Below are positions 1-64,000 of a stretch of DNA of 64,000 nucleotides, piece after piece. The stretch is from an uncultured Acidimicrobiia bacterium. GTDB lineage: Bacteria > Acidobacteriota > Terriglobia > Versatilivoradales > Versatilivoraceae. Each line of letters begins with the position of its first letter. The stretch's first letter is position 1. Made by a program: the position numbers and the translations under genes. Location of the stretch: NCBI GenBank assembly GCA_963786955.1, contig CAWBAT010000006.1, positions 544,001 through 608,000 on the forward strand, read 5' to 3'. Under the pieces are notes generated by a model. That model saw only the letters and a program-made list of their open reading frames with translations, made no database searches and had not been told where the DNA came from.

Positions 1-220
1 GTTCATCTGCTCGTATATGGCAAGAAGCCTGAAAACATTTCAGAAGGGCGAGTCAATTTATTTGCAGCAATGGTTTTATTAGACTCCCAAGACGCAAATA
101 ATGCGTTGAAACCTCCACCGGGTCCCCTTTTTCATTCATTGGTTATTGTGCGAAGTGGGAGGATTTCTTTCATCGATGAGATTGCGAATTCTACCCGCTC
201 CCGAAAAGAGTTTGAGTTAT

Positions 221-332
221 TCCCCTCCGGCGGAGGGGTGTAGGGGTGGGTCGCCTTTTCTGATCCGTGGACTTGCTCAGACTAAGACACCCCCCCGCAA
301 CCTGCGCCTGCTGCCCCCTTCAAAGCGGGCCT
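221..332. repeat. GC-rich palindromic intergenic repeat (tcccctccggcggagggg...ggggtgggtc type)
   Basis: Hairpin cccctcc-ggc-ggagggg at 222-238 followed by a purine tract; related purine/pyrimidine hairpins occur at 340-356, 384-420 and 3938-3976. Confidence 0.6.
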
Positions 333-356
333 TTTTCAATTCCCCTCCGCCGGTGG

Positions 357-509
357 AAAGCTGTGAAGTAATTCAATTTTGGTTCCCCTCCTTGGATAAG
401 GAGGGGGCTAGGGGGTGGTCGTAAGTGTTGCTGGATTAGCCCCCTGTAGTCCCCCTTAACCAAGGGGGACACTTGCAGAGAAACATCGAACCAATTCATT
501 CACACCTCA
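357..509. mobile_element. MITE-like element with TIRs (aaagctgtgaagtaatt ... aattcattcacacctca) carrying cccctccttggataaggagggg hairpins
   Basis: Imperfect terminal inverted repeats; a diverged reverse-complement copy lies at 18328-18480. Confidence 0.6.
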
Positions 510-679
510 GGGATGCAATTAGAAATTCGTTTTTGTGCAAGGGAATGGACGCAGATCCGCCTTTTGGTGATTGGAGGGAAAGCTTCTTTTTACTGCAGGG
601 GCTTTATCAAAGCCCCTGCCATATCCGGCTTGTCATACTTTTTTCACGCATTCCTTCGACAACGGGGCGCTTAGATCTC

Positions 680-792
680 TTTGTGATATCTTTAAGAAAG
701 ATACTTTACTGGCTCACTTTTTGTGTGCTAATTTGCTCTCATTATTTTTCCAGAAAAATCATGCCTGCCTCATTTGTGATTCACTGAGTTCG
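680..792 (+). promoter_or_regulatory. Duplicated upstream element, copy 1
   Basis: Colinear with 4451-4561; shares ctttactggctcactttt, tttccagaa-aatcat, ctgcct and ctgagttcg; sits ~90 bp before the gene at 884. Confidence 0.65.
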
Positions 793-883
793 CGACTCCA
801 GGCCAGGTGACTCTTACTTTCGATTGACTGAACGTGGTCTTCCCTCGGGAAGCGGATTGTGCCCAATAAGAAGGAGATGGAAC

Positions 884-3782
884 GTGCCGGATATTGTATT
901 CACAAAGTCTGACATCCCATTTTGGGCGGCCGGGGACGGCGTACTGCGCCTTCACGCAACTATCCCTGATCTGACAAAGCAGCTTGTGCCGTCCAATAAA
1001 GATCTGTTTAGCCTGGATTTCAACTTTGGAGGAACCCAACTGTTTTCCATTGGTGCTTTCGATACCATGAAGCTGGGCATTAAGGCTGGCACGGATGTGA
1101 GCATCATCCCTTTGTGGCCATCAACATCTGCAGACCGCCTCAAGATAATTGATAACTACGGCCTCACAGGCTACTTCGCTCCCAACGTTCACGGTGATCG
1201 CCTGCTTCTCGTCTTAACAGTCGGTGCTAATGCTAATGTAAATCTAAGTACACGTTTTCAATACTCGATTTTAACTGCCAGTGCCTCGCTGGAGGCGGGG
1301 GCAGATGCAAGCTATGCATTGATCCGTTCCTATCCATCCACTACACCGGCAGTTAATCTGCTTACTGATTTTTTCAGGGCTTTTCGCCTGCCTGCAAATG
1401 TGACAGCGCCTCTCGACCAAGATGAGGTAATCGTCTTCGAATACGGTGGCTACCTCAACTTTAATGCGGGTCTTGCCATGGGCTATCGAATCAACGGCGC
1501 ACCTTCATTTGAAATCGGCCAACTGCAGCTTGCCGAAAGATATGCCTTCAGTGTGATGGGCTCGCTTAGACTCGGAGCCAGCGTTGCCGGACGGTTCAGA
1601 ATTGAAACACGAAACGGGTCGGGGGATGGCTGGGTACGGGTGATTGTTCGCAAGAGCCGTGCAGATGCAATCCGGGTGGCTGCACATGTATCGGCTTCAG
1701 TTAAATTCCAAAAGGAAGGGCTGCCAGAATCTGCCGACGATTTCCTCGGCGCGGTGATTGGGCTGAATGCAAAAAACTGGCTCAACATGTTCGCCCAGAT
1801 TCGTAAACTCACGGACTTCAACAACCTTGAGGGCTATTTGGACAATCTGGCCAAGTCATTCATCGAGGAATATACGGGGAAAACATTTCAGGCATTGGAA
1901 GACAAGACCCAATTGGATGAAGTGATTAATAAAATCGGCAGAGTGGTAGACGAATACAACAACCTCGGCGACCATGCTGTGGCGCTTTTTGACCGGTACT
2001 TACAACGTGGTGACGAAAGCAGTCGACAGCAAGCTAGACCAAGCACTTCGTACCATCAAGAATGCCGCTTCTTGGGACAACCTGAAGGGACGAATTGACG
2101 ATACCCTCTGGGATGTCGTCCAGCAATTGACAGATGGTGATCCACTCGGGTGGATGCTGGGCCATATCAATATCAACGGTCAAGAGATGAATTCGCTGGA
2201 CGAGCTCAAGAGTCGTGCCGACAAGGCCCTCGACCTCGTAAGAAATCTGGCGCATAAGGAGATAAAGGATCTCATTGCGCTGGCAAAATCAAAGTTTCCC
2301 TTGGACCATTTCATCCAAAAACTGGGGCATATCGACTGGCTTCAGCTAAAGAATATGACCGATCTGCGACTCACCGGCTTCGTTGAACGCCTGATTGGAC
2401 AATCCATTCAGAAACTCAGTAACTCAGAGTTAGGCGACGCGGTACGGAAATTTCATCAGGTGCTCGATTTAATCGACCAGTTCAAAAATACCTTCTACGA
2501 CAAACTCAAAGACACGTTCAATCAATCGTTTCAATTCCAGTTACATGCGGAGTATAGCCGGGCTAGTGAAAGAGATGCTCTCATCGACTTCGAGCTCGAT
2601 CTCACCACTGCGAAAGGCAAAGAACTGATGAAGCGTGCTGGTCACGGGGACTTTGCGGATGTGCTCGCGGGCTACGACACTGGCGTCGTCAAGCTCAAAC
2701 AGGGTATTTTGACGCACAAAGTCACGAGACAGAGTCAATTCGCGGTCAATATTGTGGGCTGGCACATGAACTGGCATTATCAAGGTCTCGACCGCTTGAT
2801 TATTGAAGCCGAGCAACGCATCCAAGCCGAGGCCGGCGGCCAGTTGACCATTAACACGAAGATGGACCTACAGAAGGAACGCGAACGGAAACGAAACGGA
2901 GAGCGTGTATATACCAACTTTCTCCTCCGATTCATGGGAGAATCGCGGGGCAAGCTCGAGTTTGACAAGGATAATCAGGCCTACCTGATCGATGTGATCA
3001 CACGAATGGGAGCCCGTTATAACCTTGTCTTTCAGGACCCAAACACAACAGCTCAGGAGCTATACCAGTACCTCAGCTTCGCCGATGACTTCGGCCTAGC
3101 CACTTCAGACGAGGCGGTTGAGGCCGCTCTCAAGCCCCTTCTACCGACTGACGCACAGGGCAATTTCGGAGAAGTCTCTATCTTTTACGATGTCCGCTTC
3201 ACCGAGGAGGGTCTGCGGTCGCTCTTCACTTCACCCTTCACTCAAGACGATGAGAGAAATCTTCGCCGCGTAATGCGTTTAATCGTGTTGGCTAACTACC
3301 TCAATGAAGGACCATTTATGGCTAGGCGCGGTTGGTGCTATTGGACACCAGGCATCCAGTCCATTTGGCAGACAGAGGGTGCAAACTTCACGAATCATTC
3401 CAATTTAGAATTCAAGCCAATTGCACCGTCTCCGCTCAGGAATCTAACGGCTCCGCTGAGCGTCACGCTCGATCGAGCTGGGCTCCAGCAGCTGGACACG
3501 CTTTACAGGATTGAGGAAAGCATGGTGAAAGGCGTGCGTAATCTCTCGAATCTCTTACAATCACCAGGTAAGTTGAACCCCCACGATCTGGAAAAAGCGC
3601 TCGGAGATTTCGGCAAGGCACTGACAATATATGATAATTTTGACGAAGGAGAGAATTCGATCTTCGGCATACTGGACAAGCTTATTCATCGAGATGCCGG
3701 TGACAAACCATACCGGAACTCCAGCCTCACTCTCACCTCAAGAGTGAACAATCAGAAGGTCACGAAGATGCTGATTGCTTAG
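884..3782 (+). CDS. Large hypothetical protein (~965 aa), split by one frameshift near 2000
   Basis: AAGGAG at 871-876 precedes GTG 884. ORFs 824..2098 and 1974..3782 join (…LFDRY/YNVVTKAV…) if one T at ~2000 is removed. No motif recognised. Confidence 0.75.
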
Positions 3783-3864
3783 ACCTGACCTAGCCTGAGT
3801 GCTTAACTCCATCAGCTCGCAGCAATCACCGTAGCCGGGCACGTTCCCACTTGGTGGACTTAAT

Positions 3865-3976
3865 CTCCCTCTCCCCAACGCGGGAGAGGGCGGTCCGTCT
3901 TTCGGCGGACCGGGTGAGGGAATTTCAATCTTCATAGCTCCCCTCCTGTGTTTAAGGAGGGGATACAGGGGTGGTA
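3865..3976. repeat. Two adjacent palindromic intergenic repeats (ccctctccc..gggagaggg..gggtgaggg and cccctcct..aggagggg..ggggtggt)
   Basis: Hairpins visible directly; same families recur at 384-420, 9544-9583 and 47679-47723. Confidence 0.6.
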
Positions 3977-4111
3977 AGTTTTGCCTTTGGGAGGCAGGCA
4001 TCCTACCGGCTTATTATTACTAACACCCCCTAAAACCGATTCACACAATTCAATCCCTGGTCTTATTCCATCCCTCAGCAACTCCATCCATCCCACCAGA
4101 AAAAATAGCGA

Positions 4112-4138
4112 TGAAATGTTTCGGCAGGAAATGTCATA
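4112..4138 (+). promoter_or_regulatory. Putative ECF-sigma promoter TGAAAT-N17-CATA
   Basis: Same motif and spacing at 10617-10643 and 12674-12700, all intergenic or gene-proximal in an ECF-encoding island. Confidence 0.55.
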
Positions 4139-4274
4139 CATCAATGTAATGGGTAAGCACCTAGGCAAATGACTATTGGATTTGACCCCGGTGTTCTATC
4201 CGTGCCATCCCATTAAACCGAGAGCCTTGAAAGCAATTCGGTTGCCGTAAACTGCACAAAATGAAGGAGGGAAT

Positions 4275-4466
4275 ATGCCCACTTGGCCAATAGTACTCAT
4301 AATTTTCACTGCCGAAACCCTCTTCCAGGTCTTGTTTTTTCAATGGAATCTTCTTCATTCAGTAAGTCGGCCCGAGGTTGTACGTCTTAGCTATGTACAC
4401 AATGTCAAGAAACCGGGCAGGATTGTCTCAAAAGCTGAGATCAAAAACTATTTGCGATGTCAATAA
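4275..4466 (+). CDS. Possible small protein (63 aa) with hydrophobic N-terminus
   Basis: Strong RBS AAGGAGG just upstream of ATG 4275 and downstream of the ECF-like promoter; no homology recognised. Confidence 0.35.
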   Translation: MPTWPIVLIIFTAETLFQVLFFQWNLLHSVSRPEVVRLSYVHNVKKPGRIVSKAEIKNYLRCQ

Positions 4467-4561
4467 AAAAGTTCTTTACTGGCTCACTTTTCATGTGATA
4501 GCTTACACACATAATATTTCCAGAATAATCATATCTGCCTTTCCCTTATTTGCTGAGTTCG
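4451..4561 (+). promoter_or_regulatory. Duplicated upstream element, copy 2
   Basis: Colinear with 680-792; lies upstream of the clostripain gene. Confidence 0.65.
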
Positions 4562-4844
4562 TGTTTTACGGCTAGGGTGCCCACACAACGATGAAATGAA
4601 TTCGCCCGACCAGCGGCGATTCCGCATTGCTCTAAGTGCACAACCTCAGCCTGCTTACAGGACCACTCTCTCAAGTGGAGAGCGAGCAATGAGGCACCTT
4701 TTCGGCTGACGAGGCATTAGCAAGGCTTTCCTCGCAAAGTACTTGGATTCGGTCACCATCACCTGTTTGGCTTTACTTTCAAAAAGTGCTCATTCATCAG
4801 AATGGGCATTATCTAACATCTATTGACATGAAGGAGTTAAAAAC

Positions 4845-6521
4845 ATGAGTAACGGCAAGAAAGAAAAAAAAGACTGGTTGGTCATGGTTTACTTGGCGGG
4901 TGGAAGGGACGTCAGTGATGAAGCTCTTGAAAGCCTGCTGCGGATGAAGCACGTTGGATCGACAAAGAACGTCGACGTTATCGCGCAGTTCGATTCAGGA
5001 AGCGAAGGCACATTTACTAAGCGATATGAGCTCAAACCTATCGAGAATGCCCTGGATACCAAAACCGTCTTGCTACAGGCCTGCTCAGAACTTCACGATT
5101 CTACCGATCCCTCCGACTACACACTGGCTACATTTTACTTTGAACGCTTGATGAATATTTTACCTGACGGACTGAGGAAGAACTTTCAGAGCAAGCATCA
5201 AGCAAAAGAAATGATCGAATTACTGAAGCATTATCCTTACGGGTTTAAGAATTTAATCCTTGACTTCATCTTGGATGCGGATGTAGTCGGTAACATCGGA
5301 GACACAAATGCCGGCGACCCGAACATTTTCGGGGAATTTGTTCAATGGGCAAAGGAGAACTATCCTTCTCATTACACCCTGGTCATTATTTGGGGCCACG
5401 GCAGCGGCCTTTCTGTTGCATGGGATTTTCCCGCTCCGCAATCCTCTGCTTCCCCGGAAGCTCTAACTATTAGAGATCTTTCAACTGCCCTTAGCAGGAT
5501 CAAAACCCACTACGACCCCCGTGAGAGACCCAAAATTGCAAAGGGCAAAAAGGAGAACGATACCAATGGGATGCCCATAGTTGATATTTTGGGATTCAAT
5601 TCGTGCTCGTTAGGAATGATCGAGGTTTACCGTCAGCTACAGAAGTTCGTGACTTACGGTGTGGCATCCGAAGGATTTACTCCCAAAACCAGTTGGCCTT
5701 ATGAAAAGATCCTGAAAGCACTTAACGATGAACCTGAAATGGTACCAGATGCTTTCGCCATGAAAATTGTCGACGAATACATCAACTTCTACGAAGAATC
5801 GGTGGAAGCGACTGAACGACGTCAATCAGCACTACGCAAAATTGGGATACGAGACTTGAATGCGGGTTTAGACTTGAATAAGAGGCCCGCTCTGTCCAAG
5901 GGACCTGGTTTGTCAAAGGGACCCGGCTTGTCCAAAGGACCTGGCTTGTCCAAGGGACCCGGCTTGTCCAAGGGACCTGGCTTGGGTCCAGAGGGGGAAC
6001 CAGAACTGAGAGGCATTGATCTTTCCGTGTGCAAATTAGTGGAAAGCATAAAAGTTGAAGAAAAAATGACAAAACTGGTGGAATTGCTGCTCAAAAAGCT
6101 GCAACCGAAATTGGATCACGGCGTCTTTGGCGCCATTCTGGCCGCACATGCTATCAGCCAATCGTATTTCAACAAGGACTTTACAGATTTATATGATTTT
6201 TGCCGAGTTCTGAAAAGTTTCGGTGTTAATCAGGATATTGAGAAAGCTTGTGAAGACGTCATGGGAGCAATAACCAAAATGCGCATAAAAAATAAGAAAA
6301 ATTATGTTGGCGATGATGTCCAGAATTCAAACGGGGTTTCAATCTATTTCCCCTGGGACGATTGGGAAAGAAAAGATGTGCTTAGCAAGTATAATGAGAA
6401 TAATCTAGAATTTCTTAAGAATACAAATTGGCATACTTTCCTCGAAACTTACCGAGATTTGGTGCACAAGCTCGAGGAAAAAAAAGACCCCTTCTTGCTC
6501 TCTCTTGCGCAACATCCCTAA
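4845..6521 (+). CDS. Clostripain-family (peptidase C11, clan CD) cysteine protease, no signal peptide
   Basis: WLVMVYLAG N-terminal strand, DTNAGDP, IIWGHGSG (His), ILGFNSCSLGMIEV (Cys), VASEG, DLYDF, SNGVSIYFP; RBS AAGGAG. Confidence 0.88.
   Translation: MSNGKKEKKDWLVMVYLAGGRDVSDEALESLLRMKHVGSTKNVDVIAQFDSGSEGTFTKRYELKPIENALDTKTVLLQACSELHDSTDPSDYTLATFYFERLMNILPDGLRKNFQSKHQAKEMIELLKHYPYGFKNLILDFILDADVVGNIGDTNAGDPNIFGEFVQWAKENYPSHYTLVIIWGHGSGLSVAWDFPAPQSSASPEALTIRDLSTALSRIKTHYDPRERPKIAKGKKENDTNGMPIVDILGFNSCSLGMIEVYRQLQKFVTYGVASEGFTPKTSWPYEKILKALNDEPEMVPDAFAMKIVDEYINFYEESVEATERRQSALRKIGIRDLNAGLDLNKRPALSKGPGLSKGPGLSKGPGLSKGPGLSKGPGLGPEGEPELRGIDLSVCKLVESIKVEEKMTKLVELLLKKLQPKLDHGVFGAILAAHAISQSYFNKDFTDLYDFCRVLKSFGVNQDIEKACEDVMGAITKMRIKNKKNYVGDDVQNSNGVSIYFPWDDWERKDVLSKYNENNLEFLKNTNWHTFLETYRDLVHKLEEKKDPFLLSLAQHP
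5892..5981 (+). repeat. Five in-frame 18-bp tandem repeats encoding LSKGPG
   Basis: ctgtccaagggacctggt / ttgtcaaagggacccggc / ttgtccaaaggacctggc / ttgtccaagggacccggc / ttgtccaagggacctggc. Confidence 0.95.
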
Positions 6522-6733
6522 AAGGGTAGAAACCCTTAACTAGGTTAATGGTTGAACTCGAATTGTCAGTTGGCTAACTCTCGTTGACAGTCATTTTGCT
6601 AAGGGCCGGTTGGAGAAGTGTGTTGCATCTGTCTTCAGCTGTAAATCGATGCCTTACTTTAAACGAATTGCAGGCAAGACGCCTACAACATAAACTAAAA
6701 AAGGATGATTTCTTCAAACAGCCTCCTATCCCT

Positions 6734-9700
6734 ATGGGACGCCCTCCATGGGTCAGTTGGAGCAAACAGTTGCCTAAACTTGAACAGAGGTACAGAAAAG
6801 CGCTGGGGTGGCTGGTCACATCTGCGGCCTATTTTTTTTTGTTGGTACCCGCCTCCGTCTTTTCATTCTCCCGAAGTGAAGCCTCATCACGCCCTGAACC
6901 GAACTTAGGACGTCATGTAGATTCTCCAATTGAAAAAGATCATCAAACTTCTCGGGCGTTATTCCTTGGAACAACGATAGAGAAGGTCCTGCTAGAAAAC
7001 GATAGCCAAAGCTATCCTTTGGAACTTTTGCAGGGAGTATTCTGTCGCACGGATATGTATTCTACCAATCACAATTTAATTGTATCCGTCGCTTGGCCTA
7101 ACCATCAAAAATCGATGGAATGGAACGTTCCGAGACGCGTTCTTACACCCGTTTCATGGATTGCCGATGATCCAGGAATCTACCTGTTGGAGGTTCGTCC
7201 CTCCGGGGTAGGACGAGCCTCCGGTGACTATCGCTTAGAAATAACGGGGTTCAGGAAAGCTTCCGAACAAGACCAAAAGCAAGTGATTGCGTCTCGAATG
7301 CTTTCTGAAGCGGAACAGCTCCGTCAACAGTGGAATAAAGAGTCTCTCCTAAACGCCATTCGCAAGTACGAAGCGGCATTTGGAGTCTGGCAAGCTATTG
7401 CAGACCAGCAGCTACAAGCTGCAACGCTTAGAAGCATCGGCGAAGTATGGGAAATCTTCTCCGAAGAAGAAAAGGCTCTCAATTGCTTTACCAGTGCCCA
7501 GAAATTGTACAAAGGCCTGAATGACAAAAAGGAGGAAATCGCTACTCTGAACACCATTGCTGGTTCATATATTTATAGAGGAGAAAATCAAAAGGCTCTC
7601 GATATTTCCAAGCTGACCTTGGATATGATGAGGACAGTCAGTGATAGCTTGGAAAATGCCCAGGCGTTTCACAACCTAGGTGCTGCTTACTATGGTATGA
7701 ATGACATGCGAAAAGCGAAGGAGGCTCTAAATGAGGCCTTGCGACTCCGCCAGGAAATGTCAGATCCTTCCGGGCAAGCCGAAACTATTTTATACTTGGG
7801 TTACATTCAACATGCTCTTAAGAATACCGTTGAGGCCGAGGAATATTATCAACAATCTCTCAGTATCTGGCGTGAATTAAGGAACCCGAGAGGAGAAGCT
7901 CTCGTACTAGTCGCGCTTGGACACCTTTCCAACATACTTGGAGACAGCCAAAAGGCCCTCGGCTTTTACAATCAGTCTATTGGAATTTTCCAATGTATTG
8001 GGGAAAAAACGGGTCAGGGCACTGCCCTTGTGGGGGTCGCATGGCTTTATACTGCTTTGGGCGAAAAAGAAAGGGGTCTTGTTTTTTATTTGCAGGCTCT
8101 GGATCTGATACGGCACGTAAAAGATGTGGCATTGGAAGGACAAACTCTTGACTTCATCAGTAGCATCTATGCGGATATGGGAGATTATAAGACCGCGTTG
8201 ACATATTCCCAGCAGTCTGTTCAAGTCAACCGGAAAATATCTTCAGCCTTGGGGGAATCCTATGCGCTGGCAGACATGGGCAAGATTTATGAATCTTTAG
8301 GGATGAAAACCGAAGCGATAAGAAATTATCGTCATGGCCTTGAGTTGTCCCAAAAGGGAGGAGATCGCCACTTGGAAGGACTTTTGCTCAACGCAATTGG
8401 TCACAACTTTCACGACTCGGGACAGATAACGAAGGCGCTGCCTTACTACCAGCAGGCTCTCAGATTACAGCAAGATTCTAAGGATGCGGTTCGCCAACCT
8501 TCCACACTTTACAACCTAGCTCGGGCGGAGCGTGATATTGGGAACCTTGAGCAGGCCATTCGCTATGCTGAACAGGCATTGGAAATCACCGAGTCTTTGC
8601 GAGGCAAAGTCGCAAGCCGCGATTTACGCTCCTCGTTTGTCGCCTCCGTACATCAACAATACGAATTAACCATTGATCTTCTCATGCAAATGCATCGGCT
8701 GCATCCGTCAGAGGGTTACGCAGCCAGGGCATTTGGTATCAGCGAACGAGCACGCGCCCGTTCGCTGCTGGAGAGCCTTGCTGAGACCGGCAGCGATATT
8801 CGAACTGCTGCCAGCCCCTGCCCTCCTGGAACGACGCGGGCAATTGCAAATTTATTGAACACCAAAGCGGAACAACAGATGCAATCCTCAGAAAAAAAGT
8901 CCAATGGGACCAAAGATGCAGCCCTTACTCTCGAGATTGACAAACTCACTACCCAATACCAACAAGTCCAAGGCCAGATCCGCTCTGAGAGTCCCCACTA
9001 TTCCAGCTCTGGCTCAATTGCAGCCTTTAAGCTTAAAGAAGTCCAGGAGCTAATCCTCGATGACGGCAGTCTCTCTTGCTGGAATTCGCTCTGGGAGACG
9101 ATCAGAGTTATCTATGGGCGGTAACAAAGACAGGGATGACTTGTCATCAATTGCCAAAGCGTACAGTAATCGATCAAACAGCTCGGCTTCTCTATGGCCT
9201 GCTCACTGCTCGCCATCCTACGCCAGATGAAACACCCAAACAGTATCAGGCCAGAGTCAAAGATTCTGATGTTCAATACTAGGACGCAGGCGGCTGCATT
9301 GAGCCAGCTGTTGTTGGGACCTGTGGCCGACCAATTAGGAAGCCGCAGATTACTCATCGTTGCTGAAGGTGCTTTGCAATATGTGCCGTTTGGAGCGTTG
9401 CCGTGTCCGAAGGAACAAGGAACAGGGAGCATGGAGCAAGGGGGAACGGGCCCAGAGGACCAAGGGACAAGCGGTAGAATAAAGGGTCAAGATTCAAGGG
9501 AGAAGGGTCAGGCCAAAGAACTGAAACTGCAGGGCGACAATTACCCCTCACCCCACCCCTCTCCTCCTGTTTGGGACGAGGGAGGAAGGCCTCTAGTTAT
9601 TGACCACGAAATTGTCAATCTGCCGTCGGCTTCGGCACTAGCTATGTTGCGCAAGGAGACTGTCAACCGCCAGCCAGCCAGCAGGTCAGTGGCCGTATTG

Positions 9701-10444
9701 GCTGATCCAGTCTTCGAAGCAGATGACCCACGGGTCTCGGGCCGCGGAGTGCCTAGGCAAAGTCCAAAGCCGACCATAGTGTCTCATCGCAAGTCTACGG
9801 CAGCAACTCTCAGTGATCTTCAACTTTCTCTGCGGGACGTCGGGATGCTCCAGGGTGGCTTGGGCATCCCTCGGCTACTTTCCACTCGCCAGGAAGCTGA
9901 AGGTATTCTGTCTGTAAGTCTCTCAGGGACTTGCCTGAAGGCAGTCGATTTCAAAGCCAGCCGTGAGACCGCCGTAAGTCTTGAATTAAGCCAATTCCGA
10001 ATCGTTCATTTCGCCACTCATGGCCTTTTGAACAACCAGCATCCGGAACTCTCCGGCCTGGTCTTATCGCTAGTAGACGAACAGGGGAAACCCCAAAACG
10101 GTTTCCTTCGACTGCATGATATTTACAATCTAAATCTACCAGCCGATCTGGTCGTGCTGAGCGCGTGCAACACGGGCCTGGGCAAGGATATTAAAGGGGA
10201 AGGGTTAGTCGGCATTGTCCGTGGCTTCATGTACGCCGGCGCAGCCCGGGTAGTCGCCAGTCTATGGAAGGTGGATGATGAAGCCACGGCGGAATTAATG
10301 AAAAGATTTTATCAGCAGATGTTTCAGGAACGCCTTTCGCCTGCCGCGGCTCTGCGAGTTGCTCAGGTCGAGTTATCGCAACAGAAAAAGTGGCGCTCGC
10401 CTTATTATTGGGCAGGTTTTGTGCTCCAAGGGGAATGGAAGTGA
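6734..10444 (+). CDS. TPR-repeat CHAT-domain (caspase-like, clan CD) protease; frameshifts at ~9070 and ~9280; start uncertain
   Basis: Hydrophobic N-terminal segment, about ten TPR-like repeats, SERARARSLLE, LEFALGDDQSYLWAVT, VAVLADPVF, IVHFATHG (His), LVVLSACNTG (Cys), SLWKVDD, SPYYWAGFVLQGEW. Confidence 0.92.
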
Positions 10445-10616
10445 TTGTAATGTGTCAGCTTGTTTCCTTTTTGAAAGTCACCACCCGCTCATCCCCCCAG
10501 TTCAACAACTTCTCGTACGCTTAAGAATTAGTCCAATCAATGAGAGTTAGCGCTGGTCGGTATTCCTGCTTGCTTCCCTTTACCCACCTCCTTTATCCAG
10601 TTTTCTTGAATACTTG

Positions 10617-10643
10617 TGAAATGTTTTGCTGCCGCGACTCATT
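10617..10643 (+). promoter_or_regulatory. Putative ECF-sigma promoter TGAAAT-N17-CATT upstream of the kinase
   Basis: Matches the motif at 4112 and 12674; ends ~70 bp before ATG 10712. Confidence 0.55.
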
Positions 10644-10711
10644 ACCAAATGAAGAAGGTAATACGCCGATAGCTGATCAGAAGCTATCGGATAAGATCAG
10701 AGGTAAGAGCC

Positions 10712-11851
10712 ATGGAATACGAGAGAATCTCTCATTACGAAATTATCCGGCCACTGGGAGCTGGTGGCATGGGCGCCGTTTTCCTGGCAGAAGATACCCA
10801 GCTCAATCGCCGCGTAGCCATTAAATTGCTGTCAAAAGATTTCACAAAAGATGAGAGAGCAAAAGACCGGCTCTTCTCAGAGGCACGAGCTGCAGCGCAG
10901 CTGGAACACCCCAACATCTGTTGCATTCATGAAGCCATTGAAGAAGAGCCGTCGTGCATCGTGATGGAATATGTAGAAGGCGAGACCCTCTCAGACAAAA
11001 TTAATGGGCATCCTTTGAAGATAAAAATGGCCTTAGATTTTGTTATTCAGCTGGCTGACGCGTTGGAAGAGGTGCACTCCTGCGGGATGATTCACCGGGA
11101 CATAAAGCCCAGCAACGTTATCGTCACTCCTCGCGGACGGGTTAAACTGCTCGATTTCGGTTTAGCCAAGACGGTTCGTAACATTAACGCGGACAGAGAG
11201 AAAACGGTTACTCAAAACTCCGTGACAAAGTTTGGCTCGATCGTGGGTACTGTGGCTTATATGTCTCCCGAGCAAGCAACAGGCCATCCCGTGGATTCAC
11301 GCAGCGACATCTTCTCCCTCGGCGCGCTACTTTATGAATGCCTTACGGGTAAACGCCCATTCTCCGGGACAACGACGATGGAAGAAGGGGCCAATGTGAT
11401 CTATGCCAATCCGGTGCCACCGTCGCATTTCAATCGAGCAGTGCCTTCTGAATTGGACCGGATAACTCTTAAGCTGCTGGCAAAAAAGTCTGAGTCACGC
11501 TACCAGTCAGCTGGCAAACTCATCCAGGACCTTCGCAAAGTCCATGATAGTTTGCCTGAGGAAGAATTTTGCCACGGTCCCAGTATCTGCGAAGAATCAG
11601 CGGATAAGATTACAAGAATCTCGACCATTTTGGGAAAAGGGTTAGCGGGCGCATGCTATTCCCAGACTACTTTTTCTCTCGCGCATGTAGTCGCGTGGGA
11701 CACGCTCTCAGTCTGCTTCTCTAGCAGAGCGTTCAAGGTGATATATGAGTGGTATCCTGCGGCTTCAGGAAGAACCGCGATGGCATTTCTCCATGGCCCG
11801 GATATGAGTTCCTATGCAGGAAATAGACTTCACAAGCTGAAGCTAATATGA
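10712..11851 (+). CDS. Hanks-type Ser/Thr protein kinase with short, nondescript C-terminus
   Basis: GAGGMG, VAIK, HRDIKPSN, DFG, YMSPEQ, SDIFSLG motifs. Confidence 0.93.
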   Translation: MEYERISHYEIIRPLGAGGMGAVFLAEDTQLNRRVAIKLLSKDFTKDERAKDRLFSEARAAAQLEHPNICCIHEAIEEEPSCIVMEYVEGETLSDKINGHPLKIKMALDFVIQLADALEEVHSCGMIHRDIKPSNVIVTPRGRVKLLDFGLAKTVRNINADREKTVTQNSVTKFGSIVGTVAYMSPEQATGHPVDSRSDIFSLGALLYECLTGKRPFSGTTTMEEGANVIYANPVPPSHFNRAVPSELDRITLKLLAKKSESRYQSAGKLIQDLRKVHDSLPEEEFCHGPSICEESADKITRISTILGKGLAGACYSQTTFSLAHVVAWDTLSVCFSSRAFKVIYEWYPAASGRTAMAFLHGPDMSSYAGNRLHKLKLI

Positions 11852-12109
11852 TCTAATTTGGTCATTATTTTTTCCGCTCAAATGTCTTCTTACTCTGGGA
11901 TTATCCTGCAGACATTTACTCAAGCTGATTCAAACATTGCTCCTCTTGCCCTAAAAAAGAGTGGGATCCGCGGCTTGGAAATTGTGCCGGACGCCGAACG
12001 CAGCGCGAAACACATACTCTTTTTCCGATCCCAAGAGCCAGCAACTAGCACTTTAATTTTTCGCGGGAGACCGAGCTAAATTTCAAAATCAAATAAGGGG
12101 TATTAAACT

Positions 12110-12676
12110 TTGAGTAGCACTCCCTTTACGAAGAAAGAGTTCACTCAAGAAGCCTTCGATCAGTTGCTCGCCTGGCTCAATTCGGACCGGGAACAGGCCG
12201 GAAAAAAATACGAAGAAATTCGCAAGCGCTTAATCACGATTTTCACGTGTCGAGGCTGTTTGATCCCGGAAGACTTGACTGACGAAACGATTGACCGTGT
12301 CGTCATGAAGATACCGGATCTTGCAGGAAGCTATGTTGGAGATCCAGCCCTCTATTTTTATGGCGTGGCAAATATGTCTTTCATGAATACATCCGAAGAA
12401 TTCCCACTCCGGTCCCACCGCCCGTCCTTCATCCCACAGTAGAAGTGGAGCAAGCAATACTCTTGTTTGGAACAGTGCGTGCAGCAGTTGAATTTTAAGA
12501 CTCGCAGTCTGATTCTCGACTACTATTCGGATGAGGGTGGGAAAATCGATCACAGGAAACAACTCGCCGGCAAACTCGGCATGGAACTTAATGCCTTGAG
12601 AATTCAAGCCTGCCGAATTCGGGCTGTTTTATTTCAATGTGTTCAGGAGTGTTTGAAAAGCCACGAGATAGCATGA
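12110..12676 (+). CDS. ECF-type RNA polymerase sigma factor; frameshift at ~12372
   Basis: FDQLLAWL..AGKKYEEIRKRL..PEDLTDETIDRV (region 2) joins CLEQCVQQL..LILDYY..LAGKLGMELNALRIQACRIRAVL (region 4 HTH). Confidence 0.8.
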
Positions 12677-12700
12677 AATAGAATGTGTTTTTTTCGCATA
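12674..12700 (+). promoter_or_regulatory. Putative ECF-sigma promoter TGAAAT-N17-CATA overlapping the sigma stop codon
   Basis: Third copy of the motif; the sigma gene's TGA is the first three bases of the -35 box. Confidence 0.55.
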
Positions 12701-12808
12701 TACAAGTGAAGGGAGTATACGGGGGCTGCGAGTACAAGTCAGGTGAATTCGAATCGGTTTCTTCAAGAATGATAAAAACCTTAGACGATTCCTTAAAGGG
12801 AATAACTA

Positions 12809-13762
12809 ATGGAAATCGATATGAACTTGGAAGAAGCAATAAGAGAATACTTGCTTGGGAAAACTTATCTCAAGGAGAACAGGAGAAACTTGAAGAGCAA
12901 TTGATGACTCAGGATGACGCTTCACTCAGTGCTTATTCATGAGGACGAGCTGATTGACGAGTATTTCGGGGGAGCCTGCCGGCGTCAAGAGAGAGAAGCC
13001 TTTGAAAGGCATTTTTTGACAGCCCCGGAGCGGCGTCAAAAGCTTGGGTTTGCACGTTCACTCACGAAGTACGTTGAAGCTTCCCGCCAACAAAAGAGCC
13101 CCCTTACTCAGCCCTCGTTCGTGAAAGCCTTAATGGCTTTGTTGCGCGTACAACAACCAGCCGTTCAGTACTCTTTCGCGGCGATAGCGCTGGTGTTGAC
13201 CGTTGGTATTTCCTGGCCAATTGTAGAAGTCCGAAGATTGCAGACTGAGGTTGGCGCAAATGCGGGACCACCAGACTACGTCTCTGATTGCGTTAATGGT
13301 CTAAGCCAACAAATAAGCGAAGCACAGAAGCGGAGCCAGGACCTGATGGAACAGTTAGGGCAACAACAGCAGAGCCGGTCCGCCTTGGAAGAGCAGCTGG
13401 CATCAATGCAGCGACCCGCCATTGTTTCGTTCCCTCTGACTCCCGGGCTGGTACGGGATTTCGGGTCAATGAAAAAGCTGATTATTCCTCCTGCAGCCAA
13501 GCTGGTGGAGCTAAGCCTCGCGGTTGACGGCGAGAATTACGATAATTATCGTGCGGCCCTACAGGGGGCCAGTGGCGAGGAGGTTCTCAGCCTGAACAGG
13601 TTGAGCATTCACGAGGAAAAATGGGATCGGCATTGATTGTGATGCCGATTCCCGTTGGACTTTTGGGTCCGGGAGATTACATTGTCAAATTAAGCGGCAC
13701 TGAAATCTGGTAACTCTTTCGAGGATATTGGCAAATACTATTTTCGTGTTTCAAAAAAGTAA
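12809..13762 (+). CDS. Single-pass membrane anti-sigma-like protein (several frameshifts)
   Basis: MEIDMNLEEAIREYLLG..EQEKLEEQL..EDELIDEY..FERHFLTAPERRQKLGFARSL, one TM (FAAIALVLTVGISW), coiled coil, C-terminal beta domain ending YFRVSKK*; directly after the ECF gene. Confidence 0.65.
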
Positions 13763-13946
13763 GAACTCTGTAGTAGGCATTTTCGGACTGCGCGCGGGAG
13801 CGTTGACCCCCTGCGCACGCTCAATGAACGCGCGGCGAAGCGCGCATTCCACCTTTAGACGGCCAAACCACCAAAAATACGTTGCCGGATTTATGAAGCG
13901 CAGGATTTAGCCTACAAGCTAATCCAATCAGAAATCCGCAATCCAA

Positions 13947-16380
13947 TCACCAATCCAAAATCAGACTGCTATCTTTTTCCCCCTCGTTGTCCCGACGAAT
14001 GAGATGGCGAAGCGACGAATTACTTCCCCCTCCTCTTTGAGGGGCAGGAGCTTGCCGCTGCTCAACTTGGCTTCCTCGATACCCGCCACTATCATAACTA
14101 CGAGGCGCGCGCTCAGTCACGATTGGTTTGCTCATTTGGAGCGGAGGTCGTTGAGGCTGATAGGTCGGCAAGTACTGCCGTGCCGGGGTTGGTGTATATT
14201 GACGAACCGGGGGTTGAGACGTCTCCGGTCTGGAATACCGATTCATTTGATTAGAACCCTGGCTCTGAGAGGTTGTTCCCGAAGCGGAAGGGAATCGATT
14301 CCAATTTCGGTTCTCGACTGGCGATTGGTAAAGTGTCCCACGCCCATTTCCTTGAACCGATTGGGTCGAAGGGGAGTTTGAGGGAGAATACACTCTAGTC
14401 GAAGATGGAAAGTTTGAGGGAACTGAAGCGGATGGTATCCGTTGTCCCTCCACATTGGACGGTCCATTGAATCGCCTCCAATCCGTTCGTGATGGGGAAG
14501 CGTCGGGAACCCTTGTGGCTGCTGTGTTCCGGTCCGCCCAGAACCATACGTCCCTCGAGATGGGGTCGGGGGACCGGCGGCACCTGAACCGGGGCCACGC
14601 TGTTGCGAATTTTCGGTCGACGTGCTCCTTGAATTCATCTGCCCATTTCCAAAGCGATTCCAACTCCCGGTGGACGCCGATTGAGCCGAAGAACTGCCCA
14701 TCGAGGAGTAGTTTCCAGACTACGGCTTGGAGCTTGTCGATTTTGGATTCCTTGCGTGACGGCCTCTCTCGTTGCGGTGCTACCAGCCGCAGACGATGCA
14801 GGAGCTATGACAGTGGAACGATTCGAATGCACTATATTCTGCCCGGTTGGAGATTGCGGGTTATACCGCTGCACCATTTGCCGGATCTCAGCCGCATGTT
14901 GATCAAAAGATTGAGGCGCCGCAGCCGGTTGGTTGCGAGAGAAAAACTTTTCCGAACTTGTCGACCGATTGGGCAACGAGGCTGGATTTACAGCCCGATT
15001 TACCGTCCTCAAGCTGTCGCGAGTTGGGACTGCTGGAACGGTTCCAGCCACCAGTTGTGCCTGCCGTAATGTTCTCGCATCCACGGCAGACCGATTGGGG
15101 TTCGCCATTCCTCCTTTTACAAATTCCTCCGTGTTCATTGAATTGACCGATCTCCGCACTTTCTCATTATCCAAAGCCGATTGAACATTTGAGTAGTACG
15201 GACGCGATGCCCGATCCGCCAGTGGAGGAACACCGGAAACGTTATTAATATTCGTGATGTTATGGATATTCGTCACGTTCGTAATGTTGACGGCATCATA
15301 ACCATGGCCGTGACGCGTGCCGTACCAAGGGTAGTAATGATCACACGGGCCGGTGGGTAACCATCCAATCGAGTTGTAGCCGTACCCAAAGCCAAAGCTC
15401 CAGTTTTGCCCTCCAAAACCAAATCCCAGGAACGAGACATAGGCAGGAGCCCAAACGGGATGATAGGAGGGATACACAGGGCCAGGCCACCAACGCCAGT
15501 TCCCACCATGAACGAACCATCGTCCATAGTGGTAAGGAGCCCATCCCCAAGGCTCGCTGGAAACCCAGGTCCAACCCCAATAAGGCTGCCAGTTCCAACT
15601 TCCAAGAGTGTAGGGGGACCAGGAACTATCCACATAATTTGGCGCCCACGTCGAGCCGTATCCGGGGAATTCGTCCCAGCTTCCGTAACGATCGAGATCA
15701 GACGCACCCGTATAATAGCGATTCGCATATTGCCAGCTTTGAGCGTCACTGATGGCATGATCGCGCTCTTGGTTCCAGCGATCCCAGTCGTCATTTCCGG
15801 GCGCCTTGGCAATTCGATACTGCGCGTTTTCCGTTCCTCGGACAATGATTTGACCGTTCTTGCCAATACGCGTGCTTCCTTCAGGCGTCTGGATTTCGGC
15901 CTTGCCTTTGCGACAAATGATTTCGGTTTCAGAATCCGAGTTCACCTGTACTCGGTAGATACCCTCTTCCAATGGACGAAGCGCGGCGTTGGGAGTGTCG
16001 ATCTCTACGTCGGCTTCATTGCCCTTAAACAGCGTGAAATTCAAACGTCCTTGGGCAACCTGGATTTGAATGCGATTGTTTGAGAGTGTGGCGATCCTGG
16101 CTTCAGTTCTTTGATCTAGGCGAATGATGTTCGAATGATCGAGTTGTATTTCAGCGCGAGAATTTGGGCCTGTAGAGATCTTGTCTCCCTGGACCAGCGG
16201 AGCATTTACCGTTGTGGCCATCCAGTCGCCGCTATCGCCCCGCATGGTGGAGACTTCCCCATTAATGAGACTCACACGTGCAACTCCGCTTTCCTGCTCG
16301 TCGCCTGCCAGCACCTTTGACACTGTGAAACAGCTGATCGATAAAACCAGCATTGCTATCCACAACATTCGCGTTTTCAT
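13947..16380 (-). CDS. Secreted FecR-like/DUF6600-type Trp-Gly-Tyr-Pro-rich protein with long disordered tail (frameshift ~14690)
   Basis: Signal peptide MKTRMLWIAMLVLSISC, VARVSLINGEVS, EIDTPN, DLDRYGSW, WTWVSSEPWGWAPYHYGRW; RBS GGGAGG. Confidence 0.8.
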
Positions 16381-16437
16381 GGTGCCCTCCCGCTGAAACG
16401 ATTTCACGATGTCCTGCCACTACTCACTAATAGGCTG

Positions 16438-16452
16438 GCAAGTTTCATGCCA
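16438..16452 (-). promoter_or_regulatory. sigma54 -24/-12 promoter TGGCATGAAACTTGC
   Basis: Near-perfect TGGCAC-N5-TTGC match ~60 bp upstream of the DUF6600-type gene; an NtrC-type activator is encoded divergently. Confidence 0.75.
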
Positions 16453-16716
16453 GACCGTGGGTTAAGGTGTCATCATGTATCCCTATATTTTTCTTTGGCT
16501 TAGAGATTACTTTAAATGGGACTCTCGTCACGAAATTAGCTGGATGGCTGTAGCCGGCCAAAACTGGTTGTTTTCGGCCAGGCAAACAACATTCTCGGCC
16601 GCGCCCGCCATGCGGCGGACTCGACCAAGAGGAAGGTTGGTTGGGGGCGGAGCTCTACGAGCCTCCTTATCAGCAATAAGTACCCACTGTTGTTTTGGCG
16701 GAAGGGACCAGTCGTT

Positions 16717-16769
16717 GTAGCCGGGGCCGTTGGCCCCGGACAAGGACCGGCCTCAGCGAGGCCGGCTAC
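16717..16769. repeat. REP doublet (REPIN), GTAG-CCGG family
   Basis: Exact reverse complement of the unit at 29667-29719. Confidence 0.9.
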
Positions 16770-16997
16770 AACTTCAGAATCTAGGAATGCAGCCGGTTTC
16801 GGTTTCCTTGAGGAAAAGATTGGCGTAAAGTTGCTGAGACATTCGCAGCTCTTTGTCGAGATTGGAATTTACATGGGCAAAGCATTCTTTAGCGGGGTGA
16901 GACCGAGGGCTACACTCTTCATCGAATGCTTTGCCCCTACGCATGCTATTTCCGCGCTAATTCCCTCGATGAGAGCAGCTAAGAGGGTCCAGTCCCC

Positions 16998-18285
16998 GTG
17001 CTGAATCAAAAGCCAATGGAGTTAAGCTGGGTAGACCTGCTTTGGGTCGTGCTACTAGGAGTGTTGGCAGTACTGCCTCCTATCTTCGAGGTCCATAAAG
17101 ATCTCATCCTACTGGCCATTGGCGCCACCCAGCTTCTTGAGCAGCGGATTTTTGGCCAGATCCGACCGGCCAGAGCTAGGGTCTACAGTATATTGATCAA
17201 GATACTGCTAGCAACTTTGTTACTCGGACATACTGGCAGTATTCCGATTAATAGCAGTTACTACTTGATTTTCTACTTGCCGGTTGTTTCGGCAGCCATG
17301 ATTTATGATATCTGGAGAACGCTCTTTTGGACCTTTTTGTCCTCTGCAGCTTATTGTTCTTATCTCATCCCGGCTCTCGAAGATTATGAATTGACGGCCA
17401 GCGGTGCCACCGAGTTAGCAATCCGAATTCTCTTTTTCTTTCTAGCGGCCATCGTGGTCAATCGTTTTGTCGAAGAAACCCGCCGACAGTCCAAGCGTTA
17501 CCAGCTTCTGGCGGAAGCTCAGGCTGAAACCAACCGGCGTCTGGAGCAAGCTCAGGTTGAAATGAGGCGTTCCGAGCGCCTGGCTGCGCTCGGACAGCTC
17601 TCCGCGGGACTTGCTCATGAAATTAGAAACCCTCTTGGCGTCATCAAAGGTTCAGCGGAGATGCTGAGCCAAAAAATTGCGAAGTCGGATCCGTTAGTCT
17701 CGGAATTGGCCGGCTATATCTCAAGCGAAGTGAATCGACTGAATGCTCTGGTCAATCGCTTTTTGGACTTCGCGCGCCCGTCTGCAACCTGATTTTTCTC
17801 TTGAGAAGGTCCCTTCCCTGCTCGATCAGAGTCTCAAGGTAGCGCAAGAGCGTTGGCCGGAGTCAAAAGTTGAGCTGGAGAAAACACTATGCCACCGATT
17901 TGCCGAGCCTATCCCTGGATGCCGGGCTTTGTGAGCAAGTGTTCACGAATCTTTTTTTCAATGCCTATGAAGTCAATGCCCAACGGAGGAAAACTCAAAG
18001 TCAGCCGCTTCACGTGCGAATTTAGATGGTCAGGAAGCCGTTGTGATTGAGATCGAAGATACTGGCCCTGGAATTCCCCGTGAGATCCAGGATCAAATCT
18101 TCAACCCCTTTTTCACTACCAAAAAGGGAGGCGTGGGGCTGGGGTTGTCGATTGTATCGAAGATCATCGATAATCATAATGGTGAGATCAAGGTCCAATC
18201 TGAACCCGGGAAAGGGACTTGCTTTCGAATCTTGTTTCCGGTGGATACGCCACTTACCCAAGGAGCAACACCAGAAGAGCGTTAG
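16998..18285 (+). CDS. Membrane sensor histidine kinase, NtrB/PilS-like (frameshifts 17780-18050)
   Basis: Multiple TMs, ERLAALGQLSAGLAHEIRNPL H-box, DTGPGI, FFTTKKGGVGLGLSIV. Confidence 0.9.
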
Positions 18286-18327
18286 TGTTTTGTTTCATCA
18301 ATGCAATCAAGAATCTCAACCACCCGT

Positions 18328-18480
18328 GAAGGCGTGAAAGAATTGGTTGTGGTGTCACTCTGCGCTGTTCACACCTGTGTTAAGGCGGGACTAGGGCGGT
18401 TGGAAAATCAGCTGACGACCGCCCCTTGGAGTCCTTTTAACCAAGGAGGGGCACGCCAAAATTCATTTTTTCCCACCCTT
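18328..18480. mobile_element. Diverged inverted copy of the MITE-like element at 357-509
   Basis: gaaggcgtgaaagaattggtt…ttaagg…gacta…gacc..ccc…ccaaggagggg…caaaatt aligns with the reverse complement of 357-509. Confidence 0.55.
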
Positions 18481-18528
18481 TCAGAGGCGGAGGGAAATGG
18501 TTAATTAGGTAAAAGGGGAGAATCACCT

Positions 18529-19921
18529 ATGCCTGGCGTTTTGATAGTTGAAGATGAATCTAAGTTGTTACGCCTGCTTGAACTCAGTCTTACCGAAGAC
18601 GGATTTACGGTGTGTTCCGCAGCCCTCGGCCGAAGATGGGCTTTCACGCCTAAGCCATAACTCCGTAGACTTGGTGATCACTGACTTGAAGCTGCCAGGA
18701 ATGAACGGCTTGGAATTTCTGCAAGCCATCAAACGAGTGAACGCTACTCTCCCGGTCATTGTGATGACGGCATATGGAACGGTAGAGACCGCTGTAGAAG
18801 CCATGAAATCCGGCGCCAGCGATTATGTTTTAAAGCCCTTTTCTCTTGAAGAGATGAAACTCATTGTTCACAAGGAGTTGGACATTCATCGGCTTCGTGA
18901 AGAAAACCGCTCTCTGCGAGAGGCTCTTGGCCAACGCTATACTTTTCGTAACATCATCGCCATGAGCAGCCGGATGCAGGAAGTTTTAGCGACGGTAAGT
19001 CGGGTGGCGCCGTCCAACTCTACGGTTCTGCTCGGGGGAGAAAGCGGCGTCGGGAAAGACTTGATTGCTCGCGCTATCCACGAACATTCGCGTCGTGCTT
19101 CAGGACCTTTTGTTAAGATCAATTGTACGGCCATCCCTGAAAATCTGCTGGAAAGCGAGCTCTTTGGATATGAGAAAGGCGCATTCACGGGCGCCAACAC
19201 CTCAAAACCAGGCAAATTTGAATTGGCGGACAAAGGAACGATTTTTCTAGATGAAATCGGAGATGTCCCGCCCGCAATCCAAGTGAAGCTGCTCGGCGTG
19301 CTTCAAGAACGGCAGTTTGATCGTTTGGGAGGAACAAAGACACTTAAGGTCGATGTCCGCCTGATCGCAGCCACCAACCGGGATCTGCGCGCTGCGCTGG
19401 AGCAAGGGACATTCCGCGAAGACCTTTACTATCGTCTGAACGTCGTCCCGATCAATATTCCGCCGCTCCGGGAGCGTAAAGAGGACATTCCTTATTTGGT
19501 GGATCATTTTATCAAACGCTTTGCCAAAGAATCCGGCAAGCCGATCAAAGGGATTACGCCTGCCGGGCTGAGTGTGCTCACTTCTTTCCATTGGCCGGGA
19601 AACGTTCGTGAACTGGAGAATATCATTGAGCGCACCATCGCTCTGTCGACTGGAGAAATCATCGACGCTGAGGATATCACCCTGGATATCTCACGCCCAA
19701 AAGCCACGACGGGAACAGTCCCATTCCTGCCCGAAGGAATCTCTCTCGAACAATGGGAAGACGAAATGATTAAGGAAGCTTTGCGCCGTACCAATGGCAA
19801 CAAGAGCCAGGCGGCTCGATTACTCGGGCTCTCCAGAAATGCATTACGCTACCGTCTTTCCAAGATGGGGTTATCCGATGAGGACAACCGGAATAAGCCG
19901 CCAATTTTGAGTTTGAACTAA
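18529..19921 (+). CDS. sigma54-dependent response regulator (REC-AAA+-Fis HTH); frameshift near 18620
   Basis: MPGVLIVEDE, DLKLPGMNG, GESGVGK, GAFTGA, FLDEIG, WPGNVRELEN, NKSQAARLLGLSR. Confidence 0.95.
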
Positions 19922-20703
19922 TGACCCCCTCAAGTGAAAAACGATATTGGGACCTGAATTGTGAAATTGTTTATGGCCCAATTTCCTCACGCCGGTTTGG
20001 TCTGTCGCTGGGAATCAATTTGCTGCCAAGCGGTCTGAAGGTTTGTGATTTCGATTGTCTCTATTGCCAATGCGGTTGGACTTTCCGCCCTCTCGTGGAG
20101 AGTTCTTTTGCAGGAGTCCCCTTCCCCTCATTGATCGAGATCGAACGCGCGGTCACCGCGCGATTCGGAGAAATTTCCAGGTCCAGTTCCACTATCGACG
20201 TCATCATGTTTTCAGGAAACGGGGAACCCACCCTCCATCCGGAATTTCCAAAAGCCGTGGAGCTTGGGCGCAGGCGAGAAACCGTTGTCTGCCGAGTCAC
20301 GACTCGGTCTGCTGACCAACGGTAGCCATTTGTTCAACCGAACCATCTTTGACGCGTTGTCTCCGATTGAACTCAAGTCGATCAAGTTCGATGCCGGGAG
20401 AGAATGGTTGGATCGACCCTTAGTGGCGCAAGTCTGGCGAATTTATTGCAAGTTTGGGGAACTCCCGGATCTGACCATTCAATCTTTTTTCTGCGAGGGA
20501 CAGTTTGCGAATACGGGAGAAGAGCATATCCATCCCTGGCTAGGACATCTTGTCCAAGTCCGGCGAATCCGTCTCCAACTCTACACCTTGGATCGAGTGC
20601 CTCCTGTTTCAACCATGACAAAGGCCTCGTTGGAAACGCTGGAGAGCATGCCGAGCAAGCTCGTCAGGCTATGACGCAGTGCAAAGTAGAAGTGTTTGCT
20701 TGA
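19921..20703 (+). CDS. Radical SAM protein (frameshifted)
   Basis: IVYGPISSRRFGLSLGINL, CDFDCLYC (CX3CX2C), FSGNGEPTLHP, LLTNG. Confidence 0.85.
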
Positions 20704-20808
20704 ACTGCAGCCAAATGGTTGAAGGGATCGAGAGTTTCTCGACAAAGCTCGGAAATAGGGTGATTTCGAGACAGCTTCTACTTTAAGAAACACCGCCACA
20801 CGGCGGGA

Positions 20809-22080
20809 TCACCAAATCACCATTGACTCCTCAAACAATTTCGTCAACTCTTCCTCTCCTGCAGAGCGAGGAGACAGTTTCGTCACCCGGTGCTGTGGAA
20901 GCGTTCCATTGACCAGCGCAGGAATGTCCTTACCTGTGTAACCGAGGGCTGCCAGACCGTTTGGGACTTTAGGCGCTGCATGAGCTGAATAATCTGATTG
21001 CCAGAACTCGCCCGTATCTTCGGATTTGGCGTGCGAAGCGTTGGCTCCAAGAATATCTGCGGCTAGCATGTGACGCTCCGGACATTCACTGGCCGTAAAC
21101 CTGAAAACCGCCGGCGCATTGAGGATGACCGAAATTCCGTGTGGTACCATGGGATGATGAACCGGGTAGCCTTCCGGCTGGTACGTTCGAATCATCCCGG
21201 AAACAGGATAGGACATTCCGTGAGGGAGATGAACTCCTGCGTTTCCGAATCCGATCCCGGCATAGCATGCTGCCAGCAGCATTTTCGACTTCGACTCCAT
21301 GATCCAACGGGTCCTCCACGGCCCGGATCAAATGTTGTGACACAATCCGGAGCGCTTCTAAAGACCACACATCACTGATTGGATTAGCTCCTTGATATGC
21401 AGGACGGAACGGGGTCTCTCAGGATATTGACGACTGACCGTAATGGAATAGCCGTATAAGATTCCAGGGCATGACTTAAGACATCCAATCCGGCTGAAGC
21501 ACTGACCTGCGCAGGTAGGGTGAGAGTATTATCCGGATCAACAAGCGCAAGGTAGGCTTTAAGCGACGGTGCGCAATCCCCGTTTTCGCGTGCAATTTCA
21601 CGAGATCAAAAATGGCGACTCCCGTTGTTTCACTCCCAGTCCCTGCAGTCGTGGGAATTGCGATGAGGGGCTTGAGCGGGCCTGGTACAGGTAAGCCTTT
21701 GCCAACGGTGGATTAACATAGTCTAGGAAATCAGCCGGATGGGTCGAGTAGAGATTGGCAGCTTTCGCCGTATCAATTGTGGATCCTCCACCAATCGCGA
21801 CAAAAGCATCAAATCGTCCTTTCGTTGCAAACCGAATGGCTCTTGAAACGACTCATCCGTCGGCTCAATCCGAACCTGATCAAACAATTCGTAATTGATT
21901 TTTTGCTGGTCCAGAGAATTCAGGCGTTGGACACCGGTGAGAGAGAACTCAAGTTCGGATCCGTCAGTACCATGACTCGCTTCAGGTTGCTGTCTGCCAG
22001 ATCCATGCCGACTTCGCACGTCACCCCGAACCGAAGCGAATCGTGGAACTCACCATTTCGAAGGCAATTTCAGAAGACAT
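20809..22080 (-). CDS. Hydroxyacid-oxoacid transhydrogenase (Fe-ADH family), heavily frameshifted
   Basis: [77 protein letters not shown]. Confidence 0.88.
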
Positions 22081-22349
22081 CCAGTGGTCTCCGAGTGATG
22101 CGCTCCAAAGACCATTTGATGAGAGTTCCCCTGAACTTGTACCCAATCGTTATGTGGACTCTGAAGGCGCGAAAAAATAGAGCGGCACACGCTAAGCCCG
22201 GCCCAGACGCTCAAAAAAGGTTTGGGCACAGCGGCTCGCAGAACCTCCCTGCAACCTAATTCCAATGCTCTTTTGAGAAACGAATGAAGTGGCTTGCATC
22301 GACAGTCGCGTGTTCCGGTGACTGAGGAACGGAACCAGTCAACAGAATA

Positions 22350-23363
22350 TTATCCACCCAGGCTGATCATCTCAATCTTCTTCCGATTCGAGGCGTCATA
22401 TCCTTGGGGAGAGTTCATTGCCTCAATCGTTCGTCCGAATAACGGTCGAAGCGATTTCCCCCACACGCCCGAATGGAGTCGAGAATCTCATTGTCGGTCG
22501 CGCCAATTCTCAGCAGCCTTTTCAGATCATGCCCCTTTTCGGAGAAGAGACAAGTGACTAATTTCCCGTCCGCAGTTATGCGAACTCGTGTGCAACTGGA
22601 GCAGAAAGGTTCGGTAACTGAGGCAATGACGCCGATATCGCCTTTCCCATCAAGATAGGCAGATAATCCACTGCGGGCGCCGTCCCTTGATCCCGGCCAA
22701 TTTCCTTGAGGGGATACCGCCTGTGGATGATACTCAAGATTTCTTGCTTCGAAACCATCTTTTCTGATTTCCAATGATTGGAATTTCCCACATCCATGTA
22801 CTCGATAAAGCGCAATGCAAATTCGTTTTCCCTGCAGAACTCCACAATGTCGAGAATGTCGACATCATTAACGCCGCGCTCGATCACCGCATTGACCTTA
22901 ATAGGCTGGAATCCCAGCCGTTTGGCAGCAAACAAGCCATCCACAACTTTATTGAGGTCTCCACGCTTTGTGATCCTGTGATACCGCTCCGGATTCAATG
23001 TATCCAGACTCACATTGATTCTCTTTAGCCCGGCCTTTGCCAGTTTTTCAACCTGATCCGCCAGGTAGATCCCGTTGGTCGTAAGACTGAGATCCCTGAG
23101 GCCGCTAAGGACAGAAAGTTTGCGACCAGGACATCGAGATCCTGACGTACAAGGGGCTCTCCGCCGGTCAACCGAATGTCGTCAATCCAAGCTGGATAAA
23201 GAGGGAGGTCAATCGAGTGATTTCCTCAAAGGAGAGGATTTCCTTTCTTCTCGATCCAGACATATTTGTCGAGGGGCATACAGTACGTACATCGGAAATT
23301 GCACCGATCTGTCACTGAAATCCTGAGATCTTTTGCCTGCCGATGATAGAGATCTGTAATCAT
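22350..23363 (-). CDS. moaA: GTP 3',8-cyclase (molybdenum cofactor biosynthesis), frameshifted
   Basis: [53 protein letters not shown]-terminal EMISLGG. Confidence 0.92.
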
Positions 23364-23402
23364 GTTTTCCGTTTCCAAATCAGCGTTTTAAAGAAATCGA
23401 CT

Positions 23403-23454
23403 GTTGCCGGCCTCGCTTAGGCGGCACTTTGCCGGTGCCAACTGCCCCGGCTAC
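23403..23454. repeat. Degenerate REP doublet, GTAG-CCGG family
   Basis: gccggcctcgcttagg…gccccggctac. Confidence 0.7.
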
Positions 23455-23469
23455 AACTTCAAAGGAATG

Positions 23470-23507
23470 AAAAAAAAGGCCAATCCTCCAGCTGGAGAAA
23501 TTGGCCT
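23470..23507 (-). terminator. Intrinsic terminator after the Fe-S carrier gene
   Basis: Minus strand aggccaatttctccagctggaggattggcc followed by T8. Confidence 0.75.
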
Positions 23508-23561
23508 GAATCTGATTGCGTTGCTTTTCCGGGAAGAGAATCCCCTTAGGATTTTGGTTAA

Positions 23562-23885
23562 TTACACATGAAACGACTCACCACAACCGCAGGTGCTTTT
23601 GACGTTGGGATTGTTAAACTTAAACCAGATCCCGTCAGATGCCTCAACAAAGTCGATTTCCGTGCCATCCAGGTAGATGGAACTCCCTTTATCCACAAAA
23701 ACCTGAACGCCATTCATGTCAAGGACTTCGTCACCATTGTTCGCCTGTTTCTCAAAGCCCATCTGGTATTGAAATCCCGAGCATCCTCCCCCAACGATTT
23801 GAACCCGCAGCCCGGCATAATTTTCTGGCTGTGCATCAAGGATTTCTTTGACTTTGCCCAGGGCTTTTTCGGTCAGTGTTAGCAT
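23562..23885 (-). CDS. A-type Fe-S cluster carrier (IscA/ErpA/HesB family)
   Basis: GGGCSGFQY, FNNPNVKSTCGCGESF. Confidence 0.95.
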   Translation of the reverse strand: MLTLTEKALGKVKEILDAQPENYAGLRVQIVGGGCSGFQYQMGFEKQANNGDEVLDMNGVQVFVDKGSSIYLDGTEIDFVEASDGIWFKFNNPNVKSTCGCGESFHV

Positions 23886-23989
23886 GAATTTTCTTCTCCT
23901 TTCAAATCCGAATCTTTTACACACTCAGCATACGTCTTCTCGAAGTCGCACAACTGAGTCATTTTAACCGGTTCCTCTAAAAATCAACT

Positions 23990-25034
23990 CTAGCTGTCTT
24001 TCTCGTCCGGCCGAATTTGCGCTTTAGCTTGAATCGACGGTGTTTGCAATCGCGATCTCCGGCTATTCAAGACTCCATTCCAAGGAGGAATGACAATTGT
24101 CACATCGCCATGGCATTTGGCCTGGCAGGAAAGGCGAATATGCGGATGAGATCCAACTTCGGCATCTTTTTCGAGATAACCAAAATGGGCCAGACGTTTC
24201 TTTTCAAACGCCGCGAGTTCAGAAAGTTGTCCTTCCCGTTGAGTGACTCCGATCCAACAATAGCCACAGGCCCCACTGCGACATTCAGCGGGAATGGGTC
24301 CGTAAACTCGGCGATGATCCTGATTTCGGAAGTCCCGTTTGTCTTTGGAGGAGGCCATAGAAAGGTCTTGCCCATGCATGGCAATGAACGACCCGTCGCG
24401 ATTCTTTTCCTCATAAGTAACCTGATACTTCCCGTTTTCAATCCCGAAGAAACGCAATATTCCGCCCTTCTTCCCTTTTCATTCCTGGCACGCAAGACCT
24501 GTTCGACTGAGGGCGCTGGTTTCACGATTGGGCCCTGGTTCAGATTCTTTATCAAAGGCACTGACTCCGACTTGCTCAACATCATGAGACCTGCTGCCGT
24601 GATTCCCAAGACGACAGACTCGTCAATCTGACAAGAAGTCCGCAACTTGGGAGGCAATGGAACGAATCACGGTCAGAAGATTCATTTCCGCAGAAACGGT
24701 TTTGGATTCTGAAACCTCGAGGATAGCCTGCTTAACAATCCCCCAGTAACGGAAGGCATAAAAGAATGTCGACTGAAGAGTCCATTTGCAGTTCCAGCCG
24801 ATACTTGCCATCCAGCTCCAGCGCTTTGACTGTTACGGCGGGATCCGCCGAATCTTGCAAGGATCGAGCCAATTTCAATGGCCAAAAAGAAAACCAGATC
24901 TGAGTGGCATCTTGATCGACCGGGTGAACCAGCGGCAGTAATTCTTTGAGGATATGATCCCACTGGTTTTCATCATGATTCGACAAGAAATGATGAAAGG
25001 TACTCTGATCGATCAAAAGCCTATTGAGCTCCAT
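23990..25034 (-). CDS. Protein with uncharacterised N-domain and C-terminal 2Fe-2S ferredoxin domain (frameshifted)
   Basis: ECRSGACGYC…RLSCQ plant-type ferredoxin motif; ORF pieces 24732..25034, 24623..24811, 24100..24657 and 23990..24457 tile one gene. Confidence 0.7.
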
Positions 25035-25116
25035 AAGATTTCAGCGACTTGCTAAGATTCGAGCCATAGGGAATTGTTCGAATCTTCGATGCTCCAAATC
25101 CTTACTGGTAATACAC

Positions 25117-25145
25117 AAAAAAAAGGCCGCCCTCAAAGACGGCCC
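25117..25145 (-). terminator. Intrinsic terminator after the Tes-like gene
   Basis: Minus strand ggccgtc-tttga-gggcggcc followed by T8. Confidence 0.75.
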
Positions 25146-25189
25146 AATATGAAGCAAATCCATTCCAAACACTTTCGCGACACCGCCAA

Positions 25190-27229
25190 TTACTTTACAG
25201 GTTCTCCGATTTGAACAAGCTGCTCCTCGGCAGGTTTCTTCAAAACCATTTCCTCGTAGATCTTGCGGACTTCTGCGGCTTCTTTCAAGGCTTTCCTGCG
25301 TTGTCGTTCTTCTTCAGCAGCCGTTTGAGGTCCGTCGCCCTTCGATCTCACTCTCGCTGCATCGACGGCGTCAATCTTTAGGCCATGTTCATACGTTTCA
25401 AGGCCCACTTTCTTTCCCTTGGCAAAGACTTCATGCTTGCCATTCTTCTTATACCAATCTGCCACGGTAGCGTTCTTGTGCATGTTCTCTATGATTTTTC
25501 TCCATCCGACGCCAGTGTTGTAGGCACAGAAGGAAATCTCACCTTCCTGGGTCGCATAAGGAATAATGCACATTTCCGTGCGCCGGAAATCGTAATTAAA
25601 CAAATCCTGGAACCACATGCCGGCAATAAAGAGGAAGTTCCAAGGATCCTCACGACGTTTCTTGATATCGTCGAAAGTCCGATCAGGGGTCGACTTTCCA
25701 TAGTCCTTGCCCGTTATCCCCCACGTCTTATCAAACTTCTTGAGGATGTCGAACAGGGAAAGGCTCTTGGGAGCCTCGAAAGGTTTGAAATTCTTAAGCA
25801 GCGCCAAAGCCATCATGAAACCAGAGAATTTCTTGTTTCTGGCGGCATCCGTAACTTTCTGGGTATCTCGAACAAGACCTGGGACATCGATAAATTGGGG
25901 AACCGCGGCCATCTCTTTCGTGTCTTTGTGAATCATGATTGCCGTCCCCACACCACAATTAGGATGACAACCGCAATTGAAGGAACCCCACTCGGAGGTG
26001 GGCCCATGAGCAAGATCAGCAAAATCGGCAAACACCGCCATCAGTGAAATCGGGAACCAGTCACGAGTAGGCTCAGTGATACCAGCCTGCTCCTTGACGT
26101 CACTTGCCATATGAGAGAGGGTGTAGCGCTGACGCAGCCGACGTTCAGGTGTGATATCTTCATCGCGTCCGGTGAAGGAAACTGGCTGGAATGCGATGAA
26201 TGCGATCTTTTTGGGATTCTCACGAGCAAATTTCACGATGGGGCCAACTTGATCATTATTGACGCCATTAACGAGCGTCGTAACCAGGACAATCTCGATC
26301 CCAGCCTCATGCATATTATTAATGGCGCGCAACTTAACGTCAAACAAATTCCCCACCTGACGATGGCCATTCGCATCATTTCCAATTCCATCGAATTGTA
26401 AGTAGGCATAACGCATACCAGCCTCGAAGGCTTGTTTGCAGAATTCCTTACTCTTGGCAAATTCAATCCCATTCGTGGCGGCCTGAACACTGTTATATCC
26501 TAGTTCTCGGGACAGGCGGACTGCTTTCAGAAAATAAGGGGACATTGTCGGTTCGCCTCCGGAAAACTGGACCGACATCTGCCGCCTGGGCTTAATCTCC
26601 AAGGCATTGCGCATGATCTCTTCGATTTCTTCCCAGCTCAGTTCATGCACATAACCAACCTGGTTGGCATCCATGAAGCAGGGATCGCACATCATGTTAC
26701 AGCGATTGGTTAAGTCAACCGTTAAGACGGATCCGCGGCCATATTTGACTGTGCTCGTTCCGTGGTTATGGAGGCGTTCATCATTGTGGGCACGGATGTC
26801 GCGGCCTGGGAAATTCTGTTCAATCCAATCCAGGAACTTCACATCCTTGGCCATTAGGTCCTCATACTTCCCATGTTTCGGGCACTCCTTCACCATCCAC
26901 ACCTGACCATTCTTTTCCAGAATGGTGGCCTTGATTTCTCCGACATTGTCATAAATCAACGTCCGGTAATCTTGCTCCCCGTTGATAATCTTTTCTCTTG
27001 CTTCCTTAATGCAATCCGGACAAAGAGAATCCGTGACACGAGGCCAGCCCAATGTCGGCTTGGATTTCTCCCATGATTTCAGCATGGGCTTGTCAGACCA
27101 TTTTGGCGTGAAAGAAGGGTTCGGTCTATATTGATTAAAGAACTGAATGGAATTAAAGACAACTCCTGCCGTAGCGCAGAGTGCTCCATCGACATACTTA
27201 AAAACGCTCGTTGCTGTCGTTCTGGGCAT
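25190..27229 (-). CDS. Radical SAM protein of the MJ0619/tetraether synthase (Tes, GDGT-MAS) family
   Basis: Rubredoxin-like TDSLCPDC…KECPKHG, DLTNRCNMMCDPCF, QFSGGEPT, YLQFDG, FQPVSFTGR, CHPNCG, C-terminal CIIPYAT…SFCAYN. Confidence 0.8.
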   Translation of the reverse strand: MPRTTATSVFKYVDGALCATAGVVFNSIQFFNQYRPNPSFTPKWSDKPMLKSWEKSKPTLGWPRVTDSLCPDCIKEAREKIINGEQDYRTLIYDNVGEIKATILEKNGQVWMVKECPKHGKYEDLMAKDVKFLDWIEQNFPGRDIRAHNDERLHNHGTSTVKYGRGSVLTVDLTNRCNMMCDPCFMDANQVGYVHELSWEEIEEIMRNALEIKPRRQMSVQFSGGEPTMSPYFLKAVRLSRELGYNSVQAATNGIEFAKSKEFCKQAFEAGMRYAYLQFDGIGNDANGHRQVGNLFDVKLRAINNMHEAGIEIVLVTTLVNGVNNDQVGPIVKFARENPKKIAFIAFQPVSFTGRDEDITPERRLRQRYTLSHMASDVKEQAGITEPTRDWFPISLMAVFADFADLAHGPTSEWGSFNCGCHPNCGVGTAIMIHKDTKEMAAVPQFIDVPGLVRDTQKVTDAARNKKFSGFMMALALLKNFKPFEAPKSLSLFDILKKFDKTWGITGKDYGKSTPDRTFDDIKKRREDPWNFLFIAGMWFQDLFNYDFRRTEMCIIPYATQEGEISFCAYNTGVGWRKIIENMHKNATVADWYKKNGKHEVFAKGKKVGLETYEHGLKIDAVDAARVRSKGDGPQTAAEEERQRRKALKEAAEVRKIYEEMVLKKPAEEQLVQIGEPVK

Positions 27230-27536
27230 AATTCAATCTCTCCTCTTTACTAAATATCGTCCGTTCGGTGGAATCCTACTAGTGGCTACCCGATTGGCTT
27301 AGGATCATGAGCAAGTCAAATGTTGTTCAAAATAAAAGACTTACATTATAATTGGCCCATCGTTCAGCAGAGCTTATCCTTGCCTCTTTTTTCAAATTAG
27401 TCACTTTATTAGGTCTTATCGGAAAAAAGAAGAATTATTCAGTGAATTGCCCCAAATGATAGTTGAACTGCCATAAGGGTTTACTTAAGAAAAACTGACT
27501 TGACTGAGCATAGAATTGAAGCCTACCATTCGCGCA

Positions 27537-28160
27537 ATGGAAAAATACTTGCCGCTTTTCCCCTTAAACGTGGTGCTGTTCCCTAAAATGTTGCTCCCTC
27601 TTCACATCTTTGAAGAGAAATACAAACAGATGATTGGGGAATGCCTCGGACAATCTCTACCTTTCGGAATTCTCTATTCGAAAGATGATGTCATTGAACC
27701 CATAGGGTGCAGCGCCTCAATTCACCAGGTCTTAAAGAACTACCCTGATGGCCGTATGGATATTGTTGCCATCGGAACTAATCGTTTTCGAGTTCTCTAT
27801 TTCAATTCTGAAAAAGCCTATTTGAGAGGAGTCATCGAGCCATTCAATGACGATGGCACGGCGCCTCGGCCGGGTAAAGAGGACCTCGATATCCTTGCGG
27901 ACCTTTACCAGCGGGCCTTCCAAATGATTCGTCGCGAGTCCGCCGAAGAGCCGTCCACATTGCCTTCGGAAGCCGATGCTTTCCATATTGCGCAAAGACT
28001 TAACTTGGACAATGATCTCAAACAGCAATTGCTCAACTTGCAATCAGAAGCGGAAAGAGTGAAGCATCTTGTCCGCTACCTTTCTGAGGTCGTCATCTTC
28101 CTTTCAAAAACTGACAAAGCATCGAATAAAGCCGGTGGTAATGGAAATCTGCGGCTGTAG
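27537..28160 (+). CDS. Lon protease N-terminal (substrate-binding) domain protein
   Basis: LPLFPLNVVLFP..LPLHIFEEKYKQMI, YPDGRMDI, KQQLL..ER. Confidence 0.88.
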   Translation: MEKYLPLFPLNVVLFPKMLLPLHIFEEKYKQMIGECLGQSLPFGILYSKDDVIEPIGCSASIHQVLKNYPDGRMDIVAIGTNRFRVLYFNSEKAYLRGVIEPFNDDGTAPRPGKEDLDILADLYQRAFQMIRRESAEEPSTLPSEADAFHIAQRLNLDNDLKQQLLNLQSEAERVKHLVRYLSEVVIFLSKTDKASNKAGGNGNLRL

Positions 28161-28208
28161 CCAGCCTCGCTGAGGCCGGTCCTGGTCCGGGGCAGCGGCC
28201 CCGGCTAC
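28157..28208. repeat. REP doublet between convergent genes
   Basis: gtagccagcctcgctgaggccggtcc…gccccggctac. Confidence 0.88.
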
Positions 28209-28366
28209 AATTCCAAGCCACAAGCTCGACACTGCTTCCGCCTTCTTGCATTGAGAGTCCCACATTGCGCACACCGATTGTACATCCTGCCGCTGAACCA
28301 CTGAGTAATCAGGGCACTTGCCCCCAGAATTCCAAGTAGTAACGCAACATTGATAAGGAACTCCAT
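28205..28366 (-). CDS. Small membrane protein with zinc ribbon (53 aa)
   Basis: TM helix then CAQC…CRAC; starts 2 nt after the permease stop. Confidence 0.65.
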   Translation of the reverse strand: MEFLINVALLLGILGASALITQWFSGRMYNRCAQCGTLNARRRKQCRACGLEL

Positions 28367-28368
28367 AC

Positions 28369-29574
28369 TTAAGCCGACTCCGTTTGGGGGCGGAAGAAGA
28401 GAGCAAATAAGAAAAAAACTCCCAAGGCTCCCAGCGCGGGAATGAGCCAAATTTGATGCCAGTTGTGTCCCAAGATCTCTCCTGGCCCAGCCAGAGTGCC
28501 ATTGTTCTGCACAATCTGCCCTGAGGCCCACGCTCCAATAAACATTCCAATTCCGAGTGTGACGAAGGCGATAAATCCTTGAGCGGCACCCCGGATTGCC
28601 ACGGGTGCTTTCTGGTCCACGAAGATCTGGCCCGTCACAAAGAAGAAATCATAGCAAACCCCGTGCAGGAGAATCCCGAGATAGAACATCCAGATCAGAG
28701 AACCGTTGTTCCCAAAGGAAAACAATAGATAGCGTGCCACCCAACATCCCATCCCGATGAGAATCATTTTTTTGACACCCAGCCGCTTGAAGAGATACGG
28801 CATGACCAGCAAGAAGAAGATCTCGGAAACCTGTCCTAGAGTCATCTTGCTGGCGGGTTCCGCCACTCCGCTCTCGTTTAGAAATAGATTGGTAAAGGTG
28901 TAATAAAACTGAAGGGGAATGCAAACCAGGAAAGATCCCAGTACAAAGACCGTAAAGGACCAATCTTTCATCAGACGCAGGGCTTCAAGCCCAAGAACAG
29001 CGCCCACGGTAATTCTTGAACCGCGGTGCTTGGGCGGCGTGTGAGGGAGTGCCAGACAAAAAAGGCCCAGAAAAAGTGAAGAGCCTGCGGCAATTTTCAA
29101 TGGGATGGCAGTAGATTCCAGCCCTAACCTCCCCACGATGAGACCGGCGACGATCCAACCGAGAGTCCCCAAGACCCGGACCCGGGGGAATTCCCGAGCT
29201 GGGTCGTTCATATGATGAAAGGAGAGTGAATTGGTCAACGCCAGCGTCGGCATATAGCACAACGTATAGCCCAGCAAAACGGGATAAAAACTGGAGAAGG
29301 CTTTAAGTTGCGAAGCAAAATACATCAACACGGCGCCTATCAGATGAAGGACGGCCAGTATCCTTTCGGTCGCAAAAAACCGATCTGCCACCATCCCAAC
29401 AAAGAAGGGAGAGATCATTGCAGCCAAAGCGGCAGTACCGTATGCCATTCCGATCTGGCTTCCTTCGAATCGTAAAGTTTGCCCGAGATAGGTAGCCAAG
29501 GTGACATACCATGATCCCCAAACAAAATACTGGATAAACATCATGGCGGAGAGTTTCAATCGGGGGATTGTCAT
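28369..29574 (-). CDS. MFS nucleoside:H+ symporter (NupG/YegT-like)
   Basis: LSAMMFIQYFVWGSW, SPFFVGMVADRFF, RVLGTLGWI, GQVSEIFF, HGVCYDFFFVTGQI. Confidence 0.9.
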   Translation of the reverse strand: MTIPRLKLSAMMFIQYFVWGSWYVTLATYLGQTLRFEGSQIGMAYGTAALAAMISPFFVGMVADRFFATERILAVLHLIGAVLMYFASQLKAFSSFYPVLLGYTLCYMPTLALTNSLSFHHMNDPAREFPRVRVLGTLGWIVAGLIVGRLGLESTAIPLKIAAGSSLFLGLFCLALPHTPPKHRGSRITVGAVLGLEALRLMKDWSFTVFVLGSFLVCIPLQFYYTFTNLFLNESGVAEPASKMTLGQVSEIFFLLVMPYLFKRLGVKKMILIGMGCWVARYLLFSFGNNGSLIWMFYLGILLHGVCYDFFFVTGQIFVDQKAPVAIRGAAQGFIAFVTLGIGMFIGAWASGQIVQNNGTLAGPGEILGHNWHQIWLIPALGALGVFFLFALFFRPQTESA

Positions 29575-29600
29575 AAACACTCCTGCTATGCCTGACCTAA

Positions 29601-29719
29601 TTGAGGCCGGCTCTGGCTCCTATGTCCAGGGCCGCCGGCCTTAGCTGCGACATGCCAGCGCCCGCTGTAGCCGGCCTCGCTGAGGCCGGTCCTTGTCCGG
29701 GGCCAACGGCCCCGGCTAC
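29601..29719. repeat. REP doublets downstream of RAYT (degenerate 29601-29650; intact 29667-29719)
   Basis: gtagccggcctcgctgaggccggtccttgtccggggccaacggccccggctac. Confidence 0.92.
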
Positions 29720-29724
29720 AATTT

Positions 29725-30201
29725 CTATAGAGTTAGTTCTTCCACCTCGCCTTGCCAAGGCCAATCCTCCGGTTTGCTAACCAGACCAACTCGAACTGGA
29801 TTGTGCCTTACATAAGCCCACTTTGCGCCATAGTTCTCATCCGAACGGAGAACGCGGTCAAAAAATTCCGCTTGCCAAACTGGATTATTAAAGTCGCATT
29901 CGCGAATGAGTCGTTTAGAGGTCCATTCCTTCCACAAGCGTAAGAAATCAGATAGAGGTTTGGCCTTGTCAGATGGACGAGCAAAGAAGTGAATATGATC
30001 CGGCATGATGACATAACGACCGACGGACCATCCATGACGCGTCAGTGCATTTGACCATTCAGCCCTGAGGATTTCAGCGGCTGAACTACAATCGAGTATA
30101 GGTCTCCGTTGGAAGGTGGCAAGTGTCAAGAAATAGATCGGGTGATCAATCCAGACCCTGTCGAGTCGTTTCAGGTGGTGTTTTCCGATCGCGTTTTTCA
30201 T
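29725..30201 (-). mobile_element. REP-associated tyrosine transposase (RAYT/TnpA-REP, HUH Y1)
   Basis: YFLT, YVIMPDHIH (HUH), VWQAEFFDRVLR, YVRHNPVRVGLV, WPW; flanked on both sides by GTAG REPs. Confidence 0.92.
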
Positions 30202-30222
30202 TTAAAGATTCAGCTTAAAGAA

Positions 30223-30417
30223 GTAGCCGGCCTCGCTGAGGCCGGTCCTTGTCCGGGGCCAACGGCCCCGGCTACAACTTCTCAGCACTCGCTGTAGCCG
30301 GCCTCGCTGAGGCCGGTCCTTGTCCGGGGCCAACGGCCCCGGCTACAACTTCTCAGCGCTTGCTATAGCTGGCCTAAATGAGGCCGGTCCTTGGCCGGGG
30401 CCAACGGCCCCGGCTAC
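30223..30417. repeat. Three tandem REP doublets, 71-bp period
   Basis: Units start at 30223, 30294 and 30365 with near-identical 18-bp linkers. Confidence 0.95.
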
Positions 30418-31841
30418 AGTATAGACTTGTGTAATCTATTCACTGTCCGCTCGCGTCCAAGAATCGTCATAACCTCGAAAATCCCTGGAGCTACGGCCTT
30501 CCCTGTGAGAAGGACTCGGGCAGCGTTGATCAGAAGTCCCGCTTTGACCTGTTTTTCATTAGCAAAACCTCTCAGGCAATCCTCGAGGCCCGGTAACTCA
30601 AAGGCACTCAGCTTATCCAATTGGGTTGCCAGTTCCGGCATGAGACGGACCAATGTTGGGTCTTTCAGGAACTTTTCTTTTGCCGAGGTTTCGATTTCAT
30701 AATCATCGCTCAGAAAAGGTCGGCCGTTATGAACAAAATCAGTAAGCAGCCGGGCTCTGGTTTTGAGCAAATCGATGAGGAAGAGGAACCAGGTTTTCCG
30801 CTCCGAATCATATAGAGTATCCCAAAGGCTTGCCCTTTCGAGTTCCGTTTTGACAAAAGGGAAAAGTGCTTCTGCCGAACTGGCCCGGATATACTCTCCA
30901 TTCAACCAAGACAGTTTTTCCAAATTGAAAACAGCATTGCTCTTGTTAATGCCGTCCAGCGAGAATCGCTCAATCAATTCGGAAGGACTCATCTGCTCTT
31001 GCTCAGTGCCCGGGGCCCATCCCAGAAGCGCCAGGAAGTTTCGAAAGGCTTCGGGCAGATAGCCTTGCTCCCGATAAGCGGTTACGGAAGTAGCCCCATG
31101 ACGCTTGCTGAGTCGGCTCTTATCCGGTCCTAAAATTAAGGGGACGTGAGCAAATTGTGGAAGAGGGTTTCCCAGAGCCTGGTAGAGCAGAACTTGCTTA
31201 GGGGTATTGGAAATGTGATCCGCCCCCCGGATAACATGAGAGATCCGCATGTCAATATCGTCAACGACCACGCTCAAGTGATAAGTCGGCATCCCGTCGG
31301 AGCGCAGCAAGACGAAATCTTCGATGCTCCCGATCGGGTGCTCGATGCGGCCAAACACTTGGTCCAGAAAATCAATCTTTTCTGCGGAGGCTACTTTGAA
31401 GCGCACGACGCCGGAAATACCCGCAATCTCTTTGGCTCGGATTTCCTGTTCTGAGAGCTCCCGGCAGGTCCCCTCATATTTCCAGGCCTGTTTCGCCTGG
31501 GTGGCCGCTTCCCGCCTGGCTGCGAGAGACTCTACCGAACAAAAACAGCGATACGCCTTCTTCCTGTCCAAAAGCAACTGGGCGGCAGACCGGTATTGGT
31601 CAAGACGCTGCGATTGAAAGTAAGGCCCTTCATCCCAGCTGAGCCCGAGCCAGCGTAATCCCTCGAGAATTCCATCCACCATTTCCGAGGAAGATCGCTC
31701 CACATCCGTATCCTCGATGCGTAAGATGAATTTCCCGTGCTCATGTTTCGCAAAGAGCCAGTTAAATAGCGCTGTCCTGGCGCCCCCTACGTGGAGAAAA
31801 CCCGTGGGCGAAGGTGCGAAACGAACCCGAACATCAGACAA
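30414..31841 (-). CDS. gltX: Glutamate--tRNA ligase
   Basis: RVRFAPSPTGFLHVGG, LRIEDTD, HVIRGADH, LSKRHGA. Confidence 0.97.
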   Translation of the reverse strand: MSDVRVRFAPSPTGFLHVGGARTALFNWLFAKHEHGKFILRIEDTDVERSSSEMVDGILEGLRWLGLSWDEGPYFQSQRLDQYRSAAQLLLDRKKAYRCFCSVESLAARREAATQAKQAWKYEGTCRELSEQEIRAKEIAGISGVVRFKVASAEKIDFLDQVFGRIEHPIGSIEDFVLLRSDGMPTYHLSVVVDDIDMRISHVIRGADHISNTPKQVLLYQALGNPLPQFAHVPLILGPDKSRLSKRHGATSVTAYREQGYLPEAFRNFLALLGWAPGTEQEQMSPSELIERFSLDGINKSNAVFNLEKLSWLNGEYIRASSAEALFPFVKTELERASLWDTLYDSERKTWFLFLIDLLKTRARLLTDFVHNGRPFLSDDYEIETSAKEKFLKDPTLVRLMPELATQLDKLSAFELPGLEDCLRGFANEKQVKAGLLINAARVLLTGKAVAPGIFEVMTILGRERTVNRLHKSIL

Positions 31842-32053
31842 TTATGAAACCTCCTCAAGAACAGAGAAAAGCAGGGAAACGGCAGGCAACGGGAAACTTA
31901 GCAATAAAAGAACGTAAATCGACTGAATGGGAAAAGAGGCAGAGCCAGAATAGATGGGAAGTTTACCGACATTCACGCTCTTCTTGAGTCAGGCGCTTCA
32001 CCTTCTGGATGAGAGTTTCTTCCCGTTCCTGATACTTTCCAATTCCCTTCTCT

Positions 32054-32163
32054 GAAGATGTGAAAGAATTGTAGCGGCGCTCTTTGAGCGCCGACGAATC
32101 CATTGAAATAAATAGAACACGGCGGTCACAGACCGCCGCTACAACCGATTTTTTCACACCTCC
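32054..32163. mobile_element. TIR-bounded element carrying a second REP family (gtagcggcg…cgccg / cggcggtc…gaccgccgctac)
   Basis: Ends gaagatgtgaaagaatt … gattttttcacacctcc; REP hairpins at 32071-32093 and 32120-32142. Confidence 0.7.
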
Positions 32164-32186
32164 CGAGTCGGTCCGGGGGAATAAAT

Positions 32187-32717
32187 TCATGCTCTGGCCG
32201 AGAGTACTCCCCTGGTTGCGCCTAGAGCGGCATCATAATTCGGGTGGGAAGAAATTTCTTTGACATATTCGACGTAGCGAATCGTGTCTCTGGCATCAAT
32301 AACAAAGATAGCCCGGCTGAGGAGTCGCAGTTCTTTAATGAGCGTTCCATAGGCCAGACCGAACGATGCGTCGCGGTGATCCGATAGTGTCTGCACGCGG
32401 TCAACACCCGCTGCACCACACCAGCGCTTCTGGGCAAACGGGAGATCCATGCTCAGGGTTAAAATGACAACATTGTCCCCTAGACTCGCTGCCTCTTGAT
32501 TAAAACGACGAGTCTGCATATCACAAACAGGGGTATCCAGCGAGGGAACCACGCTGAGCAAACGAACCTTGCCAGCCGAATCGGCGAGAGTTACGGGTTT
32601 CAAATCGTTTGAAAGTACTGAGAAACCCGGTGCCTTGTCAGCTACCTTCAATTCCGACCCTACTGCGGTCAAGGGATTTCCTAAAAAAGTCACTGCTCCA
32701 GGTCTTTCTTGCGGCAT
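32187..32717 (-). CDS. tpx: Thiol peroxidase (atypical 2-Cys peroxiredoxin)
   Basis: VPSLDTPVC, SMDLPFAQKRWCG; RBS GGAGG. Confidence 0.95.
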   Translation of the reverse strand: MPQERPGAVTFLGNPLTAVGSELKVADKAPGFSVLSNDLKPVTLADSAGKVRLLSVVPSLDTPVCDMQTRRFNQEAASLGDNVVILTLSMDLPFAQKRWCGAAGVDRVQTLSDHRDASFGLAYGTLIKELRLLSRAIFVIDARDTIRYVEYVKEISSHPNYDAALGATRGVLSARA

Positions 32718-32794
32718 CGATATGTCCTCCGTAAAAAAATTGAATTTGAAGTGGATCGTTATCTTTTTACTTTCCTGCAGAAAATGGAACATTC

Positions 32795-33022
32795 CCGGGG
32801 CCAGCGGCCCCGGCTACAACTTCCTTGCTGTAGCTGGCCACATTGAGGCCGGTCCTTGTCCGGGGCCACCGACCTTGGCTACAATTCCTCAGCACTCGCT
32901 GTAGCCGGCCTCGCTGAGGCCGGTCCTTGTCCGGGGCCAGCGCCCCGGCTACAACTTCATTGGCACATGCTGCAACCGGCCTCGCTGAGGCCGGCCTTGT
33001 CCGGGGCCAGCGGCCCCGGCAC
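32795..33022. repeat. Array of about 3.5 REP doublets, GTAG-CCGG family
   Basis: Half unit 32795-32817; units at 32830, 32901 and ~32972 with linkers resembling the 30223 array. Confidence 0.9.
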
Positions 33023-33025
33023 AAA

Positions 33026-34981
33026 CTACCCCTCTTCGTATTGCGCCTTCAACTTGGCTACCACCGAGGCATCCGCCAAGGTCGTGGTATCTCCGAGTGC
33101 TCTTCCTTCGGCGATATCTCGCAACAACCGTCGCATGATTTTGCCACTCCGTGTCTTGGGTAGCTCCGAAGTGAAAAAGATATTCTCAGGTCGGGCAATC
33201 GAACCTATTTTCTCCACAACGTGTTGTTTCAGATCCTTGATTTTTTCGGCAGTTCCAAGAACCCCTTCTTTTAGCGTCACAAAGGCCGCGATAGCCTCCC
33301 CCTTGATCTCGTCTCGTCTTCCGATGACGGCAGCCTCTGCCACTTCGTGGTGATCCACTAAAGCACTTTCCACTTCCATGGTACTGATCCGATGGCCCGC
33401 AATATTCATCACGTCATCAACGCGGCCCAGCAACCAATAATACCCGTGAGCATCACGCTTGCAGCCGTCTCCCGCGAAATACAGTCGGTTGTCAAATCGT
33501 TTCCAATAGGTTTCAACATATCGGGCGGGATCACCATAGATGGTTCGCGCCATAGCCGGCCAGGGATGCTTTAAAACCAGATATCCTCCTCCACCCAGAG
33601 GCACAGATTCCCCCGTTTCGTCCACAACGTCCGCCTGGATTCCGGGCAGAGGAAACGCTGCTGAGCCCGGTTTCGTCGTTGTCATTCCAGGCAACGGAGA
33701 AATCATGATCATTCCCGTTTCGGTTTGCCACCAGGTATCCACGATCGGGCAGCGCCCTTTTCCGATCACTTCGTGATACCACATCCAGGCTTCCGGGTTA
33801 ATAGGCTCTCCGACCGTGCCTAGTAATCTCAGGGTCGAAAGATCGCGCGCATTCGGGTATTTTTCCCCCCATTTCATAAAAGCCCGGATGGCCGTTGGCG
33901 CGGTATACAAGATCGTCACCGCGTATTTTTCGATCAACGCCCACCAGCGATCCTTATCCGGCCAATCCGGAGAACCTTCGTAAATGAGACAGGTGGTTCC
34001 GTTGGCAAGGGGTCCGTACACAATATAACTATGGCCGGTAACCCAGCCAATATCTGCCGTGCACCAATAGACATCTTCTTCTTTGATATCGAAGACCCAG
34101 CGATGAGTGGCGGAGGTCCCGACCAGGTAACCCGCAGTAGTGTGAAGGATTCCTTTCGGCTTGGCTGTAGTCCCAGAGGTATAGAGGATGAAAAGGGGAT
34201 CTTCCGCATCCATTGCTTCAGGCTCACAATAATTTGCCGAATCCGCCATCAGCCGGTGCCACCAATGATCCCGACCTTCCTGAACATGGATCGCCGCAGC
34301 ATCTCCGATTCTCTTCAAAAGAATAACGTTTTCAACGCAGGGGCATTCGGCAATGGCGGCATCCACATTACGTTTTAGGGGAACAATCTGTCCACGGCGA
34401 TAGCTTCCGTCCGCCGTTATAACGAGTTTGGATTGGGCATCGTTGATCCGATCGCGCAAGGATTCGGCGCTGAACCCACCAAAGACGACGCTGTGTGGCG
34501 CCCCAATCCGAGCACAAGCGAGCAACGCAATGGGAAGTTCCGGGACCATGGGCATGTAGACCGTCACCCGATCCCCTTTTTGAATGCCAAGCTTCTTCAA
34601 AACATTCGCAAACTTGTTCACTTCCCGGTACAGGTCACCGTAAGTCAAGACTCGTTCTTCACCGGTTTCGCCTTCCCAGATGATCGCGGCTTTATTCCGG
34701 CGCCAGGTCTTGGCATGCCGGTCCACACAGTTATCAGAGACATTGAGTTTTCCGCCGACAAACCACTTGGCAAAGGGCGCATTCCATTCCAAAACAGTTT
34801 CCCAAGGTTGAATCCAGTGCAAATCCTGGGCAACTTCCGCCCAAAAAGCCTGGAAATCCTGATTCGCTTTGGCATAAATGGAAGGGTCGACGAATTGGGC
34901 GGATTGCTTAAATTTTTCCGGAGCAGGAAAGATTCTCTCCTCGTCCAGCAATGCTTCAATCGGTTGATTCGGCGAAGTCAT
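33026..34981 (-). CDS. acs: Acetate--CoA ligase
   Basis: [47 protein letters not shown]. Confidence 0.97.
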
Positions 34982-35001
34982 AAGAAAGAGTCTCAGGGGA
35001 A

Positions 35002-36315
35002 TCAAATATACTCATTCAAAATATTTTCCAGCATTTCCACTCGACCCGAGCTATTGGGTGTCAGCGCCCCTTTTTGCATCACATATTGGCTCAATTGAGG
35101 AATGCCCATCTTCCCTGCCTCGATCTCTGCACCCATGCCGCTGTCCCAGCTGGAATAGCGTTCTCGTACAAATCTTTCCAGGATGCCATCCTTTCGAATT
35201 GCGGCAGCAATTTTCAGGCCGCGAGCAAAGGCATCCATTCCACCGATATGGGCATGAAAAAGATCAATGGGTTCAAAGCTCTCCCGCGCCACTTTGGCGT
35301 CAAAATTCAGGCCACCACTCTTAAACCCTCCAGCCTTCAATAGAGTCAGCATGGCAAATGTGGTGTCATAAAGATCGGTGGGGAACTGGTCTGTATCCCA
35401 GCCCAGGAACAAGTCCCCGCGATTGGCATCGATCGAGCCCAGCATCCCGAGGCTCGATGCAAATTCTAATTCATGCTGGAAAGTATGTCCCGCAAGAGTT
35501 GCGTGATTCGCCTCTATATTGAGCTTGAAATGGCTGACCAGGTTGTAATGTTGTAGAAAGGAATAACAGGCTGCGGCATCCGAGTCATATTGGTGCTTGG
35601 TGGGCTCCTTGGGCTTAGGCTCGATAAAAAACTGGCCAGTGAATCCGATTTGGCTCTTGTAATCGACAGCCATCTGAAGAAATCTGCCGAGGTGATCCAG
35701 TTCCCGTTTCATGTTGGTATTGAGCAGAGTTTTGTAGCCCTCGCGGCCACCCCAAAAAACATATCCCGACCCATTCAACTCTTGAGTAATTTCCATGGCC
35801 TTGGCAACCTGAGCGGCTGCAAACGCAAAGACATCGGCATTGCAGCTGGTTGCCGCTCCATGCATATAACGCGGATGGGAAAAAAGGTTTGCGGTTCCCC
35901 ACAACAATTTCAGGCCGGTCTTCTGCTGCTGCTCTTTCATGACCGTAACAACCGCATCCAGATTCTTGTTGGTCTCTGCCAACGTTTCTCCTTCAGGAGA
36001 CACATCCCGGTCATGGAAGCAATAGAAGGGAACGCCCAGCTTTTCCATAAACTCAAACGCGGCCCTGACCCGGTTCTGCGCATTCTCGACGGAATTGGAA
36101 CCGTTGTCCCACGGCATGAGTCGTGTTGGCGCTCCAAAAGGATCCGCATTCCCATTGCGAAAAGTATGCCAGTAAGCCACCGAGAAACGGAGATGCTCGG
36201 CCATCGTCTTTCCTTCAATCGTTTCACTCTCGTTATAGTGCTTGAACGAGAGAGGATTCTTAGATTGAGGCCCCTCGTAGCTGATTTTCTTGACCTCAGC
36301 GAAGACTTCTTTCAT
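35002..36315 (-). CDS. xylA: Xylose isomerase (class II)
   Basis: [44 protein letters not shown]. Confidence 0.97.
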
Positions 36316-36446
36316 GAGGACTTCTCCTTAGAAATTTGTGTTTCATACGAACATAATAAATAACATTGCAATTTCGGCACGCACCCCCCGTTAGTCTTCC
36401 CTTAGGCAAGCAGGAACCAAGTAAATCTCGTCCCCCCTTGCACAAG

Positions 36447-36564
36447 GAAGGTGTGAAGGATTGCGCCGGGTCGGTGACCCGGCCTACAAACCGGTGGCAA
36501 GCCCTTTGAAATCATTGTAGGCCGCGTGACCCCACGCGGCGTTTTCCAATCCTTTCACAGCTCC
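36447..36564. mobile_element. TIR-bounded element carrying a third REP family, inserted in a cccccctt/aagggggg hairpin with an AG duplication
   Basis: Ends gaaggtgtgaaggattg … caatcctttcacagctcc; REPs at 36465-36487 and 36517-36540; AG on both flanks. Confidence 0.7.
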
Positions 36565-36620
36565 AGGGGGGCTTGAGGGGGGTGAAGAATTAGCGGCAAA
36601 TCGCTTTTAATGCGTCTCCA

Positions 36621-38080
36621 TTAGTACTGCGGCATTGTAGGATCGACTTTTTTCGCCCAGCGGTCAATCCCACCCACCATATTTTTCACACTCCGGAATC
36701 CTGCCTTGCGCATTTGTCCGGCAGCCTTAGCGCTTCGTCCCCCCATCTTGCAATAGACTACAATCTCGGCATTCTTGTCGAGTTCATCCATTCGAGTGGG
36801 AATTTGCCCCAACGGGATGAGAATCGAATTCGCAATTCGGCAGATCTCGTATTCGTGAGGCTCGCGAACATCCAACATTTGGGGAGTGTCTCCATGCTCC
36901 ATTCGGGTCTTCAGCTCCTCTGGAGTAATTTCAAAAGAAGAATCTGCAGAGGTGGCGGCTACAACCGGCTGCGGGGTGATACCACAGAACTGGTCATAAT
37001 CAATCAAAGCCTTGATCGTCGGATTCTCTCCGCAGAGCAGGCACTTCGGATTCTTGCGCAGCCTCAGTTCACGAAACTTCATCTCCAGGGCGTCATACAG
37101 AACCAACCGACCGATCAGGGTTCTCCCCCTACCCAATATCAACTTCACCGCTTCAGTCGCTTGGATTAGGCCAATCGTGCCTGGGAGGATCCCCAACACG
37201 CCCCCCTCGGCACAACTAGGCACCAGGCCGGGAGGCGGAGGTTCCGGATAAAGGCAACGGTAACAAGGGCCTTCTCTCGCATAAAATACCGATGCCTGTC
37301 CTTCGAAGCGAAAGATGCTCCCGTAGACGTTCGGCTTATCCAGCAGGACACAAGCGTCATTGACCAGATAACGCGTCGGGAAGTTGTCCGTTCCGTCGAT
37401 GACGATATCGTATGGTCGAATAATATCGAGAGCATTGTCCGCCTTGAGCATGGTCTCGTAGGTGTCGACTTGAACAAAAGGATTGATTCCCAAGAATCTT
37501 TTCTTTGGCTGACTGGAGTTTCGGGCGACCCACATCGCGAGTGCTATGAATGACCTGCCGTTGCAGATTACTAAAATCGACGACATCAAAATCGACGAGT
37601 CCGATTCTCCCAATCCCTGCGGCGGCCAAATATAACCCCAGCGGCGCCCCGAGCCCTCCCGTGCCAATTAAAAGGACTTTCGCCGACTTCAATTTCTTCT
37701 GCCCGTCCACTCCGACTTCCGGCATAATCAGATGCCGGCTGTAGCGTTGAATTTCCTCGTTACTGAGTTCCGCCTGGGCAAAACTTTCTTCAATGGCCGG
37801 AAGTCCCCCTCCGGCAATGGAGGGGATAATACTAATCGTATCGCCTTCCTTGACTGGCGTGCTCTCTTCTTGCAGATAACGAATGTCTTCCTCATTCACA
37901 TAAACGTTGACGAAATTTCTCAGTTTGCCGTCATCCTTGAAAAGATGTTTCTTCAGTTCCGGGAACTTCGAGACTAGATCCGACATCACTTCGGCAACCG
38001 TCTTCCCTGACAAGTTGCACTTCGTCCTGATTCCCCACCAGATGACGAAGGGCCACTGGTAACAATACTCTTAAACCCAT
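36621..38080 (-). CDS. MoaD/CysO-like sulfur carrier fused to MoeB/ThiF adenylyltransferase and rhodanese (MoeZ-like); frameshifts ~38015 and ~37490
   Basis: RNFVNVYVNEEDIR…IIPSIAGG runs in frame into RYSRHL…GTGGLG; DGTDNF, CYRC, SCAEGG; rhodanese DVRE…YCKMGGRS. Confidence 0.9.
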
Positions 38081-38176
38081 GTGTATCTCCTTCTAAAATA
38101 CATTCTCAATTTCCCAGATTCAGACTCAAAAGAATTCAACCTCAGAACCCTTGCGATAGTGGTTTCTAAATCGGTC

Positions 38177-38598
38177 TTATTCTATAACAAGCTCCTCCGG
38201 AACAAACTGGGAGCGATCATCGAGCATTGTCCAGCAAGTCAGATCTCCCGCCAGGCGGTCCTTTACGGAGACGATAATATAGGAATAAAAAGGCCAGGCA
38301 TGTTCCAAATCAAAAGGGAGGGCGGGCCTCGGCATTGGGGTGGGAATGGTAGAAGCCCAAAATATCCAGCTTTTTGCCACGCGCATATTGTTCTGCCTTA
38401 CGCACGGCGCTCGGAGGAATCAAAAAGCGATTGTACTGGGCTGCCTCCTCCCTGGCATTGCTGACCGGATAAGTTTCTGAAATCACTTTGTCCCATTGAC
38501 TAATGTTCCGAGCAACAGCCCACAACATTCTTGCGGGTACGAGATCTCCCCTTCCCTCCGAATCTGATCGATCTGGGAGGGGTCAGCCTAGCGAGCAT
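38177..38598 (-). CDS. JAB/Mov34 (M67, Mec-like) metallopeptidase, frameshifted
   Basis: GFYHSHPNAEARP JAB motif; between cysM and the sulfur-carrier fusion. Confidence 0.85.
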
Positions 38599-39519
38599 GC
38601 GATCCATCTCCCCAGAACCGTTCATTCAAGTATTTCATCCCGCCATCACAAAGAACCGTGACAACAACTCCAGATTTCAACGTCTTGGCAACCTGGAGAG
38701 CTGCTTCAACATTGCCTCCTGCCGAGATTCCCACAAGAAGGCCTTCTTCGCGCGCCAACCGGCGCACCATTTCTTGTGCAGACTCGGTTGAAACCTCAAC
38801 AATTGAATCAGCCAGCTGGGGATCGTAAATTGCAGGAACAAGCGAACTGCGCATGTGCTTCATTCCCTCGAGCCCATGCATTGGGGAATCCGGTTGCATC
38901 GCGACCAGATGAACCGCCGAATTCAATTCTTTGAGACGTCTTCCGCATCCGGTAAAAGTCCCGCTGGTACCCAACCCAGAACAAGATGGGTGATCCGCCC
39001 GTCTGTCTGGCGATAGATTTCCATGCGCAGTCGATTTGTAATGAGCCTTCCAATTTGCCGGATTGGAATATTGATCTGGATAAAAATAAGTTCTCCGGGC
39101 TCTCTGCGTATTCAGTTTCCGGGCCATGCGGATGGCTCCATCCGCTCCCTCCCGACTACTCGTCAGGATCAATTCTGCGCCATAGGCTTCCAGGATTCGC
39201 CGTCGTTCGAGCGAAATGTTTTCTGGCATTGCCAGACGCACTCTGATCCCGCAATCGCGCCAATCATCGCATACGCAATTCCCGTATTACCCGGAAGTCG
39301 CATCCAAGAGAACTTTTCCAGGAGTGAGTTTTCCCGCGGCTTGCCCTCAAGAATCATATTCAGAGCCGGACGATCTTTGACCGATCCTCCTGGATTAAAG
39401 TATTCGGCCTTGGCATAAATCTGTACCCCCGGGCATTGTTGGCTGATTTTTGAGAGAAAAACCAGCGGGGTGTTGCCTATGCGAAGCAACAGATCGGTTT
39501 CATTAAAGGTCTGAGCCAT
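38588..39519 (-). CDS. cysM: Cysteine synthase family PLP enzyme (CysM-like), frameshifted
   Basis: IGNTPL, KAEYFNPGGSVKDR, GNTGIA, GLGTSGT, EEGLLVGISAG. Confidence 0.85.
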
Positions 39520-39852
39520 CGCCTCTCGAATCAAAACACTCCATCCTATTCATGGGATCAATCTTGACGCAAAAACAACTTCAAGATTACCATGAATCTC
39601 CACTTGCTCAAAATCTTAACGCTAAGAAATATCCCATTCAAACCAGTGGGGACCATTCTGGAAAAGAGGTCGACAGAAGCCTCGATGAAAGGGATTGTGA
39701 AAGGACGTCATTCTTGAAGCTAGCTGATAGGTTCTTTATTCCTCAGAGACATTGAATGGCTCTGTGGTAAAATTCCTCCGCTTTTGGAAGCTTTTAAGAC
39801 GTCTGCGAAACGTCCGGCAATTTATTTCAGCATTGATGGAGGATAGCGATTC

Positions 39853-40623
39853 ATGAAATCGAATCAATTTGATCTTTCGGGGAAGGTAGCCCTCGTGACA
39901 GGGGGAAGCAAGGGGCTAGGCAAGGCTATGGCACGCGGCTTGGCAGAGTTTGGGGCCGACATCATCATCAGCAGCCGTCATGAAGAAGAGTTGCAGGGAG
40001 CATTACGGGAAATCCTAGAAGGTACCGGGCGTCGTGGTACCTACGTGGTGGCTGATTTGGCTCAGCGCGAAGACGTCGATCGGCTGACGAGTGCCGCACT
40101 CCAGTTCATGGGCCGTATCGACATCTTGGTGAACAACGCAGGTTCCAATATCCTTTCCCCCATTGACAAGGTTCGAGACGAAGACTGGGACCGGATTGTT
40201 CAGTTGAATCTCAGCAGTTGTATGGCATTGACGCGGGCTCTGGTTCCCGCTATGAAAGAGCGGCACTGGGGTCGAATTATTCACATTTCCTCGGTGCTTG
40301 GCCTGGGCGGGAAGGAGGCACGAAATGCCTATTGTGCAACCAAGGCAGGTATCATTGGATTAGCCCGGGCGAGCGCCTTAGATCTGGGCCCTTACGGCAT
40401 AACCGTGAATTGTATCTCACCTGGAGCGTTCTTGACCGATCTGCCCTTGAGCCTGCTGTCGGATGCGGAAAAAAAGAAATTTACTGAGCGGACCGCCTTG
40501 GGACGCTGGGGTGAACCTCATGAACTCATGGGCCCGGTGCTCTTGTTGGCCAGCGATGCGGGCAGTTACATCACTGGAACTGCACTGGTCGTGGACGGAG
40601 GAGTCCTGGCCCATGCTCTCTGA
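39853..40623 (+). CDS. Classical SDR oxidoreductase
   Basis: TGGSKGLG, NNAG, YCATK. Confidence 0.93.
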   Translation: MKSNQFDLSGKVALVTGGSKGLGKAMARGLAEFGADIIISSRHEEELQGALREILEGTGRRGTYVVADLAQREDVDRLTSAALQFMGRIDILVNNAGSNILSPIDKVRDEDWDRIVQLNLSSCMALTRALVPAMKERHWGRIIHISSVLGLGGKEARNAYCATKAGIIGLARASALDLGPYGITVNCISPGAFLTDLPLSLLSDAEKKKFTERTALGRWGEPHELMGPVLLLASDAGSYITGTALVVDGGVLAHAL

Positions 40624-40638
40624 AAGTCTGCAAGGGGA

Positions 40639-41217
40639 TTAGAATTTCTTAGGTTCAGGAAATACGTAGCAGAGCACGAGGTGAGTGGGCCAGTAGAGGA
40701 GAAGGTTGAGACTGAGCCAGATCAACATCACGTGCCAAAAAGCATTCCCCCAGAATTTTTGTAGGAGTGGGTCTTGAAAAACAAAGTTGATATTCTTGGC
40801 TGAATCGGCGAAACGGGAAAGGAATAAGAGGACGAGAGTGAGCGCCCCCTGCAATTTCCAACCTCGCCGGTCATACCCTAAGGAGAGTAATCCCCAAAGC
40901 AGAAGCAAAGGCAGGACAAAATGATAGAGGGACATGCAACGCACCCAAAGCGGAATTCGCGCGTCCTTCATATATTCGGTTCCGCCGAAAAGAGCGTGCC
41001 CTAGCACTAAATTATTCAAGAATTCGATAACCCATAAGAAATTTCCGAGAATCGCCACCAATGCCTGACTGGATAGCAGCAGAGGGCTTTCAAACAAGAA
41101 ACCAAGACACGACAAAAAAACCGCCACATTACAGAGATGAAGAAAATTGGCCCCTCCCCAGACGATCGAATAAGTCGGCAGCCAAACGACCAGCCAAAGC
41201 ACCGACAGCCACTTCAT
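40639..41217 (-). CDS. Integral membrane protein
   Basis: About six hydrophobic segments; FLHLCN, GGTEYM, NINFV. Confidence 0.75.
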   Translation of the reverse strand: MKWLSVLWLVVWLPTYSIVWGGANFLHLCNVAVFLSCLGFLFESPLLLSSQALVAILGNFLWVIEFLNNLVLGHALFGGTEYMKDARIPLWVRCMSLYHFVLPLLLLWGLLSLGYDRRGWKLQGALTLVLLFLSRFADSAKNINFVFQDPLLQKFWGNAFWHVMLIWLSLNLLLYWPTHLVLCYVFPEPKKF

Positions 41218-41426
41218 GAATCGGAAAGGACGCTCGCTATTTAGGTACATGCAAATGAGTCTAGCTCCATTGCCTTTGAGGAATGTATGCAATTATCGCA
41301 CCATGGCGAAGTTGATGATTAGCAGTAATGGCCGAAGACAGTCCAGAATCATTGATGTCGAGATTTCTGACCCACCCAGGAGAATGCAGTAGCAACCCGA
41401 CTGTCGCTTGAATTAGAAAAGGTGGC

Positions 41427-43391
41427 ATGATCTCTTCCCGGCTCTACCCTAAACTGGAAAACTGCCTACGAATTTTACGACATGGGTGGGTGTTCCCAAT
41501 TCTCGTGGGGCTGACCGCCTGCCATTGGAGCCCTGAAAAGAGCTCCAAGCCATCAACTGTAACCCAATCTCATCATGACCCGCACACTTATGCAAACCCT
41601 GCTGAAGCCACAGTCAGTCACGTCAGCCTGGATTTGGAGGTCCTTTTTGAGAGAAAAATTCTCAAAGGAACAGCGGTCCTGAAGTTGCAAGATTTGGCGA
41701 CGAAACCCTCTCAATTGATTTGCGATACCTCCGAATTACGGATCGAAGCGATCGATACATCAACAATGGAAGGCTCCTTCACCCCGGCTGTCTTCCAACT
41801 CGGTCCCCGTGACCCTATCCTCGGCTCTCCACTTACCATTTCATTACCGCCAAAGACTGGTAAGGTTCGCATCCGTTATGAGACAAGCCCTTCGGCTTCC
41901 GCCCTCCAATGGCTGGATCCCGTTCAGACTTCCGGCAAGAAAATGCCGTTTCTCTATAGTCAATCACAATCGATTTACGCCCGCAGCTGGATCCCGATTC
42001 AGGACTCCCCCAGCCTACGTATGACTTACAGCGCTCACATCCGCACTCCTCAGGGCCTCATGACGGTGATGAGCGCTGACAAGTCGTCCCGATCCAGAGA
42101 AAATGGAGAATTCTTTTTTGAAATGACTCAGCCGATCCCGGCCTATTTAATTGCGATTGCAGTGGGAAACATCGATTTCAGACCTCTCGGTAAGAGAACG
42201 GGAGTTTATGCAGAGCCGGAAATGCTGAACCAGGCTGCACAGGAGTTTTCGGATACCGAAAGAACACTGGAAGTGGCCGAAAGCTTAGTAGGAGTCTATC
42301 GTTGGGGGCGTTATGATCTCCTCGTTCTACCTCCCAGCGCCCCGTATGGAGGGATGGAAAACGCCACTCTCACCTTTGTATCCCCAACCACTTTTACGGG
42401 AGACCGGAGCCTGCTCACGATTGTTGCCCATGAGCTGTCCCATTCCTGGTCGGGTAACCTGGTCACCAATTCTACTTGGAATGACTTCTGGTTAAATGAG
42501 GGGATCACGAACTATATCGAGAATCGAATCATCGAGGCGCTCTACGGGAAAACTCGAGCGGATATGGAAATGATCATCCAAAAACAAGCCCTCGACCAAA
42601 CCATGGCCAACCAGCCGGCTCAAGACAATGCCCTTCATTTGAACCTCGAAGGACAAGACCCTGAAAATGGAGCAACGAATGTCGCCTATGTGAAAGGGGC
42701 GTTATTTCTGAAAACTCTCGAAGAGACCTTTGGGCGCAATCGTTTTGACCCATTTCTTCGTAGTTACTTTAAACATTTTGCATTTCAGAGTGTTTCTTCG
42801 GAAGACTTCGTGGAATATCTGAAATCCAATCTGCTGACGCAATTGCCGGAGTCCTCCAAGGTTTCAAGCCAGGAAGTGCTTTCGTCTATTCATCAGTGGA
42901 TCTATGGTTCGGATCTGCCTGCCAATGCCGCGAAGCTGGATTCCAGCGCGTTAAATGCAGTGAATCAGCAAGCCGATCGATGGGTAGAAAATCAGTTGTC
43001 AACTTCCAAGCTCCAAACCGCGTCCTGGTCTGCCGTGGAATGGGTTCAATTTCTGAAATATCTATCCGAAAAGGTGACCCCTCAAAAGATGCTTGAATTG
43101 GACAAGACCTTCCACTTAACTTCAAATAGCAATTCGGAAATCACCGTAGAATGGTTGTTGCTTGCGATTCAAAAAGACTATCCGAAAGCATTTCCCCGCT
43201 TGGACGAATTTCTATCGACCGTCGGCCGGAACAAGTATTTGAAGCCACTTTACACGGAATTGGCGAAAACCGAGCAAGGGAAGCAACACGCAATTTCAAT
43301 CTATCGTCGAGTTCGGTCTACTTACCATCCCATCACGGCGATGGCCATAGACTCAATTCTAGGGTGGAAAGAAAAGCCGGCAGTTGAATGA
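41427..43391 (+). CDS. M1 family aminopeptidase (leukotriene A4 hydrolase-like), probable lipoprotein
   Basis: GGMEN, HELSH…WLNEG, AYVKG, VGRNKYLKPLY; lipobox-like LTAC. Confidence 0.95.
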   Translation: MISSRLYPKLENCLRILRHGWVFPILVGLTACHWSPEKSSKPSTVTQSHHDPHTYANPAEATVSHVSLDLEVLFERKILKGTAVLKLQDLATKPSQLICDTSELRIEAIDTSTMEGSFTPAVFQLGPRDPILGSPLTISLPPKTGKVRIRYETSPSASALQWLDPVQTSGKKMPFLYSQSQSIYARSWIPIQDSPSLRMTYSAHIRTPQGLMTVMSADKSSRSRENGEFFFEMTQPIPAYLIAIAVGNIDFRPLGKRTGVYAEPEMLNQAAQEFSDTERTLEVAESLVGVYRWGRYDLLVLPPSAPYGGMENATLTFVSPTTFTGDRSLLTIVAHELSHSWSGNLVTNSTWNDFWLNEGITNYIENRIIEALYGKTRADMEMIIQKQALDQTMANQPAQDNALHLNLEGQDPENGATNVAYVKGALFLKTLEETFGRNRFDPFLRSYFKHFAFQSVSSEDFVEYLKSNLLTQLPESSKVSSQEVLSSIHQWIYGSDLPANAAKLDSSALNAVNQQADRWVENQLSTSKLQTASWSAVEWVQFLKYLSEKVTPQKMLELDKTFHLTSNSNSEITVEWLLLAIQKDYPKAFPRLDEFLSTVGRNKYLKPLYTELAKTEQGKQHAISIYRRVRSTYHPITAMAIDSILGWKEKPAVE

Positions 43392-43515
43392 AGAAAGTAG
43401 CCGTTGTGAATTCATCTTCTTTTTGATACATGAAGACGAGTAAGCTTCACCTGCCTTTAACGTTGATCCATTGGCTCGGGCCCGGATTCGCTTTTGAAGG
43501 AGATTTGGAGAACCC

Positions 43516-44310
43516 ATGAAGATCGAACTAAGCAAGAAAGTGGCCCTGGTGACCGGCGGTGCGAATGGAATAGGCCGGGCCATTGTGGAAAAGTTAATCG
43601 ATAATGGCGCAACGACGTTTCTAGTCGACGTCGATCGTGCAGCCGCAGCAGAGGCTGTTGAAGAATTAAAGAAAGAAGGAAAAACATGTGAGGCTTTGAT
43701 TGGGGATGTGTCCCAAGCAAAGGACATGGAAGACGCAGTCCATACCATAGTGGGTCGCTGTGGACGTATCGATATTCTCGTGAATAATGCTGGTATTAAT
43801 ACCGTCCGCGACCGTGCGCCAATTCATGAGTACTCCAAAGAGGATTGGGATCGGATTCTTCTTGTCGACTTAACCGGAGTTTTTGTGACCAGCCGTGTGG
43901 TAATCCCCGTGATGCTGGAAAACAAAGGTGGAAGAATCGTCAATATCAGCTCCATTGCCGGTCTGGTGCCTCTTCGACTCCAAAGTGCCTTTGTCGCGGC
44001 AAAGGCCGGAGTTGTCAATCTGACTCGTTCTATGGCCCTAGAGCTGGGACCTCGAGGAATTCTTGTGAATGCCGTGGCGCCCGGCTCAACATTAACTCGA
44101 GGAACAGAGGCCCTTTTCTACGGGCCGGACGGAAATTATTCCGAAAAAGCAGCCAGCTTGCTTTCTCATATCCCGCTGGGTCGCCCGGCCCTCCCCGAAG
44201 AAATTGCCTATGCCGTTCTTTTTCTGGTCGCGCCGGAAGCCAGCTATATTAATGGAGCCGTGCTTACGGTGGATGGTGGGTGGACAGCAGGCTACGCAAG
44301 AGAGTGGTAG
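43516..44310 (+). CDS. SDR oxidoreductase with F in place of the catalytic Y
   Basis: TGGANGIG, NNAG, NISS, AFVAAK, VDGG. Confidence 0.9.
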   Translation: MKIELSKKVALVTGGANGIGRAIVEKLIDNGATTFLVDVDRAAAAEAVEELKKEGKTCEALIGDVSQAKDMEDAVHTIVGRCGRIDILVNNAGINTVRDRAPIHEYSKEDWDRILLVDLTGVFVTSRVVIPVMLENKGGRIVNISSIAGLVPLRLQSAFVAAKAGVVNLTRSMALELGPRGILVNAVAPGSTLTRGTEALFYGPDGNYSEKAASLLSHIPLGRPALPEEIAYAVLFLVAPEASYINGAVLTVDGGWTAGYAREW

Positions 44311-44357
44311 TCTCATTCGAATAAACTATTTAAATTCATTCCTGAGGAGCGAGATCC

Positions 44358-44774
44358 ATGGCGAAGATTCAAATGTTCAAAGGATACCAGGGGAAATCAC
44401 CTGTTCCTAAACCCAAGGCTTTGGTGAAACCCAATATTGTTACCGTCCAAGATGGAGTGCCTGTAAAGTATCCAGGTTGTGAAGGAATTGGAGTGCGAAT
44501 TGTGCACCCGGTTAACGCGAAAGCACCTTCTAAGAATCTGGGACTTGTGATGTTTTACGTTCCTCCCCACGTTGTGCTCGAACCGGGTTGCCATTACACC
44601 GAGGAATGCTATGTCATTTTAAGAGGCAAGGGGACAATGACGCTGGCACGCAAGAAGGTCGAAGTTCGCGCCGGGATGTTTATTCACCTCCCCTCTTGGT
44701 GTGAACATGGAATTGAAAATACGGGTGAAGAGACTTTGGAGATTTTGATTTGTACAGCTCCTCCAAATCCATAA
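44358..44774 (+). CDS. Cupin domain protein
   Basis: HYTEECYVILRGKG … IHLPSWCEHGIEN. Confidence 0.85.
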   Translation: MAKIQMFKGYQGKSPVPKPKALVKPNIVTVQDGVPVKYPGCEGIGVRIVHPVNAKAPSKNLGLVMFYVPPHVVLEPGCHYTEECYVILRGKGTMTLARKKVEVRAGMFIHLPSWCEHGIENTGEETLEILICTAPPNP

Positions 44775-44867
44775 GAACTGATTGCCGCTTGAAGGTAACT
44801 TTTGTAGACTATCCGCGCTTTAGCGCCGACCACTAACGTCACACACCTTACAAGGGGGCTCTTATCA

Positions 44868-46562
44868 ATGCCTGTCAGCAGAACTAGCCTTTCGGGATCA
44901 TTTGCATTTGTCCTCTATTTAGTCCTGAACCTCCCATTTCTCTATGCTGCTGAGGTAACGTCACAAAGATTGCTGGAAGCGGATAAGGAACCGCACAATT
45001 GGTTGACATACGGAGGCACCTACAAAGCCTGGCGTTACAGCCCTCTCGACCAGATCAAGAGGAGCAACATCAAGAAGCTTGTACCGGTATGGACTTTTCA
45101 GACAGGAATCGTGGATGGCGGCTTCCAGACCACGCCTCTCATTGCTGACGGAATCATGTACATTACTTCACCATGGAATCGGATTTTCGCAATCGATGCG
45201 GCGACCGGAAAGGAGCTCTGGCACTATTATTATGCCTACCCTAAGAATTTGAGGCCACCCGATGGCCCTTGGAATCGAGGAGCCGCCTTGGGACACGGCT
45301 TGGTGTTCATGGGAACCAATGACAACAGCCTGGTAGCGGTGGACGCAACCACGGGAAAAGAAGTCTGGAAAATCAATATTGAAAGCCGGGAGCAATGTGG
45401 ATGTGCAATCACCGGGGCTCCCTTGGTTGTAAAGGATAAGGTCGTGGTTGGAGTCACCGGCGGAGATGCGGCTCATCGCGGCTATATAAATGCCTTCGAC
45501 GTCAAAACAGGCCGCAGGGCTTGGCGCTTTTGGACCATCCCCGGCCCGGGTGAGAAAGGGCATGAGACTTGGCCCGGTGACAGCTGGAAAATGGGGGGCG
45601 GTTCGTCCTGGATGACAGGATCTTACGATTCGGAACTCAATTTGATTTATTGGGGAGTGGGGAACCCGGCCGCAGATTTCTACGGTGATGCGCGACGCGG
45701 TGACAATCTTTACACGGATTCAGTCGTCGCCTTAGACGCAGATACAGGTCAACTGAAATGGTACTACCAGGAGATCCCTCACGATGTTTGGGATTGGGAT
45801 TCAGCCTACGAGTCAGTTCTGCTCGATTTGCCGGTAAATGGCACCATGAGAAAAATTCTCGTTAATCCCAACAAGGGGGGTTATACGTGGGTGATTGACA
45901 GGACGAATGGTCAGTTCTTGAATGCCTGGCCATTGGCCGAAACCATTAACTGGATCAAGGGAATCGGCCCCAAGGGGGAATTAATCGGCCGGAATGAGCC
46001 GGTTATCGGCCAACCCACTTTGATCTGCCCCTGCATCGGCGGTGGGCGCAGCTGGAACCATGCGGCTTATAGCCCTAGAACAGGATTCTTCTATTCCACG
46101 GGTCTGGAATGGTGCCAGAACCTCACAGCGCAAAAGGAAGAGCCCAAACAAGGGATGCCTTTCTTTGGTGGTACTTTCGAATTGCGCAAGCCGCCGGACA
46201 AGGAGGCTGGCAGTCACTTCGATGCATACGATCCAGTAACCGGGAAGAAACACTGGACCTATCAGTCAAAATATCCGCTCTTGGCATCGGCTTTGGCAAC
46301 GGGGGGAGACTTGGTCTTTACCGGCGATCCTGAAGGAAACTTTTTCGCACTGGACGCTAAGACCGGAGAGAAGGTTTGGAATTTCAAGACCGGATCAGGG
46401 CACCGGGGTTCACCCGTGACTTACTCTGTCAAAGGCAAACAATACATTGCGGTACCCACGGGTTGGGGGTCTGCTGTGGCCAGTCTGATGGCTCAAATTT
46501 GGCCAGAGGCAGAAGATTTCCCCGGAGGCTGCACATTGTTTGTCTTTGCCTTGACGGAGTGA
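44868..46562 (+). CDS. PQQ-type beta-propeller dehydrogenase (methanol/ethanol DH-like), secreted
   Basis: NWLTYGG, RYSPLDQI, repeated AxDxxTGKxxW, WGVGNP, HDVWDWD, GKQYIAV. Confidence 0.9.
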   Translation: MPVSRTSLSGSFAFVLYLVLNLPFLYAAEVTSQRLLEADKEPHNWLTYGGTYKAWRYSPLDQIKRSNIKKLVPVWTFQTGIVDGGFQTTPLIADGIMYITSPWNRIFAIDAATGKELWHYYYAYPKNLRPPDGPWNRGAALGHGLVFMGTNDNSLVAVDATTGKEVWKINIESREQCGCAITGAPLVVKDKVVVGVTGGDAAHRGYINAFDVKTGRRAWRFWTIPGPGEKGHETWPGDSWKMGGGSSWMTGSYDSELNLIYWGVGNPAADFYGDARRGDNLYTDSVVALDADTGQLKWYYQEIPHDVWDWDSAYESVLLDLPVNGTMRKILVNPNKGGYTWVIDRTNGQFLNAWPLAETINWIKGIGPKGELIGRNEPVIGQPTLICPCIGGGRSWNHAAYSPRTGFFYSTGLEWCQNLTAQKEEPKQGMPFFGGTFELRKPPDKEAGSHFDAYDPVTGKKHWTYQSKYPLLASALATGGDLVFTGDPEGNFFALDAKTGEKVWNFKTGSGHRGSPVTYSVKGKQYIAVPTGWGSAVASLMAQIWPEAEDFPGGCTLFVFALTE

Positions 46563-46605
46563 TTTTCTTCTGGCCTGACCAGTAGAGAATGGCGATTTCT
46601 CATGG

Positions 46606-47590
46606 GTGGGGGGGAACTTTAACGTCTTGAAACGACATTTAACATTAGCATGTCTGCTGCTTCTATCCGCTTTTTCCGTTCATGGCGCTCTTTTCCTGAC
46701 TGCGCCACAATCGACTTCTCCACTGTCGGCCTATGATCTCTCCAACCCCGCTTTGGTGGCTCAGGGCGAAGGCCTCTTTGCGCAGAACTGCGCGGTGGGA
46801 TATTGCCATGGTTCTGCAGGACGCGCCGGCCGAGGACCCAGGTTGCGAGGACGAGAATGGGACAAGAATTATCTTTTCCAGGTCACAATGGAAGGTGTGC
46901 CCAATTCTTCGATGCCCGGCTGGAAAGACAGATTTAACGAACAGGAAATCGCTTCGGTCATCGCCTATATTCTGACACTCTCCAAGCCAGGCCCTGAGGC
47001 GCCAGAATCTCCCTTGGTTTCGGCACCTTCTCCCACAACTCAACCGGCCCGAAACGTGGCAGCCACTTCCCCCTCTGCTCCAGTAGGTTCAGCCGCTGTC
47101 GCTACAGCAACGAGTGGCATCGTCGGTGACCCGCAGAAGGGGAAAGTTACTTTTCTTTGATGCGAGCAACGAGATCAATTGCGGATTATGCCATAGGATT
47201 CGAGGAGCAGGAAATGATGTCGGGCCGGACCTCAGCAAACAAAAATCGAGACCGGCCCGCGATATTTTCAAAGACATTTTACTACCGTCTGCTGCCATGA
47301 CGACTGCACGCAAACCTATCAAACTCACAACACATAAGGGTGAGACGATCACTGGCGTTATGTTTGAAGAGAATGCAGCCGAAGTCAAGATTTTCGATCT
47401 GGCAAGCTTACCGGCCGTGCTGAGAACAATGGCTCGGGATCAAGTGCAATCTCTAAAGGATGATAGCCACTCTCCCATGCCTGATCGGTATGCCGAGATC
47501 TATACGGTCCGCCAACTCCTTGATCTCATCGCATTCCTCAAAGATGCCGACCCGAAAACATCTCCGGTTCACTTAACCGATCTTTTTTAG
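46606..47590 (+). CDS. Di-heme c-type cytochrome (frameshift ~47145)
   Basis: CAVGYCH, GVPNSSMP, GDPQKGK..FF, CGLCH, VGPDLS, SPMP. Confidence 0.82.
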
Positions 47591-47678
47591 AAAAACCCAC
47601 GATGAATGCAACAAGCACATTCATCGTGGCTACCCATGCGCCCTTCGCCCAAACGTCGGAAAAATTGGATATACTCGG

Positions 47679-47723
47679 CTCCCATCGCCCCAGTGCGGGA
47701 GAAGGGGCTGAGGGTGAGGGGGA
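47679..47723. repeat. Palindromic intergenic repeat (ccc..cgcccc..gggagaagggg..gggtgagggg)
   Basis: Same family as 3865-3920 and, inverted, 9544-9583. Confidence 0.6.
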
Positions 47724-47935
47724 TCGCACGCCTGTAGATGTCGGACGCCGACGACGAAAAACAAGGCCTCGCAAAATCTCGGCACTCCAGCCGCTAACTT
47801 CGGAATTCGGCTTCAAAGCCCATCCACAGGTTTTTCTCTTTGCGTTTTGGGAATTCTTAGAATACATTCTCGTGGCTAATTCCGAGAGGACTCACATCCG
47901 GCTCTCATAACGCAAGAAGGAGACCAGGTTCAATC

Positions 47936-48895
47936 ATGGTTCTACATCTGACTGAAGAAAATGTGCGTCAATTATTGACGATGCCAATAACCATCGAAGC
48001 CGTGGAAGAAGCATTTCGGTTACTGGGAATCGGGCAGGCCGAAAATCTGCCTCGCCGGCGTCTGCATTCTTCGAAGGGCATGTTCAACATCATGTCGGCC
48101 TCCATTTCTGGCGCCGGATACATGGGATACAAGTGCTACACGGTATTCCCCGGAAAAATGAAATTCCGAATCTTCCTCCACAGCTCGGTCAATGGGGAAT
48201 TACTCGCGATCCTGGATGCAGACTTGCTCGGACAGATGCGCACTGGCGCCGCCTCCGCTGTGGCAACTCGCTGGATGGCGCGCGCCGATAGCCAGATCGT
48301 CGGCATCATTGGAACAGGCTGGCAGGCCCGCAGCCAACTTGAGGCGGTTTGTCAGGTGCGCTCCATCAACAAAGTATTGGCTTATGGCCGCAATGGGCAA
48401 AACTTACAGAAATTTTGCCAGGAGATGCAGGAGAAATTGAAAATAGTCTGTATCGCCGCGCGGTCTCCTGAAGAAGCCGTCGAGGCTGCTGATGTTCTCA
48501 TTACCATCACCAGTTCCGACACGCCCGTGTTCCAAGGAATCAAGCTTCAACCCGGAACCCATGTCAATGCAGCCGGGTCAAATTTTATTGTCAGACGGGA
48601 GCTTGATGAGACGGCCGTGAGAAAGTGTCGATCGATCGTGGTCGATTCAAAGGAACAGGCGAAACTTGAATGCGGGGAGTTTCTCTACCCGTTGGAAAAG
48701 GGACGACTCACCTGGGATCAGATTCGGGAACTCAATGAAGTCGTCACATCAAGGGTATTACCAAGAACAAATCCTAAAGACATCACTCTTTTTAAATCCC
48801 ACGGATTGGCCCTTGAAGATATTGCAGTAGCTGCCCGCGTGCACCAAATGGCGGTCGCGCAAAAGATCGGGGAAAGATTAACGCTAGAGGGTTAA
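47936..48895 (+). CDS. Ornithine cyclodeaminase / mu-crystallin family protein
   Basis: MRTGAAS, GIIGTGWQA, HVNAAGS, LFKSHGLALED. Confidence 0.92.
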   Translation: MVLHLTEENVRQLLTMPITIEAVEEAFRLLGIGQAENLPRRRLHSSKGMFNIMSASISGAGYMGYKCYTVFPGKMKFRIFLHSSVNGELLAILDADLLGQMRTGAASAVATRWMARADSQIVGIIGTGWQARSQLEAVCQVRSINKVLAYGRNGQNLQKFCQEMQEKLKIVCIAARSPEEAVEAADVLITITSSDTPVFQGIKLQPGTHVNAAGSNFIVRRELDETAVRKCRSIVVDSKEQAKLECGEFLYPLEKGRLTWDQIRELNEVVTSRVLPRTNPKDITLFKSHGLALEDIAVAARVHQMAVAQKIGERLTLEG

Positions 48896-49043
48896 TCCGG
48901 TGCTCTTCTCTTTCGATGTGCGCCCGGGCTGCGCCGTCTCCGAGAACACGAATATTAAGTTGCAGAACTCCGCATTTTAGCTGGCGCTGGCCGGGGGGAC
49001 TACCCCGGCTACAGCAATTAACTCGAATTTGCGGAACCTAGTA

Positions 49044-52000
49044 CTAGGCAACAAGAATCCCCGTGTCCGCGGAGACATCGGTAGCGCCCTCGACAGCCTC
49101 TCTATTGGCCTCAACAACCTCTTCTTGCCTCAAGCTCTGCTCGTATTCTTTCAGCCGCGCTTCGATTTCCTGCTCCTTTTTTCGCCGTTTAATGATCTCT
49201 TCACGGTATCGTCGCAGGAAATAATCGATCGTTTCAACGCGAATCCGTATCGATCCCGACGGCTTATTCTCGTCGAGGTCTTTGAAACAGAAGTACGGAG
49301 TGCCCGATTTTTCGATAATCCCCTCAATGACCCCGTATGTGGGAGCATCGTGGCCGCACTTGAAGTTGGATACTTCCAGCGCGACCAGGTTGGGATGTCT
49401 GGCCGTAAACTTGGCAGCCCAGATCTTGTGATTAGTGCTCGCCGAGTATGAGTTCTTCCAGGCATCGTGGATGTCGAGCGGATGTTTGATGATCCCTGCC
49501 CGCACTTCTTCACCAAACAACCGTTCGAGCAGATCCTCGTCCAGCGGGAGTGTGCTTTGGGAGAAGATCGGATAGCCCAGCTTCTGGAATTCATCCATGA
49601 TCTCGTGATTCAGTCCTGGGTCATGATGATAGGGCCTTCCCAGCATCACAATGCCGATGCGGTCTTCGCGTTCCAGTTGGTCCATCGCTTCACGGGCTTT
49701 CCGCCGAATGCCTTTTTCATACTCTTCCAACGCCTTGAAGCCGGCCTCGATCGCTCTATCGTTTTCCCCCTCGAAACACCCAGAATCGGCTCCCAGGCTT
49801 CGTACATCTGGTAAGCCAGCAATTTTCGATCGGTAAAGTTCAGGATCGGACTCACGTAGGCAATGCCAGCGGAGGCAAAGACGTTGTTCTCTTTCGTATA
49901 CGCTGCCTTCACTGTCTCAGGGGTGGCTGTCACCGTGGGGCAGGCATTGATGCCAGTGAGGTTGACGAGCGACGAATGGAGCACATCAACCATGGGGAAA
50001 AAGATCACCTGGAGTGGCTTATTCTGCGACTTAACCGTTAACAGATTGTGGACGTGCGCGATCCCGATCTTAGCGGGGAAACAGGGATCGATCGCACCCC
50101 GACTCGAACCTGCGCGATACAATTCGCTGCTGGTGTAGTCGGAGTAAATGATGTTTTGGGAGCGGAGTCCCAGGCTCTCAAAATAGGCGTTAAACAGGGG
50201 CGCGTACACGTACTGGTTGAGCACGCGTGGAAGTCCCACGCGAAAGTCCGCGCGTTTCTTCATCAGCTCAACGCGCGCTCGAGTCGCTGCAGAAGTCAAC
50301 CAATTCACTTGTGGCACGGAATCTGCGAGACTCGGCAGATTACGGAACCGGAAGGGCTCGCGGGATGCGATTTCGACGAAGTTCGGATAAGACGCTTTGA
50401 TCGAATCAATGTTGGACTTAATTTCCTTCATCGACTCCAGGTCTTCAACCGTGCCCTTCTCACAGGTGGCAATGATGAGTCTTTGTTCGCCAACCTCCAG
50501 CGGGACTTTAGACACAGGGATGATCGGAACAAAATCCGAAGAGCCCACCGTCTTGACATCGATAAACGTGCGGAGGCAGTTGTTCTTGCAGAAGTTACAA
50601 CGAGTGTCTTCGCTGCGCGTCGAGCGATAACTGATGCTGCGGACTGCATCAAGACCAATGAACGTCGTCTTCAGTCCGTTCATCCAGAGCCTGCGCACTT
50701 CAACTGCCGCTCCAATCGCACCCGACTCTCCGCAATGCTGATGAACGATGATTTCCGGTTCACGACCGGCAGCACGGAAACTGTTGCGGATGAAATCCAC
50801 CTCCGCTTTGACCACGGCCATGTTATTTTGTGTTCCACCTTGCAAAATGAAGCGTGTGCCGAGAGCGGCCAGGTTCGGGACACTGGCCACGTAGAGAAAG
50901 ATGTTCTTCGGCAACACCGCTGCCAGCCCAGCCAGAATCTCCTCTGCGCGCCAGCCTTGGCGCTGGAAGTTGACAATATCCGATTGCATGAATACGGCAC
51001 AGCCGTACCCGAAAAGCGGCATGGCCTGGGCGGCAAAGGCTTTGTCGGCATACTCTTCCACCGGCAAGCTGAAACCCTCAGCCGTTGACTGCAGGAAGTA
51101 GCCGTTGCCAGCGGAGCACTGAGTATTCAACTTGAAGTCCTTGACCCGTCCATTTTTCAGGAGGATTAGTTTGATGTCCTGTCCACCCACATCGACGATG
51201 ACGTGAGGGTCATCATAATACTTGAGCGCCGACTCGGTGTGCGCCACAGTCTCCACCAAGGCCACATCCGCCTTTAAGACGTCCTTCAGAATATCCTTGG
51301 CGTAACCAGTAGTGGCTACCCCGAGGACCTCCATGCTGGAACCCTGCGACTCAACCTGGCACTGCAAGTTGTCGAACATATCGATCGTGTCTTGAATTGG
51401 GTTGCCATTGGAAAGCTGGTAGGCTTTGCAGAGAACGTCGCCGTCTTCGGAGAGCAGCACCGCCTTGGTCGAAGTAGAGCCTCCGTCCACCCCCACGAAA
51501 CCTCGAACCGTCTGCCCTCTGGAAAAATTCGCCGGGATAAATTTCGGGCGACGGTAGGCGGTTTTGAAATTCTCAAGCTCATCCTTGGTTTTTACTAGTC
51601 CCTGGGCGCCCGATTGAGCCTTTTCTCTAGCGCGACCATAATCGATGTAGTAGAGCAGCTTTTCGGTGCCAACGTAACGGCCGACTTCCTCCTCCTCGTC
51701 CCTTCCAAATTCAATGGCTCCGAGAGCGGCAAAATACTGCGCGTTCTCGGGTACTTTGATCAACGCTTCAGGAATGGCCCCATCGGGGATCCGCACCTTG
51801 CGATCTTCCCACATCGTGGGAATATTGGCCTGCCAGGCTTCACGCATGCCGCGAATGAACGTGTTCGGCCCGCCGAGCAAGAGCACATGGGGCAACAGCG
51901 TGTGACCTCGCGTCAAGACCGTCAAGTTCTGTAATACTATGGCTTCAAACAAGGAAGCCATCAGCTCGATGGATGGAGTCCCAACTTTCTGCAGGCTGTT

Positions 52001-52556
52001 GATATCCGTTTCGGCAAAGACCCCACACTTGCCCGCGACTTTGTGCAGCTTGACCCCGTGGTAACACTGCTCACATAGGTCGTTTGGAGGAATTTTCAGC
52101 TTGGCGTTGATCTTGTCGATCACCGCACCCGTTCCTCCGGCGCATTTGTCGTTCATCGAGGGAATCTTCTTCTTGCGGTTACTCTCCTCGTCATTCCGAA
52201 AAATGATAATTTTAGCGTCCTGGCCACCGAGCTCGATAACGGAAAACACTTCCGGATGGAGCTTTTCAACCGCCAGGGAAACTGCCGTGACCTCCTGAAC
52301 GAATTTCGCCCCGATCATTTCGGCCAAAGTGGTGCCACCCGAACCGGTCATGAAGACGCGTGAATTGCCGGTTGTAATACCTACTTCAGTTTCAATCCGC
52401 TGCAGGAATTCCAGGGCCTTCTCCGGCTGCTGGGTCTCATGACGCTGGTAATCCTGCCACAGGATGCGGCCGTTTGCCCGGTTCCGTAACAACCGCCTTT
52501 ACGGTCGTCGATCCCACATCGAGTCCCACCATGTATTGCGGATTGCGAGTCGTCAT
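49044..52556 (-). CDS. PlsA/Ger-like protein: two BadF/BadG/BcrA/BcrD activase domains plus reduction/dehydration domain (frameshifts ~52490, ~49770)
   Basis: GLDVGSTTVK, ELGGQDAK, MNDKCAGGTG, CGVFAETD; GVDGGSTSTK, DVGGQDIK, QCSAGNG, GCAVF; CNFCKNNC; VGLPRVLN, CFPAK, SNFKCGHDA. Confidence 0.85.
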
Positions 52557-52566
52557 CGTGCTCTCC

Positions 52567-54358
52567 TCAAGAAGGGCTAGCGTCCTCTCGGGCCCCCACT
52601 TGAACCACTGCGCGTGAGCGGTGCCAGAACCGCGAATCTCGGTCCATACGATCGCTGACGTGCAAGACAAACTGGGCTGCGGTGCCCGCGAAACCTGGTC
52701 GATGCGGCACGGGATAGAAGGGCCGACGCAACTCCCGATGCTCGGCAACATACTCTTTGATACTCTCGATCCGCTTACCGGTGGATTGCTAGAGCCTTCT
52801 CGAATTCAGCTCTGGCTTTGGCTTTCGCTTCTCCGAGCGCCATCTGGACCCTGCTGTGAGCGTTGACCTCACCCTCACCGGAAGTCTCAATGGGCAAGAA
52901 AATCATATCTTTAAATTTGTTGATCACCGCCGACTGAACGCCGTCAGACTGGCTGGAAGGCATGCAACCAAACGGTTTCAGAGCGAGCACCATGTGCACG
53001 CGATTGTTTACAGTGTAATAGACATTTTTCCCGACCTCGAGGTGACCTTCTCCTCCCCGGGTAAACTTGTTGTAGAATGGAGCGGCCAACCTTGCCAATT
53101 CTTTCTGGGGCACCAACTCGTGGGTAAGTCCCCCCAGTTGGCGGATGATTCGATGATAGAAATGGCGCCAGAGGACTTCCCCGATGGTCATCCCCACGAA
53201 CTTTCCGGCATACTTCAGTTCGAGCTTGGCTCGATCCTTCAGATTCCACCAGGCCAAGGGACGCTGATGCTCTTCCACCGCCTTCTTGCGGGCGTGATTA
53301 TACTTGCCCTGGTACAGCAGATAGGCAACCCAGGTGGCGATCGGCTCCGGAAGGACCTGCGCACCTTCACGTTCCAGAAAAGTAAACATATTGAAATTGC
53401 CATCGCCTTCGGTCGTCTGCGCCCAAAATTCGCCTGTAATCTTGACGATAGGTTTGATCCGCGTGCGGTCCACTTCGATCGTGTCAATCAAATCCTTCAC
53501 CCGACGAAGAGCATCCACGTAAATGTCTCCGTAGAGATGCTCCCGGATCTTGCCTAGTGTATTAAAAATATTCCTCACTGTCTTCTTTCGACCGAGATAA
53601 CCCCGGCTCCACTGGGGAGCTGAGCTCATGATTTCAAACTGTGGCCGTTCACGCAGAATGGAGCACAAGATGTCCACGACTTCTCGAAAGACCCTGTTGG
53701 TCTCCCCTTTGTTCACTTCAAACGGGCGGATCTGATAATTCATGTCTTGAATCACATCGCCCAAATGCAAAGCGTTTAACATGCCTAAACCAAAGTCGAC
53801 GCTAAACTTCAGCCCCGGCTCGCCCGAAGAGGCTTTCAACCCGTCACTATCGTGAAACAAAAGGATTCGGAACCCATCGAATCCTGCGTTCTTCAACGCA
53901 TAGCGATATTCCGCCTCGTACATACCAAAGCGACACGGCCCGCAGGAGCCGGCGGTGAAGAAGACATAGTTGTCGAGGATCTCTTGCCGGGAAAGTCCTT
54001 TGGACTCCAACGATTGCAGATGCTGAACGAGGTTTCCTACGGTGAAGTATGTGGGGTTGCATTGTCCGTTGTTGCCGTATTCCTTACCAATCTGGAAGGC
54101 TGCCACATTCGGCGTGGGCACCTCTTCACAACGATAGCCACTGGCTTGGAAAACTGCCTTCATGAGACCTTCGTGCTTCCAGGTTAATCCTCCGAACAGA
54201 AGAGTTACTTTGCTCCGCTCCTCTGCGGTGAACGCCCGTTCCGCCGGCCGATGAAAGTGTTCGGAAGGGACCAGGCCGACTTCGTGTCGTAGTCTGGCCC
54301 TTTCAGCGTCGAGTCGCTGTTTCAATTCTTCCGGGGTTTGGATTGATACGAGTTGCAT
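52567..54358 (-). CDS. PlsR-like / 2-hydroxyacyl-CoA dehydratase-type subunit (frameshift ~52785)
   Basis: GKEYGNNGQCNPTYFTVG, GSCGPCRFGMY, KITGEF, PFGCMPS, IETSGEGEVNAHSRVQMAL; directly upstream of the PlsA-like gene. Confidence 0.82.
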
Positions 54359-54784
54359 AGCTCCTTCAAATTTGTCATGGAAAAAGCACAGCAAGCAGAC
54401 ATTGAAGCAACTGGCGGGCGGTTTTCGTGCGGGGAAACTCTCGAAGGGTCGTCTAAGTCCTCGACTCCACTCGCCTTCCCGCGGGGTTGATACGGGTTGA
54501 ACCGGACCTTAAATTCAGGATAAATATGTCTAAGCAACCGCGGGTTCCGAAGTTCTGTAGGATGCGCTATAGCCAGATTCGATTCACAACTGAATGGCCA
54601 ACGCATATTCCGGAACCATTCTCATTCCAAGTTTAGACACTTGTTGAATTTTTTAACACGCCTTAATGGTTGGTGCAAGAAAAAAACATTCTTTTTGAGT
54701 AATGCGTTAGTTACGGGGGGAAATCTGTAAGGGCAAGGCCTTCGGTGACGATTTGAGATTGTCGCTTCTGTAGTGGCTGAGTGG

Positions 54785-54836
54785 GTAGGGACGGACCGCC
54801 GGGCCGTCCGCGGCGCGCTCGGCGAGCGCGCCCTAC
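54785..54836. repeat. REP doublet, fourth family (gtagggacggacc…/…gcgcgccctac)
   Basis: GTAG…CTAC ends with two GC hairpins. Confidence 0.8.
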
Positions 54837-54920
54837 CAGAAATTCCCCCGATAACCAACGCATAACCTTTTTGACGGGACAACCGGACACAGACGGTGAG
54901 CCCGCCGCAGAGTTCTTAGA

Positions 54921-57900
54921 TTAGTTTATGGCTTTCCGGGTCTGGTTATTTTCCTCATTCAATTCGTCCACCAGATTCCCCGGATCAACCCTGAAGATCA
55001 GGAGTCGGTTCCCTTTTCCTCGAACTCCGGAGAACTCCATCTGCGACCTCTTGGGCAAAAGATCTACCGGGGCATCCATCCCGGGGAAATCCTTTTTCAA
55101 GATGACAACTCGCTTTTCATTTTCGATGCCACGGTAAATGCCGGTGAATTTACCGACCCGATGTTGTGGATGGTTAAGACTCCTTTGTCTGTCACTGGAG
55201 TCATACTCTAAGTCACTGGGTCCAACGGCCAGGTCAGGGAGCGTCAAAATCGGGGCGGCTTTTTTGGTCTGTTTGAAGTCAATGACGGTTTTCTTGAGTG
55301 GACGGAGACTGAGAGGAATTTCTGAAAAACGCTTCAGAGAAAGTTGTCGGCGTGTCGTTTCCACATCAATTTGATCGTCCTGATCATCGCCGGAAACGTC
55401 CGTCCCCTCGACAACCTCATAAGTGCCATTTTCGAGCCCCCAGACTCGCATGTTGACGTCAAGCAGGCTCTTCCCCAAATTGAACGCAATCAACCGGAGA
55501 TGATCAGGCGTGGATTTCAGCACGACGGCGGAGAGATTTCCCTGGGCTCCCTCCCAGCTGATTTCATGCCCGGGGAAGGTGATGTGATTGTAAAAAGCCA
55601 CCCCCCCAAGTCGTGCCCTCTGCAAAGCACGCTGGGACAGGAGAATGCTTCCGGTTGCAGGCTCGCTTTCTGTATAGAGCACACGATTCTGGATCTGGTG
55701 TTTCAATAGTGCGGCCTGGTATTCCTCCAGGTATCGTTTCTTGCGGGTCCATTCAAATGCGACTTGCCGTGCCAGTAATCCGGTTTCGTCCTCTTGCAGA
55801 TTATGATCCCAAATGTTGGACCGTTCCACTTCCCGCAGGATCGCGTCGCCAAGGATTTCTGGATCGACAAGGTCTAGCCAACGCCCGGCGATATTTTCCG
55901 CCAAGGCTATGTCGCCCGACTGAACCAGCTTGTTCAAGAGCCAAAGGTACCTGTTGTCGCCGGTCAACCGGTGAAGCCCCCAGAAAAGATTCACGACATC
56001 CGGACCGGGTAATCCTCGACTGACCACTTCATCCGTGATGAATCGAATGCCTTGGACCATCTTTGGGTAGCGATCTCTGGGATAGGCGTCTTTTTGCCAA
56101 TGGGCATCGAGGGAATTTGCATATTCGCGAAGCCACTCCATGACCTTCGGATTGCCATTGTACCAAGCCAGGACTAAAGCCGGTTGAAGGAGGAGTGCAC
56201 TGTTCCGATCTTGTCGTCCGAAAACGCCATCCTCAACCAAATCCGTGGCACTCAAGAGATAGGAGCGAAAATGCCGGTGGACGGCCTCATTTGTGCCCGT
56301 AATCCGCTCCAATTGTCTGACTGACTCCATGAGCCGTTCCACCCAAAGCGGGTTTCCGTAGTCCAAAATGGCTGCCGCGCAGAGCAGATTTAACCCCTGC
56401 CGGTACTGTTGCACTGGGTCCGAAAGCGTTGATCCCAAACCATCCTTCAAAAAGCCCATGCGATAACAAGCGTCGGCAGTCGCAAGCAAAGCCTTTTTGG
56501 CCGACCCGGCAGAACTGTCCATCAGAGCAATTCCAGCCCAGTTGGTCAGCAAATTCGTATCCTGGGTTAGTCCATCCCCCCATTCCCCCGTCGGCAACTG
56601 TCTTTTCTTCATCCACCAGTCCAGAACGTCTTTAGAATTCTGAACCAGTACTCGCTGCTGAAGAGCCCACTGCGGAATATCGGGGGAGGGCGACACGGGT
56701 TGCTTAAAATCCAGTGGAGGAACAGAAGGATTCAGCCATGTTAGATACGCCATTGCCGTGGGTTCTTTTGGATCTACCTGCAAAACAGATTCGATCACAC
56801 GAAAGAGTTCATCGACCCCTTTTAACTGCCGCCGCAATTTGGAATAGTCAATCGCCGCCCATGAATTATAGGCACTAAAGGTCTGGAAACATTGGCGAAT
56901 CCAGGCAAACCGATCCGTCAAATATTCATTTTTGCCCCGATCCGTCAAGGTCCCCTGCTCGGATTGGCTCGTCCATACCTCCACTCGCGCTCCAGTCAAG
57001 AATCCGGATCCGAAATCTTTTGAATCGCTGGCAAAAGTGAGCCATAAGGGCGCATTGATGGGTATGATCGTATCAGGAATATCGATGACCAAGTCCGTAG
57101 GGTTAGAGTTTGACAACCTGAATTGGACGTCAGCCAGATTTCGCTCTGGATAGACAGGGTCCTTAATCTGCAAATTTACCATGGATTCCTGCTGACCGCT
57201 CTGAAGGGTCGGTGTGAACTGGAAGCGAAGAGCATCAAAGGGGGTATGACCCAAGAAAGGAGGCAAGATGACATGGAAATAGTGGAATTGCTCTGAATGA
57301 TCGACGACTGGCGGCGGACTTGTCGGAAAAATCTCGGGGGGGACGCCAACCCAAGCACTTCGATCTCCTGGGAGGTATCGTCGCATGAGTTTTGTTTTCT
57401 CACCAAACAGGTTCATCATCTGGGCGCGTGAGACACCTGTTAGCTTGCCTGCTTGCTCTGCCGGCAAGAGACGAAAAATCACTTTGCTTTCTGAAGTATT
57501 GCCCGACAGCTTTTCTTGATTCGACGGAATGGATGCCACGTTTTGCACGGAATAAAGGCCCAACTCCCGCAAGAATCCGTCTTTCCGCTGGATCAATAGT
57601 GAAGTGGGATTAATAGGCGCGTTCAGAAGTGTTTGAAAATATCTCGGTCAGAGAATCGGAAATCTTCCAGCAGCAAATGCTTTTGGCCCTGACTCGCCTG
57701 AAAAATTTGACCTCGTAAACTTCCTTGAATCTGAAGAAGATTCCATGCCTGCGAATTAGGGCCAAACTCCAACGAGCTTCCCCGCTTCAGAAGCCTCAAA
57801 CTCTTTCAAAGGCCAACCGGTTTCACTCTTCCCGTCATTGGCATTTCCCAATGAGCTTTCCCGAGTCGCGACCTTCACCCAGCAGGAGCTTTCGAATAAA

Positions 57901-58797
57901 GGTAGGGGAGGTAATGATTAGGTAGAGAATTTGGGCTCTTGCCATCCAAATCGGGACCTCCAATGCTGATTCCACAATTCAGGGTTGAGGCTGGCGATCG
58001 AGGGCATACTTCCTGCCCGACCACTCCCCAACTCGATTAGATTCTGAATTTGAGTCGCATTGAGTGCGCTCGAATAGATCCTGAACTCGTCGATCCACAC
58101 TCGGCGTTCGTTACCGATCGGTTTTTTGGGGGGACGATTGTTTGGCATGAATTCCGATCTGATCCAGTGGCGGCCTCTAGATGAAGTTCCTTTTCGGATT
58201 GTTCCGACCAAGTGACCATCGACGTAAAGTGCCAGACCGTCCAATTCATCCCAGGTAAATGCGAAATAGAAACCAGCGCCCTGCCACCAATACTGTTTTG
58301 TCTTCCGTGCTGATCTGGTAGAGGTGTCCATCCTGGTCTCTTACCTGAAATTCCAGACTCTCGCCATTCCAATAGATTTGGGCAAAAGCATAATCCCAAT
58401 TCGCCTGCTGGGCAAAACTGACTCGGACAATGGAGAATGGCGTTCTGCCCATCGGCTCATCGAGTTTCCACCAGAAACCCATTGTCCCTCTCTCCGCATA
58501 AACATTTCCGGGTGCATCATAGGAGATCAGCGCGTCGTTCTCAAGATAGGCGCCCCGATCTCTCCGCCCATCTCGGACAATTCGGCCGAGCTGAGCAATC
58601 AGCGGGGTATCATCGCCAAGACGCAAATCGGCAACAAAGTTCTTGTCAAAGGAAGTATAGAAGAGAAGAGAGGATTCTTCGTCCGCCTGTAAAAGTAGGC
58701 TGCCAGAAGCGACTTAAGGAGGAAGGAACAAGACAGCGAAAAGGGCAAGAAAGACTGTGCAGGAAACCCAACTGGGGAAGGTAAACTTAAGCCTCAT
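54921..58797 (-). CDS. Large secreted protein with N-terminal LamG-like jellyroll and C-terminal CARDB-like domain (multiple frameshifts)
   Basis: Signal peptide MRLKFTF…LALFAVLFL; AERGTMGFWWK, FAFTWDE..GLALYVDG, IDEFRIY; C-terminal PDLAV…VDPGNLVDELNEENN. Confidence 0.7.
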
Positions 58798-58819
58798 GAA
58801 ATTTAGAAACAGCTCTGAC

Positions 58820-61691
58820 TTATCTGATCCCGCTGAATTTTTCCTGGAGTAGGCGAATTTGCTCGTCAAACGGAAGGGTACTGACTGAAATTGGGGATTC
58901 GGCCTTCCGCGGCTGGGTTTTTTTATCGGGCTGGTGTGTTGGCTCTGTCTTCTGATGAGGCTTCGCAAACTGCTTGGCTGCCTGGAATTCGCTCGATTGC
59001 CAGGCGGAGGGGATATGCGTTTTTCCTTTTTAACAGAGGAAACGGTACCTTTGTCTTCTGGATCGCGATGTTTTTCCTGTCGCCTCGGCACTCGCTGCAG
59101 CCGCCCGGAGAGCGTGGGAGGGCTTTGCCCGATGGGTGTCTTCTCGTTCTGGATGACTTTTCTTTGGTCGCTCGGGAAAAAGAGCCTTGATCGACAATGA
59201 AATTCTTTTCATAGCCACATCCACGCCAATGACTTTGACCTTCACGATCTGCCCACATGAACCGCATCCCGGGGATCCTGGACAAAACGAGTCCGAGAGT
59301 TCCGAAACATGGACCAGACCATCCTGATGAACGCCGATATCGATAAACGCTCCGAAATTGGTCACATTAGTAACAGTGCCTTCGAGAACCATTCCTGACC
59401 CCAAATCGGCCACATCTTTGACGTCATCGCGAAATGCCGGAACAACAAACTTATCCCGCGGATCTCTGCCTGGCCTAAGCAGTTCCTGCCTGATGTCATT
59501 TAAGGTATAAAGTCCGACTTTTTCATCCACAAATGGTTGCAGGTCCAATGTCTCAACTTGATGGTTGTTCTCAATGAGATCGTTCACCGACAATTCCAAG
59601 AGCTCCGCGATCTTTTCAACCACTTCATACGATTCCGGATGCACGGCAGTCGCATCCAATGGGTTTTCGCCATCTTTAATTCGCAGGAAACCCGCTGCTT
59701 GCTCAAACGGATTTCTCCCCGAAACCCGGCACCTGCATCAGATGGGTTCGAGCGCCAAATCGTCCCTTACTGTTCCGATGATCAACGATTGCTTTAGCTG
59801 TTCGTTGATTAATCCCAGAGCAATAACGAAGCAATTCGGTCGACGCCCGATTCAAATCAACACCAACGCGATTCACGCAAGACTCGATCGCAACCTCCAA
59901 ACCATCCTTGAAGCGCTTTTGATCGACGTCGTGCTGGTACTGCCCAACCCCAATCGACTTTGGATGGATCTTGACGAGTTCGGCGAGCGGATCCTGCAAT
60001 CGACGGGCAATCGAAATGGCTCCACGCACTGTCAGATCTAATTTTGAAAATTCACGCCGCGCAGAATCGGAAACCGAATAAACGGAAGCACCCGACTCGT
60101 TCACCATGACAGAAAAAATCTCGTGCCGTTCTTCAGGGATCGTCTCGATCACAGGGGGCGTTACAGAATGGACCGGGAAACTCTTTTCCTCTAGGGCCGA
60201 TTTGTCTACTGATGCACCCACCTCAGTCTGGCTCTCAGCCGGGTCGTTTTCCGCTGCCACGAGCGCCTCGACAGTTTCGCTATCACCCAGGCCTTCCGCC
60301 ACGACATCAGGCCAACTCATGGGAAGGTGGTTGGAGGTTCCCGAGGGGACGAGTTCCGCTGCACTAGGTTCGGCAGGAGCCTCTGCTGGCGGCGTTTCAG
60401 GAGTCATCACGTCTGCTGCAGTACATTCGGAAACGTCCTCGCCCTTTATTTCCAAACCCGGAGCGACTCCCAACGCCTCTCCATTCTTATACTTTCGAAG
60501 AAATTCTTTGATAAAAGCGTCAGTTTCACGAGACCCCGTTCCATTCCCGATCGCAATGGCCTGCACCCCATGTTTCTGAACCAGTCGATAGAGAATCTTT
60601 TCAGACCCAACGAAATCGATCCTGGGCGCGGTCGGATAAATGGTGGCGTGTTCCAGGAATTTGCCGGTTGCATCGACTACCGCAACCTTGCAGCCGGTCC
60701 TAAAACCTGGGTCCACTCCCATGACGACAATCGGCCCGGCCGGCGGCGACAAGAGCAGATTGGCCAGGTTCTCTTCAAATACTTTGATGGCTTCGTGATC
60801 CGATCGTTCTTTCAGGAGTGAACGAATCTCGCCCTGGAGGTTTGGATTCAATAATCGGTCATAACTATCCTTGATCGCCGTATTCAGGAAGGGGGAAAAG
60901 ATAGAATCATCCTGTTTGAGCAAACGGGCAGATATGGTCTGAATAGCCTTCTCCCGGTCGATCTCAATGCTATGGCTCAGCACCTGCTCTTTTACGCCCC
61001 GGCGAACTGCCAGCACGCGATGAGAGGGAATCTTTGACACCGCCTCACGGAAGTCGTAATACATCTCGAATTTTGTCTTCTGTCCGATTTTGTCTTTATT
61101 GACCTTCGAGACAACCATCCCTTCTTTCAAGAACATCTCACGGAGGTTCTTCCGTACTTCCAGTTCTTCGGAAACCCATTCTGCAACAATGTGCAAAGCC
61201 CCCTCAATGGCTTCCTCCCGTGTGTTCACATTCTTCTCGGGATTAATATAGGCTTCTGCAGCTTCTTCAATGGACTGGTCGCCTGCAACTTGATCGCGAA
61301 TATAGCAAGCCAGTGGCTCCAATCCCTTGTCGATCGCTAAACTGGCCTTGGTTTTCTTTTTTGGCTTGTAGGGTAGGTATAGGTCTTCGAGAAGAGCCTT
61401 CTCAAAGCAGGCAAGGATCCCGCTCTTTAAGGCCTCGGTAAGCTTTCCCTGCGTCTCGATGGACTTGAGGATCGTCTCCCGACGATCAGACAGCGACTTG
61501 TAATATTCCCGGCGCTCGGAAATGGTGCGAATCTGGACTTCGTCCAAGTTCCCAGTGACTTCCTTCCGATAGCGTGCAATGAAAGGAATCGTGGCTTCGT
61601 TTTCCAGCAAACTGATGGTCGCCAAAACTTGCTTGGAAGAGACAGAAGCCTCATTTGAGATCCTGTCGATAATGACTTGCTCCAATCCCAT
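58820..61691 (-). CDS. tex: Tex family RNA-binding transcriptional accessory protein (frameshifts in 3' part)
   Basis: ATIPFIARYRKE, LEDLYLPYK, GVDPGFRTGCK, NESGASVYS, IGVGQYQHD, S1 domain NFGAFIDIGVHQDGLVHVSEL. Confidence 0.93.
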
Positions 61692-62043
61692 GAATCGTTA
61701 CCCCCTATGAAAACGAGCTATTATAGCAGAACGCGCCGAAATGCAAACGAGCTTATCGTGTGTGCGGGGAAAAGAATCGAAAACCCCAACTCTTTGCTGA
61801 ACGATCGAAGTGATAGATGCATTCTGGAAAACCGCGGGGGACGGGGATTAAAGATCCACTACAAATCGCCCAGACAGAACTCAGTACAAATCTAAAAGCA
61901 CTGACCACGGTTCCCCGCAAAGACCATGATGAAGTACGTCTAAACGCGCTTAATTATTGAAGTCAAGTCCTATTGGTTCAGGCAAGCTAGTTGATCGCGT
62001 TTAGGCGTGTGCCCCGAGTCGGCTTCACCGGAACCGCCAGACC

Positions 62044-63600
62044 TCACTCGAAAAGAGATCCGACTGGAACAACCTTGGATTTGCTCTTATTGATCGCGAG
62101 CGGAAGCGTTTCAATGGTTTTGTCTGCCTGCCGAATATTTTCAGACACAGGTGCTGCATACTTGATGGGTGAAGGGGCATTGGACTGCATTGCGCTCATC
62201 AGATCGTCTGCATGATCGGCAACCACAGCAATCACCAAGTTACGAGGGCTAATATATTGTTTGATCACCCGATTGACTTCGCTGACACTCGACTTATTCA
62301 GTTCCTTCTCGATGCGGTCCAGATAATATTCTGTCCCATAGAACTCGGAGTCCATCTGATAGCCGAGTCGCCGGTCTAAGGTCTGGGCCCACAGTTTTGA
62401 ATAAGAAATGAGGAACATCCGCGTTTTCTCGAATTGCTCTTGAGTAAGGCCATCTTTGACATACTTGTTCAACTCATAGAGAGCCGCTCGAATCGCAAAA
62501 TGGGCTTTTTCTGGCGGTACAGGCCGAAGCCAGATACTGAAGTACTGCTGCCTTAATGGAGTATTGAGATCAGGAAAGCGCGTGTTACTTCTTACTCCTC
62601 CGATAAATCTTTCGATATAGGAGTAATCCCCGTAGTTTAATCCTCGCTCTTCACGGAGTTGGTTCATGAGTACTCCATTCATAGAACGATGTTCTCCAAA
62701 ATAAGAGTTGGCGAGAAGCAAAGGATAAAAGTCTTTGTCTTTGGGGGTGAGGAACAGGGAGTGTCCCATGGACACAGCAGTCGCCCGAGCCGGTTTTTGA
62801 ACAAGGGTCACCTCGAAGTCGTCGATCTTTCTCGGTTGCGGCAATTTCACCACAGTCGAGTCTCCGCCTCCCCGCGCCGAAAAATCTTTCTTCATCCGAT
62901 CGATCAGAGTCTTTGGATAACCACCGGCAACACCAATCCAGAAATTGTCTGCGACATAATGGCGGTGGTAATAAGCCTTAACGTCATCCATGGTGATGGA
63001 TTTCAGCCCGCTAACGGTCGCTCCGGCGGTGCCATAAGGATGTCCGGCAAACAGGGAAAGAATCATCGTTTCCTTTCCCAAATCTTCATCGTCGCTCCCT
63101 CGGAGAGTCTTTTCCAAATAGCTGAGAGCTAAATCTCTGTTCCGGGTGAAATCATCCTGTGTCAAAACGGGGTTTAAGAATCAAACTCGAAAATAATTCA
63201 TAGAATTGGTTGAGGAAATCCCGGTGGACTTTTCCCTCAAACGTGGTGAGTTCCTTGTCAGCCTGGACACTAATGGTGGCAGCCCATGGATAGAGCTTTT
63301 CCAGCACTTGAGGGTACTTGAGTTCTTGAGTCCCGCCTTCGGCCAGCATTGAAGCTGTTAGCTCATTCAGCCCTGCTTTTCCTTTGGGGTCATTAATGGA
63401 ACCCACTCGCACGATGATCCGGAAACTGATTAACGGAGATTGCGGTGCGTCCACTTCAGTAAATTTGACCCCAGCCTGCGAAGAGTGCTGTAAGAAGAGG
63501 AGGACGATAGCGAAGACCGCAACGGACACCACGCCCACCCATATCGGTGGAAACTACTCAGCCTTCGAAGAACCTGATTCAGCCAGGATATCGATCTCAT
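62044..63600 (-). CDS. M16 (pitrilysin) family peptidase subunit lacking HxxEH (frameshift ~63155; start uncertain)
   Basis: GSINDPKGKAGLNELTASML, HPYG, LREERGLNYG. Confidence 0.85.
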
Positions 63601-64000
63601 TGGGCCGCACCATCCTTTGTTAAGATGACCACTGTCCGATTCGTGGGTTTGAAATATTTATTGGCGACTTCCTGAATTTGACTCGCCGTAATCTGATCAT
63701 AGATTGCATAGACTCGATTCACCGAATCCGGATCTCCAGTCATCGCGTAATAATTGGAAAGAACTCTGGCTACCGCATCAGGGTTATCCAGACCCATCGC
63801 AAAACTGTATTTCAGATGGGACTTTACGCCCGACGAGCCGCTCTGCACGAATCGGTTTCGATTTGAGCCTCTTCAATCGCGGCTTCAATCATCATCCGAA
63901 CTTTTGCAATATTCTTGGGATCCTTAACCCGGGCCAGAATCAGGAACATACCCGGGATCTCGAGAGTCCTGCTGCTCCACCAAAGAGGAACTCGACAAGT
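63597..64000 (-). CDS. M16 family peptidase, C-terminal part (runs off window)
   Basis: YDQITASQIQEVANKYFKPTNRTV; ATGA overlap with the downstream M16 gene. Confidence 0.75.

Follow-up and report, generated by a model that had tools for sequence, protein, structure and literature searches.

Six co-oriented genes in a 64,000-nucleotide stretch of the genome of a soil-type acidobacterium (the whole stretch analysed, hereafter the window) encode a protein of ~965 aa, a clostripain-family C11 protease, a TPR-CHAT protease, a Hanks-type kinase, an ECF-type sigma factor and an anti-sigma-like protein. The locus raises the question of whether these proteins form one signalling system and, if so, which of them belong to it and in which compartment each acts. 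The first-pass annotation had proposed a CRISPR-independent cascade of two proteases, with the anti-sigma-like protein, the C11 protease or the ~965-aa protein as substrate. All six genes were found on the + strand, near the positions given for them there. On comparison with ~100 related loci, some parts of the island prove to be a conserved core and others to be lineage-specific. We put at roughly 55% the probability that the island belongs to a large family of envelope-signalling modules found in Acidobacteriota and is arranged as a split DdvA/DdvS-like sensor. Rather than being a system of a wholly new kind, the module seems to be a version, divided into separate proteins, of a sensor recently described from Myxococcus. 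The statement that no such locus had been characterised stood insofar as our literature search found no paper describing the combination, but it had overlooked the Myxococcus relative.

The conserved core

The core appears to consist of a divergent ECF sigma factor, a single-pass anti-sigma factor and an exported TPR-CHAT protease. The sigma gene (12110..12676, + strand) was delimited by tblastn with the intact protein of the same-genus genome G002, which aligned over 12095-12673 at 75% identity. Its identity as an ECF sigma factor was recovered through the family, not from the single sequence. On its own the window protein matched no Pfam sigma model, and TIGR02937 and TIGR02989 matched the ECF protein below their own cut-offs, but the family profile matched solved ECF sigma factors (2q1z RpoE at E 1e-5) and 10 of 16 family members matched Sigma70_r4_2. 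The anti-sigma gene (12809..13762, + strand; profile match over positions 1-291, tblastn 12809-13759) encodes an N-terminal helical zf-HC2-like domain, a transmembrane segment, a coiled coil and a C-terminal Ig-like beta sandwich. The AF2 model of a relative (mean pLDDT 83.8) likewise shows a helical bundle, a transmembrane segment and a beta sandwich. The N-terminal domain resembles class-I (zf-HC2) anti-sigma domains, zf-HC2 being matched by 27 of 46 family members, and it does not carry the zinc-binding Cys/His set of DdvA. We place the Ig-like domain outside the cytoplasm.

The TPR-CHAT gene (6584..10444, + strand, likely start ATG 6734; Pfam TPR_12 E 7e-49, CHAT E 5e-65) encodes, from N to C terminus, a hydrophobic signal or anchor segment, a beta domain, a TPR array and the CHAT domain. 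A three-frame reading shows two compensating frameshifts near 9065-9250, and tblastn with the intact G001 and L049 proteins gave a single-frame alignment across 6944-10441. The His276/Cys325 dyad is intact in the window, as had been claimed, and is invariant in 12/12 sequences. An N-terminal hydrophobic segment was detected by a crude hydropathy test in 28 of 40 unfused TPR-CHAT proteins; several that failed the test have a signal-like segment behind an over-long start, and a C-terminal membrane anchor is frequent. Because it has a signal peptide, the TPR-CHAT protein is predicted to be extracytoplasmic.

Linkage was counted in 34 loci picked by the anti-sigma profile alone (sets of 14 and 20). 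An ECF gene is adjacent in 33/34 and a TPR-CHAT gene is present in 24/34 (8/14 and 16/20), so the neighbourhood comparison called for by the first-pass annotation yields TPR-CHAT, ECF and anti-sigma as a conserved linked set. TPR-CHAT is absent nearby in the other 10, and therefore the sigma/anti-sigma pair can presumably work without it. A single polypeptide unites the anti-sigma N-terminus, the transmembrane segment and TPR-CHAT in 6 further loci: every long open frame that matched the anti-sigma N-terminus (6/6, 1170-1222 aa) has the order anti-sigma domain, transmembrane segment, TPR-CHAT, and each of these genes directly follows an ECF gene (6/6).

The proposed switch and its relatives

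In the switch that we propose, the exported TPR-CHAT protein would be both sensor and site-1 protease. On receipt of a signal it would cut the ectodomain or linker of the anti-sigma factor in trans, whereupon an RseP-type site-2 protease would cut within the membrane and free the sigma factor; the genome encodes an RseP-like M50 peptidase. A single-pass anti-sigma factor is likewise the target in the E. coli sigma-E pathway (RseA/DegS/RseP), where a site-1 cut in the periplasm and then a site-2 cut within the membrane remove it. The site-1 protease of E. coli is a PDZ serine protease and cytoplasmic clean-up falls to ClpXP, whereas here a caspase-fold TPR-CHAT protein would make the first cut and C11 might take the clean-up role.

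The same logic, CHAT cleavage and then RseP, is proposed for DdvS/DdvA of Myxococcus xanthus, an ECF sigma factor and a transmembrane anti-sigma factor fused to a periplasmic TPR-CHAT protein (PMC11506125). Both loci have an ECF gene beside a single-pass anti-sigma factor with a small cytoplasmic N-terminal domain, and both have a TPR-CHAT part, extracytoplasmic by prediction here, with a conserved His/Cys dyad. The DdvA-like fused architecture occurs in same-phylum relatives of the window locus (6/6 examined); the portions of PMC11506125 used here report DdvA-like proteins only from Myxococcota and one Comamonas. One fused protein matched the 991-aa CHAT protein of PDB 8rot, a marginal similarity confined to the CHAT domain (E 3.5e-4); the 991-aa length agrees with the DdvA numbering in those portions of PMC11506125. 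Unlike DdvA, the window has anti-sigma and TPR-CHAT as two genes, and its anti-sigma factor bears an Ig-like ectodomain of its own and an N-terminal domain with no CHCC zinc site. A C11 protease, probably cytoplasmic, and a kinase are added in the window, and neither CBASS nor CRISPR genes were seen near the island. An in-silico link between CHAT-domain proteins and an ECF group, also read as proteolytic control, exists for actinobacterial ECF54, whose gene neighbourhoods include CHAT, subtilase and carboxypeptidase genes (PMC8999054). ECF54 belongs to another phylum, and the part of that review drawn on here describes it without an anti-sigma factor and does not mention C11.

A possible though doubtful alternative is that the sigma/anti-sigma pair acts as a conventional envelope-stress switch which, instead of being regulated by TPR-CHAT and C11, controls their production, in this genus together with that of the ~965-aa protein. 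The C11 and TPR-CHAT genes run in the same direction as the ECF gene and could form a single autoregulated operon with it, TPR-CHAT is missing from the 10 loci noted above, and neighbourhood cannot separate regulators from targets, a caveat made in the consulted part of PMC7826278. The same alternative draws on an upstream element of ~124 nt that precedes both the large-protein gene (680..803, + strand) and, by ~270 nt, the C11 start codon (4451..4572, + strand). The copies form direct repeat D2 (78% identity), are the only two in the whole genome (blastn, nhmmer) and are both kept in G002; the large-protein gene and the C11 operon, which share the element, may be co-regulated. Promoter-like motifs had been ascribed to all six genes; the large-protein and C11 genes do share this element, but none such was found for the other four. 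The element, however, looks sigma-70-like and not ECF-like (TTTACT-N16/17-GCTAAT/GATAAT in the first copy), and a search upstream of 28 ECF genes for a common ECF-type promoter motif gave a best count of 4/28, which did not exceed that in shuffles. The fusion of the anti-sigma N-terminus and transmembrane segment to TPR-CHAT in all six long frames also argues against this alternative, since in those relatives TPR-CHAT thereby belongs to the sensor itself, as in DdvA.

Kinase, C11 protease and large protein

The kinase gene (10712..11851 and beyond, + strand; Pkinase E 5.7e-49) separates TPR-CHAT from ECF, in G002 as in the window. Its kinase domain is intact and its C-terminal tail, to ~12000, is garbled by indels. 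Orthologues with 58-60% identity and a transmembrane segment after the kinase domain are present in three other genera of the bacterial family; they adjoin the ECF/anti-sigma pair in two loci (L145, L158) and lie 4.8 kb away in a third (L156). Two further kinases are present in L152, and two are directly upstream of the ECF gene in L123. This arrangement would fit a sigma factor that is phosphorylated and activated by the Hanks kinase, with the proteases secondary, as in ECF43, whose EcfP/PknT and EcfK/PknS pairs are kinase-activated (PMC8999054). We consider such control unlikely. The family keeps the acidic residues (consensus PE.LADET) of the sigma-2.2 motif that ECF43 is described as lacking in the part of PMC8999054 consulted, and it has an anti-sigma factor, which is absent from ECF43 in that account and typically absent from kinase-regulated groups according to the consulted part of PMC7826278. 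Moreover, outside the bacterial family of the window a kinase is immediately adjacent in 1/34 anti-sigma-anchored loci. The kinase had been counted as a system member; this holds within the bacterial family and fails outside it, and the membrane kinase is probably linked to the module in this family only. More speculatively, it could provide the switch with a second input.

The C11 gene (4845..6521, + strand, 558 aa) is assigned by Pfam PF03415 (E 5.2e-24; score 85.9 bits, cut-off 25.8). An AAGGAG lies upstream of its ATG, the protein starts at a conserved W-x-V-M-x-Y strand, and positions 5875-5984 encode five GPGLSK repeats. His185/Cys254 are intact in the window, again as claimed, and invariant in 19/19 sequences. 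Of the 18 proteins with a full N-terminal domain, 17 have that domain at their very start and no signal peptide before it, pointing to a cytoplasmic protease. C11, TPR-CHAT and ECF occur together in 12/20 C11-anchored loci, the anti-sigma gene being present in all 12, and C11 is directly upstream of TPR-CHAT on the same strand in 13/13 pairs (gaps of -52 to +209 nt). The co-occurrence expected for C11 was thus observed from this side, and C11 is present in 0/34 anti-sigma-anchored loci. On these counts C11 is probably a recurrent fourth member. More speculatively, it might either remove the cytoplasmic anti-sigma remnant from the sigma factor or be an output of the switch.

The annotation had likened the locus to Craspase. 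Craspase is a cytoplasmic, RNA-guided assembly of Cas7-11 with Csx29 (TPR-CHAT), Csx30, Csx31 and RpoE. A CRISPR-free counterpart, in which the sigma factor is released when TPR-CHAT cuts a cytoplasmic inhibitor, C11 or the large protein, is in our judgement very improbable. Type III-E loci do link TPR-CHAT to an ECF factor (PMC10028731), as this locus couples TPR-CHAT to an ECF-type sigma factor and a predicted sigma-binding inhibitor, and the dyads of both proteases are intact. However, the signal peptides and frequent C-terminal anchors of TPR-CHAT proteins put them outside the cytoplasm, the inhibitor sits in the membrane and has an ectodomain, and Pfam scans of the window found no Cas or CRISPR gene. 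A direct CHAT-to-C11 step in one compartment is likewise unlikely, because C11 has no signal peptide while TPR-CHAT is exported.

The large-protein gene (884..3782, + strand, ~965 aa) was traced by tblastn of the full-length homologue P0003, whose residues 1-370 align on 884-1999 and residues 363-974, in a different frame, on 1965-3776, indicating one frameshift near 1965-1999. It had been called an orphan, a label contradicted by 286 representative clusters that match at E<=1e-3, most of ~960 aa; the protein is a member of an Acidobacteriota family by sequence. Pfam, NCBIfam and PADLOC searches gave no hit, and its AF2 model has long beta hairpins with no clear match in structural comparison. 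The module adjoins this family in 1/42 family loci, that one in a same-genus relative. On this ground the large protein appears to stand outside the conserved system, as a neighbour of the module in this genus only, which speaks against its suggested role as a protease substrate.

Reading frames

At least five of the six frames are broken in the window, C11 being the sole uninterrupted one. The ECF frame is broken near 12372-12442. The anti-sigma frame has several indels, with four TGA and one TAA in frame, and its three-frame reading restores the family C-terminal motif ending YYFRVSKK*. If the breaks were real, the window copy of the module would be dead. They look like single-base assembly errors, as judged from short-read contigs at ~2x depth, one of which comes from a relative. 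In the relative's contig an extra base follows 12372. Contigs that match other parts of the island with 0 differences depart from the window by five single-base indels in the kinase tail (11631-11800) and by such indels at four places upstream of the anti-sigma gene (12686-12751). It is highly improbable that the genes of the island are pseudogenes or stand together by chance: many are also broken in G002, but the positions of the breaks differ between G000 and G002, other genes of the window are split too (e.g. Tex and a DUF2229 protein), C11 is intact in G001, as is a TPR-CHAT frame of 1092 aa, and gene order is kept across the phylum. In G002 the whole island is syntenic.

Gene content and reading frames of the island

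ORF listing and Pfam searches recovered the six co-oriented genes described in the first-pass annotation, all on the forward strand. They encode a large protein without an assigned family (884-3782), a Peptidase_C11 protease (4845-6521), a TPR-CHAT protein (6584-10444; TPR array 6584-9124, CHAT domain 9194-10444), a protein kinase (10712-11851), a sigma-like protein (12110-12676, two small broken frames read together) and a single-TM anti-sigma-like protein (12809-13762). The genome around the window (C6:544001-608000) comprises 5.65 Mb in 9 contigs and is 93% complete. The dyads that had been claimed intact were conserved, His185/Cys254 in 19/19 C11 sequences and His276/Cys325 in 12/12 CHAT sequences.

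Several of the frames are broken. Alignment with intact homologues placed one shift near 1965-1999 in the large-protein gene, two compensating shifts near 9065-9250 in the TPR-CHAT frame and several breaks in each of the sigma and anti-sigma genes, and revealed a garbled tail of the kinase gene. The anti-sigma gene contains five in-frame stops (four TGA and one TAA). These breaks are probably assembly errors. Public short-read contigs carried single-base indels relative to the window at 11631-11800 and 12686-12751 and showed 0 differences over other parts of the island, and a relative's contig had one extra base behind 12372, the site of the sigma frame break. Because the contigs from these reads had a depth of only ~2x (the best run contained 0.17 of the sampled words), this support is suggestive and not proof. 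In the same-genus genome G002, which has a syntenic island, the frames were heavily broken at positions other than those of the window; in another genome, G001, C11 was intact and the TPR-CHAT frame was open over 1092 aa. Outside the island, the genes for a DUF2229/BcrAD protein (49044-52492) and for Tex (59030-61691) were split into adjacent frames, which fits indel errors throughout the assembly. Just downstream of the island lies a gene for a FecR and DUF6600 protein on the opposite strand (14635-16407), followed on the forward strand by a histidine-kinase fragment and then a sigma-54 activator (16998-19921). An Rfam scan of 1-14500 gave no match at the gathering score.

The window's sigma-like protein alone had no Pfam match, and single sequences fell below curated cut-offs, as did the matches to NCBIfam TIGR02937 and TIGR02989. 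A 16-member profile of the sigma family matched solved ECF sigma factors over almost all of its own length (2q1z RpoE, E 1e-5; SigL, SigK, SigE and SigW), and Sigma70_r4_2 was matched by 10 of the 16 members. The protein encoded directly after the ECF gene has, as judged from its sequence, an N-terminal domain of the class-I (zf-HC2) anti-sigma type, and is predicted to bind the sigma factor. PF13490 (zf-HC2) was matched by 27/46 family members (best E 2.1e-7), and the G002 orthologue scored 25.8 bits (cut-off 22.2). The domain has no conserved Cys; the residues that never vary in it are E, E, L and D. In the AF2 model of a relative (mean pLDDT 83.8), a disordered linker joins a helical bundle (residues 1-92) to a TM helix (122-150), behind which lies a beta sandwich (156-265) similar to generic folds of the Ig-like, CopC or azurin kind. 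The anti-sigma profile retrieved only TM and coiled-coil noise from the PDB, and hhalign gave a probability of 3.3% for a relationship between the ectodomain and the N-terminal beta domain of TPR-CHAT.

Linkage of the module across the phylum

The first-pass annotation had proposed a gene-neighbourhood check, and this bore out the association of the two proteases with the sigma factor. C11 homologues were found in 30 of the 401 sampled genomes of the phylum, and 20 of their loci were fetched. C11, TPR-CHAT and an ECF of the same family lay side by side in 12/20 loci, and the anti-sigma was present in 12/12 of these. The C11 gene invariably came immediately before TPR-CHAT in the same orientation, at distances of -52 to +209 nt. 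At the remaining 8/20 loci, C11 occurred alone, with an unrelated CHAT protein or beside a divergent membrane kinase (loci L053, L056 and L058). This kinase is divergently transcribed and carries TPR repeats; in L056 and L058 it measures 892-940 aa, and no CHAT is present; neither an ECF nor an anti-sigma lies beside the C11-kinase pair at any of the three loci. C11 with a divergent membrane kinase may be a separate recurrent pair. A C11 protein query against contigs of named genomes found no relative.

The anti-sigma profile had matches in 78/401 sampled genomes, often at least five per genome. The ten best matches were C11 loci already sampled, and the next 34 full-length matches formed an anti-sigma-anchored set. 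The ECF gene was adjacent in 33/34 of these loci and TPR-CHAT was present in 24/34 (8/14 and 16/20), while C11 was found in 0/34. Both anchored counts make sigma factor, anti-sigma and TPR-CHAT the core, to which part of the family adds C11. The module is a real, conserved system with a predicted mechanism. A quick ECF tree was poorly resolved (27/50 inner branches open), and C11-linked or fused modules could not be discerned as clades in it. When the regions upstream of 28 ECF genes were searched with bipartite k-mers for a common ECF promoter motif, the best count was 4/28, equal to shuffled sequences. At one locus (L128, contig C55 of genome G174), three full-length TPR-CHAT-like genes (1249-1500 aa) surround a single ECF/anti-sigma pair, and a piece of a fourth such gene lies where the locus ends.

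Outside the window's bacterial family, only one of the 34 anti-sigma-anchored loci, L123, had a kinase immediately beside the module. The anti-sigma was found in 10/31 genomes within the family, from which 14 loci were fetched. Orthologues of the window kinase (58-60% identity) directly follow the anti-sigma gene in L145 and L158, the latter also encoding C11 and TPR-CHAT. A third orthologue lies 4.8 kb from the module in L156, and two more kinases, with 43-47% identity, are encoded in L152. These family kinases have a TM segment after the kinase domain and are either short (459-471 aa), the type to which the window kinase belongs, or carry extracytoplasmic TPR repeats (863-888 aa). The kinase changes place yet remains linked, and this speaks for a functional tie within this bacterial family. 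ECF43, the kinase-activated group, resembles the window ECF in having an adjacent kinase. However, as described in part of PMC8999054, ECF43 has no anti-sigma and its sigma-2.2 region is without acidic residues, whereas the window ECF has both. Features peculiar to the window are a kinase placed between TPR-CHAT and ECF, the ~965-aa gene next to the module and an upstream element present in two copies.

Fused relatives, protease topology and a predicted split switch

Six anti-sigma profile matches covered only the N-terminal part of the profile and fell in open frames of ~1200 aa, at loci L105-L110 in six genomes. All six proteins (1170-1222 aa) begin with the anti-sigma N-terminal domain and have a TM segment at ~104-146; TPR repeats follow, and a CHAT domain (Pfam E 1e-58 to 1e-63) forms the C-terminus. 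An ECF gene of the same family directly precedes each. One matched the 991-aa 'CHAT domain-containing protein' of PDB 8rot/8rw5 (E 3.5e-4). By sequence, these fused proteins have the architecture of DdvA, the transmembrane anti-sigma of Myxococcus xanthus that carries a periplasmic TPR-CHAT and controls the ECF sigma DdvS, in Acidobacteriota. In the passages of PMC11506125 drawn on here, this architecture is reported only from Myxococcota and one Comamonas. The spread of the anti-sigma (78/401 genomes) points to DdvA-like logic being common in a second phylum.

The window module shares with DdvA/DdvS an ECF sigma with sigma-2 and sigma-4 regions and, in its family, an extracytoplasmic TPR-CHAT with a His/Cys dyad (topology from hydropathy and inspection by eye). 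It differs in two respects. DdvA joins anti-sigma and TPR-CHAT in one polypeptide, whereas the window encodes them separately (12809-13762 and 6584-10444). The cytoplasmic anti-sigma domain of DdvA has a CHCC zinc-binding site that the window's family is without; the site is likewise absent from the first ~100 residues of the fused relatives. A switch of the DdvA/DdvS type controls an adjacent anti-phage island (CBASS, CRISPR-Cas). In the window, PADLOC recognised only the kinase, through generic kinase models, and Pfam scans of 28 further ORFs gave housekeeping genes. PADLOC gave no match for C11, CHAT, ECF, anti-sigma or the large protein.

The N-termini of the TPR-CHAT proteins are signal-peptide-like. 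A crude hydropathy test was passed by 28/40; in several that failed, such a segment sits behind an over-long predicted start. The signal is followed by a ~100-aa beta domain, the TPR repeats and the CHAT domain. A C-terminal TM anchor was present in 8/12 C11-linked proteins (L044, L046, L049, L055, L057, L059, L060 and L062) compared to 1/28 others, counts that are not independent because the genomes are related; the window's own TPR-CHAT is without this anchor. Among C11 proteins with the full N-terminal domain, 17/18 begin at that domain and have no signal peptide, the exception being that of G001, and a good ribosome-binding site immediately precedes the ATG of the window C11. Since C11 is without a signal peptide and TPR-CHAT has one, the two proteases would therefore lie on opposite sides of the membrane. 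C11 scored 85.9 bits against PF03415 (gathering cut-off 25.8) and is not a clostripain equivalog (TIGR02806, 23.9 bits, cut-off 550). The clostripain family is known mainly from secreted enzymes, and a cytoplasmic member, as predicted here, would be unusual for it. Between the catalytic and C-terminal domains of the window C11, five tandem 18-nt repeats (5875-5984) encode GPGLSK five times, and the lysines of these repeats might mark a self-processing linker.

The best-supported reading is that the island module is a split DdvA/DdvS-like switch. Linkage, fusion, domain identities, topology inferred from sequence and intact dyads form its basis. On the extracytoplasmic side, TPR-CHAT would cut the anti-sigma; release of the sigma factor would be completed by an RseP-like protease, for which a gene is present at C6:635296 on the window's contig. 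In the part of PMC11506125 that treats the DdvA pathway, CHAT cleavage preceding RseP is itself still a proposed model. More speculatively, C11 could clear the anti-sigma remnant or act as an effector, the kinase could provide a second input and the large protein could be a co-regulated output. In the split form, the protease and its presumed substrate are separate proteins, so that trans-cleavage is directly testable with catalytic mutants. The cytoplasmic C11 protease and the membrane kinase both suggest that control of ECF sigma factors has several layers.

In the main rival account, an ordinary sigma switch would have both proteases as its outputs; the fused proteins argue against this for TPR-CHAT but not for C11. 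A more elaborate version of the split switch, which we consider unlikely as a whole (roughly one in eight), is a trans-envelope three-input switch. Site-1 cleavage of an Ig-domain anti-sigma would fall to an exported, caspase-like TPR-CHAT, a translationally coupled cytoplasmic C11 would complete sigma release or execute the response, and a membrane Hanks kinase would gate the switch. The output in the genus would be the ~965-aa beta-rich protein, expressed from a duplicated 124-nt promoter element, and the whole would amount to a so far undescribed system of conflict or defence that is triggered at the envelope and is widespread among Acidobacteriota. The analogy with Craspase, the type III-E CRISPR complex of Cas7-11 and the TPR-CHAT protein Csx29, fails, as there was no Cas7-11/gRAMP effector among the island ORFs and 28 other window ORFs and no CRISPR-like array in a repeat scan of 1-14500, and the Craspase TPR-CHAT is cytoplasmic, whereas the window's family has N-terminal signal/anchor segments and, in 9 proteins, C-terminal TM anchors.

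No characterised locus with this combination had been known to the first-pass annotation, and full-text searches found none: they yielded no paper on a TPR-CHAT/anti-sigma/ECF module in split form, none that joins C11 to CHAT and a sigma factor, and none on modules of this kind in Acidobacteria. Part of PMC8999054 places CHAT genes in the genetic context of ECF54 of Actinobacteria. The main text of the ECF re-classification, whose group descriptions sit in supplements, does not mention CHAT (PMC7826278).

The large protein and its upstream element

The label 'orphan' does not suit the large protein (884-3782): 286 representative relatives match it at E<=1e-3, with 132 still doing so at E<=1e-30, and their length is mostly 930-1000 aa. 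No family was matched in Pfam, NCBIfam or PADLOC, and an atlas search returned only unnamed Acidobacteriota clusters. Among 42 loci of this protein family, 40 were from Acidobacteriota, the closest being Blastocatellia or Pyrinomonadaceae. The earlier inclusion of this protein in the system was not upheld by its neighbourhoods: the protease/sigma module lay beside a family member in 1/42 loci, a same-genus relative, and the protein was found in 0/14 module loci of the same bacterial family. It adjoins the module in three genomes of the window's genus. The protein family had no conserved neighbours, with no ORF cluster in more than 7/42 loci besides antisense shadows of its own gene. The only hint of a wider tie to the proteases came from locus L054 (contig C63 of genome G414), where a 1069-aa ORF with a weak match (E 8e-6) to the large protein's N-terminal half adjoins overlapping C11 and CHAT frames.

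A 53-row alignment of the family was too divergent for a pattern search, and a 12-row alignment was used. The AF2 model (pLDDT 79) shows two sheets of 20-30-residue strands with helical regions between them, and Foldseek gave no match to it at E<=0.001. VIA-align gave Z scores of 10-12 to outer-membrane beta barrels, at rmsd values of 4.6-14.6 A, and the family consensus is without a hydrophobic N-terminal segment; none of the structural matches was convincing, and the protein was not called a barrel.

Promoter-like motifs had been said to be shared by the island genes. A ~124-nt element with 78% identity between its copies does lie upstream of the large-protein gene and of C11, but it was found before those two genes only. 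It contains a sigma-70-like, not an ECF-like, -35/-10 pair. There was no further copy elsewhere in the genome, and among 158 fetched loci (2.17 Mb) it occurred in the window's genome and G002 only, in two copies each. Short dispersed repeats flank the large-protein gene at 140-470 and 3860-3990, with up to ~25 and ~9 copies genome-wide, and the short-read contigs have loose ends at 3861-3971.
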